A DNA stretch of 64,000 nt from Nitrospirota bacterium. GTDB taxonomy: Bacteria; Nitrospirota; UBA9217. Below the pieces are notes generated by a model that saw only the letters and a list, made by a program, of their open reading frames with translations, had not been told where the DNA came from and searched no databases. The stretch is from assembly GCA_963754875.1 (NCBI GenBank), contig CAVWHO010000001.1, forward strand, positions 14,879 through 78,878, given 5' to 3'. The position numbers and the translations under genes are program-made. How positions within the stretch are numbered: position 1 is the stretch's first letter; each line of letters opens with the position of its first letter. Shown here piece after piece: positions 1 through 64,000 of the stretch.

Positions 1-56
1 GCCGCGGCGACAAGGACGTGATGCAGGTGGCGAAGATCAAGGGAGTGGAGCTGTAA
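1..56 (+). CDS. trpB: tryptophan synthase beta chain, C-terminal end (partial, enters from left edge)
   Basis: Frame 3 reads RGDKDVMQVAKIKGVEL-stop. GRGDKD is the conserved TrpB C-terminal motif, and trpA lies directly downstream. Confidence 0.6.
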   Translation, partial: RGDKDVMQVAKIKGVEL

Positions 57-153
57 GTAGTGCCGAATGCACCCTGTACTCGCGCCTTGCACTCGTGAGC
101 GCGGGTGTAAACGGATTTCGGAACGGGAAACTGATCCGGTCATCAGAGGATAT

Positions 154-966
154 ATGTCGAGAATAAAAAATACTTTCAATCGGCTGAAAAAAAAAGGCGA
201 GACCGCCCTCATCCCCTACGTCATGGCAGGAGATCCTGACCTTGCCACGACGAAAACGCTCATCCTCGAGATGGAAAAGGCAGGCTGTGATATCATCGAG
301 CTCGGCGCGCCGTTTTCCGATCCTCTGGCTGACGGGCCGACGATCCAGAAAGCGGCGATACGGTCGCTTAAGCATCATACGAGCGTTGCCGACGTGCTCG
401 GACTCGTTGCCGACGTTCGCACGAGCAGCAAGATCCCGCTCATTCTGATGACCTACTACAACCTGATCTTTCATTACGGCGAAGAGCGTTTTGTCCGCGA
501 CGCTGTGGCCTCCGGACTGGATGGCATCATTCTGCCGGACCTTCCCCCTGAAGAGGCCGGCCTCCTGATGCCGCTTGCAAAGAAAGCGGGGCTGGACACG
601 ATATTCCTGCTGGCGCCGACGAGCACCGGGGACCGGATCAAGCTCGTGTGCAAGGTCAGCCAGGGGTTTGTCTATTACGTGTCGCTCACCGGCGTGACCG
701 GCGCACGGGCCGGGGTCCAGAGTTCGATCGAAGCATCGCTCAAAAAGATCAAGGCCGCCACGGACAAGCCCGTTGCCGTGGGCTTCGGCATCTCGACCCC
801 CGACCAGGCGGCTCAGATCGCCCACTGGGGCGCGGACGGGATCATCGTTGGAAGCGCGCTCGTCAAAGTGATCGAAGAGCATTCAGGTACGCCCGAACTG
901 GTGCCGCGCGCAGTGAATTTTGCGCGGGCACTGAAACAGGGAGTGCTTGCAGGACATGGCAACTAA
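154..966 (+). CDS. trpA: tryptophan synthase alpha chain
   Basis: ORF 67-966. MSRIKNTF start at ATG 154. TrpA hallmarks are present: IPYVMAGDP, ELGAPFSDPLADGPTIQ, YYVSLTGVTG, GFGIS. Confidence 0.95.
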   Translation: MSRIKNTFNRLKKKGETALIPYVMAGDPDLATTKTLILEMEKAGCDIIELGAPFSDPLADGPTIQKAAIRSLKHHTSVADVLGLVADVRTSSKIPLILMTYYNLIFHYGEERFVRDAVASGLDGIILPDLPPEEAGLLMPLAKKAGLDTIFLLAPTSTGDRIKLVCKVSQGFVYYVSLTGVTGARAGVQSSIEASLKKIKAATDKPVAVGFGISTPDQAAQIAHWGADGIIVGSALVKVIEEHSGTPELVPRAVNFARALKQGVLAGHGN

Positions 967-1191
967 AAAAGGGAAGACAAGCACCGCGGACTGAAGGGTG
1001 AAGATATTCCCATCGACCCTATTGGTCCAGGCAACCGGTGAAGAAACGGCATCTTTTGTAAGGATGCAGAGGTCGCAACGTCGAATTTACACGGGGATCC
1101 CGGATCTGCTAAGGTTTTTTGCGTCTCTGCGAGAACGGCTCCTTGCATTTCGACAAGAACTGAATTTACAGTCACTGAAGAGGGGGCATGC

Positions 1192-1836
1192 ATGAGCGAC
1201 ATTCAGGCGCAGCTTTTTTCACGATTCGGTAGAAAATTTCCTGCGAATACGGTACTTTTCCACGAAGGTGATGTCGGGGAAAACATGTATATCATCCAGT
1301 CCGGGCGAGTCAAGATCAGCAAACGGATCCGCGGCGTGGAAAAGACCCTCGCCACCCTCGAAAAGGGGGAGTTCCTCGGCGAGATGGCCATCTTGAATGA
1401 CAAGCCGCGCTCGGCCTCGGCAGAAACGCTCGATGAATGCGAAATGCTGGTCATCGACCGCAAAACATTCGACGCTCTGATCCGCGGAAATGTAGAGATC
1501 GCCGTAAGGTTCATTAAACGCCTGGCTGACCGGCTGCGTGAAACCAACGATCAGATGGAAGCCTTGATGATCAAGGACAATACCAGCCGTCTCGTGAGCA
1601 TTCTTGCCAAACACGTGCGGGAACAGAAAAAAGCCGGTGAGTTCAGCATGACCATTGAAGACCTGGCGGGCCTCGCCGGCATAGAAGCGGCACAGGCACG
1701 GTCGATCCTGGAGAAGCTTGCAAGCGTCCGGATCATCGAAGTCGTCGGTGAGAAGATACACATCAGGGACCAGGACCAGGTCGACCGGCTGCTGCGCTAT
1801 CTGGAAATGCGGGAAATATTCGGCGAAATGGTGTGA
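1192..1836 (+). CDS. Crp/Fnr-family cyclic-nucleotide-binding regulator
   Basis: The N-terminal cNMP-binding fold (FHEGDVGENMYIIQSGRVKI, GEFLGEMAIL, PRSASAET) is followed by a C-terminal winged-helix-like segment. A GGGGG-rich RBS lies upstream. Confidence 0.85.
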   Translation: MSDIQAQLFSRFGRKFPANTVLFHEGDVGENMYIIQSGRVKISKRIRGVEKTLATLEKGEFLGEMAILNDKPRSASAETLDECEMLVIDRKTFDALIRGNVEIAVRFIKRLADRLRETNDQMEALMIKDNTSRLVSILAKHVREQKKAGEFSMTIEDLAGLAGIEAAQARSILEKLASVRIIEVVGEKIHIRDQDQVDRLLRYLEMREIFGEMV

Positions 1837-1894
1837 AAAACAGGGGAGAGCAGGCGGCATGCAGGCCGGACCTTTCTCCTGAATCGATGGAGTT

Positions 1895-3793
1895 ATGATG
1901 AGGCAAAAAGCCGGTAAAGGCGCGGGTATCATCATAGCACTGATTGTGGCCGCAGTATTGTCGATGTTCTACCTGAGCAATGCGCGGCTCTTTAACGTGC
2001 TGGAAGAGAAGGCCCTCGATATGCGGTTCACGATGCGGGGGAAGATCGCCCCGGGCCCCGAGACCGTCATCGCGGCGATCGACGAGAAGAGTATCAACAA
2101 ACTCGGGCGCTTTCCCTGGCCCCGGTCCGTGTGGGCCCGCGTGGTAGACCGTTTAACGGAAGACGGAGCCAAGGTCATCGTGTTCGACGTATTCTTTACG
2201 GAGGCCGAGAATGCGAAGTCCGATGACCTGCTGCAGCAGGCCATCCGGAGAAGCGGTCGGGTAATCCTTCCCGTGGTATTTGATTTCACGAAAGCCGGCT
2301 TCAAGGAAACGGGTTTCACCGACAAAAAACTGGACTTCATGACCTTCTCTTCCTACGCTGTTCTTAAACATGCCGATGAACCGTTTTCACCATTGAAAGC
2401 GGAAATCGTGCTGCCGCCGCTTTACCGGTTTTCTTCGGTCGCGGAATCACTCGCGCATATCAATATGGTCTCGGACGACGACGGTACGCTCCGTTGGGAG
2501 ATGCTCGCCATCGCATACCAGGGGGACTACTATGCACCCATCGGTCTGCAGGCTGCTCGGCTCTACCGGGGGTTGAAAAGCGAGGACCTCGCACTCGATT
2601 ACCAGGGAGGGGTCAGCTTCGGCGATACGTCCATCCCGACCGATGAGCATGGACGAATGCTTATCAATTACCGCGGCCCGACCGGGACGTTCCCCACATA
2701 TTCAATTGCCGATATTTACGACCGGGCAATGCCCGCAGGAACGTTCAAAGACAAGATCGTCCTGATCGGCGCAACAGCCATGGGTATCTTCGACCTTCGC
2801 GTCACGCCGTTCTCGAACAACATGCCGGGGATCGAAAAGCACGCCAGCGTGGTAGATAATATCCTGCACCGGGACTTCCTCTACCATACAGAATTCAGCG
2901 TTCCCGTGCTTATCGTCCTGTTTGCGATGGTGCTTGGTTTTGCGATCCCCCGGCTCGGTGCAAAAGCGGGAGCGTCTCTTTTCCTTGTCCTGTTCGCCGG
3001 CTACCTGGGATTTGTCTATTACCTGTTCGTAGCCAAGGGAATCTGGTTCAACCTGGTTTACCCGGCCTCGGCCCTGTTCTTCGGCTACACGAGCCAGACC
3101 GCGTACCGGTTCTTCATGGAAGAACGGCGGGCGCGGGACATCCGCAAAATGTTCTCGAGCTATGTGTCAAAGCGGATCGTGGACGAACTCATCAGGGACC
3201 CGAGCAAGACAAAGCTCGGTGGAGACCGTAAGGAGATCACGGTGCTCTTTTCCGATATCCGGGGGTTTACCTCCTTTTCCGAGAAGCACGAGCCCGAGGA
3301 AGTGGTTTCGCTCTTGAACGAATACCTGGGCGCAATGACGGAGATCGTGTTCGAGTACGAAGGGACGCTGGATAAGTTCGTGGGAGACGCCATCATGGCC
3401 CTCTGGGGAGCGCCCATAGGCCAGCCGGACCATGCGGAACGCGCAGTCCGGTGCGCCGTGGCCATGATCGCCAAGCTTAAACAACTGCAGGCGAAGTGGG
3501 CCTCCGAAGGAAGGTATGTCATCGATATCGGGGTCGGGATCAATACGGGCGACATGGTGGTCGGCAACATGGGGGCCGAGGGCAAAAAGATGGACTACAC
3601 TGTGATCGGTGACAACGTGAACCTCGGCGCACGCTTAGAAGGCTTGACAAGAAAGTACAATAATCATATCATCATATCGGAATATACCTATGAAAAGGTC
3701 AAGGACATCGTTGAGGCCAAGGAACTCGATTCCGTGACCGTTAAGGGAAAAGAAAATCCCGTGGTGGTGTATGACCTCATCGGGGTGAAGTAG
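1895..3793 (+). CDS. CHASE2-domain membrane adenylate/guanylate cyclase (class III)
   Basis: 632 aa with an N-terminal TM helix, a periplasmic CHASE2-like region, 3-4 TM helices and a class III cyclase core (ITVLFSDIRGFTSFSE, KFVGDAIMALWGAP, GINTGDMVVGNMG). Confidence 0.9.
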   Translation: MMRQKAGKGAGIIIALIVAAVLSMFYLSNARLFNVLEEKALDMRFTMRGKIAPGPETVIAAIDEKSINKLGRFPWPRSVWARVVDRLTEDGAKVIVFDVFFTEAENAKSDDLLQQAIRRSGRVILPVVFDFTKAGFKETGFTDKKLDFMTFSSYAVLKHADEPFSPLKAEIVLPPLYRFSSVAESLAHINMVSDDDGTLRWEMLAIAYQGDYYAPIGLQAARLYRGLKSEDLALDYQGGVSFGDTSIPTDEHGRMLINYRGPTGTFPTYSIADIYDRAMPAGTFKDKIVLIGATAMGIFDLRVTPFSNNMPGIEKHASVVDNILHRDFLYHTEFSVPVLIVLFAMVLGFAIPRLGAKAGASLFLVLFAGYLGFVYYLFVAKGIWFNLVYPASALFFGYTSQTAYRFFMEERRARDIRKMFSSYVSKRIVDELIRDPSKTKLGGDRKEITVLFSDIRGFTSFSEKHEPEEVVSLLNEYLGAMTEIVFEYEGTLDKFVGDAIMALWGAPIGQPDHAERAVRCAVAMIAKLKQLQAKWASEGRYVIDIGVGINTGDMVVGNMGAEGKKMDYTVIGDNVNLGARLEGLTRKYNNHIIISEYTYEKVKDIVEAKELDSVTVKGKENPVVVYDLIGVK

Positions 3794-3842
3794 CAATCAG
3801 GCGGAGAGGATCAACTACCGCATAATTCGCAGAGGAGGGTGA

Positions 3843-4610
3843 ATGAAGGTAAAAATTCTGGGTTGCTCCGGTTCCGAGACGATCGGCCACATGCCCCCCG
3901 GTTTCCTGGTCAACGATGTAATGATGCTGGACGCCGGCACGATAACTGCCGCGCTCAGCATCGAAGCGCAGAGCAGGATCACCGATATCCTCATCAGCCA
4001 CACGCATCTCGACCACATCAAGTCAGTCATGTTCCTGGCGGACAATATTATCGGCCGCATCAGGAAACCGGTAAATATCCATGCCATCCCGAAGGTCCTC
4101 GACGCAATCCGGAAACACCTGATGAACGATATCATCTGGCCCGATTTCACCAGGATCCCGACTGCGAAGAATCCCGTGCTTGCCTACGCGCCGATGCCGC
4201 TCGGCAAGACGGTGAGCATCGCCGGATTGAAAGTCAAGGCAATTCCCATGAACCACCCTGTCCCAGCGGTCGGGTTCCTCGTAAGTGACGGGAAGTCGTC
4301 ATTTCTCTACAGCGCGGACACGGGGCCGAACGAAGGGCTCTGGAAGGAAGCGGTGAAGGCCAAAAACCTTTCGGCGATCATCGTTGATACGTCTTTCCCG
4401 AACAACCTTGACGGCATCGCCACCCTGAGCGGTCACTTCACGCCTGCCCAACTTCATCAGGACCTTACCAGGGCAAAGATCGGCGTTGACGTACCGGTCT
4501 ATATCTACCATGTAAAACCGGTCCATAAAAAGAAGGTCATCAGCGAATTGAAGGGATTAGGAAGAAAAAACGTGAAGATCCTGATGGAAGGGAAGACGTA
4601 TAATTTCTGA
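3843..4610 (+). CDS. class II 3',5'-cyclic-nucleotide phosphodiesterase-like MBL-fold hydrolase
   Basis: 255 aa. MKVKILGCSGS, then ISHTHLDHIKSV, which closely matches the class II cAMP phosphodiesterase HxHLDH signature. Confidence 0.75.
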   Translation: MKVKILGCSGSETIGHMPPGFLVNDVMMLDAGTITAALSIEAQSRITDILISHTHLDHIKSVMFLADNIIGRIRKPVNIHAIPKVLDAIRKHLMNDIIWPDFTRIPTAKNPVLAYAPMPLGKTVSIAGLKVKAIPMNHPVPAVGFLVSDGKSSFLYSADTGPNEGLWKEAVKAKNLSAIIVDTSFPNNLDGIATLSGHFTPAQLHQDLTRAKIGVDVPVYIYHVKPVHKKKVISELKGLGRKNVKILMEGKTYNF

Positions 4611-4651
4611 CCAAGTTCAGTGTGCGGAAGAGTTACACTTGAAGGAGTATT

Positions 4652-5494
4652 ATGGTTTGGTTCAAAAAAGAACGACCCGAGAGCGCTGCACCGGAGCCCC
4701 CTGCAAAAAAAGTGAAGATCCCCGAGGGGCTCTGGGTAAAATGCGATAACTGCAAAGAGATCATTTACCGCAAAGAAGTCGAGAAGAACTTCAAGGTCTG
4801 TCCCAAATGCGACTATCATTTCCGCATCTCAGCGTCGGAGCGGCTGCCCTATCTTGTTGATGAAGGAAGCTTCCTCGAAGTGGAGGACGGCCTTTCCCCC
4901 CGGGATTTTCTGTCCTTTAAGGACTACAGGGACAAACTCAAGAGCAGCCGCAAGAAGACGGGGCTCAAGGACGCAGTCATCTCCGGCGAAGCAAAGATCG
5001 GCGGCAAGCAAGTTTCGATCGTGATCATGGATTTCAACTTCATGGGCGGCAGCATGGGCTCCGTGGTTGGCGAGAAGATCGCCCGCGCCGTGGAACGGGC
5101 CATTGAAAATCACACACCCTTTGTTTCGGTCGCGTCATCGGGCGGCGCCCGCATGCAAGAGGGCATCCTCTCGCTCATGCAAATGGCAAAGACATCGGCC
5201 GCCGTGGCCCGTCTCGGCCAGGCCGGGCTTCCCTTCATCTCGGTATTAACGGACCCGACCTTCGGCGGCGTTACTGCGAGCTTCGCCATGCTCGGCGACA
5301 TCATTGTTGCAGAGCCCAAGAGCCTTATCGGGTTTGCCGGGCCGCGCGTCATCGAGCAGACGATCAAACAGCAGCTGCCCGCGGGCTTCCAACGAGCAGA
5401 GTTCCAGCTCGAGCACGGCATGATCGATATGATCATCCCGCGCAAGGAGATGCGCGCGACGCTCGGCAAGGTCCTTGAATTCTTTGCCGCCTAG
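4652..5494 (+). CDS. accD: acetyl-CoA carboxylase carboxyltransferase beta subunit
   Basis: N-terminal Zn ribbon CDNCKEIIY...CPKCDYH and a carboxyltransferase core (MDFNFMGGSMGSVVGEK, SGGARMQEG). Confidence 0.95.
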   Translation: MVWFKKERPESAAPEPPAKKVKIPEGLWVKCDNCKEIIYRKEVEKNFKVCPKCDYHFRISASERLPYLVDEGSFLEVEDGLSPRDFLSFKDYRDKLKSSRKKTGLKDAVISGEAKIGGKQVSIVIMDFNFMGGSMGSVVGEKIARAVERAIENHTPFVSVASSGGARMQEGILSLMQMAKTSAAVARLGQAGLPFISVLTDPTFGGVTASFAMLGDIIVAEPKSLIGFAGPRVIEQTIKQQLPAGFQRAEFQLEHGMIDMIIPRKEMRATLGKVLEFFAA

Positions 5495-5500
5495 CTTACC

Positions 5501-5719
5501 ATGAATCAAATGGCAAAAATGCTGATTCTCCTCGGCGCGGTTCTGATCGTCATAGGCCTTGTTTTGCTCCTGCTCCAGAAAACCCCGTTCCTGGGCAAGC
5601 TTCCCGGGGACATCCTGATCAGGCGGGAAAATGTTACGTTCTATTTTCCGCTGGCCACAAGCATCGTCATCAGTATTATCGTCAGCCTTATCCTCTACCT
5701 CATCGGGAAGTTCAGATAG
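5501..5719 (+). CDS. DUF2905-family small membrane protein
   Basis: 72 aa, two TM helices. The LPGDILIRRENVTFYFPLATSIVIS motif is typical of DUF2905. Confidence 0.7.
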   Translation: MNQMAKMLILLGAVLIVIGLVLLLLQKTPFLGKLPGDILIRRENVTFYFPLATSIVISIIVSLILYLIGKFR

Positions 5720-5765
5720 GAGTTGCGCCTGCCGGGAACTTGCTGCAAGCCGGGCGGCTCATTGT

Positions 5766-7137
5766 ATGAATGACGACGCAGTAAAACGCCCGGCCCTCCT
5801 TATTGCCGTTCTTGCCTCATTCCTTACGCCGTTCATGGTCTCATCGATCAACATCGCGTTGCCTGCAATCGGACGGGATTTTCACATGAGCGCGATCGCC
5901 ATGAGCTGGGTCCCGACGTCCTACCTCCTGTCAGCGGCCATGTTCTTGGTCCCCTTCGGCAGAATCGCCGACATATACGGCAGGAAAAGAATTTTTTCCT
6001 ACGGCATCAGGATTTACACGCTGGCGGCACTGCTCCTGGCACTCTCTCCCTCGGCCACGTTCCTCCTTGTTTTTCGCATGACTCGAGGGCTTCGGCGGGG
6101 CCATGATCTTCGGCACGGGCATCGCGATCGTGACGTCAGTGTTCCCGCCGGGCGAGCGCGGAAGGGTGCTCGGGATCAACGTTGCCGCCATCTATCTCGG
6201 GCTATCGCTCGGCCCTGTCCTCGGCGGGTTCCTTACCCAGCAGCTTGGATGGAGGAGCATCTTTTTGACGAATATTCCTGTGGGGCTGCTCGTGATTTTT
6301 CTGCTCGCGACCAAACTGAAGGGAGAGTGGGCCGGCTCGCAGGGTGAGAAGTTCGACCGGGCAGGCGCCGTAGTCTACGGCGGTGCGCTCGCGGCTTTCA
6401 TGTATGGACTCTCTCGCCTGCCGGAACATTCCGGCATCGGGCTCGTTCTCGCCGGGATCATGGGCATGGCTTTTTTCGTTCGCCGGGAGATGAAAGTCGA
6501 AAGTCCTCTCCTGAACATGAGTCTTTTCGCCGGCAATGCGGCATTCGCCTTTTCCAACCTGGCTGCCTTGATCAACTACAGTGCAACCTTTGCCGTTACG
6601 TTCCTGATGAGCCTGTACCTGCAGTACGTCAAGGGCTTCACACCCCAGCACGCCGGTTTTATCCTCGTTTTCCAGCCGGTCATCATGGCCCTTTTTTCCC
6701 CTTTTGCCGGCCGTCTGTCTGATAAAATAGAGCCGCGGGTCGTGGCTTCGGTCGGCATGGGCTTTACAGCAGCCGGCCTTTTCCTGTTCACGCTCATCGG
6801 GCGCGAGACCCACCTAGGGTTCATCATAGTGGGATTGATGCTGCTCGGCTTCGGCTTTGCCCTCTTCTCTTCGCCGAACACGAACGCCGTTATGAGCTCC
6901 ATTGACAAGCGGTTCTACGGCGTGGGGTCCGCAATCCTCGGCACCATGCGGCTCACCGGCCAGATGCTCTCCATGGGAATCGCCATGGTCATTTTTGCGC
7001 TCCATATAGGCAGCGCCCGCATCACGCCCGAAAACTATGCAGTCTTTCTGACCAGCATGAAAACGGCATTTGTCATTTTTGCTTCCCTCTGTTGTGCCGG
7101 CATTTTTGCGTCCCTGGCGAGGGGAAAGGTGAGGTGA
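5766..7137 (+). pseudogene. MFS transporter (drug:H+ antiporter-like) with one +1 frame break near 6081
   Basis: The N-terminal part (MNDDAVKRPALLIAVLASFLTPFMVSSINIALPAIG...) is in frame 0 and the remainder (ORF 6103-7137) in frame 1. Removing a6081 restores FRMLEGFGGAMIFGTG, the expected MFS motif. Confidence 0.8.
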
Positions 7138-7140
7138 TCT

Positions 7141-7332
7141 GTGGACAGACGAAAATTCCTGAAGCTTGCGGCACTGACCGGCTCAGGACTGGGACTGCCC
7201 GACGGATGGGATAAGCTTGCCGGGGCAGCAGAGCCGCCAACACGTCCCGATCTGGTTGTTGCGCATGGACCATCACCGGAAAGGATCGTGCATGCCGCCC
7301 TCAAGGGGAAGGTCTTTCTTAAAAGAAGCTAA
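7141..7332 (+). pseudogene. N-terminal remnant of a Tat-signal DUF362-like protein
   Basis: GTG start and twin-arginine signal DRRKFLKLAAL. PDLVVAHGPSPERIVHAALKG resembles DUF362 N-termini, but the ORF stops after 63 aa and nothing continues it in any frame. Confidence 0.4.
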
Positions 7333-7554
7333 ACCTGCACAAGTTGAAATCCGAGGGGTCTCAGGGGCGAGGGTGTTGAGAAATCGCTTGCTGTATTATA
7401 ATTCAAGATTTTCATTGCGCCTCTGCGATGAAAGATTTTGAAACTGCAACAGAGGAGTCGGGGGAAGAGGTGACGGGAGCAAAGTTGGGTATATCCCCCA
7501 TACCCGCGTTGCCACTCGTAAACATCGGGGCAGACGGGAGATCTCATTATTAGA

Positions 7555-7589
7555 GGGAGCCTCCGTCCCTTGCCGGAAGGGGCTCCACT
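7555..7589. repeat. GC-rich palindromic extragenic element, copy A (copy B at 61602-61636)
   Basis: gggagcctccgtcccttgccggaaggggctccact is about 90% identical to 61602-61636. The flanks also match (attattaga versus gttattcag). Confidence 0.6.
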
Positions 7590-7626
7590 GCCTGGCAGAC
7601 CTGGCCGGATGCGTGATCATGATCCT

Positions 7627-10275
7627 CTACCGGTCCAGCACCTCCCGTATTTTTTTCAGCAGATCGACCGGGGAAAAGGGTTTGAGGATGAGTTCCGCTT
7701 CGCGGTCCGGCACGCCGTCCTTCGTAAAGATATCCTCCGCGTAGCCGCTCATGAAAATGCACTTGACGTCAGCACTCATGGCCTTGATCTGCCGGGACGC
7801 TTCTCTCCCGTTCATCCTCGGCATGATGCCGTCCAGGATCACAAGGTGAATATTTTCTCTGTTCTCCTTGAATTTGGCAACAGCATCCGCTCCGTCGACC
7901 GCCTCGATGACGGTGTAGCCAAAATGACTGAGCGCCACCACGCTCATCTGTCTCAGAGCCTCATCGTCCTCGGCCACCAGGATGGTCTCTGCTCCGCCCT
8001 CAGGCGCGATCGGCGTTTCTTTCTTTTTACGATCAGCATGCTTGGGTTCTCGCGTTAGGGGGAGGTAGATTTTGAAGGTCGCCCCCTTTTTCAATTCACT
8101 GCTTACGTTGATGAAGCCCTCATGCTGTTTGACGATCCCATATACCATCGACAGACCGAGCCCGGTGCCTTTTCCCTGTTCTTTCGTGGTAAAGAACGGC
8201 TCAAATACCCGTGTTGCCGTCTTCTCATCCATGCCGGTGCCCGTATCGGACACTGCGACGAACGCGTATTCGCCTTCTTTGCCGTAACCGTGCGCTTCTA
8301 TGAAGTCCCTCTTCAAATTGACCTGTCTCGTGTCGATGACCAGCTTCCCGCCGTTTGGCATGGCGTCCCGGGCGTTGGTGACGAGGTTCATGATCATCTG
8401 CTCGATCTGTGCCTTGTCCGCCATGACCCAAAGGGGACCTTCGCTACAATTGATTTTCAGCGTGATATCCTCGCGGATCAGCCGGTGGAGAAATTTCTCG
8501 AACCTCTTGATCACCTCATTCAGATTGATCACGGCAAGGTTGACCACCTGCTTTCTGCTGAAGGCAAGGAGGCTCTGCGTGAGGACCGCAGCCCTCTCGG
8601 AGGATTCCAGGATTTGTTCGATATTGTGCCGAAGCGGGTCGTCTTCGTCCATCTTCATCAACGTGATGTGGGAATAGCCGACGATCGCCGAAAGGATATT
8701 GTTGAAGTCGTGTGCAACGCCGCCGGCCAGCAGGCCGATCGCTTCCATCTTCTGTGCCTGGCGGAACTGCTCCTCGAGTTTCTTGCGCTCCGAGATATTG
8801 ATGCCCACGCCGATGATATACCGCTTATCGCCGATCAGCATACGGTATCCCGTCAGATAGAACGGAACGGGCATGCCGCTTTTTGTTATCAGCGATATTT
8901 CCATAACAGTCTGTCCGGTCTCGATAACCTCCTGCATTTTGCCGGCCATCAGTTTGCGATCGGTCCAGAACAGCCGGTATACGTCCATCTGCGAGAGCTC
9001 TTGTTGGGAATAGCCGGTCACCTCTTTTTCATTGCTGTTCCAGCGGATGAGACGTCCCTCTTCGTCGCATATATAAAAAATGCCAGGGAGACTATCGATG
9101 ATCGTTTCGGAGAAGCTTTTTTCCTGCGCCAGTTGTTCGTAGGCTCGTTTGAGAGCCGAGGACCGCTCCTCGACGCGCAATTCCAGCTCATCGCGCGCCT
9201 TGACGAGTTCCGCTTCAGCCTGTTTGATGTGCGTGATGTCCCGGACGATGAGCACGTGCGCGAGGGACTGGCGGTCCTCGCCCTTCATGATGGATACGGA
9301 AAGATCAAGAATGCGTTTGTCTCCGCCCGGCTGATGGCTGGTAAGCTCTTGGTGAAGAATTGGCCCGCTCGTTTCAGATTCGGCAATGTGACCGGCAAAC
9401 GCCGTATCGTCGATGATCGCGGTAATGTGCCTCCCCAGGAAGTCCTTCTCGGCATATCCAAACAACTGCGTCGCCGCTTTGTTTACCAGGCGGATGACGC
9501 CGTCCGCGTCGAGCACGACCAGCGCGTCATTCATCGTGTCGAGGACCTTCTGCGCGGCAAATTGCGGGGTGATATCCACGAGGCGATACCGCCAGATGGT
9601 GAACGCCATGAGAGCGATCGAGGTAAGTACCGGGAAAAAGCCAAATGGATAGACGGGAATGTTCAAATCGGACAGATAATCGACGAATCCTCCGGAAGAT
9701 ATCCCGAAGGCAATCAACAGCAATCGAGTTCTTTTTCGGCGGGTGCTACCCAGTTCCGCCGCCTGATAGTCCCGGTAGTATCGAAGTACGCTCATCCCGA
9801 GAAAGCCGAGGAAAAACGCCAGGTAGGCGATGCTGAGAAGGGTAAATCGGGGACGGTACCCCCACGCGAAATGACGGACGCCGTTGATCAATAGGTCGGT
9901 GCTTACGAACAAAACGACGAAAAGGGCGGACAGAAACCAGCCTGCCCAGACACATCGCTTGTGCCGGGGATAGGACTTTAAGAACTGTACGGTAAAGTGG
10001 TAAAGGGCAGCGGGCATGAGTGGAACGCCGACATAAATTGCCCGCGCCCACCACAGGGCGGCCTGCTCATCGACGGAGCATCGGAGAAAGAACGCAGAGG
10101 TGAACCATATGACGACCGTAGACCCGAGGACGAACAGGGTTCTTCCCAGAGCGCGGTCTTCCCGCAGTGCGCCTGCAGAGGAAATAATGAAACAGGCGAC
10201 TGCCGTGGCTAGCAGGGGAACGGCGCCGGGAGAAGGCTGGTAGCTTGATGTACTGACGATCTGCTCTATCATCAC
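7627..10275 (-). CDS. hybrid sensor histidine kinase (7TM sensor, PAS x2-3, HisKA, HATPase, C-terminal receiver)
   Basis: 882 aa with a multi-TM N-terminus, PAS regions, H-box AHDFNNILSAIVGYS, G-boxes DTGTGMD and GTGLGLSMV, and receiver ILVAEDDE...ILDGIMPRMNG. Confidence 0.9.
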   Translation of the reverse strand: MMIEQIVSTSSYQPSPGAVPLLATAVACFIISSAGALREDRALGRTLFVLGSTVVIWFTSAFFLRCSVDEQAALWWARAIYVGVPLMPAALYHFTVQFLKSYPRHKRCVWAGWFLSALFVVLFVSTDLLINGVRHFAWGYRPRFTLLSIAYLAFFLGFLGMSVLRYYRDYQAAELGSTRRKRTRLLLIAFGISSGGFVDYLSDLNIPVYPFGFFPVLTSIALMAFTIWRYRLVDITPQFAAQKVLDTMNDALVVLDADGVIRLVNKAATQLFGYAEKDFLGRHITAIIDDTAFAGHIAESETSGPILHQELTSHQPGGDKRILDLSVSIMKGEDRQSLAHVLIVRDITHIKQAEAELVKARDELELRVEERSSALKRAYEQLAQEKSFSETIIDSLPGIFYICDEEGRLIRWNSNEKEVTGYSQQELSQMDVYRLFWTDRKLMAGKMQEVIETGQTVMEISLITKSGMPVPFYLTGYRMLIGDKRYIIGVGINISERKKLEEQFRQAQKMEAIGLLAGGVAHDFNNILSAIVGYSHITLMKMDEDDPLRHNIEQILESSERAAVLTQSLLAFSRKQVVNLAVINLNEVIKRFEKFLHRLIREDITLKINCSEGPLWVMADKAQIEQMIMNLVTNARDAMPNGGKLVIDTRQVNLKRDFIEAHGYGKEGEYAFVAVSDTGTGMDEKTATRVFEPFFTTKEQGKGTGLGLSMVYGIVKQHEGFINVSSELKKGATFKIYLPLTREPKHADRKKKETPIAPEGGAETILVAEDDEALRQMSVVALSHFGYTVIEAVDGADAVAKFKENRENIHLVILDGIMPRMNGREASRQIKAMSADVKCIFMSGYAEDIFTKDGVPDREAELILKPFSPVDLLKKIREVLDR

Positions 10276-10457
10276 TCAGTTGAGGTCAGCTGCCACCGGC
10301 AACCGCTGACGGGTCAAATCACAGTGAACAATACTGGTATGTGGGCAAACGTTTGCTTCACACAATTGGTGGCATAACCATGTTATCAAGCGCACCCATA
10401 ACACACTAAAATGAGTGAGTCCGACAGATAGAATCATTAGTGACATGTTTTGACCAA

Positions 10458-10486
10458 ATTATATGTCTGATTCGTCAATATGTCAA
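10458..10486 (-). promoter_or_regulatory. sigma70 consensus promoter (TTGACA-N17-TATAAT) reading toward the kinase gene
   Basis: The minus strand reads ttgaca tattgacgaatcagaca tataat. It sits about 180 nt upstream of the start at 10275 in an AT-rich spacer. Confidence 0.45.
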
Positions 10487-10679
10487 CGATACCGAATAGA
10501 TATATCGTCGACAGATAATTTTTTAGGAATATATATCGCTAACGAATTCTAGCTGAAACTTAATGTGTTTCTAAGAAGGGAAACGCTAATAGGAAGAAGA
10601 TCTCACCGCATCCAAGCGCCTGACGAACAATTGATTCAATATCGCACGGAGAGACACTCAATACATAGCTTCGCTATGC

Positions 10680-11066
10680 TTATACATTAGTCCCAGGCCA
10701 AATGCTACGGGTTTGTGTACTACTCTGCATTAAAAGAGCAAGGTTTTCAACTAACTGGTCTTTTGTAATGAAAATATCCGCACCCGCACTTAAAAAAGCC
10801 TTATCTTGATGATCACTACTGCAGCCAATGATAAAAACGTCAGGATGGTGATGGCGCAGTAATCTGCAAACTACGTCGCCCTTCATGCCCGGCATATGAT
10901 AATCAGTAAGAATTACATCAAAATTTTGTTTTTTTGAAAGCTCGATAGCATCAAAGCCATTATGGCAGCAGAATACAACATGATCATCTGCTTCAAGCAG
11001 ACCTTGAATGGCCCCGGCGAGCAATTCATCATCGTCAACGATAAGAATTACTTTTTTTGCCTGCAT
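10680..11066 (-). CDS. single-domain response regulator (receiver)
   Basis: 128 aa with VILIVDDDE...ILTDYHMPGMKG...FITKD. The codon usage is AT-rich compared with its neighbours. Confidence 0.85.
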   Translation of the reverse strand: MQAKKVILIVDDDELLAGAIQGLLEADDHVVFCCHNGFDAIELSKKQNFDVILTDYHMPGMKGDVVCRLLRHHHPDVFIIGCSSDHQDKAFLSAGADIFITKDQLVENLALLMQSSTQTRSIWPGTNV

Positions 11067-11177
11067 GGATTCTCCGCTGTATTATGATCAAGACATTAAA
11101 TAAAACATAAAGCCTCGAATATTACTGTATTAGTATCACCAATGAGTGGTTAATGCCATACCCCGGTAGGGGTATTT

Positions 11178-11444
11178 TTAGGGTATATCGTGTGCCCGAT
11201 TTGCGGCAGGGGGAAGTGGTTGAAGAAAAGTACGGCATATCTCACTTCTCAACTCCGCCAGGGTCTCCATGCCATCAATGCCCGGCATTTTCAGATCAAG
11301 GAGGATTACCTCCGGCGCCGCTTCCCGCACCAGTTCCAGCGCCTGCCTGCCGCCTGGATTGTTGAAAATCCCTTGGTCTGGAGGGATTTCCGACAAGACA
11401 GCTCTGATCTTCTGATCATCATCAACGATAAGGATGCTATGCAT
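11178..11444 (-). pseudogene. truncated response-regulator receiver domain
   Basis: MHSILIVDDDQKIRAVL...EVILLDLKMPGIDGMETLAELR then diverges into non-receiver sequence and stops at 88 aa. Helices 4-5 and any output domain are missing. Confidence 0.5.
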
Positions 11445-11714
11445 AACGAACGTTTACTCTCTCAAGACGAAGGCTGGGGAAATTCCCTTATGTCCATTCG
11501 AAATTTGCCGCTCCACGCTGTATCGCTCCGATACCTTACTCAGTTACAACCTTTTTTAAAACATAACACAGGGTAAATGAATGTGCGATGAAAAGGCTGA
11601 AAGGAGAGGGAAAAGGAGGGCCTGTGTTAACTATGACTGTATTAACTATGACTTGCCTTTTTCTTCCGTCTGTATTATCATTTCAACGCATAAAGCAGAT
11701 GAATTGAATGAATC

Positions 11715-12197
11715 ATGCAAAAACTTCGCAGACTGACCCAGGGACTTTTCCTCCTTTTCTTTTTCTTTTTGTTCATCCAGACCGAGTCCAGGGGAGCTGA
11801 CTCGCTCGGCTATCCCGTGCGCCTGTTCCTCGATTTTGCCCCGCTCATCTTCATCACAACAATCCTGTTCGCCCATGCCGCAGCCAAAGCTTTTTATTTT
11901 TCCCTCATCACCATTGTCATCACGCTCGCCTTCAGCAGGGTCTTCTGCGGATGGGCGGCCGTGCATTATGTGCGAGGAAGTCTGTCCTACGCCGAAGAAG
12001 GCCATCTGGACCGAACAAGTCCGGGTGAGCGACCGTCAGGGGAAGAGCGTGCTTCTCCAGCAGCCGCATGTGGACCTCGACTGTGCATCGACTGCGGCAT
12101 CTGTGAGAACAAGTGCCCCGTTCTCGGCAGGCCGGCGATCTCCGTATCGAGCGTGGGGAAGAGCAGGTCGAAGGAGAACCAGTTGTTGCTGACGTGA
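11715..12197 (+). pseudogene. remnant of a NapH/polyferredoxin-type membrane 4Fe-4S protein (internal deletion plus frame changes)
   Basis: The N-terminus runs to RVFCGW in frame A. CIMCEEVCPTPKKAIW...QQPHVDLD follows in frame B, then LCIDCGICENKCPVLGRPAI back in frame A. The TM and cluster regions normally found between FCGW and the ferredoxin motifs are absent. Confidence 0.6.
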
Positions 12198-12278
12198 AAT
12201 CTCTTTAGTTGCTGCCTGCGGTTTGTTGTTGTAGATTATTGGTTGATCATATAAACTACCGGTTCAAGAGAGGGAAGA

Positions 12279-13145
12279 TTGAAGCACGCATATATCATCG
12301 CCATTATGGTCCTCATTCTCTGCAGCCGCGTGATGCCGGCCGCAGCAGCGCCCCGGCAAAAGATCCCGGTCAAGGCGGCAATCGTCGTTGACTCCAGCGG
12401 AGAGGTCCTTTACTCAAAATACCCAGACGCAAGACTCGCGCCCGCAAGCACGGTCAAGCTGGTTACGGCCATGGTGGTCATCGACAGCCTCGACCCGGCG
12501 ATCAAGGTGAAGATCAGCAAGAATGCCGGGAAGGTCCGGTCCATTCAGCCGAGACTGCATGCCGACGAAGAGATGACGGTGTCCGACCTTCTTCACCTCG
12601 CCCTCATGAAATCCATCAATTCCGCGGCAGTGGCCCTTGCCGAAGCGACAGCCGGGTCGGAGCAGGACTTTGTGGTGATGATGAACCGGAAAGCGAAGGA
12701 GATAGGGACCAACAACACGCTCTTCGCAAACGCGTCAGGCCTCCCGAAGGGGACCCAGTACACCACCGCAAGCGACCTCGCCCTTATTTTGAAGGCAGCG
12801 CTCTCCTATCCCCTCATACGAGAGATACTAGGTACGAAAGCATATCTCATCAGGACGACTGGGGGGAGGGACATCATTCTGGAGAATTCGAACGATCTCC
12901 TCTGGCAGACGAATATGATCGGCGGGAAAACGGGCTATACCGGGAATGCGCGGCACTGTTTTGTGTGCGCGATCAATACGGGGAAGGGTCCCTTGTATAC
13001 CGCAGTTCTCGGGGCGCGTTCCCGGAGGAGTTTATGGAGAAGCACACTCATGTTGGAGGAAATCGGGATGCAGCAGGAGGTCTTGCGCGTACTGGAGAAA
13101 TCGAGCGACCCTTCAGATGCAGCACATGCTGTGGCAAGTGAATAA
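12279..13145 (+). CDS. D-alanyl-D-alanine carboxypeptidase (S11 low-MW PBP)
   Basis: Signal peptide plus the three PBP motifs: SxxK (ASTVK), SxN (SIN) and KTG (GGKTGYT). Confidence 0.85.
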   Translation: MKHAYIIAIMVLILCSRVMPAAAAPRQKIPVKAAIVVDSSGEVLYSKYPDARLAPASTVKLVTAMVVIDSLDPAIKVKISKNAGKVRSIQPRLHADEEMTVSDLLHLALMKSINSAAVALAEATAGSEQDFVVMMNRKAKEIGTNNTLFANASGLPKGTQYTTASDLALILKAALSYPLIREILGTKAYLIRTTGGRDIILENSNDLLWQTNMIGGKTGYTGNARHCFVCAINTGKGPLYTAVLGARSRRSLWRSTLMLEEIGMQQEVLRVLEKSSDPSDAAHAVASE

Positions 13146-13203
13146 CGCGCACCCCTGATGACGAGTTCAGGGAGCCGGTCCGATCAGTTACGCAACAATT
13201 GCG

Positions 13204-13227
13204 GGAACCTTTTCCATTCTTCTGCGT
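13204..13227 (+). promoter_or_regulatory. possible ECF-type autoregulated promoter (GGAAC-N16-CGT)
   Basis: ggaac cttttccattcttctg cgt lies about 115 nt upstream of the ECF sigma gene. This is motif resemblance only. Confidence 0.3.
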
Positions 13228-13343
13228 ACTTACTGATATAAGCGAAATACGTATTACCCTGCCGGGATTGCAATGACGAGTTTTTCCTGTAGTTGTCTTC
13301 CCGTGCGATCCTCCGATAGAACGCAGTATAATGCGGGGCTTCC

Positions 13344-13907
13344 GTGGACGACATCGATATCATAAAACGAGTGCAAAACGGCGATAGCGAGTCCTTTTCC
13401 CTGCTGGTGGAAAAATATCACAGGTCCCTTCTCAACTTCATCTATCGGCTCGTCGGCGACGGAAAAATCGTGGAGGATATCGGCCAGGAAGTCTTTTTGA
13501 GTATATATAAGTCGATCAGGAATTTCGATGTATTGCGCGGCACGCCCTTTTCTGCGTGGCTGTTTATCACGGCGAGAAACAGGTGCATCAGTGAGCTACG
13601 GAAGAACCGCAGTATGCCGCATGTTGCCATCGAAGATTCAGGCGATCTCGTGGCAAAAGGGAAATCTCCCGAAGAAGATGCCATTGAACAGGAACGAATA
13701 GAGGCTTTACGCGCTTGTCTTGTGCAACTCGACGAACCGTTCAGAAACACCCTGCTGCAGAGCCTCCGTGGAGATTCCCTCGAGGAGATTGCCGCGAAGA
13801 CCGGCGCCTCGGTCGGTACGGTAAAATCGAGAATACACCGTGCGAAGGACAGAATACTGGGGTTTATGAACGAACGCATCGGAGGTAAGGACTATGAAAG
13901 AGTTTAA
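13344..13907 (+). CDS. ECF-type RNA polymerase sigma-70 family factor
   Basis: GTG start. Region 2 reads FSAWLFITARNRCISELRK and region 4 reads EIAAKTGASVGTVKSRIHRAKDRI. Confidence 0.9.
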   Translation: MDDIDIIKRVQNGDSESFSLLVEKYHRSLLNFIYRLVGDGKIVEDIGQEVFLSIYKSIRNFDVLRGTPFSAWLFITARNRCISELRKNRSMPHVAIEDSGDLVAKGKSPEEDAIEQERIEALRACLVQLDEPFRNTLLQSLRGDSLEEIAAKTGASVGTVKSRIHRAKDRILGFMNERIGGKDYERV

Positions 13908-14109
13908 ATCGTCGAGCATGTTCGTATCCAACGTGATGGAGAATGTCCGCGCCCTCGAACGAGCCAGAGAACTGGGCTTTGCACGATCGCAACAATTCCT
14001 CGCGTCACGTCCGGCGCGGCTTGCCCTGTCAACCGGCGGCGTGGTGCTGGGGCTCGTGAACCTTGTCAGGATGTGCCTTACACTGTTTTCCCCGGTTTTG
14101 TGCAGATAG
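13894..14109 (+). CDS. putative anti-sigma factor (small single-pass membrane protein)
   Basis: 71 aa. Overlaps the sigma gene stop by 14 nt and has one C-terminal TM helix. The call rests on position only. Confidence 0.4.
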   Translation: MKEFKSSSMFVSNVMENVRALERARELGFARSQQFLASRPARLALSTGGVVLGLVNLVRMCLTLFSPVLCR

Positions 14110-14177
14110 GCTGCCGACGGGAACCTTTCTCTCCTGCCTGCGTATTGCTCAACAACAAAGGAGAGGAGGGAAGGTAC

Positions 14178-14954
14178 ATGATGAAGGAACGCACGATGGA
14201 GAGAAAAAAGTGGCTTGCCGCGGTCTTGGGGCTTGCAATGCCCGGATTGGGCCAGATATATAATGGAGAACTGGTCAAGGGAATAAGCTGCTTCGTTATT
14301 ACCCTGGTTTTGTACATCGCCGGTTTCCGCGCAACGGTGTTGCTTCCCGACACCCTGCTGCTCGGGGGAGCGATCGGGGCGATCGCCGTTACCCTCGGGG
14401 CCTATGCCATCGCCGTTGTGGATGCGTACCGCTCGGCAGGGAACGTGCGGACTGCTCCAGCTCCAAAATCCTACAACCGCTGGTATTTCTACCTTGCTGT
14501 CTGGATGCTCGGCCAGACCCTGATAGCCGGCGCTGTATCCGATTACATCAGGACCAATATTATCGAAGCGTATAAAATTGCCAGCCCGAGCATGGAGCCT
14601 GCTGTCCTCAAGGGCGACAGGGTTTTCGCGGACAAGACCGCGTACCGCAGAATGGCGCCGAAGAATGGCGATATTATCGTCTTTATGTATCCCGATGACC
14701 GGAGCAAGGTCTTTATCAAAAGGATTGAAGGACTACCAGGCGATACAGTCACGCTCATAGACGGCACGCAGGAACGTGTTCCGCACGGTTCGGTCTATGT
14801 GCTGGGAGACAAGCGAGAGCAGAGCCTTGACAGCAGGTCCTTCGGCTTCGTTCCGCTCAGGGATGTCATCGGCAAGGTACGACAAGTTTACTATTCATCA
14901 GGCGACGAGGGGATCCGGTGGAAAAGGATCGGCACGACCCCCGTGTATCAATAA
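14178..14954 (+). CDS. lepB: signal peptidase I with extended multi-TM N-terminus
   Basis: GGAGAGGAGGG RBS before ATG 14178. Catalytic motifs SPSMEP, KRIEGLPGD and GDKREQSLDSR are present. Confidence 0.9.
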   Translation: MMKERTMERKKWLAAVLGLAMPGLGQIYNGELVKGISCFVITLVLYIAGFRATVLLPDTLLLGGAIGAIAVTLGAYAIAVVDAYRSAGNVRTAPAPKSYNRWYFYLAVWMLGQTLIAGAVSDYIRTNIIEAYKIASPSMEPAVLKGDRVFADKTAYRRMAPKNGDIIVFMYPDDRSKVFIKRIEGLPGDTVTLIDGTQERVPHGSVYVLGDKREQSLDSRSFGFVPLRDVIGKVRQVYYSSGDEGIRWKRIGTTPVYQ

Positions 14955-15061
14955 ATGAGACGCCGGATCTCTTCTAATTGTGGTGAGGGAATGGATGTAA
15001 AAAACATCGTGAATACACGTCATGGTGGTCCTATTTATTCTGTAGAAAGAAGGTAAAAGCC

Positions 15062-15682
15062 ATGCCTCTCTGGATTGTCGCCATTCAATGGCTCTCCCGC
15101 TCGGTCCTGGGACTGCTTTTGGTGTTGTCCGTATGGTCCGTTGCCACCATGCTGCGCTGTTCCCGGCTTCTCCAAAAGGCGGACGGCTTGCCGAAGGAGT
15201 CTCCCGGGGAAATGGAAAAAGTCAGCACGTGGGTCGAAACGCGTCAATGGGACCTTTTGCGCGAGTGGGCCTCAAAGGGAGAAACCCTTCACGCAGGCAC
15301 AGCGCGTACGATTTTCAGCACCTCGTCCGACGATTCGTCCCGGGTTGATCGGGCCGTCAGAAGCTACCTGAGTCTCGAACGATCCCGCCTGGAGCAGGGG
15401 CTAACGGTACTGGCCACGCTGGGATCGAACGCCCCCTTTATCGGTCTGTTCGGGACCGTGCTCGGGATCATCCAGGCGTTTGCAGCCCTGGGAGCCCACC
15501 AAAACAATGCATCGGACATCATGGTGGGAATATCGGAGGCACTCATTGCGACCGCAATCGGGCTCTTTGTGGCCATTCCTGCTGTTATCGCGTTCAACGT
15601 CTTTACGAGGAAACTCAAGGTCCTGCTCGTGCGGTCGGAAGCGCTCAAGGACCTCTATCTTTCCAAGATCGAGAGGAGCTGA
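15062..15682 (+). CDS. exbB: MotA/TolQ/ExbB proton-channel protein
   Basis: [24 protein letters not shown] signature and three TM helices. Confidence 0.9.
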
Positions 15683-15688
15683 CCTGCC

Positions 15689-16105
15689 GTGGCATCCGAT
15701 CCCTTTTCTTCAAGCGACGACGACAGCGCACCGATTTCCGTCATCAACGTGACCCCCTTCGTGGATGTGGTCCTGGTGCTGCTCGTTATCTTCATGATCA
15801 CCGCCCCGTTCCTGATGCAGGACAGCTTCGGCATTCACCTTCCCAAAGCATCGAGCGCCGATAAGTCAATCGCCCCTAAGCTGGGAGTGGCGGTGACCCG
15901 GCAGGGACAGATCCTGCTCAACGGGATGCTCGTATCTCCCGAGCAGGTCGCCTCGCAGGTCAGGCAGGCGCTGGCTGCGAATCCCGATACACAGGCCCTT
16001 ATCAGCGCCGATGCCGATGCCAGGCACGGCGATGTCGTGAAAGCGATCGACCTGGTCAAAACCGCGGGGATGACTCACTTTGCAATCCAGATTGAAAAAC
16101 AATAA
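15689..16105 (+). CDS. exbD: ExbD/TolR biopolymer transport protein
   Basis: INVTPFVDVVLVLLVIFMIT TM helix followed by an ExbD periplasmic domain. Confidence 0.9.
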   Translation: MASDPFSSSDDDSAPISVINVTPFVDVVLVLLVIFMITAPFLMQDSFGIHLPKASSADKSIAPKLGVAVTRQGQILLNGMLVSPEQVASQVRQALAANPDTQALISADADARHGDVVKAIDLVKTAGMTHFAIQIEKQ

Positions 16106-16724
16106 TCTTGTCTACCTCGACCATCCCTGGGTCGTCTCCTCCCTGCTTCACGGCGTCCTGATTGCTGCGGTATTCGTCGTGCTGTTTATTTCCCAGTACA
16201 AACGGGTCCGTGATGTGGATATCGAGATTTACGAAGCCCCCGTGCAAGCGCCGCAGCCGGTCCGGCTCGCTGCGCCGAAGAAAGAAGAGAAACCGCGGGC
16301 ACACGAGGTCTTCGGCATCACCCCCAAGTCCGTTGCTTCTGACCAGGGAGAAACAGTGAAGGCGGGCAACACGGTTGCCAAGGCCCCGGACCAGGAACAG
16401 CTGAGGCCCGGAGACCCGGATGCGCTGCCCATACCGAGCGAAGATTACCTCGTTACCAACATGCCTGCGCTCCTGTCGGAAGTTCGGATTCCCTATCCCC
16501 GTGAATCCAAAAAGAAGGGAATCCAGGGCGCTGTTGTCATGGACCTTCTGATCGATGCTACCGGGAAAGTCCGCGAAGCTACTCTTGTCGAAGGCCCCAA
16601 CCAGGAGCTCAGCGCTGCTGCGCTTGCCGCGGCAAAGGGGTTCCGGTTCACTGCGGCACTGATCCAGGACAAACCGGTGGCGGTCCGGATACGGTATCTC
16701 TACCGCTTTGTGCTGGAGCGGTGA
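16080..16724 (+). CDS. tonB: energy transducer TonB
   Basis: TM anchor, Pro/Glu/Lys-rich linker and C-terminal YPRESKKKGIQGAVVMDLLIDATGKV domain. The TTG start is uncertain. Confidence 0.8.
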   Translation: MQSRLKNNNLVYLDHPWVVSSLLHGVLIAAVFVVLFISQYKRVRDVDIEIYEAPVQAPQPVRLAAPKKEEKPRAHEVFGITPKSVASDQGETVKAGNTVAKAPDQEQLRPGDPDALPIPSEDYLVTNMPALLSEVRIPYPRESKKKGIQGAVVMDLLIDATGKVREATLVEGPNQELSAAALAAAKGFRFTAALIQDKPVAVRIRYLYRFVLER

Positions 16725-16901
16725 GTGAGGTCCACAATGAGTAATTAAAGAATTCGTAAAAAGCCGATAATCGCCGAAGACCGTCATTACCCGCTCCTTG
16801 TAAAAAAAATGATGCGGGACTCTGCCGGCTTGCCCCGCTTGCAGGGCTTGTCCGGAATCGTATCTTGTCCTCACGTACCCTATAAATCTCCTCCATCATT
16901 A

Positions 16902-16930
16902 TTGACATAGCTTTGAATCCGGCATATAGT
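16902..16930 (+). promoter_or_regulatory. near-consensus sigma70 promoter (TTGACA-N17-TATAGT) at the left edge of the accessory island
   Basis: ttgaca tagctttgaatccggca tatagt. It points into the dyad-box array and the first cassette ORF. Confidence 0.45.
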
Positions 16931-16951
16931 CGTGGAAATAAATCGAGAAAA

Positions 16952-17080
16952 GCATATATCTGTAGATGCTTTATGACGGTTACAAAATTGACTAAAGCAT
17001 CTACCTGTATATACAAAGTCGGCATCTACAGGTAGATACATGCATATACCCGTAGATGCTTGCATCTATAAATAGATACC
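16952..17080. repeat. five 18-19 bp dyad-symmetric boxes, consensus GCATCTAC-NN-GTAGATGC
   Basis: The boxes lie at 16952-16970, 16997-17014, 17022-17039, 17042-17060 and 17062-17080. The last three are contiguous with exact 20-bp phasing. Confidence 0.7.
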
Positions 17081-17143
17081 TATTTTCGTTTCTATAATAT
17101 CTTTGTTATCTACTACTTGCTGGCAGATCAGCGGAGTCTATAA

Positions 17144-17560
17144 ATGCTCGGAATAAAAAGACCACGATTCAAGTCAAAGAGAGATGCTTTTCGAACCTTC
17201 TCTTCACATTTTTCAGCACCGTGGTTTATCGTGATACTTGGCGTTGCCGGTGTCGGTAAGACGCGTAGTGCCGAACTCGTTTCATACGAACAGGCAAAGC
17301 AATCCATTTATTTTATAATTATTGCGGCTCTGCTCTCACTTCCTTATTGGTGGTACAAAGCGTTTTGGGCGGTTTCCGCAATAATGAAAGACGACTATAC
17401 CAATGAACCAGAAACAGTGATTTGCTTACACTGTCAGACACCGTTCCCATTTACTAAAGTTAAAAGCTTCCAGTGCCCAAAGTGCAAGGGCGTGCTAGAG
17501 AATCTGGACGGTTTCTATGAAAGACATTCTGAGCTAATGAAAGAGGAACCGAAGAAGTAA
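17144..17560 (+). CDS. cassette ORF 1: two-TM protein with C-terminal zinc ribbon (CLHC...CPKC)
   Basis: 138 aa with no recognisable family. Followed 10 nt later by attC-like site 1. Confidence 0.5.
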   Translation: MLGIKRPRFKSKRDAFRTFSSHFSAPWFIVILGVAGVGKTRSAELVSYEQAKQSIYFIIIAALLSLPYWWYKAFWAVSAIMKDDYTNEPETVICLHCQTPFPFTKVKSFQCPKCKGVLENLDGFYERHSELMKEEPKK

Positions 17561-17569
17561 ACGAAGAAA

Positions 17570-17627
17570 TGATAACGAGCGGGTCGAGTGAGTCGCGAAA
17601 AGCACGCTCCTCACCCGCGCGTTGAAC
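17570..17627 (+). repeat. attC-like site 1 (tgATAAC ... GTTGAAC)
   Basis: Stems GCGGGT/ACCCGC and GAGtGAGtCG/CGCTCCTC with unpaired T residues. Ends in the core-like GTTGAAC. Confidence 0.6.
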
Positions 17628-19428
17628 CTGTAGAAAAAGTCATTTTATGCTATAATAGCGCCATCAAAACGCATTAACGAATCACCAAAACCCCTCACCC
17701 ACGGGAGGCGTATGGCGAGATACAAGGAATATGATTATTCCCAAAGCAAATTGATTCCCATCAGCTTCGACAAACAAATCCTCCCAAATACTTTCGAGCA
17801 TACTCTTCATTATCTCATCGACAACGAAATCGAGCTCTCGGTATTCGACGTTCGCTACAAAAACGATGAAACCGGTGCCCCAGCCTACGATCCCCGTGTT
17901 CTTTTAAAGATCGTCCTGTACGCCTATTCCAAGGGGATCACCTCCAGCCGAAAAATAGCCGACTGCTGCAACGATAACGTCATCTTCATGGCCCTCTCCG
18001 CCGACACCCGGCCTCACTTCACGACCATCGCCGACTTCATATCATCCCAGGACCAGCAAACGATGAAACTCTTCCTCGAAGTGCTGCTCATCTGCGACGA
18101 GATGGGCTTGATCGGAAAAGAAATGTTCGCTGTGGACGGCTGCAAGCTTCCCTCCAACGCCTCAAAGGAGTGGAGTGGCACCAAAGGAGAACTTACACAT
18201 AAAAAAGAGAAGATGGAGAAGGCCATCCGGGAGATGATAGCGAAACACAAGGAAAGAGACAAAGCCGAAACCGACAAGGCGGTTGTAGAGAAGGAAGAGC
18301 AGTACATAAGCACCCTTAAAACAAAGATCAAAAAGATCAAGACCTGGCTCGCGGAGAATGACGATAAGCCCGGCAGTAAGGGAAAACCGAGAAAGAGCAA
18401 CATAACCGACAACGAAAGCGCGAACATGAAAACCTCGCACGGCGTCATCCAAGGCTACAACGGGGTAGCCATGGTAGACAGCAAGCATCAAATCGTGGTC
18501 CACGCAGAGGCGACCGGAGATTCCGAATCCGCAATACTGAAACCCATGGTCGAAGGAACCCGGGAGAATTTCCAGGAGATCGGAAAAGAAGAAGACATCT
18601 TCAAAAAGACCAAACTGACCACCGACAGCGGCTTCCACTCCGAAAAGAACGTGGAGATGGTAATTCAGGATGGCATCGACGCATACATCGCCGACAACAA
18701 GTTCCGCCAGCGCGATCCCCGCTTTGCCGACGCCGACAAGTATAAGGAGAGGTTCAAGAAAGAACGGGCCAAACGATCAGGTGTACCCAGCATTTATCAA
18801 TCTAAAGACTTTACGGTAAGTCCGGATAAAAACTACTGCATCTGTCCTGGCGGCAAGCGTATGTACCGGGACGGCGGCAATGTGCTCATCAACGGAATGC
18901 GATTCATCAAGTTCCGGGGAAGCAAGATGAACTGTGTTCCGTGCGGACTTCGAGCAAAATGCATGAAGAATCCCGAACGAACGGTTACCCGCCAGTTCGC
19001 CTACTATACTGGGCAGAACGAACAGCAGACCAAGACCTTCACGCAGAAAATGCGGGAGAAGATAGACTCGGTAGCCGGTAAACTCATCTACGGTAGGAGA
19101 ATGGCGACAGTCGAGCCTGTCTTTGCCAATGTTCGGAGCAGTCTTGGCTTGGATCGCTTCAGTCTCAGAGGGAAAAAGAAGGTGAGCGTCCAGTGGCGGC
19201 TCTACTGCACGGTTCACAATCTATTAAAGGTGCATCGATACGGATTTGGTTTTGCAAGTACTTGAGGTAAGGCGAAGCCGAAAGGGAAATAGAATGAAGT
19301 AGCAAGCACTAATCAGGTCATCTGAACCGATAAATCAGCAGAATCAAAAAATCTTCCCCACGCCAGGAGCCACATAGGATCATATAACGGGGAGCAGACA
19401 AGCTTTTGCAAATGGGCTTTTTCTACAG
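17628..19428 (+). mobile_element. IS1182-family (IS5-superfamily) insertion sequence
   Basis: Terminal inverted repeats CTGTAGAAAAAG (17628-17639) and CTTTTTCTACAG (19417-19428) bracket the transposase ORF. No clear target duplication. It abuts the R' box of attC site 1. Confidence 0.7.
17712..19265 (+). CDS. IS1182-family DDE transposase
   Basis: 517 aa. The N-terminus MARYKEYDYSQSKLIPISFDKQILPNTFEHTLHYLID...APAYDPRVLLKIVLYAYSKGITSSRKI is typical of this transposase family. The C-terminus has a Cys-rich segment and DDE region. Confidence 0.75.
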   Translation: MARYKEYDYSQSKLIPISFDKQILPNTFEHTLHYLIDNEIELSVFDVRYKNDETGAPAYDPRVLLKIVLYAYSKGITSSRKIADCCNDNVIFMALSADTRPHFTTIADFISSQDQQTMKLFLEVLLICDEMGLIGKEMFAVDGCKLPSNASKEWSGTKGELTHKKEKMEKAIREMIAKHKERDKAETDKAVVEKEEQYISTLKTKIKKIKTWLAENDDKPGSKGKPRKSNITDNESANMKTSHGVIQGYNGVAMVDSKHQIVVHAEATGDSESAILKPMVEGTRENFQEIGKEEDIFKKTKLTTDSGFHSEKNVEMVIQDGIDAYIADNKFRQRDPRFADADKYKERFKKERAKRSGVPSIYQSKDFTVSPDKNYCICPGGKRMYRDGGNVLINGMRFIKFRGSKMNCVPCGLRAKCMKNPERTVTRQFAYYTGQNEQQTKTFTQKMREKIDSVAGKLIYGRRMATVEPVFANVRSSLGLDRFSLRGKKKVSVQWRLYCTVHNLLKVHRYGFGFAST

Positions 19429-19462
19429 ACTCGTTGTATCTTCAAGTGCTGAGGCAAAATCT

Positions 19463-20113
19463 ATGGTTTTAGACATCCAAAATCGAACCGAAAACTGGGG
19501 AACGGTTAATAAGCTCTATGGCCCCATCGCGCCTGAAGTCCTAGGATCAGTAATGAAGGCATTGGGGCAGCCACCGGGCACACTAGCGGATATCGAGCTC
19601 TTTTGGCGAGGGTATCGTGACCATTGCTACGATCAGGAAATTACGGCCCGTACGGTAAATTTCCCGTGCCTGCTCGACCGATTCCGGAGGTTATTTCCAA
19701 ACCTTAGGGCTAAAGTGAAAAGTTTTGCTGACACTAACAACGGCTCCATTCGACTTAATGATCCTTGTAACTATAGGGCAGAAGAACAAGACGGAACTGC
19801 CCTATTCGAAAATGTTCGAAACACGGAGTTCGACATAGTCATAGAAACAGAGAATGAGCTATTCATAGGTGAAGTAAAGCAGACACAGACATTTGGAGCG
19901 AAGGGTACTTTGGTCTTGCCTCACCAACTTTTAAGACAGTATGTGACCGCGTCCATTCTTTTAGATGAGCGTAGGGTATCAAAGCGAATAATACCGTTCG
20001 TTGTTGAAGAAAAAAATGGCGCGAATAAAAACGGACAAGTGCGACTCATGGAATATCTCGGCTATCTTCAACAAGGACATGTGTTCCAGTGGAAGCAACT
20101 AATTAAAACATGA
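19463..20113 (+). CDS. cassette ORF 2: PD-(D/E)xK nuclease-fold candidate
   Basis: The start is taken at MVLDIQN (ATG 19463), because the annotated upstream part of the ORF overlaps the IS end. It has the motif TEFDIVIETENELFIGEVK (D...E-x-K). Confidence 0.5.
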   Translation: MVLDIQNRTENWGTVNKLYGPIAPEVLGSVMKALGQPPGTLADIELFWRGYRDHCYDQEITARTVNFPCLLDRFRRLFPNLRAKVKSFADTNNGSIRLNDPCNYRAEEQDGTALFENVRNTEFDIVIETENELFIGEVKQTQTFGAKGTLVLPHQLLRQYVTASILLDERRVSKRIIPFVVEEKNGANKNGQVRLMEYLGYLQQGHVFQWKQLIKT

Positions 20114-20121
20114 TGTAAATT

Positions 20122-20175
20122 GTCTAACCAGCCCGTACCGCCGCGAGGAGCGCGCGGCTTACGCGTGAGTTGTAT
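20122..20175 (+). repeat. attC-like site 2 (GTCTAAC ... GTTGTAT)
   Basis: Perfect RYYYAAC box, central stem CCGcCGCG/CGCGCGG, and an R' box with one mismatch to GTTRRRY. Confidence 0.55.
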
Positions 20176-20281
20176 TTAAAATGACGGCCCAATGGAAGAG
20201 AAACAAATTGAGGCAAAACAGAATCAGATGGATCATTCCAGGCCTTACTGTCTCAGATGATATTTAACAATGGCAGACTGT

Positions 20282-21609
20282 CACTAGTGTCCCAACGTTA
20301 CAGCAATAGATTCAATTGGTTATCGCCGTCAATGGTATCGGTTTCGTAATTTGGTGAAGAAAGCACCTGCAAAATGGGCGTTTTCTCGAATGTGGTCACA
20401 CTCAAAATTTGTAGAATTGTGTAAAGGCTCCGATCCAGTTTCAATCGCTTCTTGACAATGGCCACGAGAACGTATACGGAAATGGCGATCCATATTTGGG
20501 TCTTCAGCGCGTTCTCGCTGGTGCCATAAAACGCTTTGATCCGCAGGTGCTGTTTGATCCACTTGAAGAAAAGCTCTACCTGCCAGCGGCATTTGTACAG
20601 TTTCGCGATCACGATTGCTGGCAGCGTGAAGTTGTTGGTCAGAAAAACGAATCGCTTCTTTGTTTCGACATCGAAGTATCGGATTCGCCTGAATTTCTCG
20701 GGATAGTCCAGCAGCGTGTAGAACCCGGTGACCATAATGATTTGGTCTGCACGTACTCCGGTTGACTTGTCTACTGGCCGGGAATAGAGGCGCTTGAAAA
20801 CGAAATTGCTCTTTGCGCGCGTTACGAAGAACGCGAGCGATTGATGAATCCCATAAAGCCGGGCGAAATCGACATATGCCTTGTCGAAAATATAGATGGC
20901 TCCAGGCTCGAAGACAAGATCGTCGAGCGCGTTGACATCGTGCATTTTGCCGTTGGTAATACTGATCACAACGGGGATGTTGCCCCGGAGATCCAACAGC
21001 GTATGAAGTTTTACCGCGGCTTTGGTTTTGCGAAACTTGGCCCAGGGAAATACCGAGAGACAGAGATCGATGGTCGTTGAATCGAAGGCGTAAACGGCTT
21101 GCTTCAATTCCAAACCGAAGTCTTCGTTTGTGTATAGTTCTCTGGCGATCTTGATCAGCACTTGGGCGAAATCGGCGTAGATTCTCCAGTCTCGGTTCTC
21201 GTTGGCATGGGCTAGATTGTTTCGTGAGACGGTGCTCCGGATGCCCATGTGATACAACTTCGGCTTCGCCACGCGAAGGCAGGCTTCTATGTCCCTGAGG
21301 CTTTCTCGATACGTAAGCTGGGCGAAGGCCATGCAAAGGAACTGATCCAGACAGGTAAACGTTTTCACCTTGTAGTTGCCGTTGTAACGATCGACACACA
21401 GGTGAAAGTGAAACGATGGAGCAAAATCCATGATTTGAGCAAAAACGGTTCTGCCAATGTTCACGATGAGCCATCTCCTTCCGCGGGTTAGCGGAATTAT
21501 GGCCTATCGGCAGAAATAATTTCAAATCGAAAAGTTGCGTTTGGGAAGAAACCGTCATGTTTTTCTATCTGTTAGGCGATGTTCTCAATTCAACGTTGGG
21601 ACACTAGTG
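20282..21609 (-). mobile_element. IS4-family insertion sequence with 9-bp target site duplication
   Basis: Perfect 18-bp IRs, cactagtgtcccaacgtt (20282-20299) and aacgttgggacactagtg (21592-21609). Direct repeat gcagactgt at 20273-20281 and 21610-21618. Confidence 0.9.
20298..21464 (-). CDS. IS4-family DDE transposase
   Basis: 388 aa. MNIGRTVFAQIMDFAPSFHFHLCVDRYNGNYKVKTFTCLDQFLCMAFAQLTYRESLRDIE is the typical DUF4372 plus DDE_Tnp_1 N-terminus. Confidence 0.85.
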   Translation of the reverse strand: MNIGRTVFAQIMDFAPSFHFHLCVDRYNGNYKVKTFTCLDQFLCMAFAQLTYRESLRDIEACLRVAKPKLYHMGIRSTVSRNNLAHANENRDWRIYADFAQVLIKIARELYTNEDFGLELKQAVYAFDSTTIDLCLSVFPWAKFRKTKAAVKLHTLLDLRGNIPVVISITNGKMHDVNALDDLVFEPGAIYIFDKAYVDFARLYGIHQSLAFFVTRAKSNFVFKRLYSRPVDKSTGVRADQIIMVTGFYTLLDYPEKFRRIRYFDVETKKRFVFLTNNFTLPAIVIAKLYKCRWQVELFFKWIKQHLRIKAFYGTSENALKTQIWIAISVYVLVAIVKKRLKLDRSLYTILQILSVTTFEKTPILQVLSSPNYETDTIDGDNQLNLLL

Positions 21610-21618
21610 GCAGACTGT

Positions 21619-21996
21619 ATGAATAAATTAAATTTTCATCGAATAGTGAAATGGTTTTTAGTCGTCAATGTGGCGTTTACCCTGATTTCAAAAGCACGAA
21701 TGTTAGGTATTTATTTTTCTTGGCGTTCTGATGTGTACAGCTACGCTATGGTATCGTTATTTTTCTTAGGTTGCCTTGGCAGCATAGTTGGTTTGTCACT
21801 CAATAAGTTCTGGGGTTTTATTTGTTTTTATGTCTTAATTCCGTTTGCAATATATTATCTCGGCATCTCCATAACTCCACTTGATAGGTTTTTCCCGTAC
21901 CCTTCAAAAATAACAGCAATCTATTTATTAAACGCAGTTCTCATTGCCTTCGCCAGTTGGCTTCAGATCGCACAGTGGAGAATAAAGAAAGCGTAA
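21619..21996 (+). CDS. cassette ORF 3: four-TM membrane protein
   Basis: ATG 21619 (MNKLNFHRIVKW...) lies immediately after the right-hand target duplication of the IS4 element. Followed 1 nt later by attC-like site 3. Confidence 0.5.
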   Translation: MNKLNFHRIVKWFLVVNVAFTLISKARMLGIYFSWRSDVYSYAMVSLFFLGCLGSIVGLSLNKFWGFICFYVLIPFAIYYLGISITPLDRFFPYPSKITAIYLLNAVLIAFASWLQIAQWRIKKA

Positions 21997-21997
21997 A

Positions 21998-22056
21998 TAA
22001 CAACATGCGGCTCGACTGCGACGCGCCAACGGCGGCGCGTCAGCCGCGCGTTGGGC
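21998..22056 (+). repeat. attC-like site 3 (taACAAC ... GTTGGGC)
   Basis: 59 bp. Stems GCGGCT/AGCCGC and GACGCGCC/GGCGCGTC with a bulged cgactgc on the 5' arm. Perfect GTTRRRY box. Confidence 0.6.
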
Positions 22057-22126
22057 GGTAGCGAAATCTCGGCGTGGCCATCGTGTGCAGAACGCTCGCT
22101 CGACTGCAGGCAGAGGAAAATAACGA

Positions 22127-22684
22127 ATGACGAATGACGATCGCACCAAGGTAATTCCGAGGAGAACGCCGGAATCAGCGGCCATGTTGGCAAGCGTCAA
22201 ACGAGCTATGGCGATCACCGCTAATCTCAACCGTTTGACGTTCAACGATGCGGATGAAGTCCGAGCCTTGTTCAGCGATCTCATCGGCAAGAAGGTGGAC
22301 GACAGCTTTTTATTAATCCCACCATTCTACACAACCGGCGGGGTCGATATCAGTGTCGGGCGCAATGTTTTCGTCAATCAGAACTGCACTTTTTATGACC
22401 TTGGCGGGCTCGATATTGCCGACGATGTGATGATCGGGCCGAACGTAAGCATCATCACGTCTGGCCATCCCATCGAACCTTCTCAGCGGCGTGCCTTGGT
22501 AGTCGCAAAGCCCATCGTGATTGAAAGAAACGTATGGATTGCAGCCGGCGTAACTATCATCGGTGGCGTAACAGTGGGCGAGAACTCGGTCGTTGCAGCC
22601 GGCTCAGTCGTCACCAAGGATGTCCCTCCAAATACGCTCGTCGGGGGAAATCCGGCGAAAGTCATTCGCTCGATTGGAGACTGA
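22127..22684 (+). CDS. cassette ORF 4: hexapeptide-repeat sugar/xenobiotic O-acetyltransferase (Maa/LacA family)
   Basis: 185 aa with a left-handed beta-helix repeat region (IGPNVSIITSGHP, VWIAAGVTIIGGVTVGENSVVAAGSVV, VGGNPAKVI). Confidence 0.85.
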   Translation: MTNDDRTKVIPRRTPESAAMLASVKRAMAITANLNRLTFNDADEVRALFSDLIGKKVDDSFLLIPPFYTTGGVDISVGRNVFVNQNCTFYDLGGLDIADDVMIGPNVSIITSGHPIEPSQRRALVVAKPIVIERNVWIAAGVTIIGGVTVGENSVVAAGSVVTKDVPPNTLVGGNPAKVIRSIGD

Positions 22685-22696
22685 GGAAATGGGGCC

Positions 22697-22756
22697 GCCC
22701 AACAATTCGCTGCAGCCGACCGCCTACTCGCTGGCGCTCGCAGCCGGCGGTTGAGC
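22697..22756 (+). repeat. attC-like site 4 (GCCCAAC ... GTTGAGC)
   Basis: 60 bp. Both end boxes fit RYYYAAC and GTTRRRY exactly. Inner stem GCTGCAGC/GCTcGCAGC has one extrahelical base. Confidence 0.7.
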
Positions 22757-22800
22757 TTAAGCGTTATGCAAAAAATAATTAAAAAAAAAGGATAAGGAAA

Positions 22801-23605
22801 ATGACACAGATTAAAACTCCTTTGGACGTATACAAGTTACTCCCAAAATCTAATTGTAAGCAATGCTCACTTCCGTCATGTTTGGCTTTTTCTGCAGCCG
22901 TATTAAGCGGTGAAAAGCAACTTGCGGATTGCCCGCATATCGCCGGTAGTATCGTCGGTGAGACAAATAAAATAGATATACATAAATCTACACTTCAAAA
23001 AAGAGAGGAAGCCGCCGACTCAGCTCAGAAGTCAAATCCCTTCGATAGATTTACTTACATCTGCTCAGAAGCTCGGCGCTAAAATTATTGGTGAAAAATT
23101 AGCCATTAAATGTCTCGGCAAAGATTTCTTTATAGATTCAACGGGGAATATTACATCTGAATGCCACACTCACGCCTGGATAACGCTCTTATTACTTGAT
23201 CATATTATAAGCAGTAAGGGTGATAATCCGTCCGGCCAATGGATTCCATTCAGAGAATTAAAGAAAGGAGCGGAGCGGAATCCTCTTTTTGAGCAACTGT
23301 GCGAAAAACCTCTCAAAGAGATGGCCGACACCCATACGGCTCTTTTTGAAGATCTCATTTATATTTTTAGCGGAGATAGATCGACAAATATGTTTTCATC
23401 AGATATATCACTAGTTTTGTATCCATTACCCAAAGTACCTATCTTAATTTGCTACTGGAAAGCAGAAGGCGCAATGGAAGCATCCCTTCACATCTTCTTC
23501 GATTCAACAGTTGGGAATCATTTAAATCTTCAGGCAATCTTTGATCTCGGCGTTGGTTTGTCAATGATGTTCGAGAAGGTGGTTTTTAAGCACAAACGTA
23601 ATTGA
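22801..23605 (+). pseudogene. cassette ORF 5: Fe-S-binding (CdhE/RnfB-type N-terminal Cys motif) plus DUF3786 protein, one +1 frame break near 23000-23040
   Basis: LLPKSNCKQCSLPSCLAFSAAV...CPHI is in frame 1. The DUF3786-like body (LAIKCLGKDFFIDSTG...ILICYWKAEGAMEASLHIFFDS) continues in frame 2. Confidence 0.65.
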
Positions 23606-23629
23606 AATGCGAAATAGAACAAAAAGTGC

Positions 23630-23660
23630 GTAGGTCGGGTAGAGCGCAGCGAAACCCGAC
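23630..23660 (+). repeat. REP hairpin 1 (GTAG + gtcgggt...acccgac)
   Basis: gtaggtcgggtagagcgcagcgaaacccgac. Its reverse complement recurs at 24246-24276. Confidence 0.8.
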
Positions 23661-23694
23661 ACAATGCCAATGATTGCTCAACACAAGAGGAATC

Positions 23695-24237
23695 ATGCAA
23701 TACAAAAGATCAATAGCGAAGGGAGCAACATTCTTCTTTACGATTGTGACGCACGAACGACGTAAAATCCTGTGTCATGAATCAAATGTAGCTTTATTGG
23801 GAGAAGCTTTCCAAACTGTCAAGGTGCGTCACCCGTTTACCATTGATGCTTTTGTGTTGATGCCCGATCATCTGCACTGCATATGGACCTTGCCGGAAAA
23901 TGACAGCAACTTCTCAATGCGCTGGCGCCAGATCAAGAGCCATTTCAGCAGGAAATGCCGGGATGAATTTAAGGGGCGTCAAACGGCAGCCCATCTCGGT
24001 AAAGGTGAACAAGCGATCTGGCAAAGGCGTTACTGGGAACATCAGATTCGAGATGATGGTGATTTTATCAATCACGTTGAATACATTCATTACAATCCTG
24101 TAAAACACGGGTTAACAAAATCACCTAAACTTTGGCCGCATTCGTCCTTCTATCGCTTTGTGAAACAGGGGATTTACCATAACGATTGGGGTGCGGACGC
24201 CGAGATTGTATTCAAACGTCATGTAGGGAATGAATAA
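23695..24237 (+). CDS. REP-associated tyrosine transposase (RAYT, IS200/IS605-like Y1 transposase)
   Basis: HUH motif PDHLHCIW and catalytic Tyr region VEYIHYNPVKHGL. Flanked by inverted REP copies. Confidence 0.85.
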   Translation: MQYKRSIAKGATFFFTIVTHERRKILCHESNVALLGEAFQTVKVRHPFTIDAFVLMPDHLHCIWTLPENDSNFSMRWRQIKSHFSRKCRDEFKGRQTAAHLGKGEQAIWQRRYWEHQIRDDGDFINHVEYIHYNPVKHGLTKSPKLWPHSSFYRFVKQGIYHNDWGADAEIVFKRHVGNE

Positions 24238-24245
24238 ATGAAGAT

Positions 24246-24276
24246 GTCGGGTTTCGCTGCGCTCTACCCGACCTAC
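24246..24276 (-). repeat. REP hairpin 2 (inverted copy)
   Basis: gtcgggtttcgctgcgctctacccgacctac is the exact reverse complement of REP 1. Confidence 0.8.
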
Positions 24277-24304
24277 CGACTGAAAAGGAAGGCATAAATA
24301 TCCT

Positions 24305-24724
24305 ATGAATCCATCGAAACGTATTGACCAACTGATCACAGAACTCACAGACTGGCGTGGCAAAACGTTCGCCAGCATCCGCAAGAGCATCCTCGAGGCC
24401 GACCGGGAGATAATCGAGGAATGGAAGTGGATGGGAAGCCCAGTGTGGTCTCACGACGGAATAATCGCGGTCGCCAACGCCCACAAAGAGAAGGTGAAGC
24501 TTACCTTTGCCCGCGGGGCGAGCCTCCCAGATCCTGACAAGCTCTTCAACGCGGGCCTCGAAGGCAACGCGAGACGAGCGATCGATTTTTACGAGGGCGA
24601 TAAGATTAATGAGCGTGCTCTAAAAAATCTCGTCCGTGCCGCTGTTGATTACAATCGTGCCAAATTGAAGAAGAAAGCGCCTGCGGGTACTCGAGCGAAA
24701 GTTCACAAAAGTAAAAAGACATGA
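24305..24724 (+). CDS. DUF1801 (YdhG-like) domain protein
   Basis: 139 aa. WRGKTFASIRKSILEADREIIEEWKWMGSPVWSHDGIIAV...KLTFARG is the typical DUF1801 pattern. Confidence 0.7.
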   Translation: MNPSKRIDQLITELTDWRGKTFASIRKSILEADREIIEEWKWMGSPVWSHDGIIAVANAHKEKVKLTFARGASLPDPDKLFNAGLEGNARRAIDFYEGDKINERALKNLVRAAVDYNRAKLKKKAPAGTRAKVHKSKKT

Positions 24725-24729
24725 AGTTA

Positions 24730-24839
24730 GTAGGTCGGGTAGAACGTTTTTTGTGAAACCCGACGCTTGCATGCTTGAATATTTACAACAGTAAGGAACA
24801 GAAACAATGTCGGGTTTCGCTCTGCTCTACCCGACCTAC
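24730..24839. repeat. REP 3 (+, 24730-24764) and REP 4 (-, 24809-24839) forming an inverted doublet (REPIN-like)
   Basis: Both have the same GTAG-gtcgggt...acccgac architecture. REP 3 has a variant loop. The two are separated by a 44-nt spacer. Confidence 0.75.
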
Positions 24840-24881
24840 CGAATTTCTAAGCTCCCATCCTGTTTCGAAAAAAGGGCTCTC

Positions 24882-27269
24882 ATGAAACGAAGAAAACTAA
24901 GCAGCACTCCCTCGGCAAGAGGAAAAGCTTTTCAGATCGTTATCCTCTCGTTTCTTCTGTCATTTCTGACAAGCAGTTTTACTTTTGCGGAAGAGCCTCC
25001 CGCGTTGTTGTCCGCGCCGGTTCCTACTCCTGCTCAGATTCAAGCTCCTGTTGAACTGCCAACAGTAAAAATCGAAGGCACGCTTTGGGAGCGGGGGACG
25101 AAGAAGCCGCTGTCCCAGGTCAATATCTACTGCTTTCCCGAATCAAGTCCGGAAAAGCCGATCAAGATCGTGACCAACAAAACCGGAAAATTTTCAGCCG
25201 AAATTCCTGAAGGTAAATTCCGTTGGGTCATCTCGGTCTCCGGGTACCAGCGGCTGGAACAGAATGATGAACAGCTCTTGGGAAGGGATAACAAGGCCCG
25301 GACATTCTACCTGGAAAAAGTATCCTACCTCACCTACGAAACCACGGTGTACGGCCGGACCGAGAAGCGGGATGACAAAACCGAATCGCTCAGCCAGGCC
25401 CAGTTCCTCACGGTCCCGGGAGCGAACGGCGACCCGGTAAAGGCGGTCCAGAACCTGCCCGGAGTGAATCGCACGTCGGCGTTCAGTTCCCAGATCATCA
25501 TCGAAGGGTCTTCCCCGAACGATACGCGATACAATATCGACAACCAGCCTGTGCCGATCATTTTTCATTTCGGCGGGCTTTCGTCGGTGGTCATGCCCGA
25601 AGCAGTGGATCATGTTGACTATCTTTCCGCGGGGTTCGGTCCCGAGTTCGGCCAGACCATTGCCGGCCTCGTGAATCTCACGGTAAAAGACCCGCAGACA
25701 GACCGGGACCACGGCTTCGTGTATGCGGATTTCATGAATGCCGGCGGGATGATCGAGGGGCCCCTGAACGATCACTCTTCCTATCTCGTCGGCGTGCGGC
25801 AAAGCTACATCGGTGCGGTCTTGGGCGTCGTTGCCCGGAGCAGCAAAGACAATAAGAACTTCGAGCTCACCGCGGCCCCGGACTTCAAGGACACGGTCCT
25901 GGAATATAAAAACCAGGTGAGCTCGAAGGATACCTTCAAGGTCGTCGGAGTGGGCTCACAGGACACCTTTGCCTTTCTTTTGAAGCAGCCGGCGGATCAA
26001 GACCCAAGCATTCGCGGCAATTTCAATCTTCGCACGGATTTTTTCCGCATCATTCCCGAATGGACCCACCAGTACAGCCCCGACGTTACGGGCCGCATCA
26101 GCCTGGGCACGGGAAAGGACACGACGGTCTTCGACCTGGGAGACTTCTATGCCCGCTCCGAGCAATTGGTCCTGACCGGGAGAGCCGAGCTCGAAGACCA
26201 GATCAACTCCACCTGGAAGAGCTACTGGGGCGCGGATATCCAGAAATACTGGCTGGACTATACGTACCAGCTTCCCGTCGTGTACAACCAGGGAGGGGTC
26301 TCCAATCCCATCGGCTCCGGCACGCTCACCAACGTTGCCCGCCGCTATGCGCCTGAAGCCGACGGGCTTTACTGGAGAAACGTGATTCACCCACCCGATT
26401 CGCGCTGGACCTTTCTTCCCGGCGTCCGCTACAGCTATTTCAATATGACGAAAGAATCTATCGTCGAGCCGCGCATCGGTGCGCGGTATGCCCTGGACCA
26501 CGGCTGGACGCTCCGCGCTGCCGGCGGTCTCTACAATGAAGCGCCTCCCACCGGGGACCTCGACGCGACCTATGGGAATCCCGGGTTGAAATCGCAGAGA
26601 GCGGTGCACGGCAGCGCAGGCTTTGAAAAGGACTTCCGGGACGGATCGGCCACGGGCTGGACGATCACGAACGATTTCTTTTATAAATATCTCTACGATC
26701 TCGTTGCCAGTTCCACGGCATTTTTGAGTCCGTCGCGGCCTGAGTATTACAACAATTCGGGATTCGGCCATATCTACGGCCTGGAGTTCCTGGGCAAGTT
26801 CCGGTCCCTGACCTGGGAAGGCTGGGTCTCCTATACCTATTCGCGCAGCACGAGAGGGGACAACCTGACGCCGGAGACGCTCGCTCAATACGATCAGACC
26901 CATCTGCTCACCCTGGTCGCGGACAAGGAGCTCGGCAAGAACTGGAAGATATCCACCCGCATCCGCTACGCGACAGGCAATCTATATACGCCCGTTGTGG
27001 GCAGCGTCTTCGACGTGGACAACGACGTTTACACCCCGATACGCGGCGATATCTACTCGCAGCGCATGGGCGACTTTTTCCAGGCGGACGTACGGTTCGA
27101 CAAGAAATGGGTCTACGACAAATGGATCCTCACGGGCTACCTCGACATCGAGAACGTAACGAACCGGCAGAACCCGCAGCAGATCAACTATTCGTACAAC
27201 TACCAGCAGTCGGCGACGGTCACGGGACTGCCGCTCTTCCCAACCCTGGGGGTGAAGGCGGAGTTTTGA
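24882..27269 (+). CDS. TonB-dependent outer-membrane receptor with N-terminal carboxypeptidase-regulatory-like domain
   Basis: The start is taken at MKRRKLSS (ATG 24882), because the upstream part of the ORF is REP sequence. It has a plug region (GDPVKAVQNLPGVN) and a terminal beta-strand ending in F. Confidence 0.85.
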   Translation: MKRRKLSSTPSARGKAFQIVILSFLLSFLTSSFTFAEEPPALLSAPVPTPAQIQAPVELPTVKIEGTLWERGTKKPLSQVNIYCFPESSPEKPIKIVTNKTGKFSAEIPEGKFRWVISVSGYQRLEQNDEQLLGRDNKARTFYLEKVSYLTYETTVYGRTEKRDDKTESLSQAQFLTVPGANGDPVKAVQNLPGVNRTSAFSSQIIIEGSSPNDTRYNIDNQPVPIIFHFGGLSSVVMPEAVDHVDYLSAGFGPEFGQTIAGLVNLTVKDPQTDRDHGFVYADFMNAGGMIEGPLNDHSSYLVGVRQSYIGAVLGVVARSSKDNKNFELTAAPDFKDTVLEYKNQVSSKDTFKVVGVGSQDTFAFLLKQPADQDPSIRGNFNLRTDFFRIIPEWTHQYSPDVTGRISLGTGKDTTVFDLGDFYARSEQLVLTGRAELEDQINSTWKSYWGADIQKYWLDYTYQLPVVYNQGGVSNPIGSGTLTNVARRYAPEADGLYWRNVIHPPDSRWTFLPGVRYSYFNMTKESIVEPRIGARYALDHGWTLRAAGGLYNEAPPTGDLDATYGNPGLKSQRAVHGSAGFEKDFRDGSATGWTITNDFFYKYLYDLVASSTAFLSPSRPEYYNNSGFGHIYGLEFLGKFRSLTWEGWVSYTYSRSTRGDNLTPETLAQYDQTHLLTLVADKELGKNWKISTRIRYATGNLYTPVVGSVFDVDNDVYTPIRGDIYSQRMGDFFQADVRFDKKWVYDKWILTGYLDIENVTNRQNPQQINYSYNYQQSATVTGLPLFPTLGVKAEF

Positions 27270-27430
27270 TAAAGGGAAGTGCCGAAAAAGAAATCAAAGA
27301 AGCATCCAAGCAATCCACAGTGGACACAGAAGAAATGTGAGCAAGTACGCATAAGATATTTTAAGACGGTCCTCTGCGAACTCTGTGGTAGGATTTTGAA
27401 TATTACGTTAATGCAGTCAGGAGAACCGAC

Positions 27431-28300
27431 ATGATCAAACCCAACTCAAGACGATTGGCCATCACCCTCTGCCTGGCAATTGCGCTTAGCAGCTGCGGAA
27501 CGAATAATTTCCCGAAATACGAGGACCTTGGCGACCTCCGGATATTGACGATCATCGTCGACCAGCCCGAGGTGAACCCCGGTACGACCGTAACGTTTAC
27601 GCCTGTGTTGAGCGACCTCAACGGCCAGGGGCGCGCCATCAATTTTGCGGTCCAGGGCTGCATCGACCCGGGCGTGGGTATCGGGGCGGTACCGGTTTGC
27701 GTTGCTCCCGATCCTGCCAGTATCCAGACCGGGACAGTAACCATAGCGCCCGGGGCCAGCCAGACCTACACGGGACCGGTTTCATCTTTTACGCTGACCA
27801 TGCCCGATGCGGCCACGATATTTGCCGGAAGAAGCAGCACAGACCAGTATAACGGCGTGGCCTATCTGGTGTTCTATTCCATCAGCGTTCCCAACGGGCC
27901 GACGGTCAACTCCTTCCTGCGGGTCATTATTTCCTCAGCAAGTAAAACGCAGAAGAACCAGGACCCGGTGATGAGCTCCGTCGACATCAACGACAGCCCG
28001 ATTACCGGCATCATCCCCATGCCTGCCTCGTCAGCAAACTTCAGGGTGACCTATCCGCCGAGTTCTGCTGAGACTTATCAAAGTATGCTGCAAGACGGAA
28101 GCGTTACGACGCAAACGGAAGAGCTGATCAGTACGTGGTTCATCTCAGACGGCGCCTTTGATTCGAGCAGAACGATCGGAAATACCGAGGATTCCTGGAC
28201 CCCTCCGGATTCGAAACCGGTTGGCAGAGGAGGTGTCATTTTCGTGGTCACGCGGGACGGCCGGGGAGGAGCTGCGTTTCAGAAGGTAGAAATGAACTAA
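27431..28300 (+). CDS. lipoprotein of unknown function downstream of the TonB-dependent receptor
   Basis: Lipobox LSSC at residues 19-22. 289 aa and Thr/Ser/Pro-rich. Confidence 0.6.
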   Translation: MIKPNSRRLAITLCLAIALSSCGTNNFPKYEDLGDLRILTIIVDQPEVNPGTTVTFTPVLSDLNGQGRAINFAVQGCIDPGVGIGAVPVCVAPDPASIQTGTVTIAPGASQTYTGPVSSFTLTMPDAATIFAGRSSTDQYNGVAYLVFYSISVPNGPTVNSFLRVIISSASKTQKNQDPVMSSVDINDSPITGIIPMPASSANFRVTYPPSSAETYQSMLQDGSVTTQTEELISTWFISDGAFDSSRTIGNTEDSWTPPDSKPVGRGGVIFVVTRDGRGGAAFQKVEMN

Positions 28301-28447
28301 TCAGTTGCAATCAAATTCTTCTCAAAAATGGGGAGAAAATTTACCGCGAAGTCGCTAAGGAAATCTTTAAGTCATGGTATTTAACAGAAGAATCTTCAGC
28401 TCTCCTTCGCGACCATCGCGCCTTAGTGGTTCAGGGGGTTGGGCCGT

Positions 28448-28645
28448 TTATTTTTTTATTAGCCCTATCTCCCCAGCCAGCCCCGCGCCCCCCGAAGTCA
28501 CCCTACCCGAGATATGCTGTAGTAGATTACCGTACCTCCACCCCCTCCGCCGCCGCAATAGGTAAGAAGGAAGGTTGTAGCAGCCATCACAAGAAATGAC
28601 AAAAACAGAAATCTCTTTCGTTTTTAGTTTAATTAAACTCATCAT
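28448..28645 (-). CDS. small hypothetical protein (65 aa) with strong RBS
   Basis: GGAGGT lies 8 nt before ATGATG. An alternative frame across the middle reads like a lipoprotein signal (FLFLSFLVMAATTFLLTYCGGGGGGG). Confidence 0.3.
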   Translation of the reverse strand: MMSLIKLKTKEISVFVISCDGCYNLPSYLLRRRRGWRYGNLLQHISGRVTSGGAGLAGEIGLIKK

Positions 28646-28747
28646 CTTAGGCTACCTCCGTGGAGAAACTTCGTACTCATTGGTATAATTATTGCGCTCG
28701 TTGGAAAACAAGTCGAGGAGGGGGGAATAACGAATTAGCCGCAGGCA

Positions 28748-29836
28748 TCAAACTGTGGTAAACCCCAGCGACTCAGCCAGGGCCTGGTTCACGATCTTGC
28801 CGTGATAGGTGTTCAGCGCACTTCTGATGATCGGGTCTTCCAGTACGGCTTTTTTGATACTTTTGTCTGCGATGATTTTAATATAGGGCAGCGTTGCGTT
28901 CGTGAGGGCCAGCGTTGACGTCCTCGGGTAGGCGCCCGGCATGTTCGCCACGCAATAGTGGATAATGCCGTCAATTGCAAACACGGGATCATCGTGCGTT
29001 GTAGGGTGCGAGGTCTCAATGCATCCACCCTGGTCAATGGAGACGTCAACAATCACCGTACCTTTTTTCATGGTCCCGAGCATCCGCCTGGTGATCAATA
29101 CTGGTGTTCTTCCGCCGGGCACGAGCACCGCGCCAACAATGATGTCCGCATCCCTGATCTCTGCCGCAACAATTTGGGTTGTTACGGGCAGAGTTTCCAC
29201 TCTCCCCATGAACATCTCGTCTATTTTCTGAAGCCGCTCCGTTCCTTTGTTCATGATGACGGTTTCCATGCCGAGATTCGATGCTACCCGGGCCGCGTTC
29301 GTGCCGACCACTCCCGCGCCGAGGATCACGATTTTCGCCGGCTTGACGCCGCTGGCACCCGTTGCCAGGACGCCTGAACCGCCTTTGAACTTCTGGAGAT
29401 AGAAACTCCCCATGAGGGGGGCCATACGACCGGCTATTTCACTCATCGGTGATAAAAGGGGCAGACTATTGTCCTTGGTCAGCGTCTCGTAGGCGATACC
29501 GGTAATACCTTTCCTCAAGAGAACCTCGGTCAGCTCCCGGTTCGGCGCAAGATGGAGATACGTAAAGACCGCCTGCTCGCGCCGGAAAAAGTCATACTCA
29601 GCGGGGACCGGTTCCTTCACCTTGACGATCAGTTCAGCCCTGTCAAAGAGGCTGCGTTTATCGGTCATAGCAGCTCCGGCTTTTTTATACTCTTCGTCAG
29701 TGAACCCGCTGCCCTCTCCGGCATTGGCCTCGACGAGAACCGTGTGGCCGTCCTGTTTCAGATCCTCTACGCCGAAAGGCGTGATGCCGACGCGAAATTC
29801 TTCAACTTTTATTTCTTTGGGGACGCCGATGATCAT
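28748..29836 (-). CDS. ald: alanine dehydrogenase
   Basis: MIIGVPKEIKVEEFRVGITP start and NAD fold ILGAGVVGTNAA. 362 aa from ATG 29836. Confidence 0.9.
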   Translation of the reverse strand: MIIGVPKEIKVEEFRVGITPFGVEDLKQDGHTVLVEANAGEGSGFTDEEYKKAGAAMTDKRSLFDRAELIVKVKEPVPAEYDFFRREQAVFTYLHLAPNRELTEVLLRKGITGIAYETLTKDNSLPLLSPMSEIAGRMAPLMGSFYLQKFKGGSGVLATGASGVKPAKIVILGAGVVGTNAARVASNLGMETVIMNKGTERLQKIDEMFMGRVETLPVTTQIVAAEIRDADIIVGAVLVPGGRTPVLITRRMLGTMKKGTVIVDVSIDQGGCIETSHPTTHDDPVFAIDGIIHYCVANMPGAYPRTSTLALTNATLPYIKIIADKSIKKAVLEDPIIRSALNTYHGKIVNQALAESLGFTTV

Positions 29837-30004
29837 GTCCACTCCTGGGTAACTTTTTCGCACGTATCTACTCAAATAGTAGCATATGCGCCAACGGGCT
29901 GCAGGGCGCTCCGGTCCGTGAATGTTCATGAAAGTATTGACTAAAAGAAAAATTTTCGGTAGTATGTGCCTTCATAAAAAACATATCATCAGGAGGGTTT
30001 TGAA

Positions 30005-30529
30005 ATGGCGGAAGAAAAGAAAGAACCTTGGCTCAATTATCTCGCGCTCACGACGGTGATCTTCGCGGTTTGTGCAACGCTTTCAACGCTCAAAGGCGGC
30101 GGTTACGGATCGAAGGCGGTCATGTCCCAGGCCCAGGCCTCGGACGAGTGGTCCTATTATCAGGCCAAGAGCATCAAAGGGTATCTTTATGAGCTTCAGC
30201 GGGACAAGCTGGACCTGGAACTGAAAGCAGGGGCGCGTGCTGCGGCGGAGTATCGAAAAAAAGTCCAATTCTACCAGGACGAGATAAACCGCTACAGGAC
30301 GGAAAAGGAAGAGATCAAGAAAAAGGCCGACATACTCGAGGCGAGCCGGGACAATGCACAGAAACATTCCGGCGCTTTCGGCCTGGCGGCCATGTTCCTC
30401 CAGATCGCGATCCTGCTCTCATCCATTGCTGCACTGATGAAGCAGAAATACTTCTGGTTTCTCGGCATGGCGTCGGGAGTTTTAGGGCTTTTCTATTTCT
30501 TTAACGGGTTTTTCCTGTTTATGAAGTAA
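30005..30529 (+). CDS. DUF4337 domain membrane protein
   Basis: 174 aa. N-terminal TM helix, SDEWSYYQAKSIK coiled-coil region and two C-terminal TM helices. Confidence 0.6.
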   Translation: MAEEKKEPWLNYLALTTVIFAVCATLSTLKGGGYGSKAVMSQAQASDEWSYYQAKSIKGYLYELQRDKLDLELKAGARAAAEYRKKVQFYQDEINRYRTEKEEIKKKADILEASRDNAQKHSGAFGLAAMFLQIAILLSSIAALMKQKYFWFLGMASGVLGLFYFFNGFFLFMK

Positions 30530-30547
30530 AGGACGCACGAGGGTAAC

Positions 30548-30588
30548 CCGCAAAAAAAAGTCCGTCATTGACGGACTTTTTTTTGCGG
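30548..30588. terminator. bidirectional intrinsic terminator
   Basis: ccgc-A8-gtccgt-cattg-acggac-T8-gcgg, lying between convergent genes. Confidence 0.8.
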
Positions 30589-30612
30589 ACAGGGCAGGCC
30601 GGTTCGCCCGCC

Positions 30613-31953
30613 CTATTTTTCAAAGTCAATTGCTTCGCCCCTGCCGATCTCTTCGCTGCTCTGGCTTACCACGGCGGTAGACGTCCGATCCTTCACCAGA
30701 AAGACCAGCACCTCACCGACCGCCTTTCTCGGAAAGCCCTTCTTTCCCGGCTCTTGGTATACGATAAACCGGTCGCCCGGCTCAACGCCGTCCAGACTTC
30801 CTTTATCCAGGTAAACGATGTCCGTCTGGGCGTTAATCGTATGATGGTCCGCCACTTCGAGAATATATCCTGAAATATCTTTTGACCCTTTTTGCGATGA
30901 TCGATAGATAAGGGACGGTTCCTGATAGGGGGTCAAGAGGTTTTTCCTCTCGATGTCTCCGAACGAGAGGGTGATCCGCGCAGTGAGCACGTCACTCGAA
31001 TCCTTGGCCGTAATCTGGAGGATGCCCAGTCCCCGGATGAGCCGTCCATAGCGCTCGCCGGTTTTCGGGTGCCTTACCCTCTCCAGCGGCACGTAAATCA
31101 GGTATTTGTCTCCGACATTCACGCTCTCTTTTGAACGTACGTGGATATAAACAATGTCGTCATAGGCATACATTGTTTTCCCTTTGTCTGCCGCGCCGAC
31201 GATCATGTCGCTGCTCTCGATGTTGTTCACAAAGCCGGCGCTGAGCATGGAGTATTTGTCGATGATCGGGACGGGATGCTCCTCGGGCGCAATGAGCTTC
31301 CCTTCCGAGGGGGCCGCTTCTTCAGGGGCTTCTGCCGAAGGAGCAGGCTGCGCCGTTTTTGGCTGCACGGCAGGGCTTTCCGCAGGCTTTGGTTCCTGAA
31401 CCGGTGCCGCTGCTTCTTCTTTCGGGGCGGGCTGCTGCTCGATTGCCTGTTCCGCGGGGGCCGTCTCGGCCGGGGCCTGGATGGCGCGTTCCAGGGGGGC
31501 GAGATTTGGAATGGAAAGTTTATTGCCGGCAAAGATCAGATCCGGGTTGGTTATGCCCGGATTTGCTTTCCAGATGAATGGCCAGAGAAAAGGATCTTTC
31601 AGAAACGTGTTCGCAATGTCCCAGAGCGTATCGCCCTGTTTGATCGTGTATGCGGTTTCCTCTTCAGGAGCAGGGGCCGACTGCTCCGCGGCCGGTGACG
31701 GCGCTTGCAGCTGTTGTTCTTCCGGCGCCGACTCTGCTTGTTTTCCCGCGGGAGCGCTTACCGTGTCGCCCTGCTTCTGCCGGACCGCTTCCCCGGTTTT
31801 TTCGGGCTGCGGCGCTGCAGGGGTGTTCTGCTCCTGGGAAACGGCGATACCGGGAGCAAACAGGACAAGCAAAAAAAGAAGAGCAAGGCATGCTGCCTGT
31901 GAAATGGCGTCCAACCGTTTGGTCATTCCTGCCTCCTGACGTATTAGTTTCAT
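30613..31953 (-). CDS. LysM peptidoglycan-binding protein with Pro/Ala/Glu-rich linkers
   Basis: LysM motif YTIKQGDTLWDIANTFL...IFAGNKLSIP plus a signal peptide. An alternative start is at 31926. Confidence 0.8.
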   Translation of the reverse strand: MKLIRQEAGMTKRLDAISQAACLALLFLLVLFAPGIAVSQEQNTPAAPQPEKTGEAVRQKQGDTVSAPAGKQAESAPEEQQLQAPSPAAEQSAPAPEEETAYTIKQGDTLWDIANTFLKDPFLWPFIWKANPGITNPDLIFAGNKLSIPNLAPLERAIQAPAETAPAEQAIEQQPAPKEEAAAPVQEPKPAESPAVQPKTAQPAPSAEAPEEAAPSEGKLIAPEEHPVPIIDKYSMLSAGFVNNIESSDMIVGAADKGKTMYAYDDIVYIHVRSKESVNVGDKYLIYVPLERVRHPKTGERYGRLIRGLGILQITAKDSSDVLTARITLSFGDIERKNLLTPYQEPSLIYRSSQKGSKDISGYILEVADHHTINAQTDIVYLDKGSLDGVEPGDRFIVYQEPGKKGFPRKAVGEVLVFLVKDRTSTAVVSQSSEEIGRGEAIDFEK

Positions 31954-32302
31954 TTATTTTTCCCCGTACCAGTGAGCCCTGGCATCGCGGTGATCCGTGT
32001 TCCGGCAATGCAAGCAGGCAGACCGCACCGGCGAATCGGTAGGAAACCCGAGAGTCGGACCGATGGCGGAAATATTTGTGTCGGTGCACATTCCGAAGCG
32101 ATCCTCCTCGTGCCGTTAGGCAAACGCGCTGGGTCCCTCTCTTCAATCCCGATGGCCGTCCGCTTGCCCTTGTAAAGGGGCTTGCTGGGGCCGATTTTTT
32201 CTAAAGATTAACGAGAAACCTCTGGTTTGTCAAGAGAATAATAGAAACCGGGCCAAACCATACCTTGCTTTTGACCGGTGTTTTTGGTATTCTGCCGTTA
32301 CC

Positions 32303-34492
32303 ATGGTTATTGACAGCAAAGAAGGCCAAACCGGGCGGAAAGGAGTCCTGTATCTCTTCGGGTTTCTCGCACTGACCGCACTTGCCATAGTGCTGCAACT
32401 CGAGCACCGGGGGTTTGGAGGCCCGCTTTCCGACAACATTCTCATATTCCTGCTCGTGAGCGCGAACTTCCTGCTCTTTGCCGTTGTTATCGTCATGATC
32501 GCCAAGAGCCTCTGGAAGCTCTCGGTCGAGCGAAAACACGGAGTGCTGGGCGCCCGCTTCCGGAGAAAGCTCGTTTTTGCCTTTGTCAGCCTTTCCTTCA
32601 TCCCGCCTGTTCTTCTGTACTTTATCGGGAGCGGCATGTTCACCAGCAGTATTGAACGGTTGTTCAGTCTGCGCATTGAAAATTCGCTGAAAGATTCCGT
32701 TGCTCTGACGCAGGAATATTACGACCGGCTTCAAAAGGACGCCTTTTTTTTTGCGAAGCAGATCAGCAGGCAGATGAGCGAAACCCACCTCCTGACGCGA
32801 TTTGAAAACCCCGTACTCAAGGATTATCTGTTAAAAAAGGGGAATGAGTACGGCCTGGGATCGGTCGAGCTTTTCCTTGGACCGAATAAACGCGCCATAG
32901 GCGTCGTTACCGGCCAATATCCGGCCAGGACTTTTACCCGGACACCGTCTGATCTGGTGGCCGAGGCGCTCGCGGGCCAGGAAGCAGCTGATGTATCGAG
33001 TGCGGGAAGAAAGGGTGATATCCTGCGGGCGGTGGTTCCGCTTTACGAAACTCCGGAGGGGGGGGCGGTGGCTGCTGCAGTCGCGGTCAGTTATTATGTC
33101 CCGCAGCACCTGTCGAAGAAAGTGGACATGATCCGCGACGGGTACGTGCAGTACCGGCAGGCGTTCAAAGAAAAAGAACCGATCAAGGTCGCCTACCAGC
33201 TCGGTTTTCTTGCCGTTACCCTCACGCTCCTTCTTGCCGCGATCTGGGTGGCGCTCCGGGTCGCTGCAGGCATCACCGTTCCGATCAAGAAGCTGGCTGA
33301 AGGGACCGCGGCGGTAGCGGCAGGCAAATTCGATTACCGGATCGACGAGAAGTCCGGCGATGAAGTGGGTGTGCTGATCGATTCCTTCAACTCGATGACT
33401 CAGGAGCTCAAGGCCTCCCGGGAGCGGCTCGAGCAGGAAATGAACTATAAGAAGACGATCCTGTCGAACATCGACACGGGAGTCGTATCCATCGATCGGG
33501 CGGCCCGGATAACAACGGTCAACCAGTCCGCCTCGGAGGTCCTCGGCATCCGGGAAGAGGACGTGCTCGGGAAACGGTACGATGAGGCCTTCGGGTTCAT
33601 CGAGCTGGACCCGATCCGCGGCCTGTTCCGCAAGCTGGAAGAGGGCCAGGGATGGGCCGAGGAGGAACTGCAACTGAACGTTCGCGGCCGCATGCTTACC
33701 TTGCGGATGCGGGTCTCGACCCTCCGCGACGGCGGAGGCATGCTCATCGGCTCGGTCATTACCTTCGACGATCTTACCGAGCTCCTCCGGGCGAAAAAAG
33801 CAGAGACCTGGCAGGACGTTGCCAGGCGGATCGCGCATGAGTTCAAAAATCCGCTGACGCCCATCAAACTTTCCGCAGAACGTCTTCGGAAGAAACATGC
33901 CGAGGGGGCGCCGGACTTTGACGCCGTGTTCGACGAGTGCAGCCGAACAATCGTCCAGGAAGCCGACGGCCTGCGGAACCTTGTCGACGAGTTTGCGAAT
34001 TTTGCCCGAATGCCGAGTGCAAACCCTGTCCCGCAGCCGCTGGCGCCGGTGCTCGAAAGCGTGGTCCAGCTTTACAGCGGTGCGCACAAGGACATCGCGG
34101 TTGTGAAAGACATTACGCCGGGCATGCCCTTTGTGCTTCTGGACAGTGAACAGATAAAGCGGGTATTCATCAACCTTTTCGAAAATGCCGTGGAGGCGAT
34201 GGGCGGCAAAGGCAGGATCTGGATCACGGCGGGAATGAAATCCGACAGTGCGGCGCAGATCATCGTGGCCGATGAGGGCGCGGGGATAGCGGATGAAGAC
34301 GTTCCCAGGCTGTTTGAACCTGATTTTTCGAGGAAGAAGAAAAAGAGCGGACTCGGCCTCGCCATCGTTCTCCGGATCATCAAGGACCACGGCGGATCCA
34401 TACGCATGGAGCAGAACAGGCCCCGGGGTGCGCGGTTCGTCATCGAGCTGCCGGTTGCGATCAAGAACACAGAAGTGCATAGTTCATACTAG
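32303..34492 (+). CDS. NtrY-like sensor histidine kinase (TM, HAMP, PAS, HisKA, HATPase)
   Basis: 729 aa. H-box AHEFKNPLTPIKLSAERL and G-boxes DEGAGI and SGLGLAIV. No cognate regulator gene is adjacent. Confidence 0.85.
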   Translation: MVIDSKEGQTGRKGVLYLFGFLALTALAIVLQLEHRGFGGPLSDNILIFLLVSANFLLFAVVIVMIAKSLWKLSVERKHGVLGARFRRKLVFAFVSLSFIPPVLLYFIGSGMFTSSIERLFSLRIENSLKDSVALTQEYYDRLQKDAFFFAKQISRQMSETHLLTRFENPVLKDYLLKKGNEYGLGSVELFLGPNKRAIGVVTGQYPARTFTRTPSDLVAEALAGQEAADVSSAGRKGDILRAVVPLYETPEGGAVAAAVAVSYYVPQHLSKKVDMIRDGYVQYRQAFKEKEPIKVAYQLGFLAVTLTLLLAAIWVALRVAAGITVPIKKLAEGTAAVAAGKFDYRIDEKSGDEVGVLIDSFNSMTQELKASRERLEQEMNYKKTILSNIDTGVVSIDRAARITTVNQSASEVLGIREEDVLGKRYDEAFGFIELDPIRGLFRKLEEGQGWAEEELQLNVRGRMLTLRMRVSTLRDGGGMLIGSVITFDDLTELLRAKKAETWQDVARRIAHEFKNPLTPIKLSAERLRKKHAEGAPDFDAVFDECSRTIVQEADGLRNLVDEFANFARMPSANPVPQPLAPVLESVVQLYSGAHKDIAVVKDITPGMPFVLLDSEQIKRVFINLFENAVEAMGGKGRIWITAGMKSDSAAQIIVADEGAGIADEDVPRLFEPDFSRKKKKSGLGLAIVLRIIKDHGGSIRMEQNRPRGARFVIELPVAIKNTEVHSSY

Positions 34493-34579
34493 AAGAAGTG
34501 CGATCTCTCACTCAACTGCCGAAACTTTGAACGGTGAACACTCTGAACTTTGCATTTTCTAAAGGGGAGGACCTACATT

Positions 34580-34948
34580 TTGGATACAGCATCAACAATA
34601 CTGATTACACTCGCCGCAATCTACCTGATCATAAAACTGTTCGGCTACCTGAGCCGGCTGGGAATCAAGCAGCTTTCCCCGCGTGATCTTGACCAGAAAA
34701 AGGGGATCGTCCTCCTCGACGTCCGCACGGACAAAGAGTACGCACAGGGGCATATTCCCGGCGCCGTCCACGTTCCGCTTACGGATATCGGCGAAAAAGT
34801 CAAAAAACTCAAGAAGGACAAGGACGTTGTCGTTTTTTGCCAGAACGGGAACCGCAGCATCTGGGCGATCAAGCGGCTGATGGGCATGGGCTACAAGAAC
34901 CTGTATAATCTAAAGGGCGGCTATCGTGCCTGGAAAAGAACTCATTGA
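34580..34948 (+). CDS. membrane-anchored rhodanese-domain sulfurtransferase
   Basis: GGGGAGG RBS 9 nt before TTG 34580 (the ORF is open from 34550). Active-site loop CQNGNRS. Confidence 0.75.
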   Translation: MDTASTILITLAAIYLIIKLFGYLSRLGIKQLSPRDLDQKKGIVLLDVRTDKEYAQGHIPGAVHVPLTDIGEKVKKLKKDKDVVVFCQNGNRSIWAIKRLMGMGYKNLYNLKGGYRAWKRTH

Positions 34949-35579
34949 TGAACTGAAACGCGACTACCGCTTGAAGAGGCCGCAGATCGTGAAGCGCCTT
35001 GCCGAGTTTAGGAAAAGGTATACAAAAGGCGACCGCGCGATCTTCGAAGAGCTCTGTTACTGTATCGTGACTGCCGGCAGCAGTGCGAAGATGGGCATGA
35101 AGACGGTGGAAGCGCTTCAAGATATTTTGCATTCGGGAAGCGAGCGGGAGCTTCGAAAGCGAGCACAGGCGCACCGTGTGAGGTTCTGGCGCGTCCGGAC
35201 TTCCTACATCTATCACACCCGCGAATATTTGCGCGATGCCTGCGGCCTCAAGCTCCGCCGGCTGCTTGAGTCCTTCGACTGCCGGGACGCCCGCCGAGAT
35301 TTTTTCGCACAGAACAAATCCGTCAAAGGCCTGGGGTATAAAGAAACGAGCCACTTCCTCCGGAACATCGGTTTTCCCGGATATGCTATCCTTGATAAAC
35401 ACATCATGAACAGCCTCCGCGAAATGGGTGTGATCAGTAAAAGCATGCGCCAGACGACGCGGACCGGATACCTGGAAATCGAGAAACGGCTTGAACAGTT
35501 TGCTCATGAGATCGGAATCGATATGGACCATCTCGACCTGCTCCTGTGGTCGCGAAAGACGGGAGAAATATTGAAATAA
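34926..35579 (+). CDS. ogg: Ogg2-type 8-oxoguanine DNA glycosylase/AP lyase
   Basis: 217 aa. HhH-GPD elements LCYCIVTAGSSAKMG and KGLGYKETSHFLRNIG, and the catalytic D in AILDKH. Confidence 0.75.
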   Translation: MPGKELIDELKRDYRLKRPQIVKRLAEFRKRYTKGDRAIFEELCYCIVTAGSSAKMGMKTVEALQDILHSGSERELRKRAQAHRVRFWRVRTSYIYHTREYLRDACGLKLRRLLESFDCRDARRDFFAQNKSVKGLGYKETSHFLRNIGFPGYAILDKHIMNSLREMGVISKSMRQTTRTGYLEIEKRLEQFAHEIGIDMDHLDLLLWSRKTGEILK

Positions 35580-36477
35580 CAGCGGACGGCAGGCAAGCAG
35601 GGTGCTCCAGAAGTGGTGCGGGATTGCATTATCCTTGCGAAAGCTCTTGGGTATTTGAAAGCATGTGTCGTGATTTTAAATGAGCGCATGGAAGTAGAAT
35701 GGTGCAAGAACCAGCATTTATGTTTACGTGTATTGTAAACGCTTTTAATGACCGGCCGTAACATCAGTGAATATCCTCCTCTCCCTGGACAACGAATAGA
35801 AGCAATTATACATTTCCTGTATCCTTTAAAGTTTCCATTTCTCTAAACTGATAAAGCTGCCATTATCGACACCATCTACCCCACAAAAAATTTAACATCT
35901 TTGACCTCACCGGGGATCGCGCGGCAACTCCAGCTGTAATCGATTTCATCGATAAGCCCCTAACAATATTGATTATTCCATGGCCGCGCCTCCTTTGCAA
36001 CATGTGCAATCCCCCCAAAAAGTCACCCAAAAAAGCCATAAAAAAAGCAAATCTTAACTTGACGTACGCATCGAAAAATGATAAATAATCCCCACACTAT
36101 TCAAGTCCCTTCCTTCTACTAGAGGTAATCATCTTCCTTGTTTGCGAAGGTCATCCAGATAGATGGACGCACCAGGGAACGACGTCATATGTTCCCGTCG
36201 ACAGCGGCAGATCATCTCCGTGAAGTTGAACGCGCACATTGCTGAAAAATTTTTTGTCTTGACTTGAACAAATAAAGTCTTTTTTGCCGTACCTCCAACC
36301 TTGAAGAGTAGAGTCGCAACATTCGCAAAGTAATCAATGGGAAGCACGAATCAAGCAGGGGAAGGTGTGGACGCCGTCTCTGTATTGATGGCTCCTGCCC
36401 TGCCGTTTCTTTGATACAACTTACAAAATCAACCTAAATACGCCCGCCGGCAACAATGTGCGCAGAGGAGCAGCCCT

Positions 36478-37176
36478 ATGAGGAAACGGAGAGCCGTCGT
36501 TATCGATGACGAAGAGATTATTATCCATCTGTTAAAGGATTTTTTTTCCACAAGGAATTATGAGGTGCTCTCTTATACGAGGCCTGTTGTTTGTCCGATT
36601 TCTGATGATAAAGGAAATCCCTGTAACACCGATTATCCTTGTGCTGACGTTGTCATCACGGACTTCAATATGCCCGACATGAACGGTCTTGAGCTGCTCC
36701 AGGAGCAATCGACGCACGGATGCAAGCTGATGAGGCAGAATAAGGCAGTGATGTCGGGGTATATTGATGAGGAGAGTCAGAAACAGATCAAACGACTGGG
36801 ATACGCTTTCTTTCAAAAACCGATAGAATTCGCTGATTTTTCAGCCTGGCTGGACGAGTGTGAAAAAAGGGTGGATCTTTCGAAGCCGTTAGGCTCTCGG
36901 AGAAAAGAAACACGGCGTGCAACCCAGTACGAGGTGCGATGCCTGGTGGATCTTACGAACGAACTCGTGAACGGCTTGACCGTCAATATCAGCGACGGCG
37001 GTCTCTGCCTCAAGCTTGCAGCCCCTCTCGTGACAAAGCAGACAATACACCTCGATACGGTTCACCCTATTTTGGCATGCCGCACTGCATCGGTGCAGTG
37101 GGTGAGTAGGAATCAGGACGGCTCGTATCTGGCAGGTTTGTCTTGTCATCAGGATCACGCAGCGGCCCAACTTTAA
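36478..37176 (+). CDS. response regulator: receiver domain fused to PilZ domain
   Basis: VVIDDEE...VITDFNMPDMNG receiver, then the PilZ signatures RRKETRR and NISDGGLCL. Confidence 0.8.
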   Translation: MRKRRAVVIDDEEIIIHLLKDFFSTRNYEVLSYTRPVVCPISDDKGNPCNTDYPCADVVITDFNMPDMNGLELLQEQSTHGCKLMRQNKAVMSGYIDEESQKQIKRLGYAFFQKPIEFADFSAWLDECEKRVDLSKPLGSRRKETRRATQYEVRCLVDLTNELVNGLTVNISDGGLCLKLAAPLVTKQTIHLDTVHPILACRTASVQWVSRNQDGSYLAGLSCHQDHAAAQL

Positions 37177-37323
37177 ATGCTATGCGCAATTCTTTTAATT
37201 GCCCTCGTCACAATTGTGCTTGCAGCAACTGCCAAATGCAAATACTGTTCACTACAGTAATCAACTCAATATCATCACGCTATTTTTCGCATTTCGTTTT
37301 TTGCTTCCTACTGCCTACCGGGG

Positions 37324-37629
37324 GTGCTCATGTCCGACAAGGGACTTAAAAAGGCGGTTCTCGTCGGCGCAGTGCTCGGCGCACTCATTACACTGGGCAT
37401 CGCCCTGTCCATGGATCTGTTCTTTTCCGACTCCCTTCAGGGGACCTGGCGGGACGCTTCAGCGAAGGACGTGACCAAGATGTTCGGACCGGCATGCGGT
37501 CATAACGTTTTTGTCGTGTACCTGGTCCTCGTCATTGTGATGGGGTTCCTGGCGGGTTTCGGGGCGATGCTCGGCGCGGCCGCAGGCCTCATAATGAACC
37601 GGTTTTTTAAAATGGTGTTGAAACTGTAG
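37324..37629 (+). CDS. small three-TM membrane protein
   Basis: 101 aa and hydrophobic. No family recognised. Confidence 0.45.
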   Translation: MLMSDKGLKKAVLVGAVLGALITLGIALSMDLFFSDSLQGTWRDASAKDVTKMFGPACGHNVFVVYLVLVIVMGFLAGFGAMLGAAAGLIMNRFFKMVLKL

Positions 37630-37656
37630 AACCTTAGAGGCGATTCACCTCCCCAA

Positions 37657-37710
37657 CCCCTCCTTGGCAAGGAGGGGAGTAAGTAAGTTCCTCCCCTTAT
37701 CAAGGGGAGG
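37657..37710. repeat. two tandem G/C-rich hairpins (cccctcctt-ggc-aaggagggg and cctcccctt-atc-aaggggagg)
   Basis: Perfect 9-bp stems at 37657-37677 and 37690-37710. Confidence 0.6.
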
Positions 37711-37774
37711 CCAGGTGGGGTGCTTTCAGTTGGCGCGCTGAGCTATCAGGTTAGAAATTTGAAGGCAGGAAAAT

Positions 37775-37810
37775 GAGAACGGATGAACTCTACAGGTTCA
37801 TCCGTTCTTT
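37775..37810. terminator. intrinsic terminator hairpin between convergent genes
   Basis: gagaacggatgaac-tctacag-gttcatccgttct followed by ttt. Confidence 0.7.
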
Positions 37811-37824
37811 AATTATCGGAAGGT

Positions 37825-39597
37825 CTATTTATTCGGCAGCAGAGGGGAAAAGGGGTTGCGCGAGCGCAGGTCCTGCCGGACTTCCGAGAGCACCAGTTTC
37901 ATGATGTTCGGCACTTTGAGCTTCCAACCCTTGACGGGCCAGTCGAGCTCATGCTTGCCGCACACGATATCGAGCGTATTCAGGCTGAAAATCTCTTTGC
38001 GCAGCTCGTCGTCAATATGTTCGGGATCGGTGATTTTTTCACTCAGGACGATCGCCCGCTCAAGATGATCCCGGAGCTTTAAGGCGGTCTGCTGGCTGAC
38101 GGCCCCGTATTGTTCCTTGATCGCAAGAAGCTTTAAAGCCCCATCGTAGGTAGCCTTTACGATCTCATCCCTCGTCATCCACTTCGTTTCGTAGTTCAGC
38201 GAGAATTTCCAGCTCGGCTGGAGCATGGCTTGCCGGTGTTCTTTCAGGGTCTTCGCGAAAAAACGGTACCCGTATTTCTCCGGGTTCTCGAAAATAACGC
38301 TGCCGGGGTCGATGAAAGGCGCGAGCGGCGCGATCAGGGGAAGTACTTTTCCCCGGTTGCCGTTGCTGCCGAACTTCTCCAGGAGTTCTCCGCAGTAGGA
38401 GACGGTGTCCATGACCGACTGGTAGGTCTGGTTCGGCAGCCCCACCATGAAAAAGAGGTCGACCCGCTTGCACCCGACGTCGATGAGTGTCTCGATCATC
38501 CCCTCGAGGGCGTTGTTGTCGTAATCCTTTCCAAAGGTCTTGCGCACGTTGATATCGTGCGATTCCGGCGAAATTTCGACGTTGAACGTTTCGATGCAAT
38601 CCGCCGCTTTTTTGAGGAACTCCGTCGTCGGCGGTCTGAAAAATTCGATACAGATCTCGTTCCTGATGCGGTGCTTCTTGACGGCCTCCAGGAACCGATC
38701 GCTGTACTCCCGCCCTGCCTGCAGCAGGTCCCCGAGGACGATCATCGGCGCCCCGGTGTAATCCGCTATCTTTCTGATGTCCTCGGCCATGAGTTCCGGT
38801 GAACGGAAACACGCATGGGACCGTTCGCATATTGTTTTAAACGCTGAAATCGACCCCCCGCAGGTGCCGCAGTTGTGGTTGCATCCGCGGACGGAAAAGA
38901 TCGCGGTCACAGGGTAGCTGAGCCAGTACCTGAACGGTATGTATCCCGAGGGGTCCCGGTACTTGATCGCCATCTTGAGAAGATGGGCGTAATCGAAGTC
39001 CACGTAATCGAGGTTCTCCGGCTTGAACGAGCGTTCGTTTACCCTGACGCGGCCCTGTCCATCCCTCCATACGAGGTTCGGCACCTCTTCGAATCCGGAG
39101 CCGGCTCGTATCGCCTGCATCAGCAGCCTGAGCGGTTCTTCGGTGGATTCGCCGCAGACGATGAAATCCACAAAGGGATAGTCCCGCATGATCTCTTCGT
39201 GATAGTACGTCGCGCTGAGGCCGCCGAGGATGACCGGTTTTTCGGGATGATATTTTTTGACCATTTCCGCAAGGCTGAGGCTTCCATCTACGTGGGGCAG
39301 CCAGTGCAGGTCGATGCCGAATGCCCCGGCGTCAAGGTTCTTGACGAAACGCTCAGCGTCGAAGGAGGGGGAGCGCAGCATCCTGAGGGCCATGTTGATG
39401 ATCCGCACGGAGATGTTGTGCTTGGTCAGATAACTCGAAATGGTAAGAAACCCGATGGGATAGATTTCGAAGATCGACGAAGACGGCACGACGTCGCTCA
39501 CCGGGCCGAAAAAGAGCGGCAAATCGCGGAAACGGAAGACGCTCGGCGGGTGGAGCAGAAGCAGATCGGGCTTAGGCATGGACGGTTTCATCTCCAA
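37825..39597 (-). CDS. B12-binding-domain radical SAM enzyme (class B)
   Basis: 590 aa. N-terminal cobalamin-binding-like Rossmann region and the CNHNCGTC (Cx3Cx2C) cluster motif. Confidence 0.8.
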   Translation of the reverse strand: MEMKPSMPKPDLLLLHPPSVFRFRDLPLFFGPVSDVVPSSSIFEIYPIGFLTISSYLTKHNISVRIINMALRMLRSPSFDAERFVKNLDAGAFGIDLHWLPHVDGSLSLAEMVKKYHPEKPVILGGLSATYYHEEIMRDYPFVDFIVCGESTEEPLRLLMQAIRAGSGFEEVPNLVWRDGQGRVRVNERSFKPENLDYVDFDYAHLLKMAIKYRDPSGYIPFRYWLSYPVTAIFSVRGCNHNCGTCGGSISAFKTICERSHACFRSPELMAEDIRKIADYTGAPMIVLGDLLQAGREYSDRFLEAVKKHRIRNEICIEFFRPPTTEFLKKAADCIETFNVEISPESHDINVRKTFGKDYDNNALEGMIETLIDVGCKRVDLFFMVGLPNQTYQSVMDTVSYCGELLEKFGSNGNRGKVLPLIAPLAPFIDPGSVIFENPEKYGYRFFAKTLKEHRQAMLQPSWKFSLNYETKWMTRDEIVKATYDGALKLLAIKEQYGAVSQQTALKLRDHLERAIVLSEKITDPEHIDDELRKEIFSLNTLDIVCGKHELDWPVKGWKLKVPNIMKLVLSEVRQDLRSRNPFSPLLPNK

Positions 39598-40219
39598 AAA
39601 TTTTTCTGGTAAAGACGTCGGTCATGTCGTTCGTTATCTCCTCCATGGCCTGGTACATGACATCGGCGTAGGAGCCGATCGCTTTGTTCAAGGGGCCGAA
39701 GAGGCGTAGGGAATGGCTCAGTATCCTTGTTTCCTCATTATAGAGGTGCAGGATGTCCACGAGGCGTTCTTTGAATTTCGTTCCCGTGTAGGCGTTTCTG
39801 GCGGCATCAACAAAAGACGCTTCCTCCGGCCAGTTCGACAGGAGAGCGTAGACGGTTTTGGAAATGAGCCAGATGCGCTGGATCCGGATGTCGGCGAAAT
39901 CGCTGTAGCGCAGGTGGAAGGATAGGGAAGGAATGATAAGATTATTCAGAAAGACCTTGTCCACTTGTTTCGTTTTCTCGAACATATCTTCCAGGTCCAG
40001 ATCGCAAATGGGCCTCCCTGCTCTATATTCTCCTGCAGCCACCTCGATGATGAGCCGGTCTTTGTCGACCTCTTTTTTGACATTCGCATCCAGGTAGGCT
40101 GCGAAGAAGGGGAGGCCGGCGAGCAGCAGCGAGTGCCGGCCGGCGCGGCTGAGGCTCTGCCGGGAAAAACTTTCCATCATGTCCTTGTCTTTTTCGCACA
40201 GGATTGCAACCCTATCCAC
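39572..40219 (-). CDS. hypothetical protein, translationally coupled on both sides
   Basis: 215 aa with no recognisable motif. Overlaps the methyltransferase stop by 8 nt and the radical SAM start by 26 nt. Confidence 0.5.
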   Translation of the reverse strand: MDRVAILCEKDKDMMESFSRQSLSRAGRHSLLLAGLPFFAAYLDANVKKEVDKDRLIIEVAAGEYRAGRPICDLDLEDMFEKTKQVDKVFLNNLIIPSLSFHLRYSDFADIRIQRIWLISKTVYALLSNWPEEASFVDAARNAYTGTKFKERLVDILHLYNEETRILSHSLRLFGPLNKAIGSYADVMYQAMEEITNDMTDVFTRKIFGDETVHA

Positions 40220-40919
40220 GTTTCACCGCCGTATACAACGTTGCAATGCCGAACGTCATTGAATCAGCCCCTATGTTCTCGAAACCGCTTTTGTGAATCA
40301 TGTCCTTGAATTCGTCGGGCGGATAAAAGGAGTTAATGGAACGGGGCAAATAGAGGTAGGGCGCAGCGGTCTTAACGACCAATTTCCCGATCAACGGCAT
40401 GATCTTAAAAACGTACCACTCGTAAAGGAAGCGGAACCAGCGGTACTGGGGCCGCGTCAGTTCGAGGCAAACGAATTTGCCACCCGGCCTAAGGACGCGA
40501 TCTATTTCCCGCAGCGCCAGGGCCGTATCGGGGATGTTGCGCATGCCGAAGGAGACCGTAACCGCATCGAAGGTGTTGTCGCGGAAAGGAAGCCTCTTGG
40601 TATCGGACAGGATGAAAGAGAGGTTCGCATGATCCCCCCCCTTTTTGAGCCGCGCGCGATCGAGCATCTCTTCGCAGAAGTCGGACCCGGTGACCGAACC
40701 TCGCGGACCGACGCGGCGGGAGAGCAAAAAGGCAAGTTCGCCGGTCCCGCTGCAGACGTCGAGTACGCGCTCACCCTCGAGGATGCCTGAGCGCAGAACA
40801 GCCTCTCTGCGCCAGAAGCGGTCAAACCCGAAGCTGAAACTGCTGCTGAGGAAGTCGACGTAGGGGGCCACTGTCGTGAAGATATGTTTGATAAAGAGGT
40901 CACGCTGTTCTAATGACAT
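40212..40919 (-). CDS. UbiE/MenG-family SAM-dependent (demethylmenaquinone-type) methyltransferase
   Basis: VLDVCSGTGEL, FDAVTVSFGMRNIPD and RVLRPGGKFVCLELT match the UbiE/COQ5 signatures. Confidence 0.75.
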   Translation of the reverse strand: MSLEQRDLFIKHIFTTVAPYVDFLSSSFSFGFDRFWRREAVLRSGILEGERVLDVCSGTGELAFLLSRRVGPRGSVTGSDFCEEMLDRARLKKGGDHANLSFILSDTKRLPFRDNTFDAVTVSFGMRNIPDTALALREIDRVLRPGGKFVCLELTRPQYRWFRFLYEWYVFKIMPLIGKLVVKTAAPYLYLPRSINSFYPPDEFKDMIHKSGFENIGADSMTFGIATLYTAVKRG

Positions 40920-40922
40920 ATA

Positions 40923-41738
40923 TTAGTAGAGGAACTGTCCCACCACGATCAGAATGAGCAGGCCGAAGCCGACCAGGACCACGGCAAAGCCGAACAGGAT
41001 GCCCGCATCGGTGATCCAAGTCTTTTGCGGCGCGACGAGGTATGCATCAAGCCGGTTCTCAGCCACAAGGCGCTGGTATTCGAGAGGGCGATCATGCTGC
41101 AGTTCATGGAGCGTAAGCCTCCCGGTGAAGATGACCGGATCCATGGGGAATTTTTCCGGCCGAAGGTGAGTATTGAAGTAATGGATCGTGAAGATGAAGC
41201 CGGCCGCGAGGAGCGCTTCATCGCTGTGAATGACCGTGGCAATGTTGAACGCCCATCCGGGCAGGAAGCGGCCGAAGAATTCAGGGAACCAGAGGAACAG
41301 GCCTGATACGCCGATCATGCCCACGCCCCAGAACACCGCCCAGTAGTCGAACTTTTCCCAGTACGCGAAGCGGTCGAACTGCGGCCGGGGCCCCATGCCG
41401 AGGAACCAGCGGAAGCTCCCGATGATGTCCTGAAGGTCCTTGAGCCAGGGCACCATGGATTCCGGCCCCACGATGTTGAACTTGAACTTCCGTACGATCG
41501 CGATATCGTAAATGACATACCCGATGTGGGCGGCGAAGTACCCAAAAGTGATGACGGCGCAAATCCGGTGAATGAGCCCGGCTGCATAATACCCGCCGAG
41601 GAGCCTCATGAGCCACGCGGCCCAGGGAGCGTTTGCATACTTGAGCGGCATGCCTGAGGCCACAAGACCGACGAAGCTCACGGCCATGGCGACATGGAGT
41701 ACCCGGTGATAGGCGTTGAAGCGTTTTATCTCAGCCAC
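40923..41738 (-). CDS. membrane di-haem cytochrome b-type subunit
   Basis: 271 aa with 5-6 TM helices. Conserved His residues sit in helices (YHRVLHVAM, LIHRICAV, IHSDEALL, IHYFNTHL). Confidence 0.65.
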   Translation of the reverse strand: MAEIKRFNAYHRVLHVAMAVSFVGLVASGMPLKYANAPWAAWLMRLLGGYYAAGLIHRICAVITFGYFAAHIGYVIYDIAIVRKFKFNIVGPESMVPWLKDLQDIIGSFRWFLGMGPRPQFDRFAYWEKFDYWAVFWGVGMIGVSGLFLWFPEFFGRFLPGWAFNIATVIHSDEALLAAGFIFTIHYFNTHLRPEKFPMDPVIFTGRLTLHELQHDRPLEYQRLVAENRLDAYLVAPQKTWITDAGILFGFAVVLVGFGLLILIVVGQFLY

Positions 41739-41739
41739 G

Positions 41740-42723
41740 TTACTCGCCCCCTTTTTTGCTCATGCGCTCTTTCAGCGAGCGGTAGGCCCACAGGAACGTG
41801 TGGGTGAAAAAGAATGCGAAGGTGCCGAGCAGCAGCACGGTCATGCCGAGGAAGGTGTAGTACAGCACCGGGTATTTCGTACGGTCCTTTTCCTCGGCAT
41901 GAGCATAGAATTTGGTGAAGCCCGACGTGGCCGCAGGATGGCATTTCTGGCAGGTCGTGAGGATATTTTTCTGCGAGAGCGTCGAATCCGGGTTGTCGAT
42001 CCTTTGAATGCCGTGGGACCCGTGGCAATCCGAGCACTTTGCCACGGTGGCATAGCCGAGTTCCGTCACTTTGCCGTGGTACGTTTTGCGGTAGGTCTTT
42101 ATTTCTTCGGAATGACAGTTCCCGCACTGTTTAATCAAAGACAGCTGCCACTGGTTGCTCGCCGTGGGAGGTGTCAGGTGCTCCAAATGGCACTGGAAGC
42201 AGGTAGGCGCTGCCGGGTTGTTGTCTTCCAGAAGCTGTCTACCGTGAATGCTGGTTTTATAGACCTCGAACTCCTGAGGATGACATTGGGAGCAGAGGGC
42301 CGGAATCTTCTGTCTGTTCGTGGCGGACCGGGTGTCAGCGGAGGGGTAGATATAGTGAGAGCCGTGACAGGTCTGGCACGTCGGCGCGCCGGCATTTCCC
42401 ATTGCTTTGGCCTGGTTGTGCACGCTCATCTTGAACTGCTGGGCCTGCTCTTTCGGGGCGCCTTCCGTGCCGATGAAATGGCAGGCCCCGCAGTTGACTT
42501 TCGAGACATTTGCGTGCGGATATCCTGATATGTCGTAATGACATTTGGTACAAGCCAGATGGCCATGTGCGGATTGCTCGAACGCCGATCTGTCTATGTA
42601 CCCCTTCATGCCCTTCTGGCCGTGACAATCATAACACATGTCTTTGGCAACAGCAGGCGAAGGGAACAGGAAGTATGAAACAACAAGGAGAAGTGTGAGG
42701 TGTTTCATGAGTGAGGGATTCAT
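41740..42723 (-). CDS. nonahaem c-type cytochrome with C-terminal membrane anchor
   Basis: Signal peptide, nine CxxCH motifs counted by hand and a C-terminal TM helix. Confidence 0.85.
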   Translation of the reverse strand: MNPSLMKHLTLLLVVSYFLFPSPAVAKDMCYDCHGQKGMKGYIDRSAFEQSAHGHLACTKCHYDISGYPHANVSKVNCGACHFIGTEGAPKEQAQQFKMSVHNQAKAMGNAGAPTCQTCHGSHYIYPSADTRSATNRQKIPALCSQCHPQEFEVYKTSIHGRQLLEDNNPAAPTCFQCHLEHLTPPTASNQWQLSLIKQCGNCHSEEIKTYRKTYHGKVTELGYATVAKCSDCHGSHGIQRIDNPDSTLSQKNILTTCQKCHPAATSGFTKFYAHAEEKDRTKYPVLYYTFLGMTVLLLGTFAFFFTHTFLWAYRSLKERMSKKGGE

Positions 42724-42729
42724 GACTAC

Positions 42730-42758
42730 ATTCTAGCAAAGAATCACAGGCTGTCAAG
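42730..42758 (-). promoter_or_regulatory. sigma70-like promoter TTGACA-N17-TAGAAT abutting the cytochrome c start codon
   Basis: The minus strand reads ttgaca gcctgtgattctttgc(+1) tagaat gtagtc ATG. The -10 box ends 6 nt before ATG 42723. Confidence 0.4.
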
Positions 42759-43364
42759 GCGACCCCGGATTTTCGGAGAAATAAATTTCATTGCGATCGA
42801 AACGCGGCGCTTCTTCATGGCAGAATGACAGAAGAAGATTGATTGCAAAGGCATTTTTAAATAGTAAACGCTCCTGGCGTGAAAAGAGGAGGGATCAGGT
42901 TTCGGTTAAGCCCTTGTGGCCGAGCATAATGTTTCATTCTTCTTCATGAGGAACAGTTAAGGAGTTTATAATGTGCAGTCATGGAGATGTTTTTAGTCAG
43001 TTATAAATCAAAAAACTCCAAGCAGAATGTATAGAAAAAAATCGATTCTTTTTGACAGGATCACAGGGTTGACAGAAGTTTCAGGATGAAATGCTTTCAT
43101 CGGCTTTTATCCTGCCCGTGGCCTGTGGGCTTGAACCTTTTAGTAAACATGCTGCTCTACGGTTAAACGATTCTTGACACTCCCACCGCTAAAGCATGTG
43201 GGTTTTCTCGCGCTGGTTTCCATAAACTGAGAACGCATCGTAAGGCCTGGTTCAATCTGAAAGATTGAACCAGCGACAGAGTGAACGGCGGATTTTTCAA
43301 CAGCCTGTTAGACGGAAAGTATGCATGGTCATATCGATTTACGGTAAAATGCAAGGAGGAGGAA

Positions 43365-43700
43365 ATGATGCGAGATAAACCGAAAGAACCTTTTACCCCA
43401 CGGGAAACACATGATACGATCAGGCAGGAGATCATTGCCGAGCTTCTCCAGGGCACGTGCTCTGCCAGAGATCTTTCCGCTGCGGCGAAGATCCCGGAAC
43501 GCGAGGTATATACTCATCTCGAGCACATCCACAAGTCCCTTGCTTCGTCTGACCGGCATTTCATCATCACGCCTGCTGAGTGCAAAAAGTGCGGTTTTGT
43601 TTTTGCAAAACGGGAAAAGCTGAAGAGACCGGGAAAGTGCCCGGTGTGCAAAGGAGAATCAATCCGGGGACCTCTCTTTGCGATCGAGGACTCGCGTTAG
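43365..43700 (+). CDS. HTH plus zinc-ribbon transcriptional regulator (COG3357-like)
   Basis: AAGGAGGAGG RBS before ATG 43365. N-terminal wHTH-like region and C-terminal CKKCG...CPVCKG. Confidence 0.6.
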   Translation: MMRDKPKEPFTPRETHDTIRQEIIAELLQGTCSARDLSAAAKIPEREVYTHLEHIHKSLASSDRHFIITPAECKKCGFVFAKREKLKRPGKCPVCKGESIRGPLFAIEDSR

Positions 43701-43705
43701 CGTGG

Positions 43706-44884
43706 TCACGATAGTGCGCGGCTGGCGGTCGTTTTCGTGCTGTCGTTGCCGGGGAGAAGAAGGAAGGGAAGGTGTGCAAGAAGCCACAATTGGAAATGCA
43801 CGTAATCGGTCTTTCCCGCCGGAATGTCGAGAAACCGCAATAAGGCTTCGGGATGTTCGAAGAAAATGCGGAGAAAGAGACGGGGATGCCGATCGAGCAA
43901 ATGCGCCAGACGTAGCGCAACACGCAGCTGTTTTGTGATCCGGTCATCGGTTTCCCGGCAATACCGCGCGATTACGGCTGCCGGACGCGTCTGATTTTTG
44001 ATTGCGTCAGCGACAGCGCGGGCGGCGAGCTTGCCGGAGAGGATGGCATGAGATATCCCTTCGCCGTGGAAAGGATCTGCAAATCCTGCAGCGTCCCCTG
44101 CTAATAATACCCTGCCCCTGGCGACTGATCTTTTGATCCCTCCAAAGGGAATGAAGTGGCCTTGCACGTCTGAAAGTTCGATGTTTAACGTCTCGGCGAG
44201 TTTCGTCAGCGCTTCCCGGGGTTTGGAAAAGCGCGCTGCAAGCCCCGCAATCCCGGTGGAGAGGTAGCCGCGGTGCGGGAAGAGCCAGCCATATCCGACC
44301 GGCGCGGTCCCGAAATAGAGGTCGAGGGTCTTGTCCAGCCGGTTCCTGATATCCTGTCCCTCCGCAGGAATCTGAGAAACGAGCGCAAGCGCCATGCTGC
44401 CCTTGTCCAGCGGAGGCCTCAGGGTACGTGCCGCCTGGCTGTGAATCCCGTCAGCGCCGACGACAAAGAGGGACCGATAGGTCCTATTTTTTGTTGCAAC
44501 TTCTGTGAAGTCTCTGCCATCCCGAACAGCGATGACCTGCTCGTTCGTACGAAAATCAGCTCCGCTTTCGACGGCCTTCTCCACGAGGAATGCGTCGAAA
44601 TATTTTCTCGTTACAAGAACCGCGAACGGGGTATTGCGCGTTGCATTCACTACATGACCTTCCCGGTGGACCCGGACGCTCATGCATTCTTCCTCGATGA
44701 TGGCATCCGGGAGACTGAAGTCGAGATACGAGAGTGCCTGCAGGGAAACGGCGCCTGCACAGGGTTTTGATCTCGGGAACGTATCGCGGTCCAGCAGGAG
44801 TGTTTTGAGCCCTTGTTGTGCGCATGTTCGCGCAGAGGTGGAGCCTGCCGGCCCGGCTCCTATGACAATGACGTCGTACATCAT
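43706..44884 (-). CDS. geranylgeranyl reductase-family FAD-dependent oxidoreductase
   Basis: MMYDVIVIGAGPAGS dinucleotide fold, PCAGAVS, and GDAAGFADPFHGEGI. Confidence 0.8.
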   Translation of the reverse strand: MMYDVIVIGAGPAGSTSARTCAQQGLKTLLLDRDTFPRSKPCAGAVSLQALSYLDFSLPDAIIEEECMSVRVHREGHVVNATRNTPFAVLVTRKYFDAFLVEKAVESGADFRTNEQVIAVRDGRDFTEVATKNRTYRSLFVVGADGIHSQAARTLRPPLDKGSMALALVSQIPAEGQDIRNRLDKTLDLYFGTAPVGYGWLFPHRGYLSTGIAGLAARFSKPREALTKLAETLNIELSDVQGHFIPFGGIKRSVARGRVLLAGDAAGFADPFHGEGISHAILSGKLAARAVADAIKNQTRPAAVIARYCRETDDRITKQLRVALRLAHLLDRHPRLFLRIFFEHPEALLRFLDIPAGKTDYVHFQLWLLAHLPFLLLPGNDSTKTTASRALS

Positions 44885-45267
44885 CAACTCTTTACTCTCC
44901 CTGAAAACAGAATAGAATTGCGGACGGCTACGGATGAACGCAAAGGAAATTTTCGATGGTTTTACTGCCTTGCCCCTCACCTTGGTCTTTCCTTGATGCA
45001 ACAACATTTACTTCATTTGCATTAGTATAGCCTATGCAACTCGTTTGATAAGTTTACCAAACTGAACATCGAATTGCAAAATATTTGCTGTATTTGACCA
45101 TTTTCCGGTTTCTGCATTACGGTCTTTTCGTCTGACCCTCACAATCAGGCACAGTGGAATGGGCGAACGACCCTTCGTACGGTTACGGCCGGAATATTCT
45201 CAATCTCATATAAACAGAATTTTGCAAAGCAAAATCAGTGTCACTAAAGTTCTCATTCTTTGCTAAA

Positions 45268-45593
45268 ATGAAGACATGGAGAATAATATTCTGCGCGAAC
45301 ATCATCGATGTGGAAAAAGAGATCCAGCAGTCTCTTGATCGGGAAAAGCTGAAAGACGCGTGAGTGGCTTGATGCTCGTAAAAAGGAGATCGAAAGCGAC
45401 TTTCCGCGATGCAGGAGCAGAATATTCTCCAGTCCTATCAACAGGCCCACGAGAATGCCGAACAGGAAGCGGGAAAACCGCCTCAGAGCTTTTTGAGCAG
45501 TCGAAACGCCAAACAGACAAGCTTGCCCATCTGGAAAACGACATCTTGGTAAAAATCGTAACAGACAACATCAACAAGATCCTTCCGGGATGA
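45268..45593 (+). pseudogene. A/V-type ATPase peripheral-stalk subunit (G/H-like), at least 3 frame breaks
   Basis: Coiled-coil pieces lie in different frames: IIDVEKEIQQSLDREKLKDA in frame 1, EWLDARKKEIESDF in frame 2, AMQEQNILQSYQQAHENAEQEAGK in frame 1, and ASELFEQSKRQTDKLAHLENDILVKIV in frame 0. Confidence 0.6.
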
Positions 45594-45596
45594 CCT

Positions 45597-47484
45597 ATGA
45601 TCGTCAGGATGGCCAAAGTTGAAATCGTGGGCGCAAAAGGGCTGCTTCAGGACGTTCTCGTGTGCCTTCGCGAACTCGGTGTGTTCCAGATAGAACCGGC
45701 AACGATCGGTTTTCTCGAAGCGGGACATGAAGATGATATCCGCGCTTTCATGCCCGACGAAAAAACAATGTTCGAGCGGGTCTTTCTCGAAGGGCTGCGG
45801 ACCAAGGTCACCGAGCTCCTGTCGGCGCTGCCGACGCTGCCGAGTGCGAAACAGCTATCTCGATCCACGTCCGGTCATTGATACGGTCGGGGCGATCGTT
45901 GAACGGCATGCAGCGATGATCAAGGTGCGGAATGAGCGGAAAGAGGAACTCAAAAAAGAGCTCACTGAGCTTGAACGGTATGCTCTTTTTCTCGGAACGC
46001 TGGCCCCTCTCGTCGAGAGCGTCAAGGAAACGCCGGACATTGATTTTATCGGACTGACTATACGGGAGCCCGATATGGTGGTCCGTCTCAAAGAAGCGCT
46101 CTCACGCATCACAAACTGGAAGTACGAGCTGGTGACGGAACCCGCGGAGGACGGCTCCCTGGTGGGGCTGATCACCGTGGAGCGTGACCTTGCCGACCGC
46201 GTAAAAAAGACCCTGAGCGACGAGCAGGTGCCGGAGCTGACGTTTCCCGCCGTCCTACAGCAACCTCACCTTTTCGGAAAAGGTCGTCTACGTGAAGAAG
46301 AGGATCGCGGAAGTTTCGGCGGAAGTGCAGGGAATCGATGCTGAACTTTCACGGTTTACCCAGCGCTGGGCCCCGATCTACCGGAGCGTGCGGGAGTGGA
46401 TCGACGACCGGCTGGCGGTGCTGTCCACGACCGCGGCGGCATTTGAAACGCGGATGTGCTTCTTCATCAACGGGTGGATGATGGCGAAGGAGGTCGGGAG
46501 GCTCCGGACGACGATTGCAGCAGGACTTTCAAGGACGGCGTGGTCCTGGATGAGAAAGAGCTGCGCGAACATGATCTCGACCGCGTTCCGATCATTCTGA
46601 AGAACCCTCCCTACTTCAAACCATTCGAAATCTTTACGAGCATGCTGCCGCTGCCCGCTTATACGTCCTACGACCCGACGCCGTTCATCGGCATTTTCTT
46701 CCCCGTCTTTTTCGGCATGATCCTCGGCGACGCGGGCTACGGTCTTTTCCTCGGAAGTCTCGCCTTTTTCCTGATGAGGAAGTACAGGCAGAAGAAGATG
46801 ATCAGGGACGGGGCAAAGATCCTGCTGGTTGCGTCGGCCTATACCATTTTCTTCGGCATCCTGTTCGGCGAGTTCTTCGGAGACCTGCCCGAGCGGCTCT
46901 TTCACCTGCAGCCCCTCTGCATTGAACGCAGGACCGCGATCGTCCCGATGATCTTCTTTACTCTTGCCGTGGGCGTGGCGCACGTACTCCTTGGGCTGCT
47001 CTTCGGCGTTATCGCGGAGTTCAGGAAGAAAGAAACGAAAGAAGCCGTGTATAAACTCCTGAGCATCGTCGTGGTGCTGGCCATGATCGTGGTGCTCGCT
47101 TCCTTCTTCAACGTATTGCCCACAGTGCTGGCCAGGCCCGTCATCATCGGCATTTTGTTCCTGACCCCGATTCTGTTCTTTACCGGCGGTCTTCTGGCGC
47201 CCCTGGAACTTTTGAAGAACATCGGTAATATCATCTCCTATGTCCGTATCATGGCGATCGGCCTCACGTCGGTGCTGCTCGCCTTTGTGGCGAACAATCT
47301 CGGCGGCCTGACCGGCGACGTCGTGACCGGCGTGGCAGTGGCCGGGCTGCTCCATCTCCTCAATATCATACTCGGCGTGTTCTCGCCGACCATCCATTCG
47401 CTCAGGCTCCACTATGTGGAGTTCTTCAGCAAGTTCATGCAGCAGGGCGGGAGGAAGTTCGAGCCGCTGAGCAAGACACAGTGA
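45597..47484 (+). pseudogene. atpI: A/V-type ATPase subunit I (membrane a-subunit), 3-4 frame breaks
   Basis: Segments run 45597-45881 (frame 0), about 45850-46250 (frame 1) and about 46250-46510 (frame 2), with the TM-rich C-terminal half in frame 1 (ORF 46456-47484). Confidence 0.8.
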
Positions 47485-47612
47485 TTCGAACAAGGCGTAA
47501 AAGACTTTTTACCGCAGAGGACGGAGATAATCTGAACAAAAATCAGCTTGTTATTGTTTCTCCGCGGCTCTGGGAGATCTTGACTTACGAAACCAACCTC
47601 AAGGAGGGATGT

Positions 47613-47837
47613 ATGAATCTGGAAAAAGTACTCATCGCGTTGAGCGCCGCCCTGGCAATCGGACTCCCGGCATTTGCAACGGCCTGGGCACAGTCAAAGA
47701 TCGGGGCAGCGGGGGCAGGGGCCCTTGCCGAAAAGCCGGAACTGACCGGCACGGTCGTGATCCTCGTCGCCATCCCCGAGACGATGGTGATTCTCGGTTT
47801 CGTCGTGGCAACGATGATCCTTTTCACGGTGAAGTAG
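47613..47837 (+). CDS. atpK: A/V-type ATPase proteolipid subunit K (single hairpin)
   Basis: AAGGAGGG RBS. 74 aa with two TM helices and the essential Glu in AIPETMVILG. Intact. Confidence 0.85.
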   Translation: MNLEKVLIALSAALAIGLPAFATAWAQSKIGAAGAGALAEKPELTGTVVILVAIPETMVILGFVVATMILFTVK

Positions 47838-47838
47838 C

Positions 47839-48431
47839 ATGAGCTCCCGGGAGTTGATCGAGTCGCTCCGGCAGGCGGGCGAAGAGAATATCCGTGTTGT
47901 GAAGCGGGAAGCGGAACAGGAGATGGCTGCCCTGCAAGCCGCTGCCGCCCAAAAAATCGCTGATCTGCAGAAGCACTATGCGGAGCAGCTTGGCCGTTGT
48001 CAGCGGCGATGAATTACGACGGGCCCGCGCGGAGGCGTCCAGCCGCGCCCGTGCGCTCAGGCTGGACGCGGAAGAAACACTCGCAGACAGCCTGTATTCG
48101 ATCGCCCGCTTTTCCCTACACCAGCTGCGGGACGACCGCTATCCTGCGGTTTTCGAGAAGCTGGTCCGGGAACTTCCCGCATTGCAGTGGAAGAGCGTGC
48201 GGGTGAATACGGCGGACGTCGACCTTGCGCGAAAGTATTTCCCCGATGCGGAGATTTCGCCGGTCGGGCATATCTCGGGAGGCGTTGAAGTGACGATGGC
48301 TGACGGGGCGATCAGGGTGATCAACACGTTCGAGAAAGAGATTGGAACGTTTATGGGCCGACCTGCTTCCGCAGATGGTCAGTGACGTATACAGCGAGGT
48401 GGGCGATGGATCTTCTCCACAATCCCGGTGA
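47839..48431 (+). pseudogene. atpE: A/V-type ATPase subunit E, two +1 frame breaks (about 47990 and 48335)
   Basis: MSSRELIESLRQAGEENI... is in frame 1, AVVSGDELRRARAEA...VINTFEK in frame 2, and LERLWADLLPQMVSDVY in frame 0. Confidence 0.75.
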
Positions 48432-49372
48432 CGCGGGTTACCCGACCGAGTACCTGTTGTCGCGGATCAAAGGAAGACGGTCTTCGTTGATCAAAAACTG
48501 GAAATCCCTGGTCTATGATCAGGACCTTTTTCTCTCCGACTTCGCCGCTGAAACAGGGCGTACTTCGCACGTCAATTGCTCCCGACCGGATCTGGGCGGA
48601 ACTCATGCGGGAATACCGGTGGGTGTACGGGCAGATGAACCAACAGCTTCGGGCCATCTTTTATCCCTATTTTCTGTACGCCGAATTGCGGAACGTCTGT
48701 ATCTGTCTTCGGCACCTTCGTGACAAGAAGGAAGGGCCAATCGACGAAGTCCTCGGCAAAAGCCTGCTCTCCGATGAGGTGAAGGGGGTGTTCGTACGCA
48801 GCAGTGATCTGGCGGAAGCCGTTGCCGGCGTCGAGCGGTTGTTTTCCACGCTCTCAAAAAAATTTGCAGGTCTTTCCCTTGTCGCGCAAGAAGAGGGCCT
48901 GCGCGGCGTTGAGCAGCATCTGATTGAGACGTATCTTGCAGTTATGGTCGGCTCCAAGTTACATCCACTTTTGCAAAAGTTCTTTTCGCGACTGGTCGAT
49001 GCGCGGAACATAATGAGCCTCTATAAATATCTGCGCCTGGAGCACACAGAGCCTCCCCCGGTCCTGCCGGGTGGCAGTATCGCGGCAGAGAAGCTGCGCG
49101 AGCTTGCAGCAAAAGACGACATCGTTGCAGTAGGACCGGTGATCCGCGCATTGACCGGCATAAAGGTGGAACGGCCTGAGCCGACGACGGTTGAACTTGC
49201 TCTCTATAAAGGGATGACCCGATGGCTGCGGATTGAAGGACGGGAACCCTTCGGCGTAGGGCCGATCCTGGATTACCTCTGGCGCTGTTCGATCGAAGCG
49301 ATGAACTTGAGCGTACTCTATCAGGGAAAGGACCTGGAGCGGGATATTGTCACTGCTGAACTCGTGATGTGA
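48406..49372 (+). pseudogene. atpC: A/V-type ATPase subunit C (d-type), one +1 frame break near 48525
   Basis: MDLLHNPGDAGYPTEYLLSRIKGRR is in frame 1. The remainder is in frame 2 (ORF 48515-49372). Confidence 0.75.
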
Positions 49373-49408
49373 GGACAAAAACAGGAGAACATAGGGCTCG
49401 GGTCTCAC

Positions 49409-49729
49409 ATGAAAAAAATTGCGTTCATTACTCCTTCTGATGCTGAATTTGGATTCAGCCTGAGCGGCGTTCCGCAGAAGACCGCGGAAGCGGCTGATGC
49501 CGAAGACGTGCTCACACAAACCATGGCAGAACCCGACATCGGTCTCGCTGTTGTCGATGAACGCCTGCTCACGGGCATGCCCGATGAACGGCTTCGTGAG
49601 CTCGAACGGTCATGGCAGGGCATTTTTCTGGTCCTCCCGTCTCCTGAAAAACCGCCGGCAGAGGTCGAAGACTATGCGGCACGGCTGATCCGACGTGCCA
49701 TAGGGTATCATGTGAGACTAAAATTATGA
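49409..49729 (+). CDS. atpF: A/V-type ATPase subunit F
   Basis: 106 aa with MKKIAFITPSDAEFGFSLSG...GLAVVDERLL. Intact. Confidence 0.8.
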   Translation: MKKIAFITPSDAEFGFSLSGVPQKTAEAADAEDVLTQTMAEPDIGLAVVDERLLTGMPDERLRELERSWQGIFLVLPSPEKPPAEVEDYAARLIRRAIGYHVRLKL

Positions 49730-49806
49730 TGATGCAGGCTGTGGAGCTGCCTTACTGAGGGTCGTATGGACTAAAAACCAGAGATTCCCTATCTGCTAGA
49801 GGGTAA

Positions 49807-51482
49807 ATGCATATGTCGAACAACGGCGGTACAATCCAGAGCATATCAGGACCGACGGTCAGCTGCGACCTCAAGGGGCTGAAGCTTTACGAGCGCGTCT
49901 ACGTCGGCCATGCCATGCTTACCGGCGAGGTGGTACGACTCGAGCGCGACAAAGTCGTGATCCAGGTCTACGAAGACACGCGCGGTCTTGCCGTGGGCGA
50001 GCCGGTCAAAGGCGTGGGCAGGCCGCTTACGGTACGGCTGGGACCGGGACTTCTCGGCGGAATGTTCGACGGTCTCCAGAGGCCCCTCGAACGACTCAGG
50101 GAAGAAATGGGCCCTTTTATCACCGGCGGCCGTGAACTCTATGCCCTCGATTACATGAAGCGCTGGGATTTCTCACCGGCCCTGAAAAAGGACGATGAGG
50201 TCGCGGGCGGCACCGTCATCGGGACGGTGAATGAAGGGACTTTTAAACATTACATCATGTCCAGCGCCGACGAAAGCGGCACGGTCGGCCAGATCAGAGA
50301 AGGCAGCATCAGCCTCGACGAACCGCTCGGCGAATACATGGACAACCGGGACATCCCGGGATGTCACGAATGGCCGGTGCGAATCGCGCGACCGTACCGG
50401 AAAAAGTTTCCTCCTGCTTCGCCGATCGTTACGGGCCAGCGGAGCATCGACTTCCTTTTCCCGCTCGCCCGGGGCGGAACGGCTATCTTTCCCGGCGGGT
50501 TCGGCACGGGCAAGACCATCCTTGAGCAATCGATCGCGAAATTCGCCGACGTCGACATTGTCGTTTACGTGGGGTGCGGCGAGCGCGGAAACGAGATGGC
50601 GGACATGATCGCGGAATTCGAGGAGCTGCAGGACCCGCGGACAAAGCGGCCGCTGCGGGAACGTACGGTGCTGGTCGTCAACACCTCGAACATGCCGGTG
50701 GCGGCCCGCGAAGCCTCGATCTACACGGCGGTAACCATGGCCGAGTACTACCGGGACATGGGCTACCATGTGCTCTTTCTCGCTGACAGCCTTTCCCGGT
50801 GGGCCGAGGCGTCTGCGCGAGATCTCAGCGTCGCTCGAGGAAATGCCCGGAGAAGAAGGCTATCCGACCTATTTGGCCTCGCGCCTGGCCGGTTTCCTGG
50901 AACGGGCAGGGGTGGTCGAGACTCTTTCCGGGAAGATCGGATCGCTCAGCATGATCCTGTCCGTTTCTCCTCCGGGCGGCGATTTCACCGAGCCGGTCAC
51001 ACAGTCCTGTCTCAGGACGACCGGCTCCTTCCTCATGCTCGACACTTCGCTCGCGCACAGGAGACATTATCCGGCGATCAACTGGTTCCAGAGTTATTCG
51101 CTCTACGGCGGGGAAGTGGCCGAGCACTACCGGACCAAGGTCTCCCCGGAATGGGACGAACTACTCCAGCAGAAGCAGGCAACTTCTGCAGCAGGAGGAA
51201 TCGCTCCGGGAAGTCGCCGAGATCGTGGGAGCTGAAGGGCTTCAGGACGCGGACCGCCTGCTCATGCGTACAGCCGAACGGATCCGCACCGAATTCCTCC
51301 AGCAGAATGCCTACAGTGAAGACGCCTTCTCCTCTCCGGAGAAAACGTTTTCGATCATAAAAGGTATCATCGGACATTACGACCGGGCTGCGGAAAAACT
51401 GAAAGCGGGAGTTGCGCTGGAAGAAGCGATAAAGAGCAGGAGAAGTGAGGCAGGGGGAAAGTCAGGATCCAGGTACAGGTAG
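49807..51482 (+). pseudogene. atpA: A/V-type ATPase catalytic subunit A, two +1 frame breaks (about 50811 and 51170)
   Basis: Walker A GGFGTGKT. The [11 protein letters not shown] / [21 protein letters not shown] junction changes frame, and the C-terminus [18 protein letters not shown] lies in a third frame. Confidence 0.9.
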
Positions 51483-51552
51483 TAACCATCTGACTGTCCA
51501 TCGTGCATCATGAATCTATCCTGATCATGAATCTTTAACCGGGGAAGGTACC

Positions 51553-52883
51553 ATGCGATTATCCGAACATATATACCGTACGATCTCCACAATCGCCGGC
51601 CCGCTCCTGTTCGTCGAAAACGTCCAGGATGTGCGGGTCGGAGAAATGGTCACGGTCCATACGCCTGACGGCAGGGACATGGAAGCGGAGGTGCTCGAGA
51701 TCGACGGCGCGACGACCCTGGTCGAGGTGTACGGCACTACCCAGGGCCTGGACATCGAGCGAACGACCGTTTCCTTTACCGATGCGGTAAAAAAGGTCCC
51801 CCTGTCCCCGGACATCGTGGGAAGGATCTTCAACGGCTCCTTCGAGCCCAAGGACGGCGCCCCGCTGTTCATCCCCGAGAAGAGGATGCCGATCACCGGC
51901 GCGCCGATCAATCCTGCGGCCCGCGCGCGGCCGGCTGATTTCATCGAGACGGGATTTACCACGATCGACGGCTTTGAACACGCTCGTGCGCGGCCAGAAA
52001 CTTCCGATATTTTCCGTGCGCAGGGCTGCCCTCGAAGGAAGTCGTCGCCTCGATCCTCAGCAACTCGCGGCTTGCCGACCCCGCAAAAAAATTTATCGTC
52101 ATCTTTGCGGCCCTCGGCCTGACGTTCCACGAGTACTCGTTCTACATGAAAACGCTCGAGAAATGAAGACGGGGTTCGTGGCCTTCGTGAATATGGCCGA
52201 TGAACCGGTGATGGAGCGGCTGCTCGCTCCCGCGGTTCGCCCTGACCGTTGCGGAATACCTGGCCTTTGAAAAAGGAATGGACATCCTCGTGATCATCAC
52301 GGACATGACGAACTACTGCGATGCGCTGCGAGAGATCTCCACGGCCCGGGAGGAACTGCCCGGCAGACGCGGGTATCCGGGCTATATGTACTCGGACCTG
52401 GCGTCACTGTATGAGCGCGCGGGCCGCATCTACGGCCGCGAAGGCTCGGTCACCATGCTGCCGGTCGTGACCATGCCCGAGGACGACATCACCCATCCAA
52501 TCCCGGACCTCACCGGGTACATCACCGAAGGCCAGATCGTTCTGTCGCGGGAACTTCATCAAAAAGGGATTTTTCCTCCCATAGACGTTCTCCCGAGCCT
52601 GTCGCGGCTCATGCAGAAGGGGATCGGCGAAGGACGGACCCGCGCAGACCACCGGAAGGTTTCGAACCTTTTGTATAAGTACTATGCAAAGGGAAGGGAC
52701 CTGCGGCGGCTCGAAGCCATCGTCGGCCGGGACGGCATGACCAAGGCGGACATTCTGATGCTCGATTTTGCCGATGCCTTTGAAAAGGAACTGGTCGGCC
52801 AGGGAGGGGCGAGGCGCACGGTAGTGGAGAGCCTTGACGCCGGACTGGCGCTGATGAAGAGGTTCGGGCTGGAAACGACCTGA
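51553..52883 (+). pseudogene. atpB: A/V-type ATPase subunit B, about four frame breaks (about 51972, 52018, 52160, 52235)
   Basis: Frames run 1, 2, 0, 2, 0. The pieces TTIDG / NTLVRGQKLPIFS / GLPSKEVVASIL...YMKTLEK / MKTGFVAFVNMADEP / [28 protein letters not shown] are all recognisable. Confidence 0.9.
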
Positions 52884-52887
52884 AAAC

Positions 52888-52984
52888 AGTTCAGAGTTCA
52901 TAGTTCAGCGTTCAAAGTTCAAGGTAGGAGGTTATGGCGTCTGTTCTTTTCACTATGAACTCTGCACTCTGAACTTTGAACTTC
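52888..52984. repeat. composite low-complexity palindromic element (gttcagagttcatagt / gttcaaagttcaa units) between atpB and atpD
   Basis: The left arm (52888-52923) and right arm (52952-52984) contain reverse-complementary sub-blocks. It shares the 14-mer cactctgaactttg with 34539-34552. Confidence 0.55.
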
Positions 52985-52997
52985 TTTTAGGGGTTCT

Positions 52998-53665
52998 ATG
53001 ATCCATCCTACCCGTACAAACCTGCTTTTGCTAAAGGACAAGTCAAGGTCCGTGGCAAACAGCATCGCGATCCTGAAGGCCAGAAAACAGGCGCTGATCA
53101 AGGAATTTCTTGCAGCGACCCTGCCGTTCCTCCGCTCCCGGGAGGACATCAGACAGTCCTACGGCAAAGCGCTGCGAGAACTGGCGCTGACGCTCGGACA
53201 TGAGGGGAAGGACACGGTCGATCGATTGTCGTTGCTACGGAACGGGAATTTGGTATCGATGTTATCGAGAAAAGTATTTGGGGGCTCCGCTACAAGGACA
53301 TAGTATTTCATGATACGCCGGTAAGAAGCCCGGACAAACGCGGTTACGATGAGCGGGGAACGACTCCGCACCTTGAGGAAGGCACCATTCTGTTCGAAAA
53401 ACTTCTCGAGTCCATGCTGCACATAGCGGAATATGAGTCCAAGCTCAAACGTCTCGGCGAGGAGATTTTGCGGACCACGAGGCGGATCAAGGTGCTGGAA
53501 GAGATGGTGCTCCCCGACCTGAAGGTCCAGATCAGGAGCATCGCCCAGTACATCAGCGAGCGGGAGCGCGAATCGTTCTACCGGCTGAAACGGGTCAAGA
53601 ATATCCTGACCGCAGCTAAAGAACAGACTCAAACCGCAAGGCGAGGCTTGATGAATGATTCATAA
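52998..53665 (+). pseudogene. atpD: A/V-type ATPase subunit D, one frame break near 53222
   Basis: MIHPTRTNLLLLKDKSRSV... is in frame 0. IVVATEREFGIDVIEKSIWGLRY...RIKVLEEMVLPDL is in frame 2. Confidence 0.85.
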
Positions 53666-53810
53666 ATAAGTTTTACAAAAGCATAGAGAGAGTGGCACAT
53701 CACCTTGAAGACAGTCAGTTTAAGAACTTCCAATAAATAATAAATAGTGATACAATCGATTTAGAATTAGAAAATATTCTTGTTTCTCGTTTTCTGCGGG
53801 GCATATACCG

Positions 53811-55232
53811 ATGAAGCATGGACTTCGACCATGGATAGTTGTTTTTTGTGCAGCACTGTTTTTGACCGCAGGCTGCAGGGCCAAACAAGAAACAACTGCT
53901 CCAGCTACTCTGGTGTCTATTAACATTAATCCCTCCTCACCGAGCGCAGCTCCCAACACAACAACACAACTTCAGGCCTTCGGCATATATTCAAACAATT
54001 TGCAAGTGAACCTGACGACGTTAGCAACATGGGATTCGGCAAATACCGGCGTTGCCACGGTGGATGCCAAAGGGCTTGTCACGACCCTGAACCCGGGATC
54101 TTCTACCATCACGGCGAGTTTTCAAAACATTACCGGATCTACGGTACTGACCTCCTCCGCAACCGTATCGATTGCGTTGACGCCCGCTGATCCCACCATC
54201 GCGGGCGGTACCGTTGTCCAGTTTTCCGCTCTTGGTTCGCTCCAGAACGGGGCAACGCAGGGCCTTACGTCCTTCGCTTCGTGGAGCTCTTCGGATGGGG
54301 GAATAGCCACGGTCAACAGCAGCGGGCTCGCGACCGGAGCTGCCTCGACAACCGGGTCAACGACGATTAGTGCCTCATTCGGAGGAATTACCGGGACCAC
54401 GTCTCTCACCTTGGCAACGGTAACCTCCCTTTCCGTCTCACCAGCCAGTGCGACCATTGTACTCGGGGCAACAAAGCAGTTTACCGCTTCCGGCGCATTA
54501 ACAGGCGGAGCCACGCAGGACCTCACGGCCTATGCAGTGTGGAGTTCATCAACCCCGACCGTCGCGACCATCGGGACGGGAACAACGTCGCCCGGACTCG
54601 CCGTATCAGCCGGCACCGGTTCGACTTCGATCACGGCATCGTTTGGAGGAGTGTCTTCGAACTCCGCAGTGCTGACGGTGACTCCCGCGGTCCTGTCATC
54701 GATCTCAATAACTCCCGTCAATTCGAGCGTTGCTGTCGGCAAGGTGCAGCAGTTTACTGCTATTGGCGCATATTCCGACGGTTCTAAAAAGGACATAACC
54801 GCATCGGCAACTTGGACGTCGAATAATACGCAGGTCGCGACAGTGGGCAATGCTGCGGGAACGAAAGGCCTGGCCACGGCCCTGTCAGTCGGTACGACAT
54901 CAGTGAGCGCAAGCTTCAGCGGAGTCACGTCAAATGCCGTTACTCTGACAGTCACCGCGGCTGAGCTGACATCCATAATAGTAACGCCGCCCAACCCAAT
55001 CATTAGCATCGGCACCGTTGCGCAATTCAAGGCACTGGGTGTATTTTCCGACAATTCGGCACAGGACCTGACAACGACAGTCACCTGGACTTCGTCAGAC
55101 GCCTCTGTTGCGATCATTTTCACGGCCCCGGGTTCACAGGGATTCGCCACAGCAAACAACGTGGGAACAACCACGATCACAGCCACGTCCGGGACCGTCT
55201 CGGGGAACACTCTCCTTACGGTGACTTTCTAA
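53811..55232 (+). CDS. surface lipoprotein with about five tandem bacterial Ig-like (Big_2) domains
   Basis: Lipobox LTAGC. Repeated units of about 85 aa (ATVD/ATVN...GL(A/V)T...G(S/T)T(T/S)I(T/S)ASF). Confidence 0.8.
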   Translation: MKHGLRPWIVVFCAALFLTAGCRAKQETTAPATLVSININPSSPSAAPNTTTQLQAFGIYSNNLQVNLTTLATWDSANTGVATVDAKGLVTTLNPGSSTITASFQNITGSTVLTSSATVSIALTPADPTIAGGTVVQFSALGSLQNGATQGLTSFASWSSSDGGIATVNSSGLATGAASTTGSTTISASFGGITGTTSLTLATVTSLSVSPASATIVLGATKQFTASGALTGGATQDLTAYAVWSSSTPTVATIGTGTTSPGLAVSAGTGSTSITASFGGVSSNSAVLTVTPAVLSSISITPVNSSVAVGKVQQFTAIGAYSDGSKKDITASATWTSNNTQVATVGNAAGTKGLATALSVGTTSVSASFSGVTSNAVTLTVTAAELTSIIVTPPNPIISIGTVAQFKALGVFSDNSAQDLTTTVTWTSSDASVAIIFTAPGSQGFATANNVGTTTITATSGTVSGNTLLTVTF

Positions 55233-55438
55233 TTTCCCTTGCAAGTGCATCAATAAAGATGTCGCCGGTAATCGGTTTGTAGTGCTGCCCGCCAAAGGAG
55301 TATTACAATAAAGTCGGGCCAACTTCAATTTACAGAGATGCTGTTTTCTGCCACACTCCTGAGTGTCGCTTAATAACATGGTTGAAAAGATCTGGACTAC
55401 CAACAGCCAGAGGTGGTTTAGAAGGTGTCGCAACGTTT

Positions 55439-55822
55439 ATGAACGACAATGAAATGCGGGACATGCTCATCGACTACATGGGCAAGGGCTTCCTCGACAA
55501 TATTATTGCTTTGTGCAAGCAGGACCTCTCCGTTTTGCGGTTCATTCCTGACATGCTAGGAGCGGAAAACATCCGGGTCCGGCTGGGCGCTACGGCACTC
55601 GTGGAGGAACTGGCTCCACACCATAGAAACGAACTCCGGACAGCGGTGCCGGGGCTTATCGAGCTCCTGAAACACGAGAACCCGACCATCCGGGGAGACG
55701 CTGCATCAGTGCTCGGCATTATCAGGGACCGGACGGCCGAGAACGCGCTGCAGATGAGTTTGGAAGACGACCATCCCGGCGTTCGGGAGGCCGCCCGCGA
55801 TGCGCTCGCTGAGATGGGGTAG
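55439..55822 (+). CDS. HEAT-repeat protein
   Basis: RVRLGATALVEEL, NPTIRGDAASVLG and HPGVREAARDAL repeats. Confidence 0.65.
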   Translation: MNDNEMRDMLIDYMGKGFLDNIIALCKQDLSVLRFIPDMLGAENIRVRLGATALVEELAPHHRNELRTAVPGLIELLKHENPTIRGDAASVLGIIRDRTAENALQMSLEDDHPGVREAARDALAEMG

Positions 55823-55833
55823 ATAAAAACAAA

Positions 55834-55858
55834 AAGGCGTGCTTTTTGAGCACGCCTT
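55834..55858 (-). terminator. intrinsic terminator (T-tail on minus strand)
   Basis: aaggcgtgc-tttttga-gcacgcctt, with aaaaacaaaa on the plus-strand 5' side. Confidence 0.7.
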
Positions 55859-55881
55859 CATTTCCTGCAGCCGATGGTTGA

Positions 55882-57066
55882 TTACCAGCCGACGTCCAGG
55901 GTTACGAGCTGCCGCCTGTCCTTGTCCTGGCCGGCATAGGCCCCGAGCTCTTCGGTGTACATGGCGTAGGAGATCGTGAAGATAAGCAGCCGGAGGTCAA
56001 AGCCCAGGGTCGGGGAGCTATTATACCACCCTGCACGGAGGGCGACTTCAGCAGGTAAAATATCAAAGAGCTGAAGCTCGGCGCCTAACCTCAATCTCTT
56101 GGCCATGTCCTTGTCTTGCTTGAAGTTGTTCAGCAGATCAATATAATCGGCAGCTACCGTCAGCGATCGGGACCAGGAGATGGAAGGATTGATGGCGAAA
56201 CCCACGTTGACTGTTTGCGGCAAGGTGCCGGCATCGCCGAAATTCAGATTGCCGACGTTCAAGACCGACGCGCCGAATGTCGGCTTGAGCTGGGAAGCAG
56301 GCGCGAATTTCCAGATAACACCGAGATCAAAGCCAGTTCCATCGCCGCTCTTTTTAAGGTCTTTCTGGATATAGTCGCTCAGGTTGTTCTGATTGTCCAC
56401 TAATTCCCTGGCAGTAAAATTATGGATCAGCGTATCACGATGAAGGGACTTGACCGAGATGCCGGCAAAAAGGTTGTCCGTGACCCCGTAGCTGACGCCT
56501 CCCACTCCGCCGTAGGTTGCGTCTGCGTCCACTTCGAGAAAGCCGTCTGAACCGAAGCCTTGATGGGTCAAGGCATCCAGCCTGCCGCTCCCGATCCCAC
56601 CGACGCCGAAAGCCCACCGGTCATAACTATGGCCGATCGAAGTAAAGTCCGCGACCCGAAGATGCAGGTTTTCTCCGCGATACTTTGCAAGAACGTCGTT
56701 GACTGCCCTGAGCTGGTCGTCGCTCGATGAGCCGTCCCCGTTCAAGTCTTGTGTATCAAGCGCATCCTTCATGTCCTTCAGAAACTTTTCGCTATTTTTC
56801 CCATATTCGGCGCTGAGATTGATCAAATTCACTTCCCAGCCCTTGTCCTGAGGGATGTTGATCAGGCCGGCCGGGTTGTAGAACAGCGTATCTACCCTGC
56901 CGCCGACAGCGGTATAGGCACCGCCCATGCCCATTGCCCTGGTCGACTTATAGATGTATGGGTATTCGAGCATGGAAGGATCGGCAAAAGCGGATGCCGG
57001 GAGCACAATGCATAAAGCACTCAACAGAAGCCAGTGTAATTTAATTTTTTGGACCGACATATTCAT
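55882..57066 (-). CDS. outer-membrane beta-barrel protein (TraF/PorV-like)
   Basis: Signal peptide, AMGMGGAYTAVGG..DTLFYNPAGL N-terminal motif, alternating beta-strand pattern and a terminal W. Confidence 0.6.
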   Translation of the reverse strand: MNMSVQKIKLHWLLLSALCIVLPASAFADPSMLEYPYIYKSTRAMGMGGAYTAVGGRVDTLFYNPAGLINIPQDKGWEVNLINLSAEYGKNSEKFLKDMKDALDTQDLNGDGSSSDDQLRAVNDVLAKYRGENLHLRVADFTSIGHSYDRWAFGVGGIGSGRLDALTHQGFGSDGFLEVDADATYGGVGGVSYGVTDNLFAGISVKSLHRDTLIHNFTARELVDNQNNLSDYIQKDLKKSGDGTGFDLGVIWKFAPASQLKPTFGASVLNVGNLNFGDAGTLPQTVNVGFAINPSISWSRSLTVAADYIDLLNNFKQDKDMAKRLRLGAELQLFDILPAEVALRAGWYNSSPTLGFDLRLLIFTISYAMYTEELGAYAGQDKDRRQLVTLDVGW

Positions 57067-57081
57067 GCCTTCCTCCGTCGT

Positions 57082-58230
57082 TTATTTTAAGTTTGTTTGC
57101 AGGTAGTTCGCCAGATTCTGCGACGTGCATGCAGTTGTGCACGGTGCGCACGGTGTCGTAGTACAACCGCAGCATGCCTGGGCCTGTATATCATTAATGG
57201 CCGTTTGAACGTCTGTAGTACCCGTAACTGAACTGGTTAGTGATGAGTTCAGGGAACTGACCGAACCGGTCAACGTCTGGTTGACGGCGTCAACAAGGTT
57301 AAGAGGCTGATTATTCTGCACAACGATGGGGCATGGCCACGTGCTGAGGGGGTTGTTTGCATCCGTGCACACGTCATTCGACGTAGTTGCTACCCAGTAC
57401 AGGCTGGTCGTTGGATCCTTATAGAGGAGTTTTTTGTAAGTCGTTGTCCCGGACGGGATACAGGCCGATGCATTGCCGCCGGAAACTTGCGTGATCGTAA
57501 TGGTTACGCCGCTATAGTACGTCTGCGGATATGTCCCCGTGGCCGCCGACACAATATTCCCAGAGGGGTCTTTAAGTGTCATATCGACGGGAGCAGCAGG
57601 AGCATAGGTTGCACCGCTGCACGTCTGTGTCGCCCCGGTACTGATTCTCGCGGCGGCAATAAGCGCACAGGCCGTGGCGTCTGCGTCATCCGGTACGCCG
57701 TTATTATTATCGTCACAGGCGGTATTCAGATTTCCATTCGCGTCCAGTATGTTGGGGACAACGAGCTTTATGAGTGTTAAACCCTTTAAAGCATCGACGA
57801 GGCTGATGTAGAACTGAGCATCCTTGTAGTTATCGGAAGTGTAGCTCCCCGTTGTCGATGTCGTTGTGACATTACTATAGGCACTTATCGAGTCGTCCAT
57901 ATACGTGAGGGAGGTCCCGGTCGCGTTGGTCACAAGGGACGTCATATAAACGTTCAGATCGGTTTGTGTGTTGGTTGAGGCGCTGGTAGTGCCGGTCTTG
58001 CTTAAATTGTTGATCACGTCCTTTATGTCGAAGCCGGACAGGCCGAAATAAGCGGCGCCTTTCTGCATGTCATTGGCGCATGACGACGAGAGCACGGCGG
58101 CGTAATCGCCTTTGTCGAGATTTATCGTTACTTGATGAATACAGGCCTCATCGGAGCTTTTATTGCTACAGCCGAAAAAAACTGTCGCTATTCCGACTGC
58201 GAAAAAAAGGTACAGCAAACGTCTGTTCAT
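57082..58230 (-). CDS. Thr/Ser-rich lipoprotein with Cys-rich C-terminus
   Basis: AGGAGG RBS before ATG 58230. Lipobox FFGC. C-terminal QACCGCTTTPCAPCTTAC. Confidence 0.6.
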   Translation of the reverse strand: MNRRLLYLFFAVGIATVFFGCSNKSSDEACIHQVTINLDKGDYAAVLSSSCANDMQKGAAYFGLSGFDIKDVINNLSKTGTTSASTNTQTDLNVYMTSLVTNATGTSLTYMDDSISAYSNVTTTSTTGSYTSDNYKDAQFYISLVDALKGLTLIKLVVPNILDANGNLNTACDDNNNGVPDDADATACALIAAARISTGATQTCSGATYAPAAPVDMTLKDPSGNIVSAATGTYPQTYYSGVTITITQVSGGNASACIPSGTTTYKKLLYKDPTTSLYWVATTSNDVCTDANNPLSTWPCPIVVQNNQPLNLVDAVNQTLTGSVSSLNSSLTSSVTGTTDVQTAINDIQAQACCGCTTTPCAPCTTACTSQNLANYLQTNLK

Positions 58231-58431
58231 GGTATCCTCCTTCATGTAATAATTATCTGATATTCTAATGGTGTCGATCACTCGTCGAGTGGTTGCAGTA
58301 TGGCCTGGCAAACCGACTATAGGGTAAAGCACTAACGCCGTCAAGTGAATATTCCCCAGCGGCCTGCGCTCGGCGCAGGAAGGTTGCGCATACTGTACTT
58401 TTCGGAACTTCGGCCAGATTCTTTAATCGAT

Positions 58432-58630
58432 TTATGAAAGAATCCCCAGTTTTCTTAAAAAATGGGCCGCTAAGACTCCGAAGAGAAAAAGGGTACCTGT
58501 TATGCCGATGAGCGTTAAAATAAAGTAGAGGAATTTCCGCGCGTGTGACAGGTCACGGGGCCTGATCGAGAGGAAGTAGACGAGGAAGCTGAAGCCAAGC
58601 CCCAGAAGGAGAAAATACGGTTTCCATCAT
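58432..58630 (-). pseudogene. small two-TM membrane protein; the start codon is out of frame by one base
   Basis: ATGATGg then KPYFLLLGLGFSFLVYFLSIRPRDLSHARKFLYFILTLIGITGTLFLFGVLAAHFLRKLGILS in the next frame. There is no in-frame start otherwise. Confidence 0.3.
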
Positions 58631-58746
58631 GTGGATTATTGTAACTAAAGGTAGAGGGGCTGTCAACCTCTTTCATGCTCCAGTCAGATAAGGATTTTTC
58701 ATTTGACAGGGCCTTATCTCTCAATTAATATTCAATCAATCCTATT

Positions 58747-59067
58747 GTGAAACGGCATGATGAAAATAGCAACGAAGAAGAATGGGAATACGGCGATGTC
58801 TGGAAACAAACGACTCCGGAGGGGGCCGTTCCCGACGATGATGTCGACTACGTTGAACTGTTGCGCGCCGATACCGGCATGGGGTATGACGACACTGTTA
58901 TGATGGATCTGGTAGGCTACCTCGGCTCCCGTGGAATCCGGGCCACTTTTGATTCCTTTTCCCTGGGGCTTGAACCCGCTGCGATCAAGATCTACGTCCT
59001 CAAGGTGGAGGCGGGGAAAGAGGGAGAAGCAACAGAGTTTCTGAAAGAAAAGTTCAGGGAACGGTGA
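58747..59067 (+). CDS. acidic hypothetical protein (DUF2007-like pattern, weak)
   Basis: 106 aa with a GTG start. VELLRAD...LVGYLGSRGIRATF...IKIYVLKVEAGKEGEATEFL. Confidence 0.35.
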   Translation: MKRHDENSNEEEWEYGDVWKQTTPEGAVPDDDVDYVELLRADTGMGYDDTVMMDLVGYLGSRGIRATFDSFSLGLEPAAIKIYVLKVEAGKEGEATEFLKEKFRER

Positions 59068-59163
59068 AAAATCAGGAGTATACGTCAAGGAGGTCCAGTG
59101 CGAACTCCGTTTCCGTGGCTTAGACTTCCTATCTTAACCCAATCTGTATCAAAGGAGAGCATC

Positions 59164-59637
59164 ATGTCGGAAGAAATAGAAATCAAGGAACTGGATGAGT
59201 CACTCGATGTCTACAAGTCCAAAGTTTCGCAGGTGAACAAGGCCACCCTCACCTGGGACAAGGACCTGATTTTTGTGGGCCGGACGAACCGCGGATATGA
59301 GGTTGAGTACGATGCTGAACAGCAATGGGGTTGCTCGCCGACAGAAACGCTCCTGTTAAGCGTTGCGGGGTGCATGGGGATCGATATGGTGTCATTCCTG
59401 AAAAAAATGAAGTGCGAAATTAAATCGTACAAGATGGACATTGTCGGCGAACGCAACCCGACGCCTCCCCAGTATTATACTGCCATGGAGATGATCATTG
59501 CCGTGACCGGCAGCGGACTCACGGCCAAGAAGCTGGAGCGGGCCATTTCTCTATCGCACGAAAAATACTGCTCCGTCTACCATACGCTTAGGAAAGATAT
59601 GAAGATGAAGGTGGACTATACATTCGAAAACGTATAA
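59164..59637 (+). CDS. OsmC/Ohr-family peroxiredoxin-like protein
   Basis: AAAGGAG RBS. LLLSVAGCMGIDMV and the second Cys in SHEKYCSVYHTL. Confidence 0.8.
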   Translation: MSEEIEIKELDESLDVYKSKVSQVNKATLTWDKDLIFVGRTNRGYEVEYDAEQQWGCSPTETLLLSVAGCMGIDMVSFLKKMKCEIKSYKMDIVGERNPTPPQYYTAMEMIIAVTGSGLTAKKLERAISLSHEKYCSVYHTLRKDMKMKVDYTFENV

Positions 59638-59732
59638 GGGCCGTGCGCTGTGCATAAAAGAAGAGTAAAAATGGCAACAAGGCTTCGTCACGTTGCCGCT
59701 GATCAGAGTTCTCGCTCCATCCCAAATTCCCC

Positions 59733-60859
59733 ATGACTTTCGTACGGCTGCTCAAAAACGGTGTTGAAGCTTTTCCCGCGATGTTTACCGCCATAGACCG
59801 GGCGTCGACATTCATCGCCCTCGAGATGTACATCGTCGCGGACAACGAGACCGGCAGGGAGTTCCGCAATCATCTTATCGATGCGGCCAGCCGGGGCGTC
59901 CGGGTCAGAGTCCTGATAGACTCCTGGGGATCCTGGAACCTGCCTGACTCTTTCTGGGACGGTCTTCGCAGCGCCGGCGGCACGGTCCGCTGGTTTCACC
60001 CGCTTTCAAAGGGGCTCTTTCCGTTCCGGGACCATAGAAAACTGTTGCTGATCGACGAACACGTTGCTTACCTCGGCGGGCTTAATATTTCCGATGAGTA
60101 CTACCGCGGCGCGAACAACGAGCGACCGTGGAGGGACAACGCGCTCGAGATAATCGGACCCGAGGTCGCTCGGCTGCGACGCTCTTTCTTCCGCATGTGG
60201 GGCATGGCGGATACCACGCTTGCAAGATTGGTTTTCAGGCTTCGGCTCGACCGCAGGGCTACGAAGGACACCGACTGCGGTGCGGTTCCTGGAAAGCGGG
60301 CCGGAGAACATGATGCGACCGGTGCGCAAAGGCGTACCTCCAGGTGATCCACAACGCGAAACATTCGATTGACCTTGCCATGGGATATTTTTACCCCCAC
60401 GGCAGGATGCTGCGGGCGCTCAAGCGGGCGGTCCGGCGCGGAGTGCGCGTACGGCTCATGATCCCGCTCCATACGGACCTGCCGATCACCCGCTGGGCCG
60501 CACACGGTCTCTATGGCAGGCTTCTTCGCGCAGGCGTGGAGGTCTGGGAGTACACTCCATCCATGATGCACGCGAAGCTCGCGATTGCCGACGATACCGT
60601 TATCGCAGGGTCTGCCAACCTTGATGTCCGGAGCGGGAGGATCAATTACGAGCTTGTCGCGATCATAACCGACGCTGAACTCGCGGGAAAGGCCCGAGCC
60701 GACTTCGATGATGATCTCAAACATTCGCTGCGCATTTGGATGGAGGATTGGCAAAAACGATCTGTGGTCCAAAAATTAAAAGAGCGGTTCAGCTATTGTC
60801 TGCTCGCGCGGTTTGATATTATCGTTGCCCGGCGGGAAATGGCGAGAAGAATGCGGTAA
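59733..60859 (+). pseudogene. phospholipase D / cardiolipin synthase B-like protein (two HKD motifs), two +1 frame breaks (before 60280 and at about 60332)
   Basis: HKD1 is RDHRKLLLIDEHVAYLGGLNISDEY and HKD2 is MMHAKLAIADDTVIAGSANLDVRS. The linker VRFLESGPENMMRPVRK lies in a third frame. Confidence 0.8.
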
Positions 60860-60932
60860 ATCCATGCGGAAGTACGGCCAGGGCTGTTTTGCATGGCCGA
60901 CCTCACAGCCAAAAGAATAGGGGGGTTGTGGT

Positions 60933-61505
60933 ATGAGACTCAAGGGGACGAAAACGGAAAAGAACCTTCTTGCTGCCTTTGCCGGTGAATCGCAGGCGCG
61001 GAACCGCTATACCTTTTTTGCGAGTGCTGCGAAAAAGGAAGGGTATGAGCAAATCTCCTCGATTTTCCTCGAAACTGCGGAGAACGAAAAGGAGCATGCC
61101 AAGCGTTTCTTTACCTTCCTCGAAGGAGGCATGGTTGAATTCACGGCGACTTTTCCGGCGGGGAAGATCGGGACCACTGCCGAGAACCTGATGGCAGCGG
61201 CCGAGGGGGAGAACGAGGAGTGGACGAAACTGTATCCGGGCGCCGCGGACATCGCCCAACAGGAAGGATTTTCGGATGTGGCCGCAGCATTTCGGTTTAT
61301 CGCCAAGGTGGAAGTGGAACACGAAAAGCGGTATCGAAAGCTTCTCATAAATATTGAAAAGGGGAAGGTCTTTAAAAAGGATGCGGCCTCTACCTGGATC
61401 TGCCGGAACTGCGGTTATCACCACGAAGGCGTTGAGGCTCCGGGGAAGTGCCCCACGTGCCTGCATCCGCAAAGCTTTTTTGAGTTGTGGGAAGAAAATT
61501 ATTGA
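60933..61505 (+). CDS. rbr: rubrerythrin
   Basis: Di-iron helices (EKNLLAAFAGESQARNRY, ENEKEHAKRF) plus a C-terminal rubredoxin-like CRNCG...CPTC. Confidence 0.9.
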   Translation: MRLKGTKTEKNLLAAFAGESQARNRYTFFASAAKKEGYEQISSIFLETAENEKEHAKRFFTFLEGGMVEFTATFPAGKIGTTAENLMAAAEGENEEWTKLYPGAADIAQQEGFSDVAAAFRFIAKVEVEHEKRYRKLLINIEKGKVFKKDAASTWICRNCGYHHEGVEAPGKCPTCLHPQSFFELWEENY

Positions 61506-61601
61506 TCCTTGGAACAACGTTCATTGTGAATCCCGCGACTTGCAATCCCCGGCTCCCGCCGGGGGTTCGCGCCGTAGGCCGCGGGAGGTCGCGTTATTCA
61601 G

Positions 61602-61636
61602 GGGAGCCTCCGGCTCCTGCCGGAGGGGGCTCCACT
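61602..61636. repeat. GC-rich palindromic extragenic element, copy B
   Basis: gggagcctccggctcctgccggagggggctccact. Compare 7555-7589. Confidence 0.6.
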
Positions 61637-61772
61637 TGGCGGGAATTGCCAGGAATCGGCTGGAAAAGGAAAGGTTGCGTGCCGTTTTTACTGGGCCGGA
61701 TTTCCTGTTGCAAACAGGGTGGGCAGCGACGTATAATGTCTTGTTCTTTGATGGTTGTTTTAGGAGGTTGTT

Positions 61773-62078
61773 ATGATGGATACCACAAACTGGAAGGTCA
61801 CCGAGGCCCCGACCTGCCCGCATTGCAAGACGACAATGGAGAAAATGGACTCGCGCCACCTGGATTGGGAATCCCCCTATCTTTGGGTCTGCTTCAATGA
61901 CACGTGTACGTTGTTCAAAAAAGGCTGGAATCACATGATGGAGAGCTACGGTCAGCTCGTTTCCTACCGTTTTATGATTCACCCCCAAAGCGGCGAGTCC
62001 GGGGTCATCCCCGCCTTCAGCCAGCAGTATCTGCAGGAAAATAGTAAATCTAAAAACACAAACTGCGACCCAGAGTAG
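61773..62078 (+). CDS. small Cys-rich hypothetical protein (CPHC...C...C)
   Basis: 101 aa with an AGGAGG RBS. No family recognised. Confidence 0.45.
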   Translation: MMDTTNWKVTEAPTCPHCKTTMEKMDSRHLDWESPYLWVCFNDTCTLFKKGWNHMMESYGQLVSYRFMIHPQSGESGVIPAFSQQYLQENSKSKNTNCDPE

Positions 62079-62094
62079 ACTCGACGCAGGTGAA

Positions 62095-62137
62095 TAAAAA
62101 AAGCCGGGAACTTAATCGTTCCCGGCTTTTTGTTTTT
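62095..62137. terminator. bidirectional intrinsic terminator
   Basis: A7-agccgggaac-ttaatc-gttcccggct-ttttgttttt, lying between convergent genes. Confidence 0.8.
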
Positions 62138-62169
62138 ATGGCGGTCGCAGCGACGATCGCTTCTTGTGC

Positions 62170-64000
62170 TCAGGCTTTCGCCGCAGCAGGAGAAAGCTTG
62201 CTTTCCGTTTTCATCGCTTCGATTTTTACGGCGCAGACCTTGAACTCGGGGATCTTTACCACGGGGTCGAGCGCGTCATTCGTGATCACGTTGGCTGCGG
62301 CCTCACGATAGTGCATGGGGATGAACACGACACCCTGGGGAATGCCGCGCGTTACCCTTGCCTTGAGCTCCACTGCTCCCCGTACTGAACTCACCCTGAT
62401 CGTGTCACCGTTTTTGACGCCGAGCTTTCCGGAGTCAACGGGATTGATTTCAACATATGCCTCGCCGGCATGGCTCTCAATGGCCTCCACTCTGCGCGTC
62501 ATGGACCCGGAATGGTACTGGAAGAGGTTCCGTCCTGTCGTGAGGATGAAGGGATACTGTTTATCGGTAACTTCCGCCGGAGGAGTGAACGGAATGATTG
62601 CGAAAGGCACTTTCCCCTTCGGGAACCCGTCCTTGTACAGATATTCGGTGCCGGGATGGTCCTTCGTGGGGCAGGGCCAGGCAAGTCCGTTCTTCTCGAT
62701 CCGGTCGTAGGTGATCCCTCCCATGGCCGGCCAGAGCCTGCCGAACTCCTCCAAAACCTTCTCAGGCGTAATATTCTCCATGGGATACCCGAGGGCGCCT
62801 GAAAGCGTGGCGATGATGGACAGGTCATCGCGGACCTGTCCGGGCGGATCTACGGCTTTCCGGACGCGCTGGACCTTGCGCTCGGTGTTGGAAAAGGTGC
62901 CGTCCTTTTCAAAAGAACAGGTCGCAGGCAGGACCACGTCGGCCAGTTGGGCTGTCTCGGTCATGAAAATGTCCTGGACCACGAGGAACTCGAGCGAATC
63001 GAGCGCCTTGATCGTGTGGTGCATGTTGGCGTCGGTGATGATGGGGTTCTCGCCCATGATATAGAGGGCCTTGAGCTTCTTGCTTACTGCCGCATCCATC
63101 ATCTCGGTGGCGGTGAGCCCGGCCTTGGAAGAGAGCGCCACGCCCCAGGCCTTCTCGAATTTTTCTTTGATCTCGGGCGCGTCGAGCTTCTGGTACCCGG
63201 GAAAGACGTTCGGGAGGCACGCCGCATCGGACGCGCCCTGGACGTTGTTCTGGCCCCGGAGGGGATTGACGCCCGTGGATTCCCGCCCGATGTTGCCGGT
63301 GAGCGTTGCCAGGTTCGCGACTGCCTTCACATTGTCCGTGCCGCAGGCATGCTGGGTGATGCCCATGGTGTAGAACAGTCCTGCGCAACGGGACTTGCCG
63401 TACAGCCTGGCTGCCTTGACGATGAGGTCTTTCGGCACGCCGGTGGTCTTTTCGACCTTCTCCGGCGTGAACTCCTTGAGCGACTGCTTCCACTGCTCGA
63501 AGCCTTCGGTCTTGTCGCGGATGAAGTCGTCGTTCTGCAGCCCTTCGCTCACGATCACCTGGGCGATCCCGTTCAGGAGCGCGATATCGGTGCCCGGCTG
63601 GAGCTTGAGGTGCAGTTCGGCAAACTTCACCAGGGGTACCTGGCGCGGATCGGCAATGATGATCTTTGCGCCCTTGCGGTACGCTTTGATCATCCTGTTC
63701 GCGATCACGGGATGCGACTCCTTGGTGTTGGAGCCGATGATGAAGATGACCTCCATGCCTTCGATCTCGCGGATCGAGTTGGTCATTGCACCGGAACCGA
63801 ATATGGCGGCCAGCCCGGCCACCGTCGGAGAGTGTCAGAGACGGGCGCAGTGGTCGACGTTGTTGGTGCCGACCCCCGCGCGCATGAGTTTCTGGAAGGC
63901 GTAGTTTTCTTCGTTCGTGCAGCGGGCCGAGGACAGGCCGCCGATGGCATCAGGACCGTGCTTTTCCTTGATCTACCGGAGCCGTTCTGTTGTGAAGGAG
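62170..64000 (-). CDS. formate dehydrogenase alpha subunit (molybdopterin oxidoreductase), selenocysteine-containing; N-terminus beyond the window; in-frame TAG at 63973-63975
   Basis: Continuous frame ...[68 protein letters not shown]. The TGA at 63835-63837 aligns with the FDH Sec position. The C-terminal MopB barrel is [16 protein letters not shown]. Confidence 0.85.
63797..63828 (-). promoter_or_regulatory. candidate bacterial SECIS hairpin
   Basis: mRNA reads UGA-cacucu-CCGA-c-GGUGGCC-gggcu-GGCCGCC-auau-UCGG. The upper stem begins 11 nt after the UGA. Confidence 0.5.

Follow-up and report, generated by a model that had tools for sequence, protein, structure and literature searches.

Between 16.9 and 23.6 kb, the window analyzed here (the whole 64-kb stretch of Nitrospirota DNA) very probably carries the cassette-bearing part of a chromosomal integron of the sedentary type whose integrase gene, intI, is gone from the locus. 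The integron-type cassette array proposed on the sequence-only reading is borne out, as all four hairpins are attC sites that bound ORF-sized units of unrelated function. Three of these four attCs represent the native type of this integron clade, and the array is a CALIN in IntegronFinder terms. The integrase loss is claimed for the window locus only.

Cassettes and their attC sites

The five co-oriented ORFs noted earlier are present at 17144-23605, and their functions are unrelated. They form four complete cassettes, each closing with an attC, and a fifth gene without one. After subtraction of the IS elements, the cassettes measure 518, ~745, 544 and 713 bp, and their GC content is 39-46% compared with 53.6% for the window, with the exception of cassette 4 (55%). 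Cassette 1 (17104-17621, + strand) contains ORF1 (17144-17560), called as a Zn-ribbon/TM protein. Cassette 2 (19429-20169, + strand, its ~745 bp including TTGAAC at 17622-17627) contains ORF2 (19463-20113), which has a D...E-x-K motif and for which, as for ORF1, no Pfam family was found. The listed TTG start of ORF2 at 19406 falls within the IS end. A 90% identical homologue of ORF2 occurs in a different context (L013/L014), with homology spanning from ~35 nt 5' of the ATG to the R'' box GTCTAAC; in L013, no clean shared TTRRRY start was found at the upstream cassette boundary. Cassette 3 (20170-22050, + strand), as reconstructed without its IS, encodes a 4-TM protein (ORF3) with an ATG at 20270; the ORF is broken after 20281 by an IS4-family element and continues at 21619-21996. 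Cassette 4 (22051-22763, + strand) encodes a sugar O-acetyltransferase (ORF4, 22127-22684; Pfam Hexapep), the DNA of which shares 85.9% identity with a Cupriavidus basilensis plasmid gene; no attC adjoins this plasmid relative. The remnant of cassette 5 (22764-23620, + strand) holds an FeS and DUF3786 gene (ORF5, 22801-23605). Pfam supported both domains of ORF5; the gene itself has a frameshift near 23010-23040, so that either it is a pseudogene or a sequencing error is present. Searches with the attC models found no attC 3' of ORF5, and a REP element follows instead.

The hairpins lie directly 3' of the first four ORFs, as had been described, and start 9, 8, 1 and 12 nt past the respective stop codons. 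Folded as DNA, all four close via AAC/GTT ends, with bottom-strand z-scores of -3.7, -1.6, -2.1 and -1.0 for sites 1-4. AAC and GTT are present in every site, the full RYYYAAC in sites 2 and 4, and the full GTTRRRY in sites 1 and 3. The outer R-box positions are usually looser in attCs. All sites are on the + strand. attC 1 (17570-17627, 58 nt; R'' tgATAAC, R' GTTGAAC) and attC 3 (21998-22056, 59 nt; R'' taACAAC, R' GTTGGGC) belong to a lineage-specific family, of which attC 2 (20122-20175, 54 nt; R'' GTCTAAC, R' GTTGTAT) is a diverged member.

Site 4 (22697-22769, 73 nt; R'' GCCCAAC, R' GTTATGC) is of the classical class 1-cassette type. We searched the whole window, with filters off, using a covariance model (R1) built from only 13 class 1 cassette attCs taken from plasmid records, which fails on the long arr-3 attC, partly in its own training. 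R1 recovered attC 4 at 44.9 bits (E = 6.8e-9), and the next match had E = 0.12. The palindrome had been placed at 22697-22756; its start and GCCCAAC box stand, but its real end is 22769, 13 nt further, since the supposed terminal box GTTGAGC is the L' arm (CGGTTG-AGC) and R' is GTTATGC at 22763-22769, which departs from the GTTRRRY consensus at one position. The spacer is classical (AATTC/TTAAGC). Given this class 1-type attC and the near identity of ORF4 with a Burkholderiales gene, cassette 4 was probably imported. In the covariance-model check suggested earlier, the class 1 model (R1) detected site 4 but gave no match at E < 1 for sites 1-3, with site 3 reaching just 6.7 bits (E = 3.6 in 8 kb). 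Because R1 scores none of them, the attC status of sites 1-3 rests on geometry, covariation and the association with intI elsewhere.

A hairpin family with covariation and an integrase association

We built a family model (R2) from four sites, namely sites 1 and 3 of the window and two of a related Nitrospirota MAG (L017). Sites 1 and 3 score 74.1 and 80 bits under R2 as members of its training set. attC 2, which is outside the training set, scored 20.3 bits (E = 0.0025 in 86 kb, both strands), was aligned at full length and in register, and was the sole match in the window beyond the training members. The four founder sites share the arrangement R''(7) + 5 nt + 3 bp + C bulge + 3 bp + bulge + 3 bp, and have compensatory changes at 7 of 17 pairs, a number reached in 0 of 500 shuffles. 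For sites 1 and 3 the family alignment favors 3-bp helices split by single-base bulges, and the long bulge once drawn for site 3 is given up. The core of attC 1 is nearly identical to that of a metagenome site (L052, 1284-1341), and attC 3 and L017 2481-2540 agree almost completely at the center and differ by compensatory changes in their arms.

The family (58-60 nt) occurs at the syntenic locus of L017 and at >60 metagenome sites. A metagenome pattern scan yielded 120 loci and 61 sites at E < 1e-6, and >55 independent sites score 33-77 bits with R2. Many of them stand in co-oriented arrays with a spacing of ~0.4-1.5 kb, each directly 3' of an ORF (nine in L082); R1 also detects three family sites in metagenome arrays (E ~0.003-0.011). 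In an alignment of 59 distinct sequences, pairing extends to 93.4% of cells, against 28-50% in slid controls, and compensatory changes are found at 14 of the 17 pairs. Double changes numbered 136, compared with 45.5 in shuffles, and the observed covariation was matched by 0 of 500 shuffles on four of five measures and by 2 of 500 for further pair types. These metagenome alignments indicate that the imperfect hairpin, with its L''/L' boxes, is under selection.

The top-strand C bulge is invariant (61/61 sites); its bottom-strand counterpart is a G located 9 nt inward of GTT, where the aadA1 and aadA2 attC folds have their extrahelical G. Further bulges are predicted 4 and 8 nt deeper, the deepest being mostly T on the bottom strand. 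All family bulges are located on the arm predicted by the orientation of the ORFs, and in L060 also by that of intI. Within the boxes, C7 and G74 are invariant across the 61 sites, and the AA/TT columns are kept in 59-60 of 61. The unpaired central spacer of textbook attCs is absent from sites 1 and 3 and from the family, the 5-nt spacers holding pairable GCG/CGC; such a spacer is not known to be essential for an attC.

The view that the window lacks a tyrosine recombinase held, as tblastn searches of the 64 kb with IntI1, XerD and the IntI of a relative all gave E > 0.05. Pfam revealed no tyrosine recombinase among the candidate window ORFs tested, and no recombinase remnant was found in the window, nor an intI remnant between tonB and the attI-like core described below. 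Elsewhere, a 198-kb contig (L060) has four family sites upstream of intI on the opposite strand, which is the canonical divergent layout; its intI passes TIGR02249 (356 bits, cutoff 265) and is 43% identical to IntI1. The same layout is seen in L059 with an intI fragment. By association only, the hairpin family thus appears to be tied to an integron integrase.

L017 is syntenic with the window for 11 kb downstream, with an 88% identical flank, and shares head segments with it; no intI was found at its array head. The cassettes between its family attCs are wholly different and include ApeA-HEPN and a BrnT/BrnA-like pair. The comparison with a sister genome that had been proposed for cassette presence or absence accordingly revealed complete turnover, the opposite of fixed syntenic genes.

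Array head, decay and alternative readings

A Pc-like promoter is predicted at 16902-16930 (+ strand, TTGACA-17-TATAGT), pointing into the array; with 11/12 positions, it ranks first among the sigma-70 matches in 16.7-24.9 kb, and L060 and L059 have TTGACA...TATACT in the corresponding intI-attI interval. A repeat search detected a cluster of ~18-bp palindromes of the type GCATCTAC-NN-GTAGATGC at 16954-17078, just 5' of an attI-like core, which may be integrase- or regulator-binding sites. In L082 and L120, the array heads have similar palindromes 5' of their attI-like cores, and window positions 16960-16997 are 89% identical to L017 1037-1074. The attI-like core itself, TCTATAATATCTTT|GTTATCT (17089-17109, + strand; presumed crossover G|TT at 17103/17104), aligns with CAATAACT[AG]GTT[GA]G of the array heads of L060 (~310 bp from the intI start), L017, L082 and L120, and the attI cores of L017 and L060 are homologous over ~90 nt. 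The CAATAACTNGTTRG core occurs beside intI in L060; since the window copy is diverged from this consensus, we regard it as a putative attI. The tonB gene ends 380 bp upstream of this core, and the locus sits between tonB and a TonB-dependent receptor gene. The attI-like head, the promoter, the real 3' end of site 4 and the ORF5 frameshift had been missed in the sequence-only reading.

By analogy with the known integron mechanism, each cassette would formerly have been a circle. The bottom strand of its attC would fold as an imperfect hairpin in which the R boxes pair via AAC/GTT, and the bulged bases on the 3' arm would mark the strand for the integrase. The IntI tyrosine recombinase would then insert the cassette at attI, with exchange at G|TT, and the promoterless cassette genes would be read from the upstream promoter.

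The array is decaying, as it has no intI, two IS elements, the ORF5 frameshift and a distal end overrun by REP/RAYT. An IS1182-family element (17628-19428, + strand; inverted repeats 17628-17646 and 19410-19428) lies exactly 3' of the attC 1 R' box, with its transposase at 17712-19265 (NF033551, 280 bits, cutoff 270). The IS4-family element within ORF3 (20282-21609, - strand; Pfam DUF4372 and DDE_Tnp_1; NF033592, 259 bits) has detectable inverted repeats and a 9-bp target duplication, GCAGACTGT, at 20273-20281 and 21610-21618. At the distal array end, a region comprising a REP-RAYT-REP unit and, in addition, a DUF1801 gene with REPs on both sides (23625-24846; RAYT at 23695-24237, NF047646, 194.7 bits) is outside the integron.

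We further considered whether the array might be live, with an integron integrase elsewhere in the genome moving its cassettes in trans, and thus a working reservoir and not a relic. CALINs are reportedly potentially mobilizable in trans, and in three of the four attCs both the well-formed hairpin and the invariant bulge are retained; an attI-like core is still present at the head, as is a strong promoter-like site, and the cassettes are wholly unlike those of L017 despite the 88% identical flank, so that turnover would have been fairly recent. However, the two IS insertions, the frameshifted gene and the missing terminal attC indicate relaxed selection on the array, attC 4 folds poorly at full length (z ~0), and intI is missing from the sister array head as well as from the 64 kb. 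A live array is therefore possible, but it is the less likely state of the locus.

Two further readings concern the hairpins themselves. It is very unlikely that they are other intergenic palindromes (terminators, REP-like elements or protein-binding sites) that end in AAC/GTT by chance. Such an origin would agree with the lack of any R1 score for sites 1-3 and of a matching Rfam family, and with a separate REP/RAYT system in the genome, but the REP sequence is unrelated to the hairpins, none of the four has a T-run, and the sole terminator-like match is weak and within site 2. Moreover, the family has the register and bulge position of known attCs, is co-oriented with a classical attC at E = 7e-9, and makes up arrays that adjoin a genuine intI and are canonically oriented to it. 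Alternatively, the locus could be a tonB/TonB-receptor hot spot that collected unrelated insertions, with cassette 4 alone derived from an integron, for instance by secondary-site insertion. This mosaic origin, too, is quite unlikely. In its favor, site 4 alone matches the independent model, IS and REP elements gather at the locus in both genomes, and integrase-mediated cassette insertion outside att sites has been reported (bioRxiv 10.1101/2022.09.11.507474). A mosaic is at odds with sites 1-3, which form one co-oriented family, each 1-9 nt past a stop codon, with the presence of the family around other genes at the same locus in L017, and with the attI-like head, which is homologous to one beside intI.

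Comparison with known systems

REP/RAYT systems likewise consist of short intergenic palindromes with several copies at one locus. However, the window REPs (GTAGGTCGGGTAGAGCGCAGCGAAACCCGAC) are unrelated to the hairpins in sequence and have no AAC/GTT boxes; they occur as inverted pairs on either side of the RAYT gene and are not tied to ORF ends. Compared with the attCs of class 1 cassettes (cmlA1, aadA2, estX and blaVIM-2), the R''-spacer-L'' of site 4, its left 25 nt, is identical to the cmlA1 attC at 24 of 25 positions, and site 4 shares its L'-spacer-R' arm and the central CTCGCTG.GCGCTCGCA motif with estX and VIM-2. Sites 1-3 have the same register as class 1 attCs (7-nt box, 5-nt spacer, 3 bp, bottom-strand G bulge), but their spacers are paired (GCG/CGC), they have three single-base bulges at 4-nt intervals where class 1 attCs have two, separated by 7 nt, and their GC-rich center is of conserved sequence.

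The window array resembles sedentary chromosomal integrons, such as the Vibrio cholerae superintegron with its VCR sites and those of Xanthomonas, in its fixed locus common to relatives, its homogeneous lineage-specific attC family and its fast cassette turnover between close genomes, as seen against the one relative compared (L017), in which defense and toxin-antitoxin cassettes also occur. It differs from them in lacking an integrase, in having only 4-5 cassettes and interruptions by IS elements, and in that one attC is foreign (class 1-like). A complete integron has intI adjoining attI and divergent from the cassettes, an arrangement absent from the window locus.

A CALIN is a cluster of attC sites without an integron integrase, as defined in IntegronFinder (Cury et al. 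2016; Néron et al. 2022, PMC9024848). At least two co-oriented attCs <4 kb apart are expected; here, four chromosomal + strand sites are separated by 2.5, 1.9 and 0.7 kb, IS included, and no integrase lies within reach over 17 kb upstream and 40 kb downstream. The few cassettes, of unrelated or unknown functions, and the signs of degradation are also alike. The earlier proposal of a CALIN, or of an array whose platform was lost, is supported by this absence and by the sister cassette turnover. In contrast to a typical CALIN, three of the four attCs are not scored by the class 1-trained model, and the array retains an attI-like head and a promoter-like site, on account of which it resembles an integron with intI deleted and not a stray array piece. 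The description of the lineage as one with little described integrons was fair, as the genome nearest to it is a Nitrospirota MAG and just two CALINs are listed for this phylum in the IntegronFinder 2.0 complete-genome survey (PMC9024848). This kind of element is therefore already known, and what is new is a further example in a phylum with few records.

Hairpins of the cassette array

The sequence-only reading had described five co-oriented ORFs and four hairpins as an integron-type cassette array, which is flanked by exbB-exbD-tonB (15062-16724) on one side and by a TonB-dependent receptor gene (24807-27269) on the other. This arrangement was confirmed, except that the fourth hairpin ends at 22769 instead of 22756 and that ORF5 is readable from end to end only with a frameshift near 23010-23040. 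No family was assigned to ORF1 (17144-17560) or ORF2 (19463-20113), and a PADLOC search of ORF1-4 gave no result. ORF3 (ATG at 20270, continuing at 21619-21996) is interrupted by an IS4-family element with a target duplication of 9 bp. ORF4 (22127-22684) encodes a hexapeptide acetyltransferase that is nearest to maltose and galactoside O-acetyltransferases, yet scores under the cutoffs of those models, and ORF5 (22801-23605) combines FeS and DUF3786 regions. The hairpins, designated sites 1-4 (17570-17627, 20122-20175, 21998-22056 and 22697-22769), start 9, 8, 1 and 12 nt past the respective stop codons. As anticipated from the sequence, DNA folding closed all four via AAC/GTT ends. A reading of these hairpins as terminators was rejected because T-runs are absent.

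We constructed a covariance model (R1) from 13 attCs of class 1 integron arrays in plasmid records (aadA1, aadA2, aadB, qacL, psp, cmlA1, estX, blaVIM-2, aac(6')-29a, arr-3, aacA4, dfrA12 and dfrA27), the bottom strands of which were checked before model building and fold as in the textbook. When the whole window was searched with filters off, a single strong match was obtained at site 4 (22697-22769, 44.9 bits, E = 6.8e-9), in support of the attC assignment. This site is 13 nt longer than originally drawn, with its R' box (GTTATGC) at 22763-22769, and the GTTGAGC previously assigned to its end belongs to the L' arm (CGGTTG-AGC). Site 4 is identical to the cmlA1 attC at 24 of the first 25 nt, and its right arm and central motif likewise match known attCs. 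The remaining matches, at 46656-46723 (16.1 bits, E = 0.12), which is far from the array, and at 10950-11009 (E = 1.3), both have poor R boxes and are probably due to chance. R1 is narrow: it finds the untrained gcuF attC and misses the long arr-3 site, which was itself partly in the training set. Sites 1-3 were not scored by R1 (the best being site 3, 6.7 bits), and Rfam at gathering thresholds returned nothing in the window.

A sister genome and the attC family of sites 1-3

Scanning of representative genomes with the downstream TonB-dependent receptor protein identified one relative, a Nitrospirota MAG (L017) with 89% protein identity in the receptor. Synteny with the window covers ~11 kb downstream and, upstream, is limited to short head segments and REPs. 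In its upstream region, L017 contains a pair of hairpins of the site 1 and 3 type (2481-2540 and 3529-3589), and the genes bounded by them are entirely different from those of the window, in keeping with the proposal of a cassette array. Further along, the cassettes of L017 include a gene for an ApeA-HEPN protein as well as a toxin-antitoxin pair of BrnT/BrnA-like type (3616-5106, 7764-8240); both are cargo typical of sedentary integrons.

Sites 1 and 3 and the two L017 hairpins share a common register, with compensatory changes in 7 of 17 pairs. In this register, a 7-nt box with AAC at its end is followed by 5 nt and by three 3-bp helices, of which the first two are separated by a bulged C and the last two by another bulge; then come a GC-rich centre, the mirrored arm, CGCGY and GTTGRRY. 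A second covariance model (R2) was built from these four hairpins with site 2 left out, and in the window the untrained site 2 (20.3 bits, E = 0.0025) was its sole further match, none being obtained elsewhere. A metagenome search using a degenerate pattern derived from the family returned 120 loci, in which R2 detected 61 sites at E < 1e-6. Many of these sites stand in co-oriented arrays with one ORF end just ahead of each, nine of them in locus L082. Across 59 distinct sequences, pairing was observed in 93.4% of cells (28-50% in slid controls), compensatory changes occurred in 14 of 17 pairs, and double changes numbered 136, compared with 45.5 in shuffles. The bulged C is present in 61/61 family sites; its bottom-strand equivalent is a G located 9 nt in from GTT, the same place as the extrahelical G of aadA-type attCs. 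Two more bulges lie deeper at 4-nt steps, the deepest being mostly a bottom-strand T. From this comparative sequence evidence and the integrase association described next, we conclude that sites 1-3 are very probably attC sites of a lineage-specific type, with site 2 as a diverged member.

Integrases and the array head

The family is associated with integrases in metagenome loci. In L060, a segment of a 198-kb contig, four family sites lie upstream of a recombinase gene on the opposite strand, which is the canonical integron layout; the recombinase, which shares 43% identity with IntI1, passes the curated TIGR02249 integron-integrase model (356 bits versus a cutoff of 265). Locus L059 shows the same layout, the intI there being a fragment at the end of the contig. 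Three family sites of these arrays are also matched by R1 (E ~0.003-0.011), so that the two models overlap. The L060 integrase (8791-10257) appears to begin ~170 codons ahead of its IntI1-like part, an upstream ORF start that is also seen in L059, and Pfam assigns two stretches of Phage_int_SAM_4, an N-terminal SAM-like domain, to the protein. Separately, in L122 (426-3700), a tyrosine recombinase under the integron-integrase cutoff (TIGR02249, 166 bits) is located between two co-oriented family attCs, as if cassette-borne.

Consistent with the earlier statement that no integrase is in reach, no tyrosine recombinase was found in all 64 kb of the window, and tblastn with the L060 integrase revealed no intI remnant at the heads of the window and L017 arrays. 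In L017, an IS110-family transposase gene (1-870) lies beside the array head at the expected intI place. The motif CAATAACT[AG]GTT[GA]G, an attI-like core, is located in L060 at a distance of ~310 bp from the start of intI, and it heads the arrays of L017, L082 and L120 as well; L017 and L060 are homologous over ~90 nt there. Its putative counterpart in the window, TCTATAATATCTTT/GTTATCT (17089-17109), is diverged and lies 380 bp downstream of the tonB end. Perfect or near-perfect palindromes of ~18 bp, such as GCATCTACAGGTAGATAC, GCATCTAATATTAGATGC and CATATACCTGTATATA, are clustered just upstream of the core in three arrays (window 16954-17078, L082 40-165 and L120 2120-2285), with half-sites that vary between arrays; the cluster is absent from L017 and L060. 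Either the integrase or some regulatory protein could bind to these palindromes. Among promoter matches in the region, the best is TTGACA-17-TATAGT (16902-16930), which is ahead of the core and directed into the array, and L060 and L059 have TTGACA...TATACT at the equivalent place.

Cassettes and insertions

G/TT junctions at 17103, 17621, 20169, 22050 and 22763 give cassette lengths of 518, ~745, 544 and 713 bp. The GC content of the cassettes is 39-46%, compared with 53.6% for the window, with the exception of cassette 4 (55%). ORF4 has 85.9% DNA identity to a sugar O-acetyltransferase gene on the Cupriavidus basilensis plasmid pRK1-2 (L138 6001-6575), and its identity to Burkholderia genes is 78%. 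This proteobacterial homology, together with the class 1-like attC, suggests that cassette 4 was probably acquired from a cassette pool of proteobacteria. The Cupriavidus homology is confined to the ribosome-binding site and the ORF, and no attC was found beside the Cupriavidus homologue, which is possibly the pre-cassette form; the pair may show a gene 'before and after' its conversion to a cassette. ORF4 is also bracketed by a 24-nt direct repeat (22096-22119 and 22666-22689, 83% identical), and the acetyltransferase gene has a 3' end similar to the 5' leader of its own cassette, as though part of a tandem paralogue had come in with the gene.

A 90%-identical homologue of ORF2 is present in a different context on two short metagenome contigs (L013/L014), where homology begins ~35 nt upstream of the ATG, reaches as far as the R'' box (GTCTAAC) and is followed by a different hairpin; neither a clean upstream G/TT boundary nor an upstream attC was found there. 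Distant homologues of ORF2 in L015 (49% identity) and L016 (37%) showed no recognizable cassette array and no attC matches. Beyond the ORF2 homologues, the only recurrence of window cassette proteins in the 120 metagenome loci was a 47-residue FeS-domain stretch in L071.

An IS1182-family element (17628-19428) lies directly 3' of site 1. Its insertion point coincides with the 3' end of that site's R' box, GTTGAAC/CTGTAG...CTACAG/ACTCGTTGTAT (17621-17640, 19420-19440), with a target duplication of at most 2 bp (AC), and 4 nt past the element is another GTTGTAT, the sequence of the site 2 R' box. A 517-aa ORF at 49807-51360 was ruled out as a second copy, since it has no DNA similarity to this element. 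Beyond ORF5, in the segment 23625-24846, a RAYT (REP-associated tyrosine transposase) gene (23695-24237, NF047646, 194.7 bits) lies between inverted REPs (GTAGGTCGGGTAGAGCGCAGCGAAACCCGACA), and two further REPs bracket a DUF1801 gene, the last REP overlapping the receptor ORF at its annotated start. L017 carries this REP family in the corresponding position (8351-8388, 9815-9967).

Place among known integrons

The sequence-only reading had offered a CALIN-type array or a lost platform, and this interpretation is supported: the array is a CALIN, and more exactly a chromosomal integron array with attC sites, an attI-like head and a putative promoter, from which intI has been lost at the locus. 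It is decaying through IS, frameshift and REP/RAYT damage. A bolder interpretation, which we consider doubtful, is that it is what remains of a clade of sedentary integrons not described before, which is present in Nitrospirota and frequent in metagenomes from soil, sediment and groundwater. The hallmarks of the clade would be attCs of 58-60 nt in which the spacer is paired and three bulges are evenly spaced, an attI core (CAATAACTNGTTRG) with 18-bp palindromes ahead, and an integrase with an additional N-terminal domain of ~170 residues. Under the same interpretation, the cassette 4 pair may illustrate cassette formation.

Nitrospirota, a phylum with few recorded CALINs, gains a well-documented array, and arrays there occupy a fixed locus with turnover between close relatives. 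Leads worth following are the covarying attC family and the attI core, which could make integron finders more sensitive on environmental genomes, and the acetyltransferase cassette, which indicates inter-phylum transfer and may bear on the question of cassette origin. The current understanding of integrons is unchanged by these findings. Among complete genomes, only two CALINs were reported in Nitrospirota (PMC9024848); CALINs are a well-known kind of array (PMC4889954, PMC9024848), to which the window adds one more instance.
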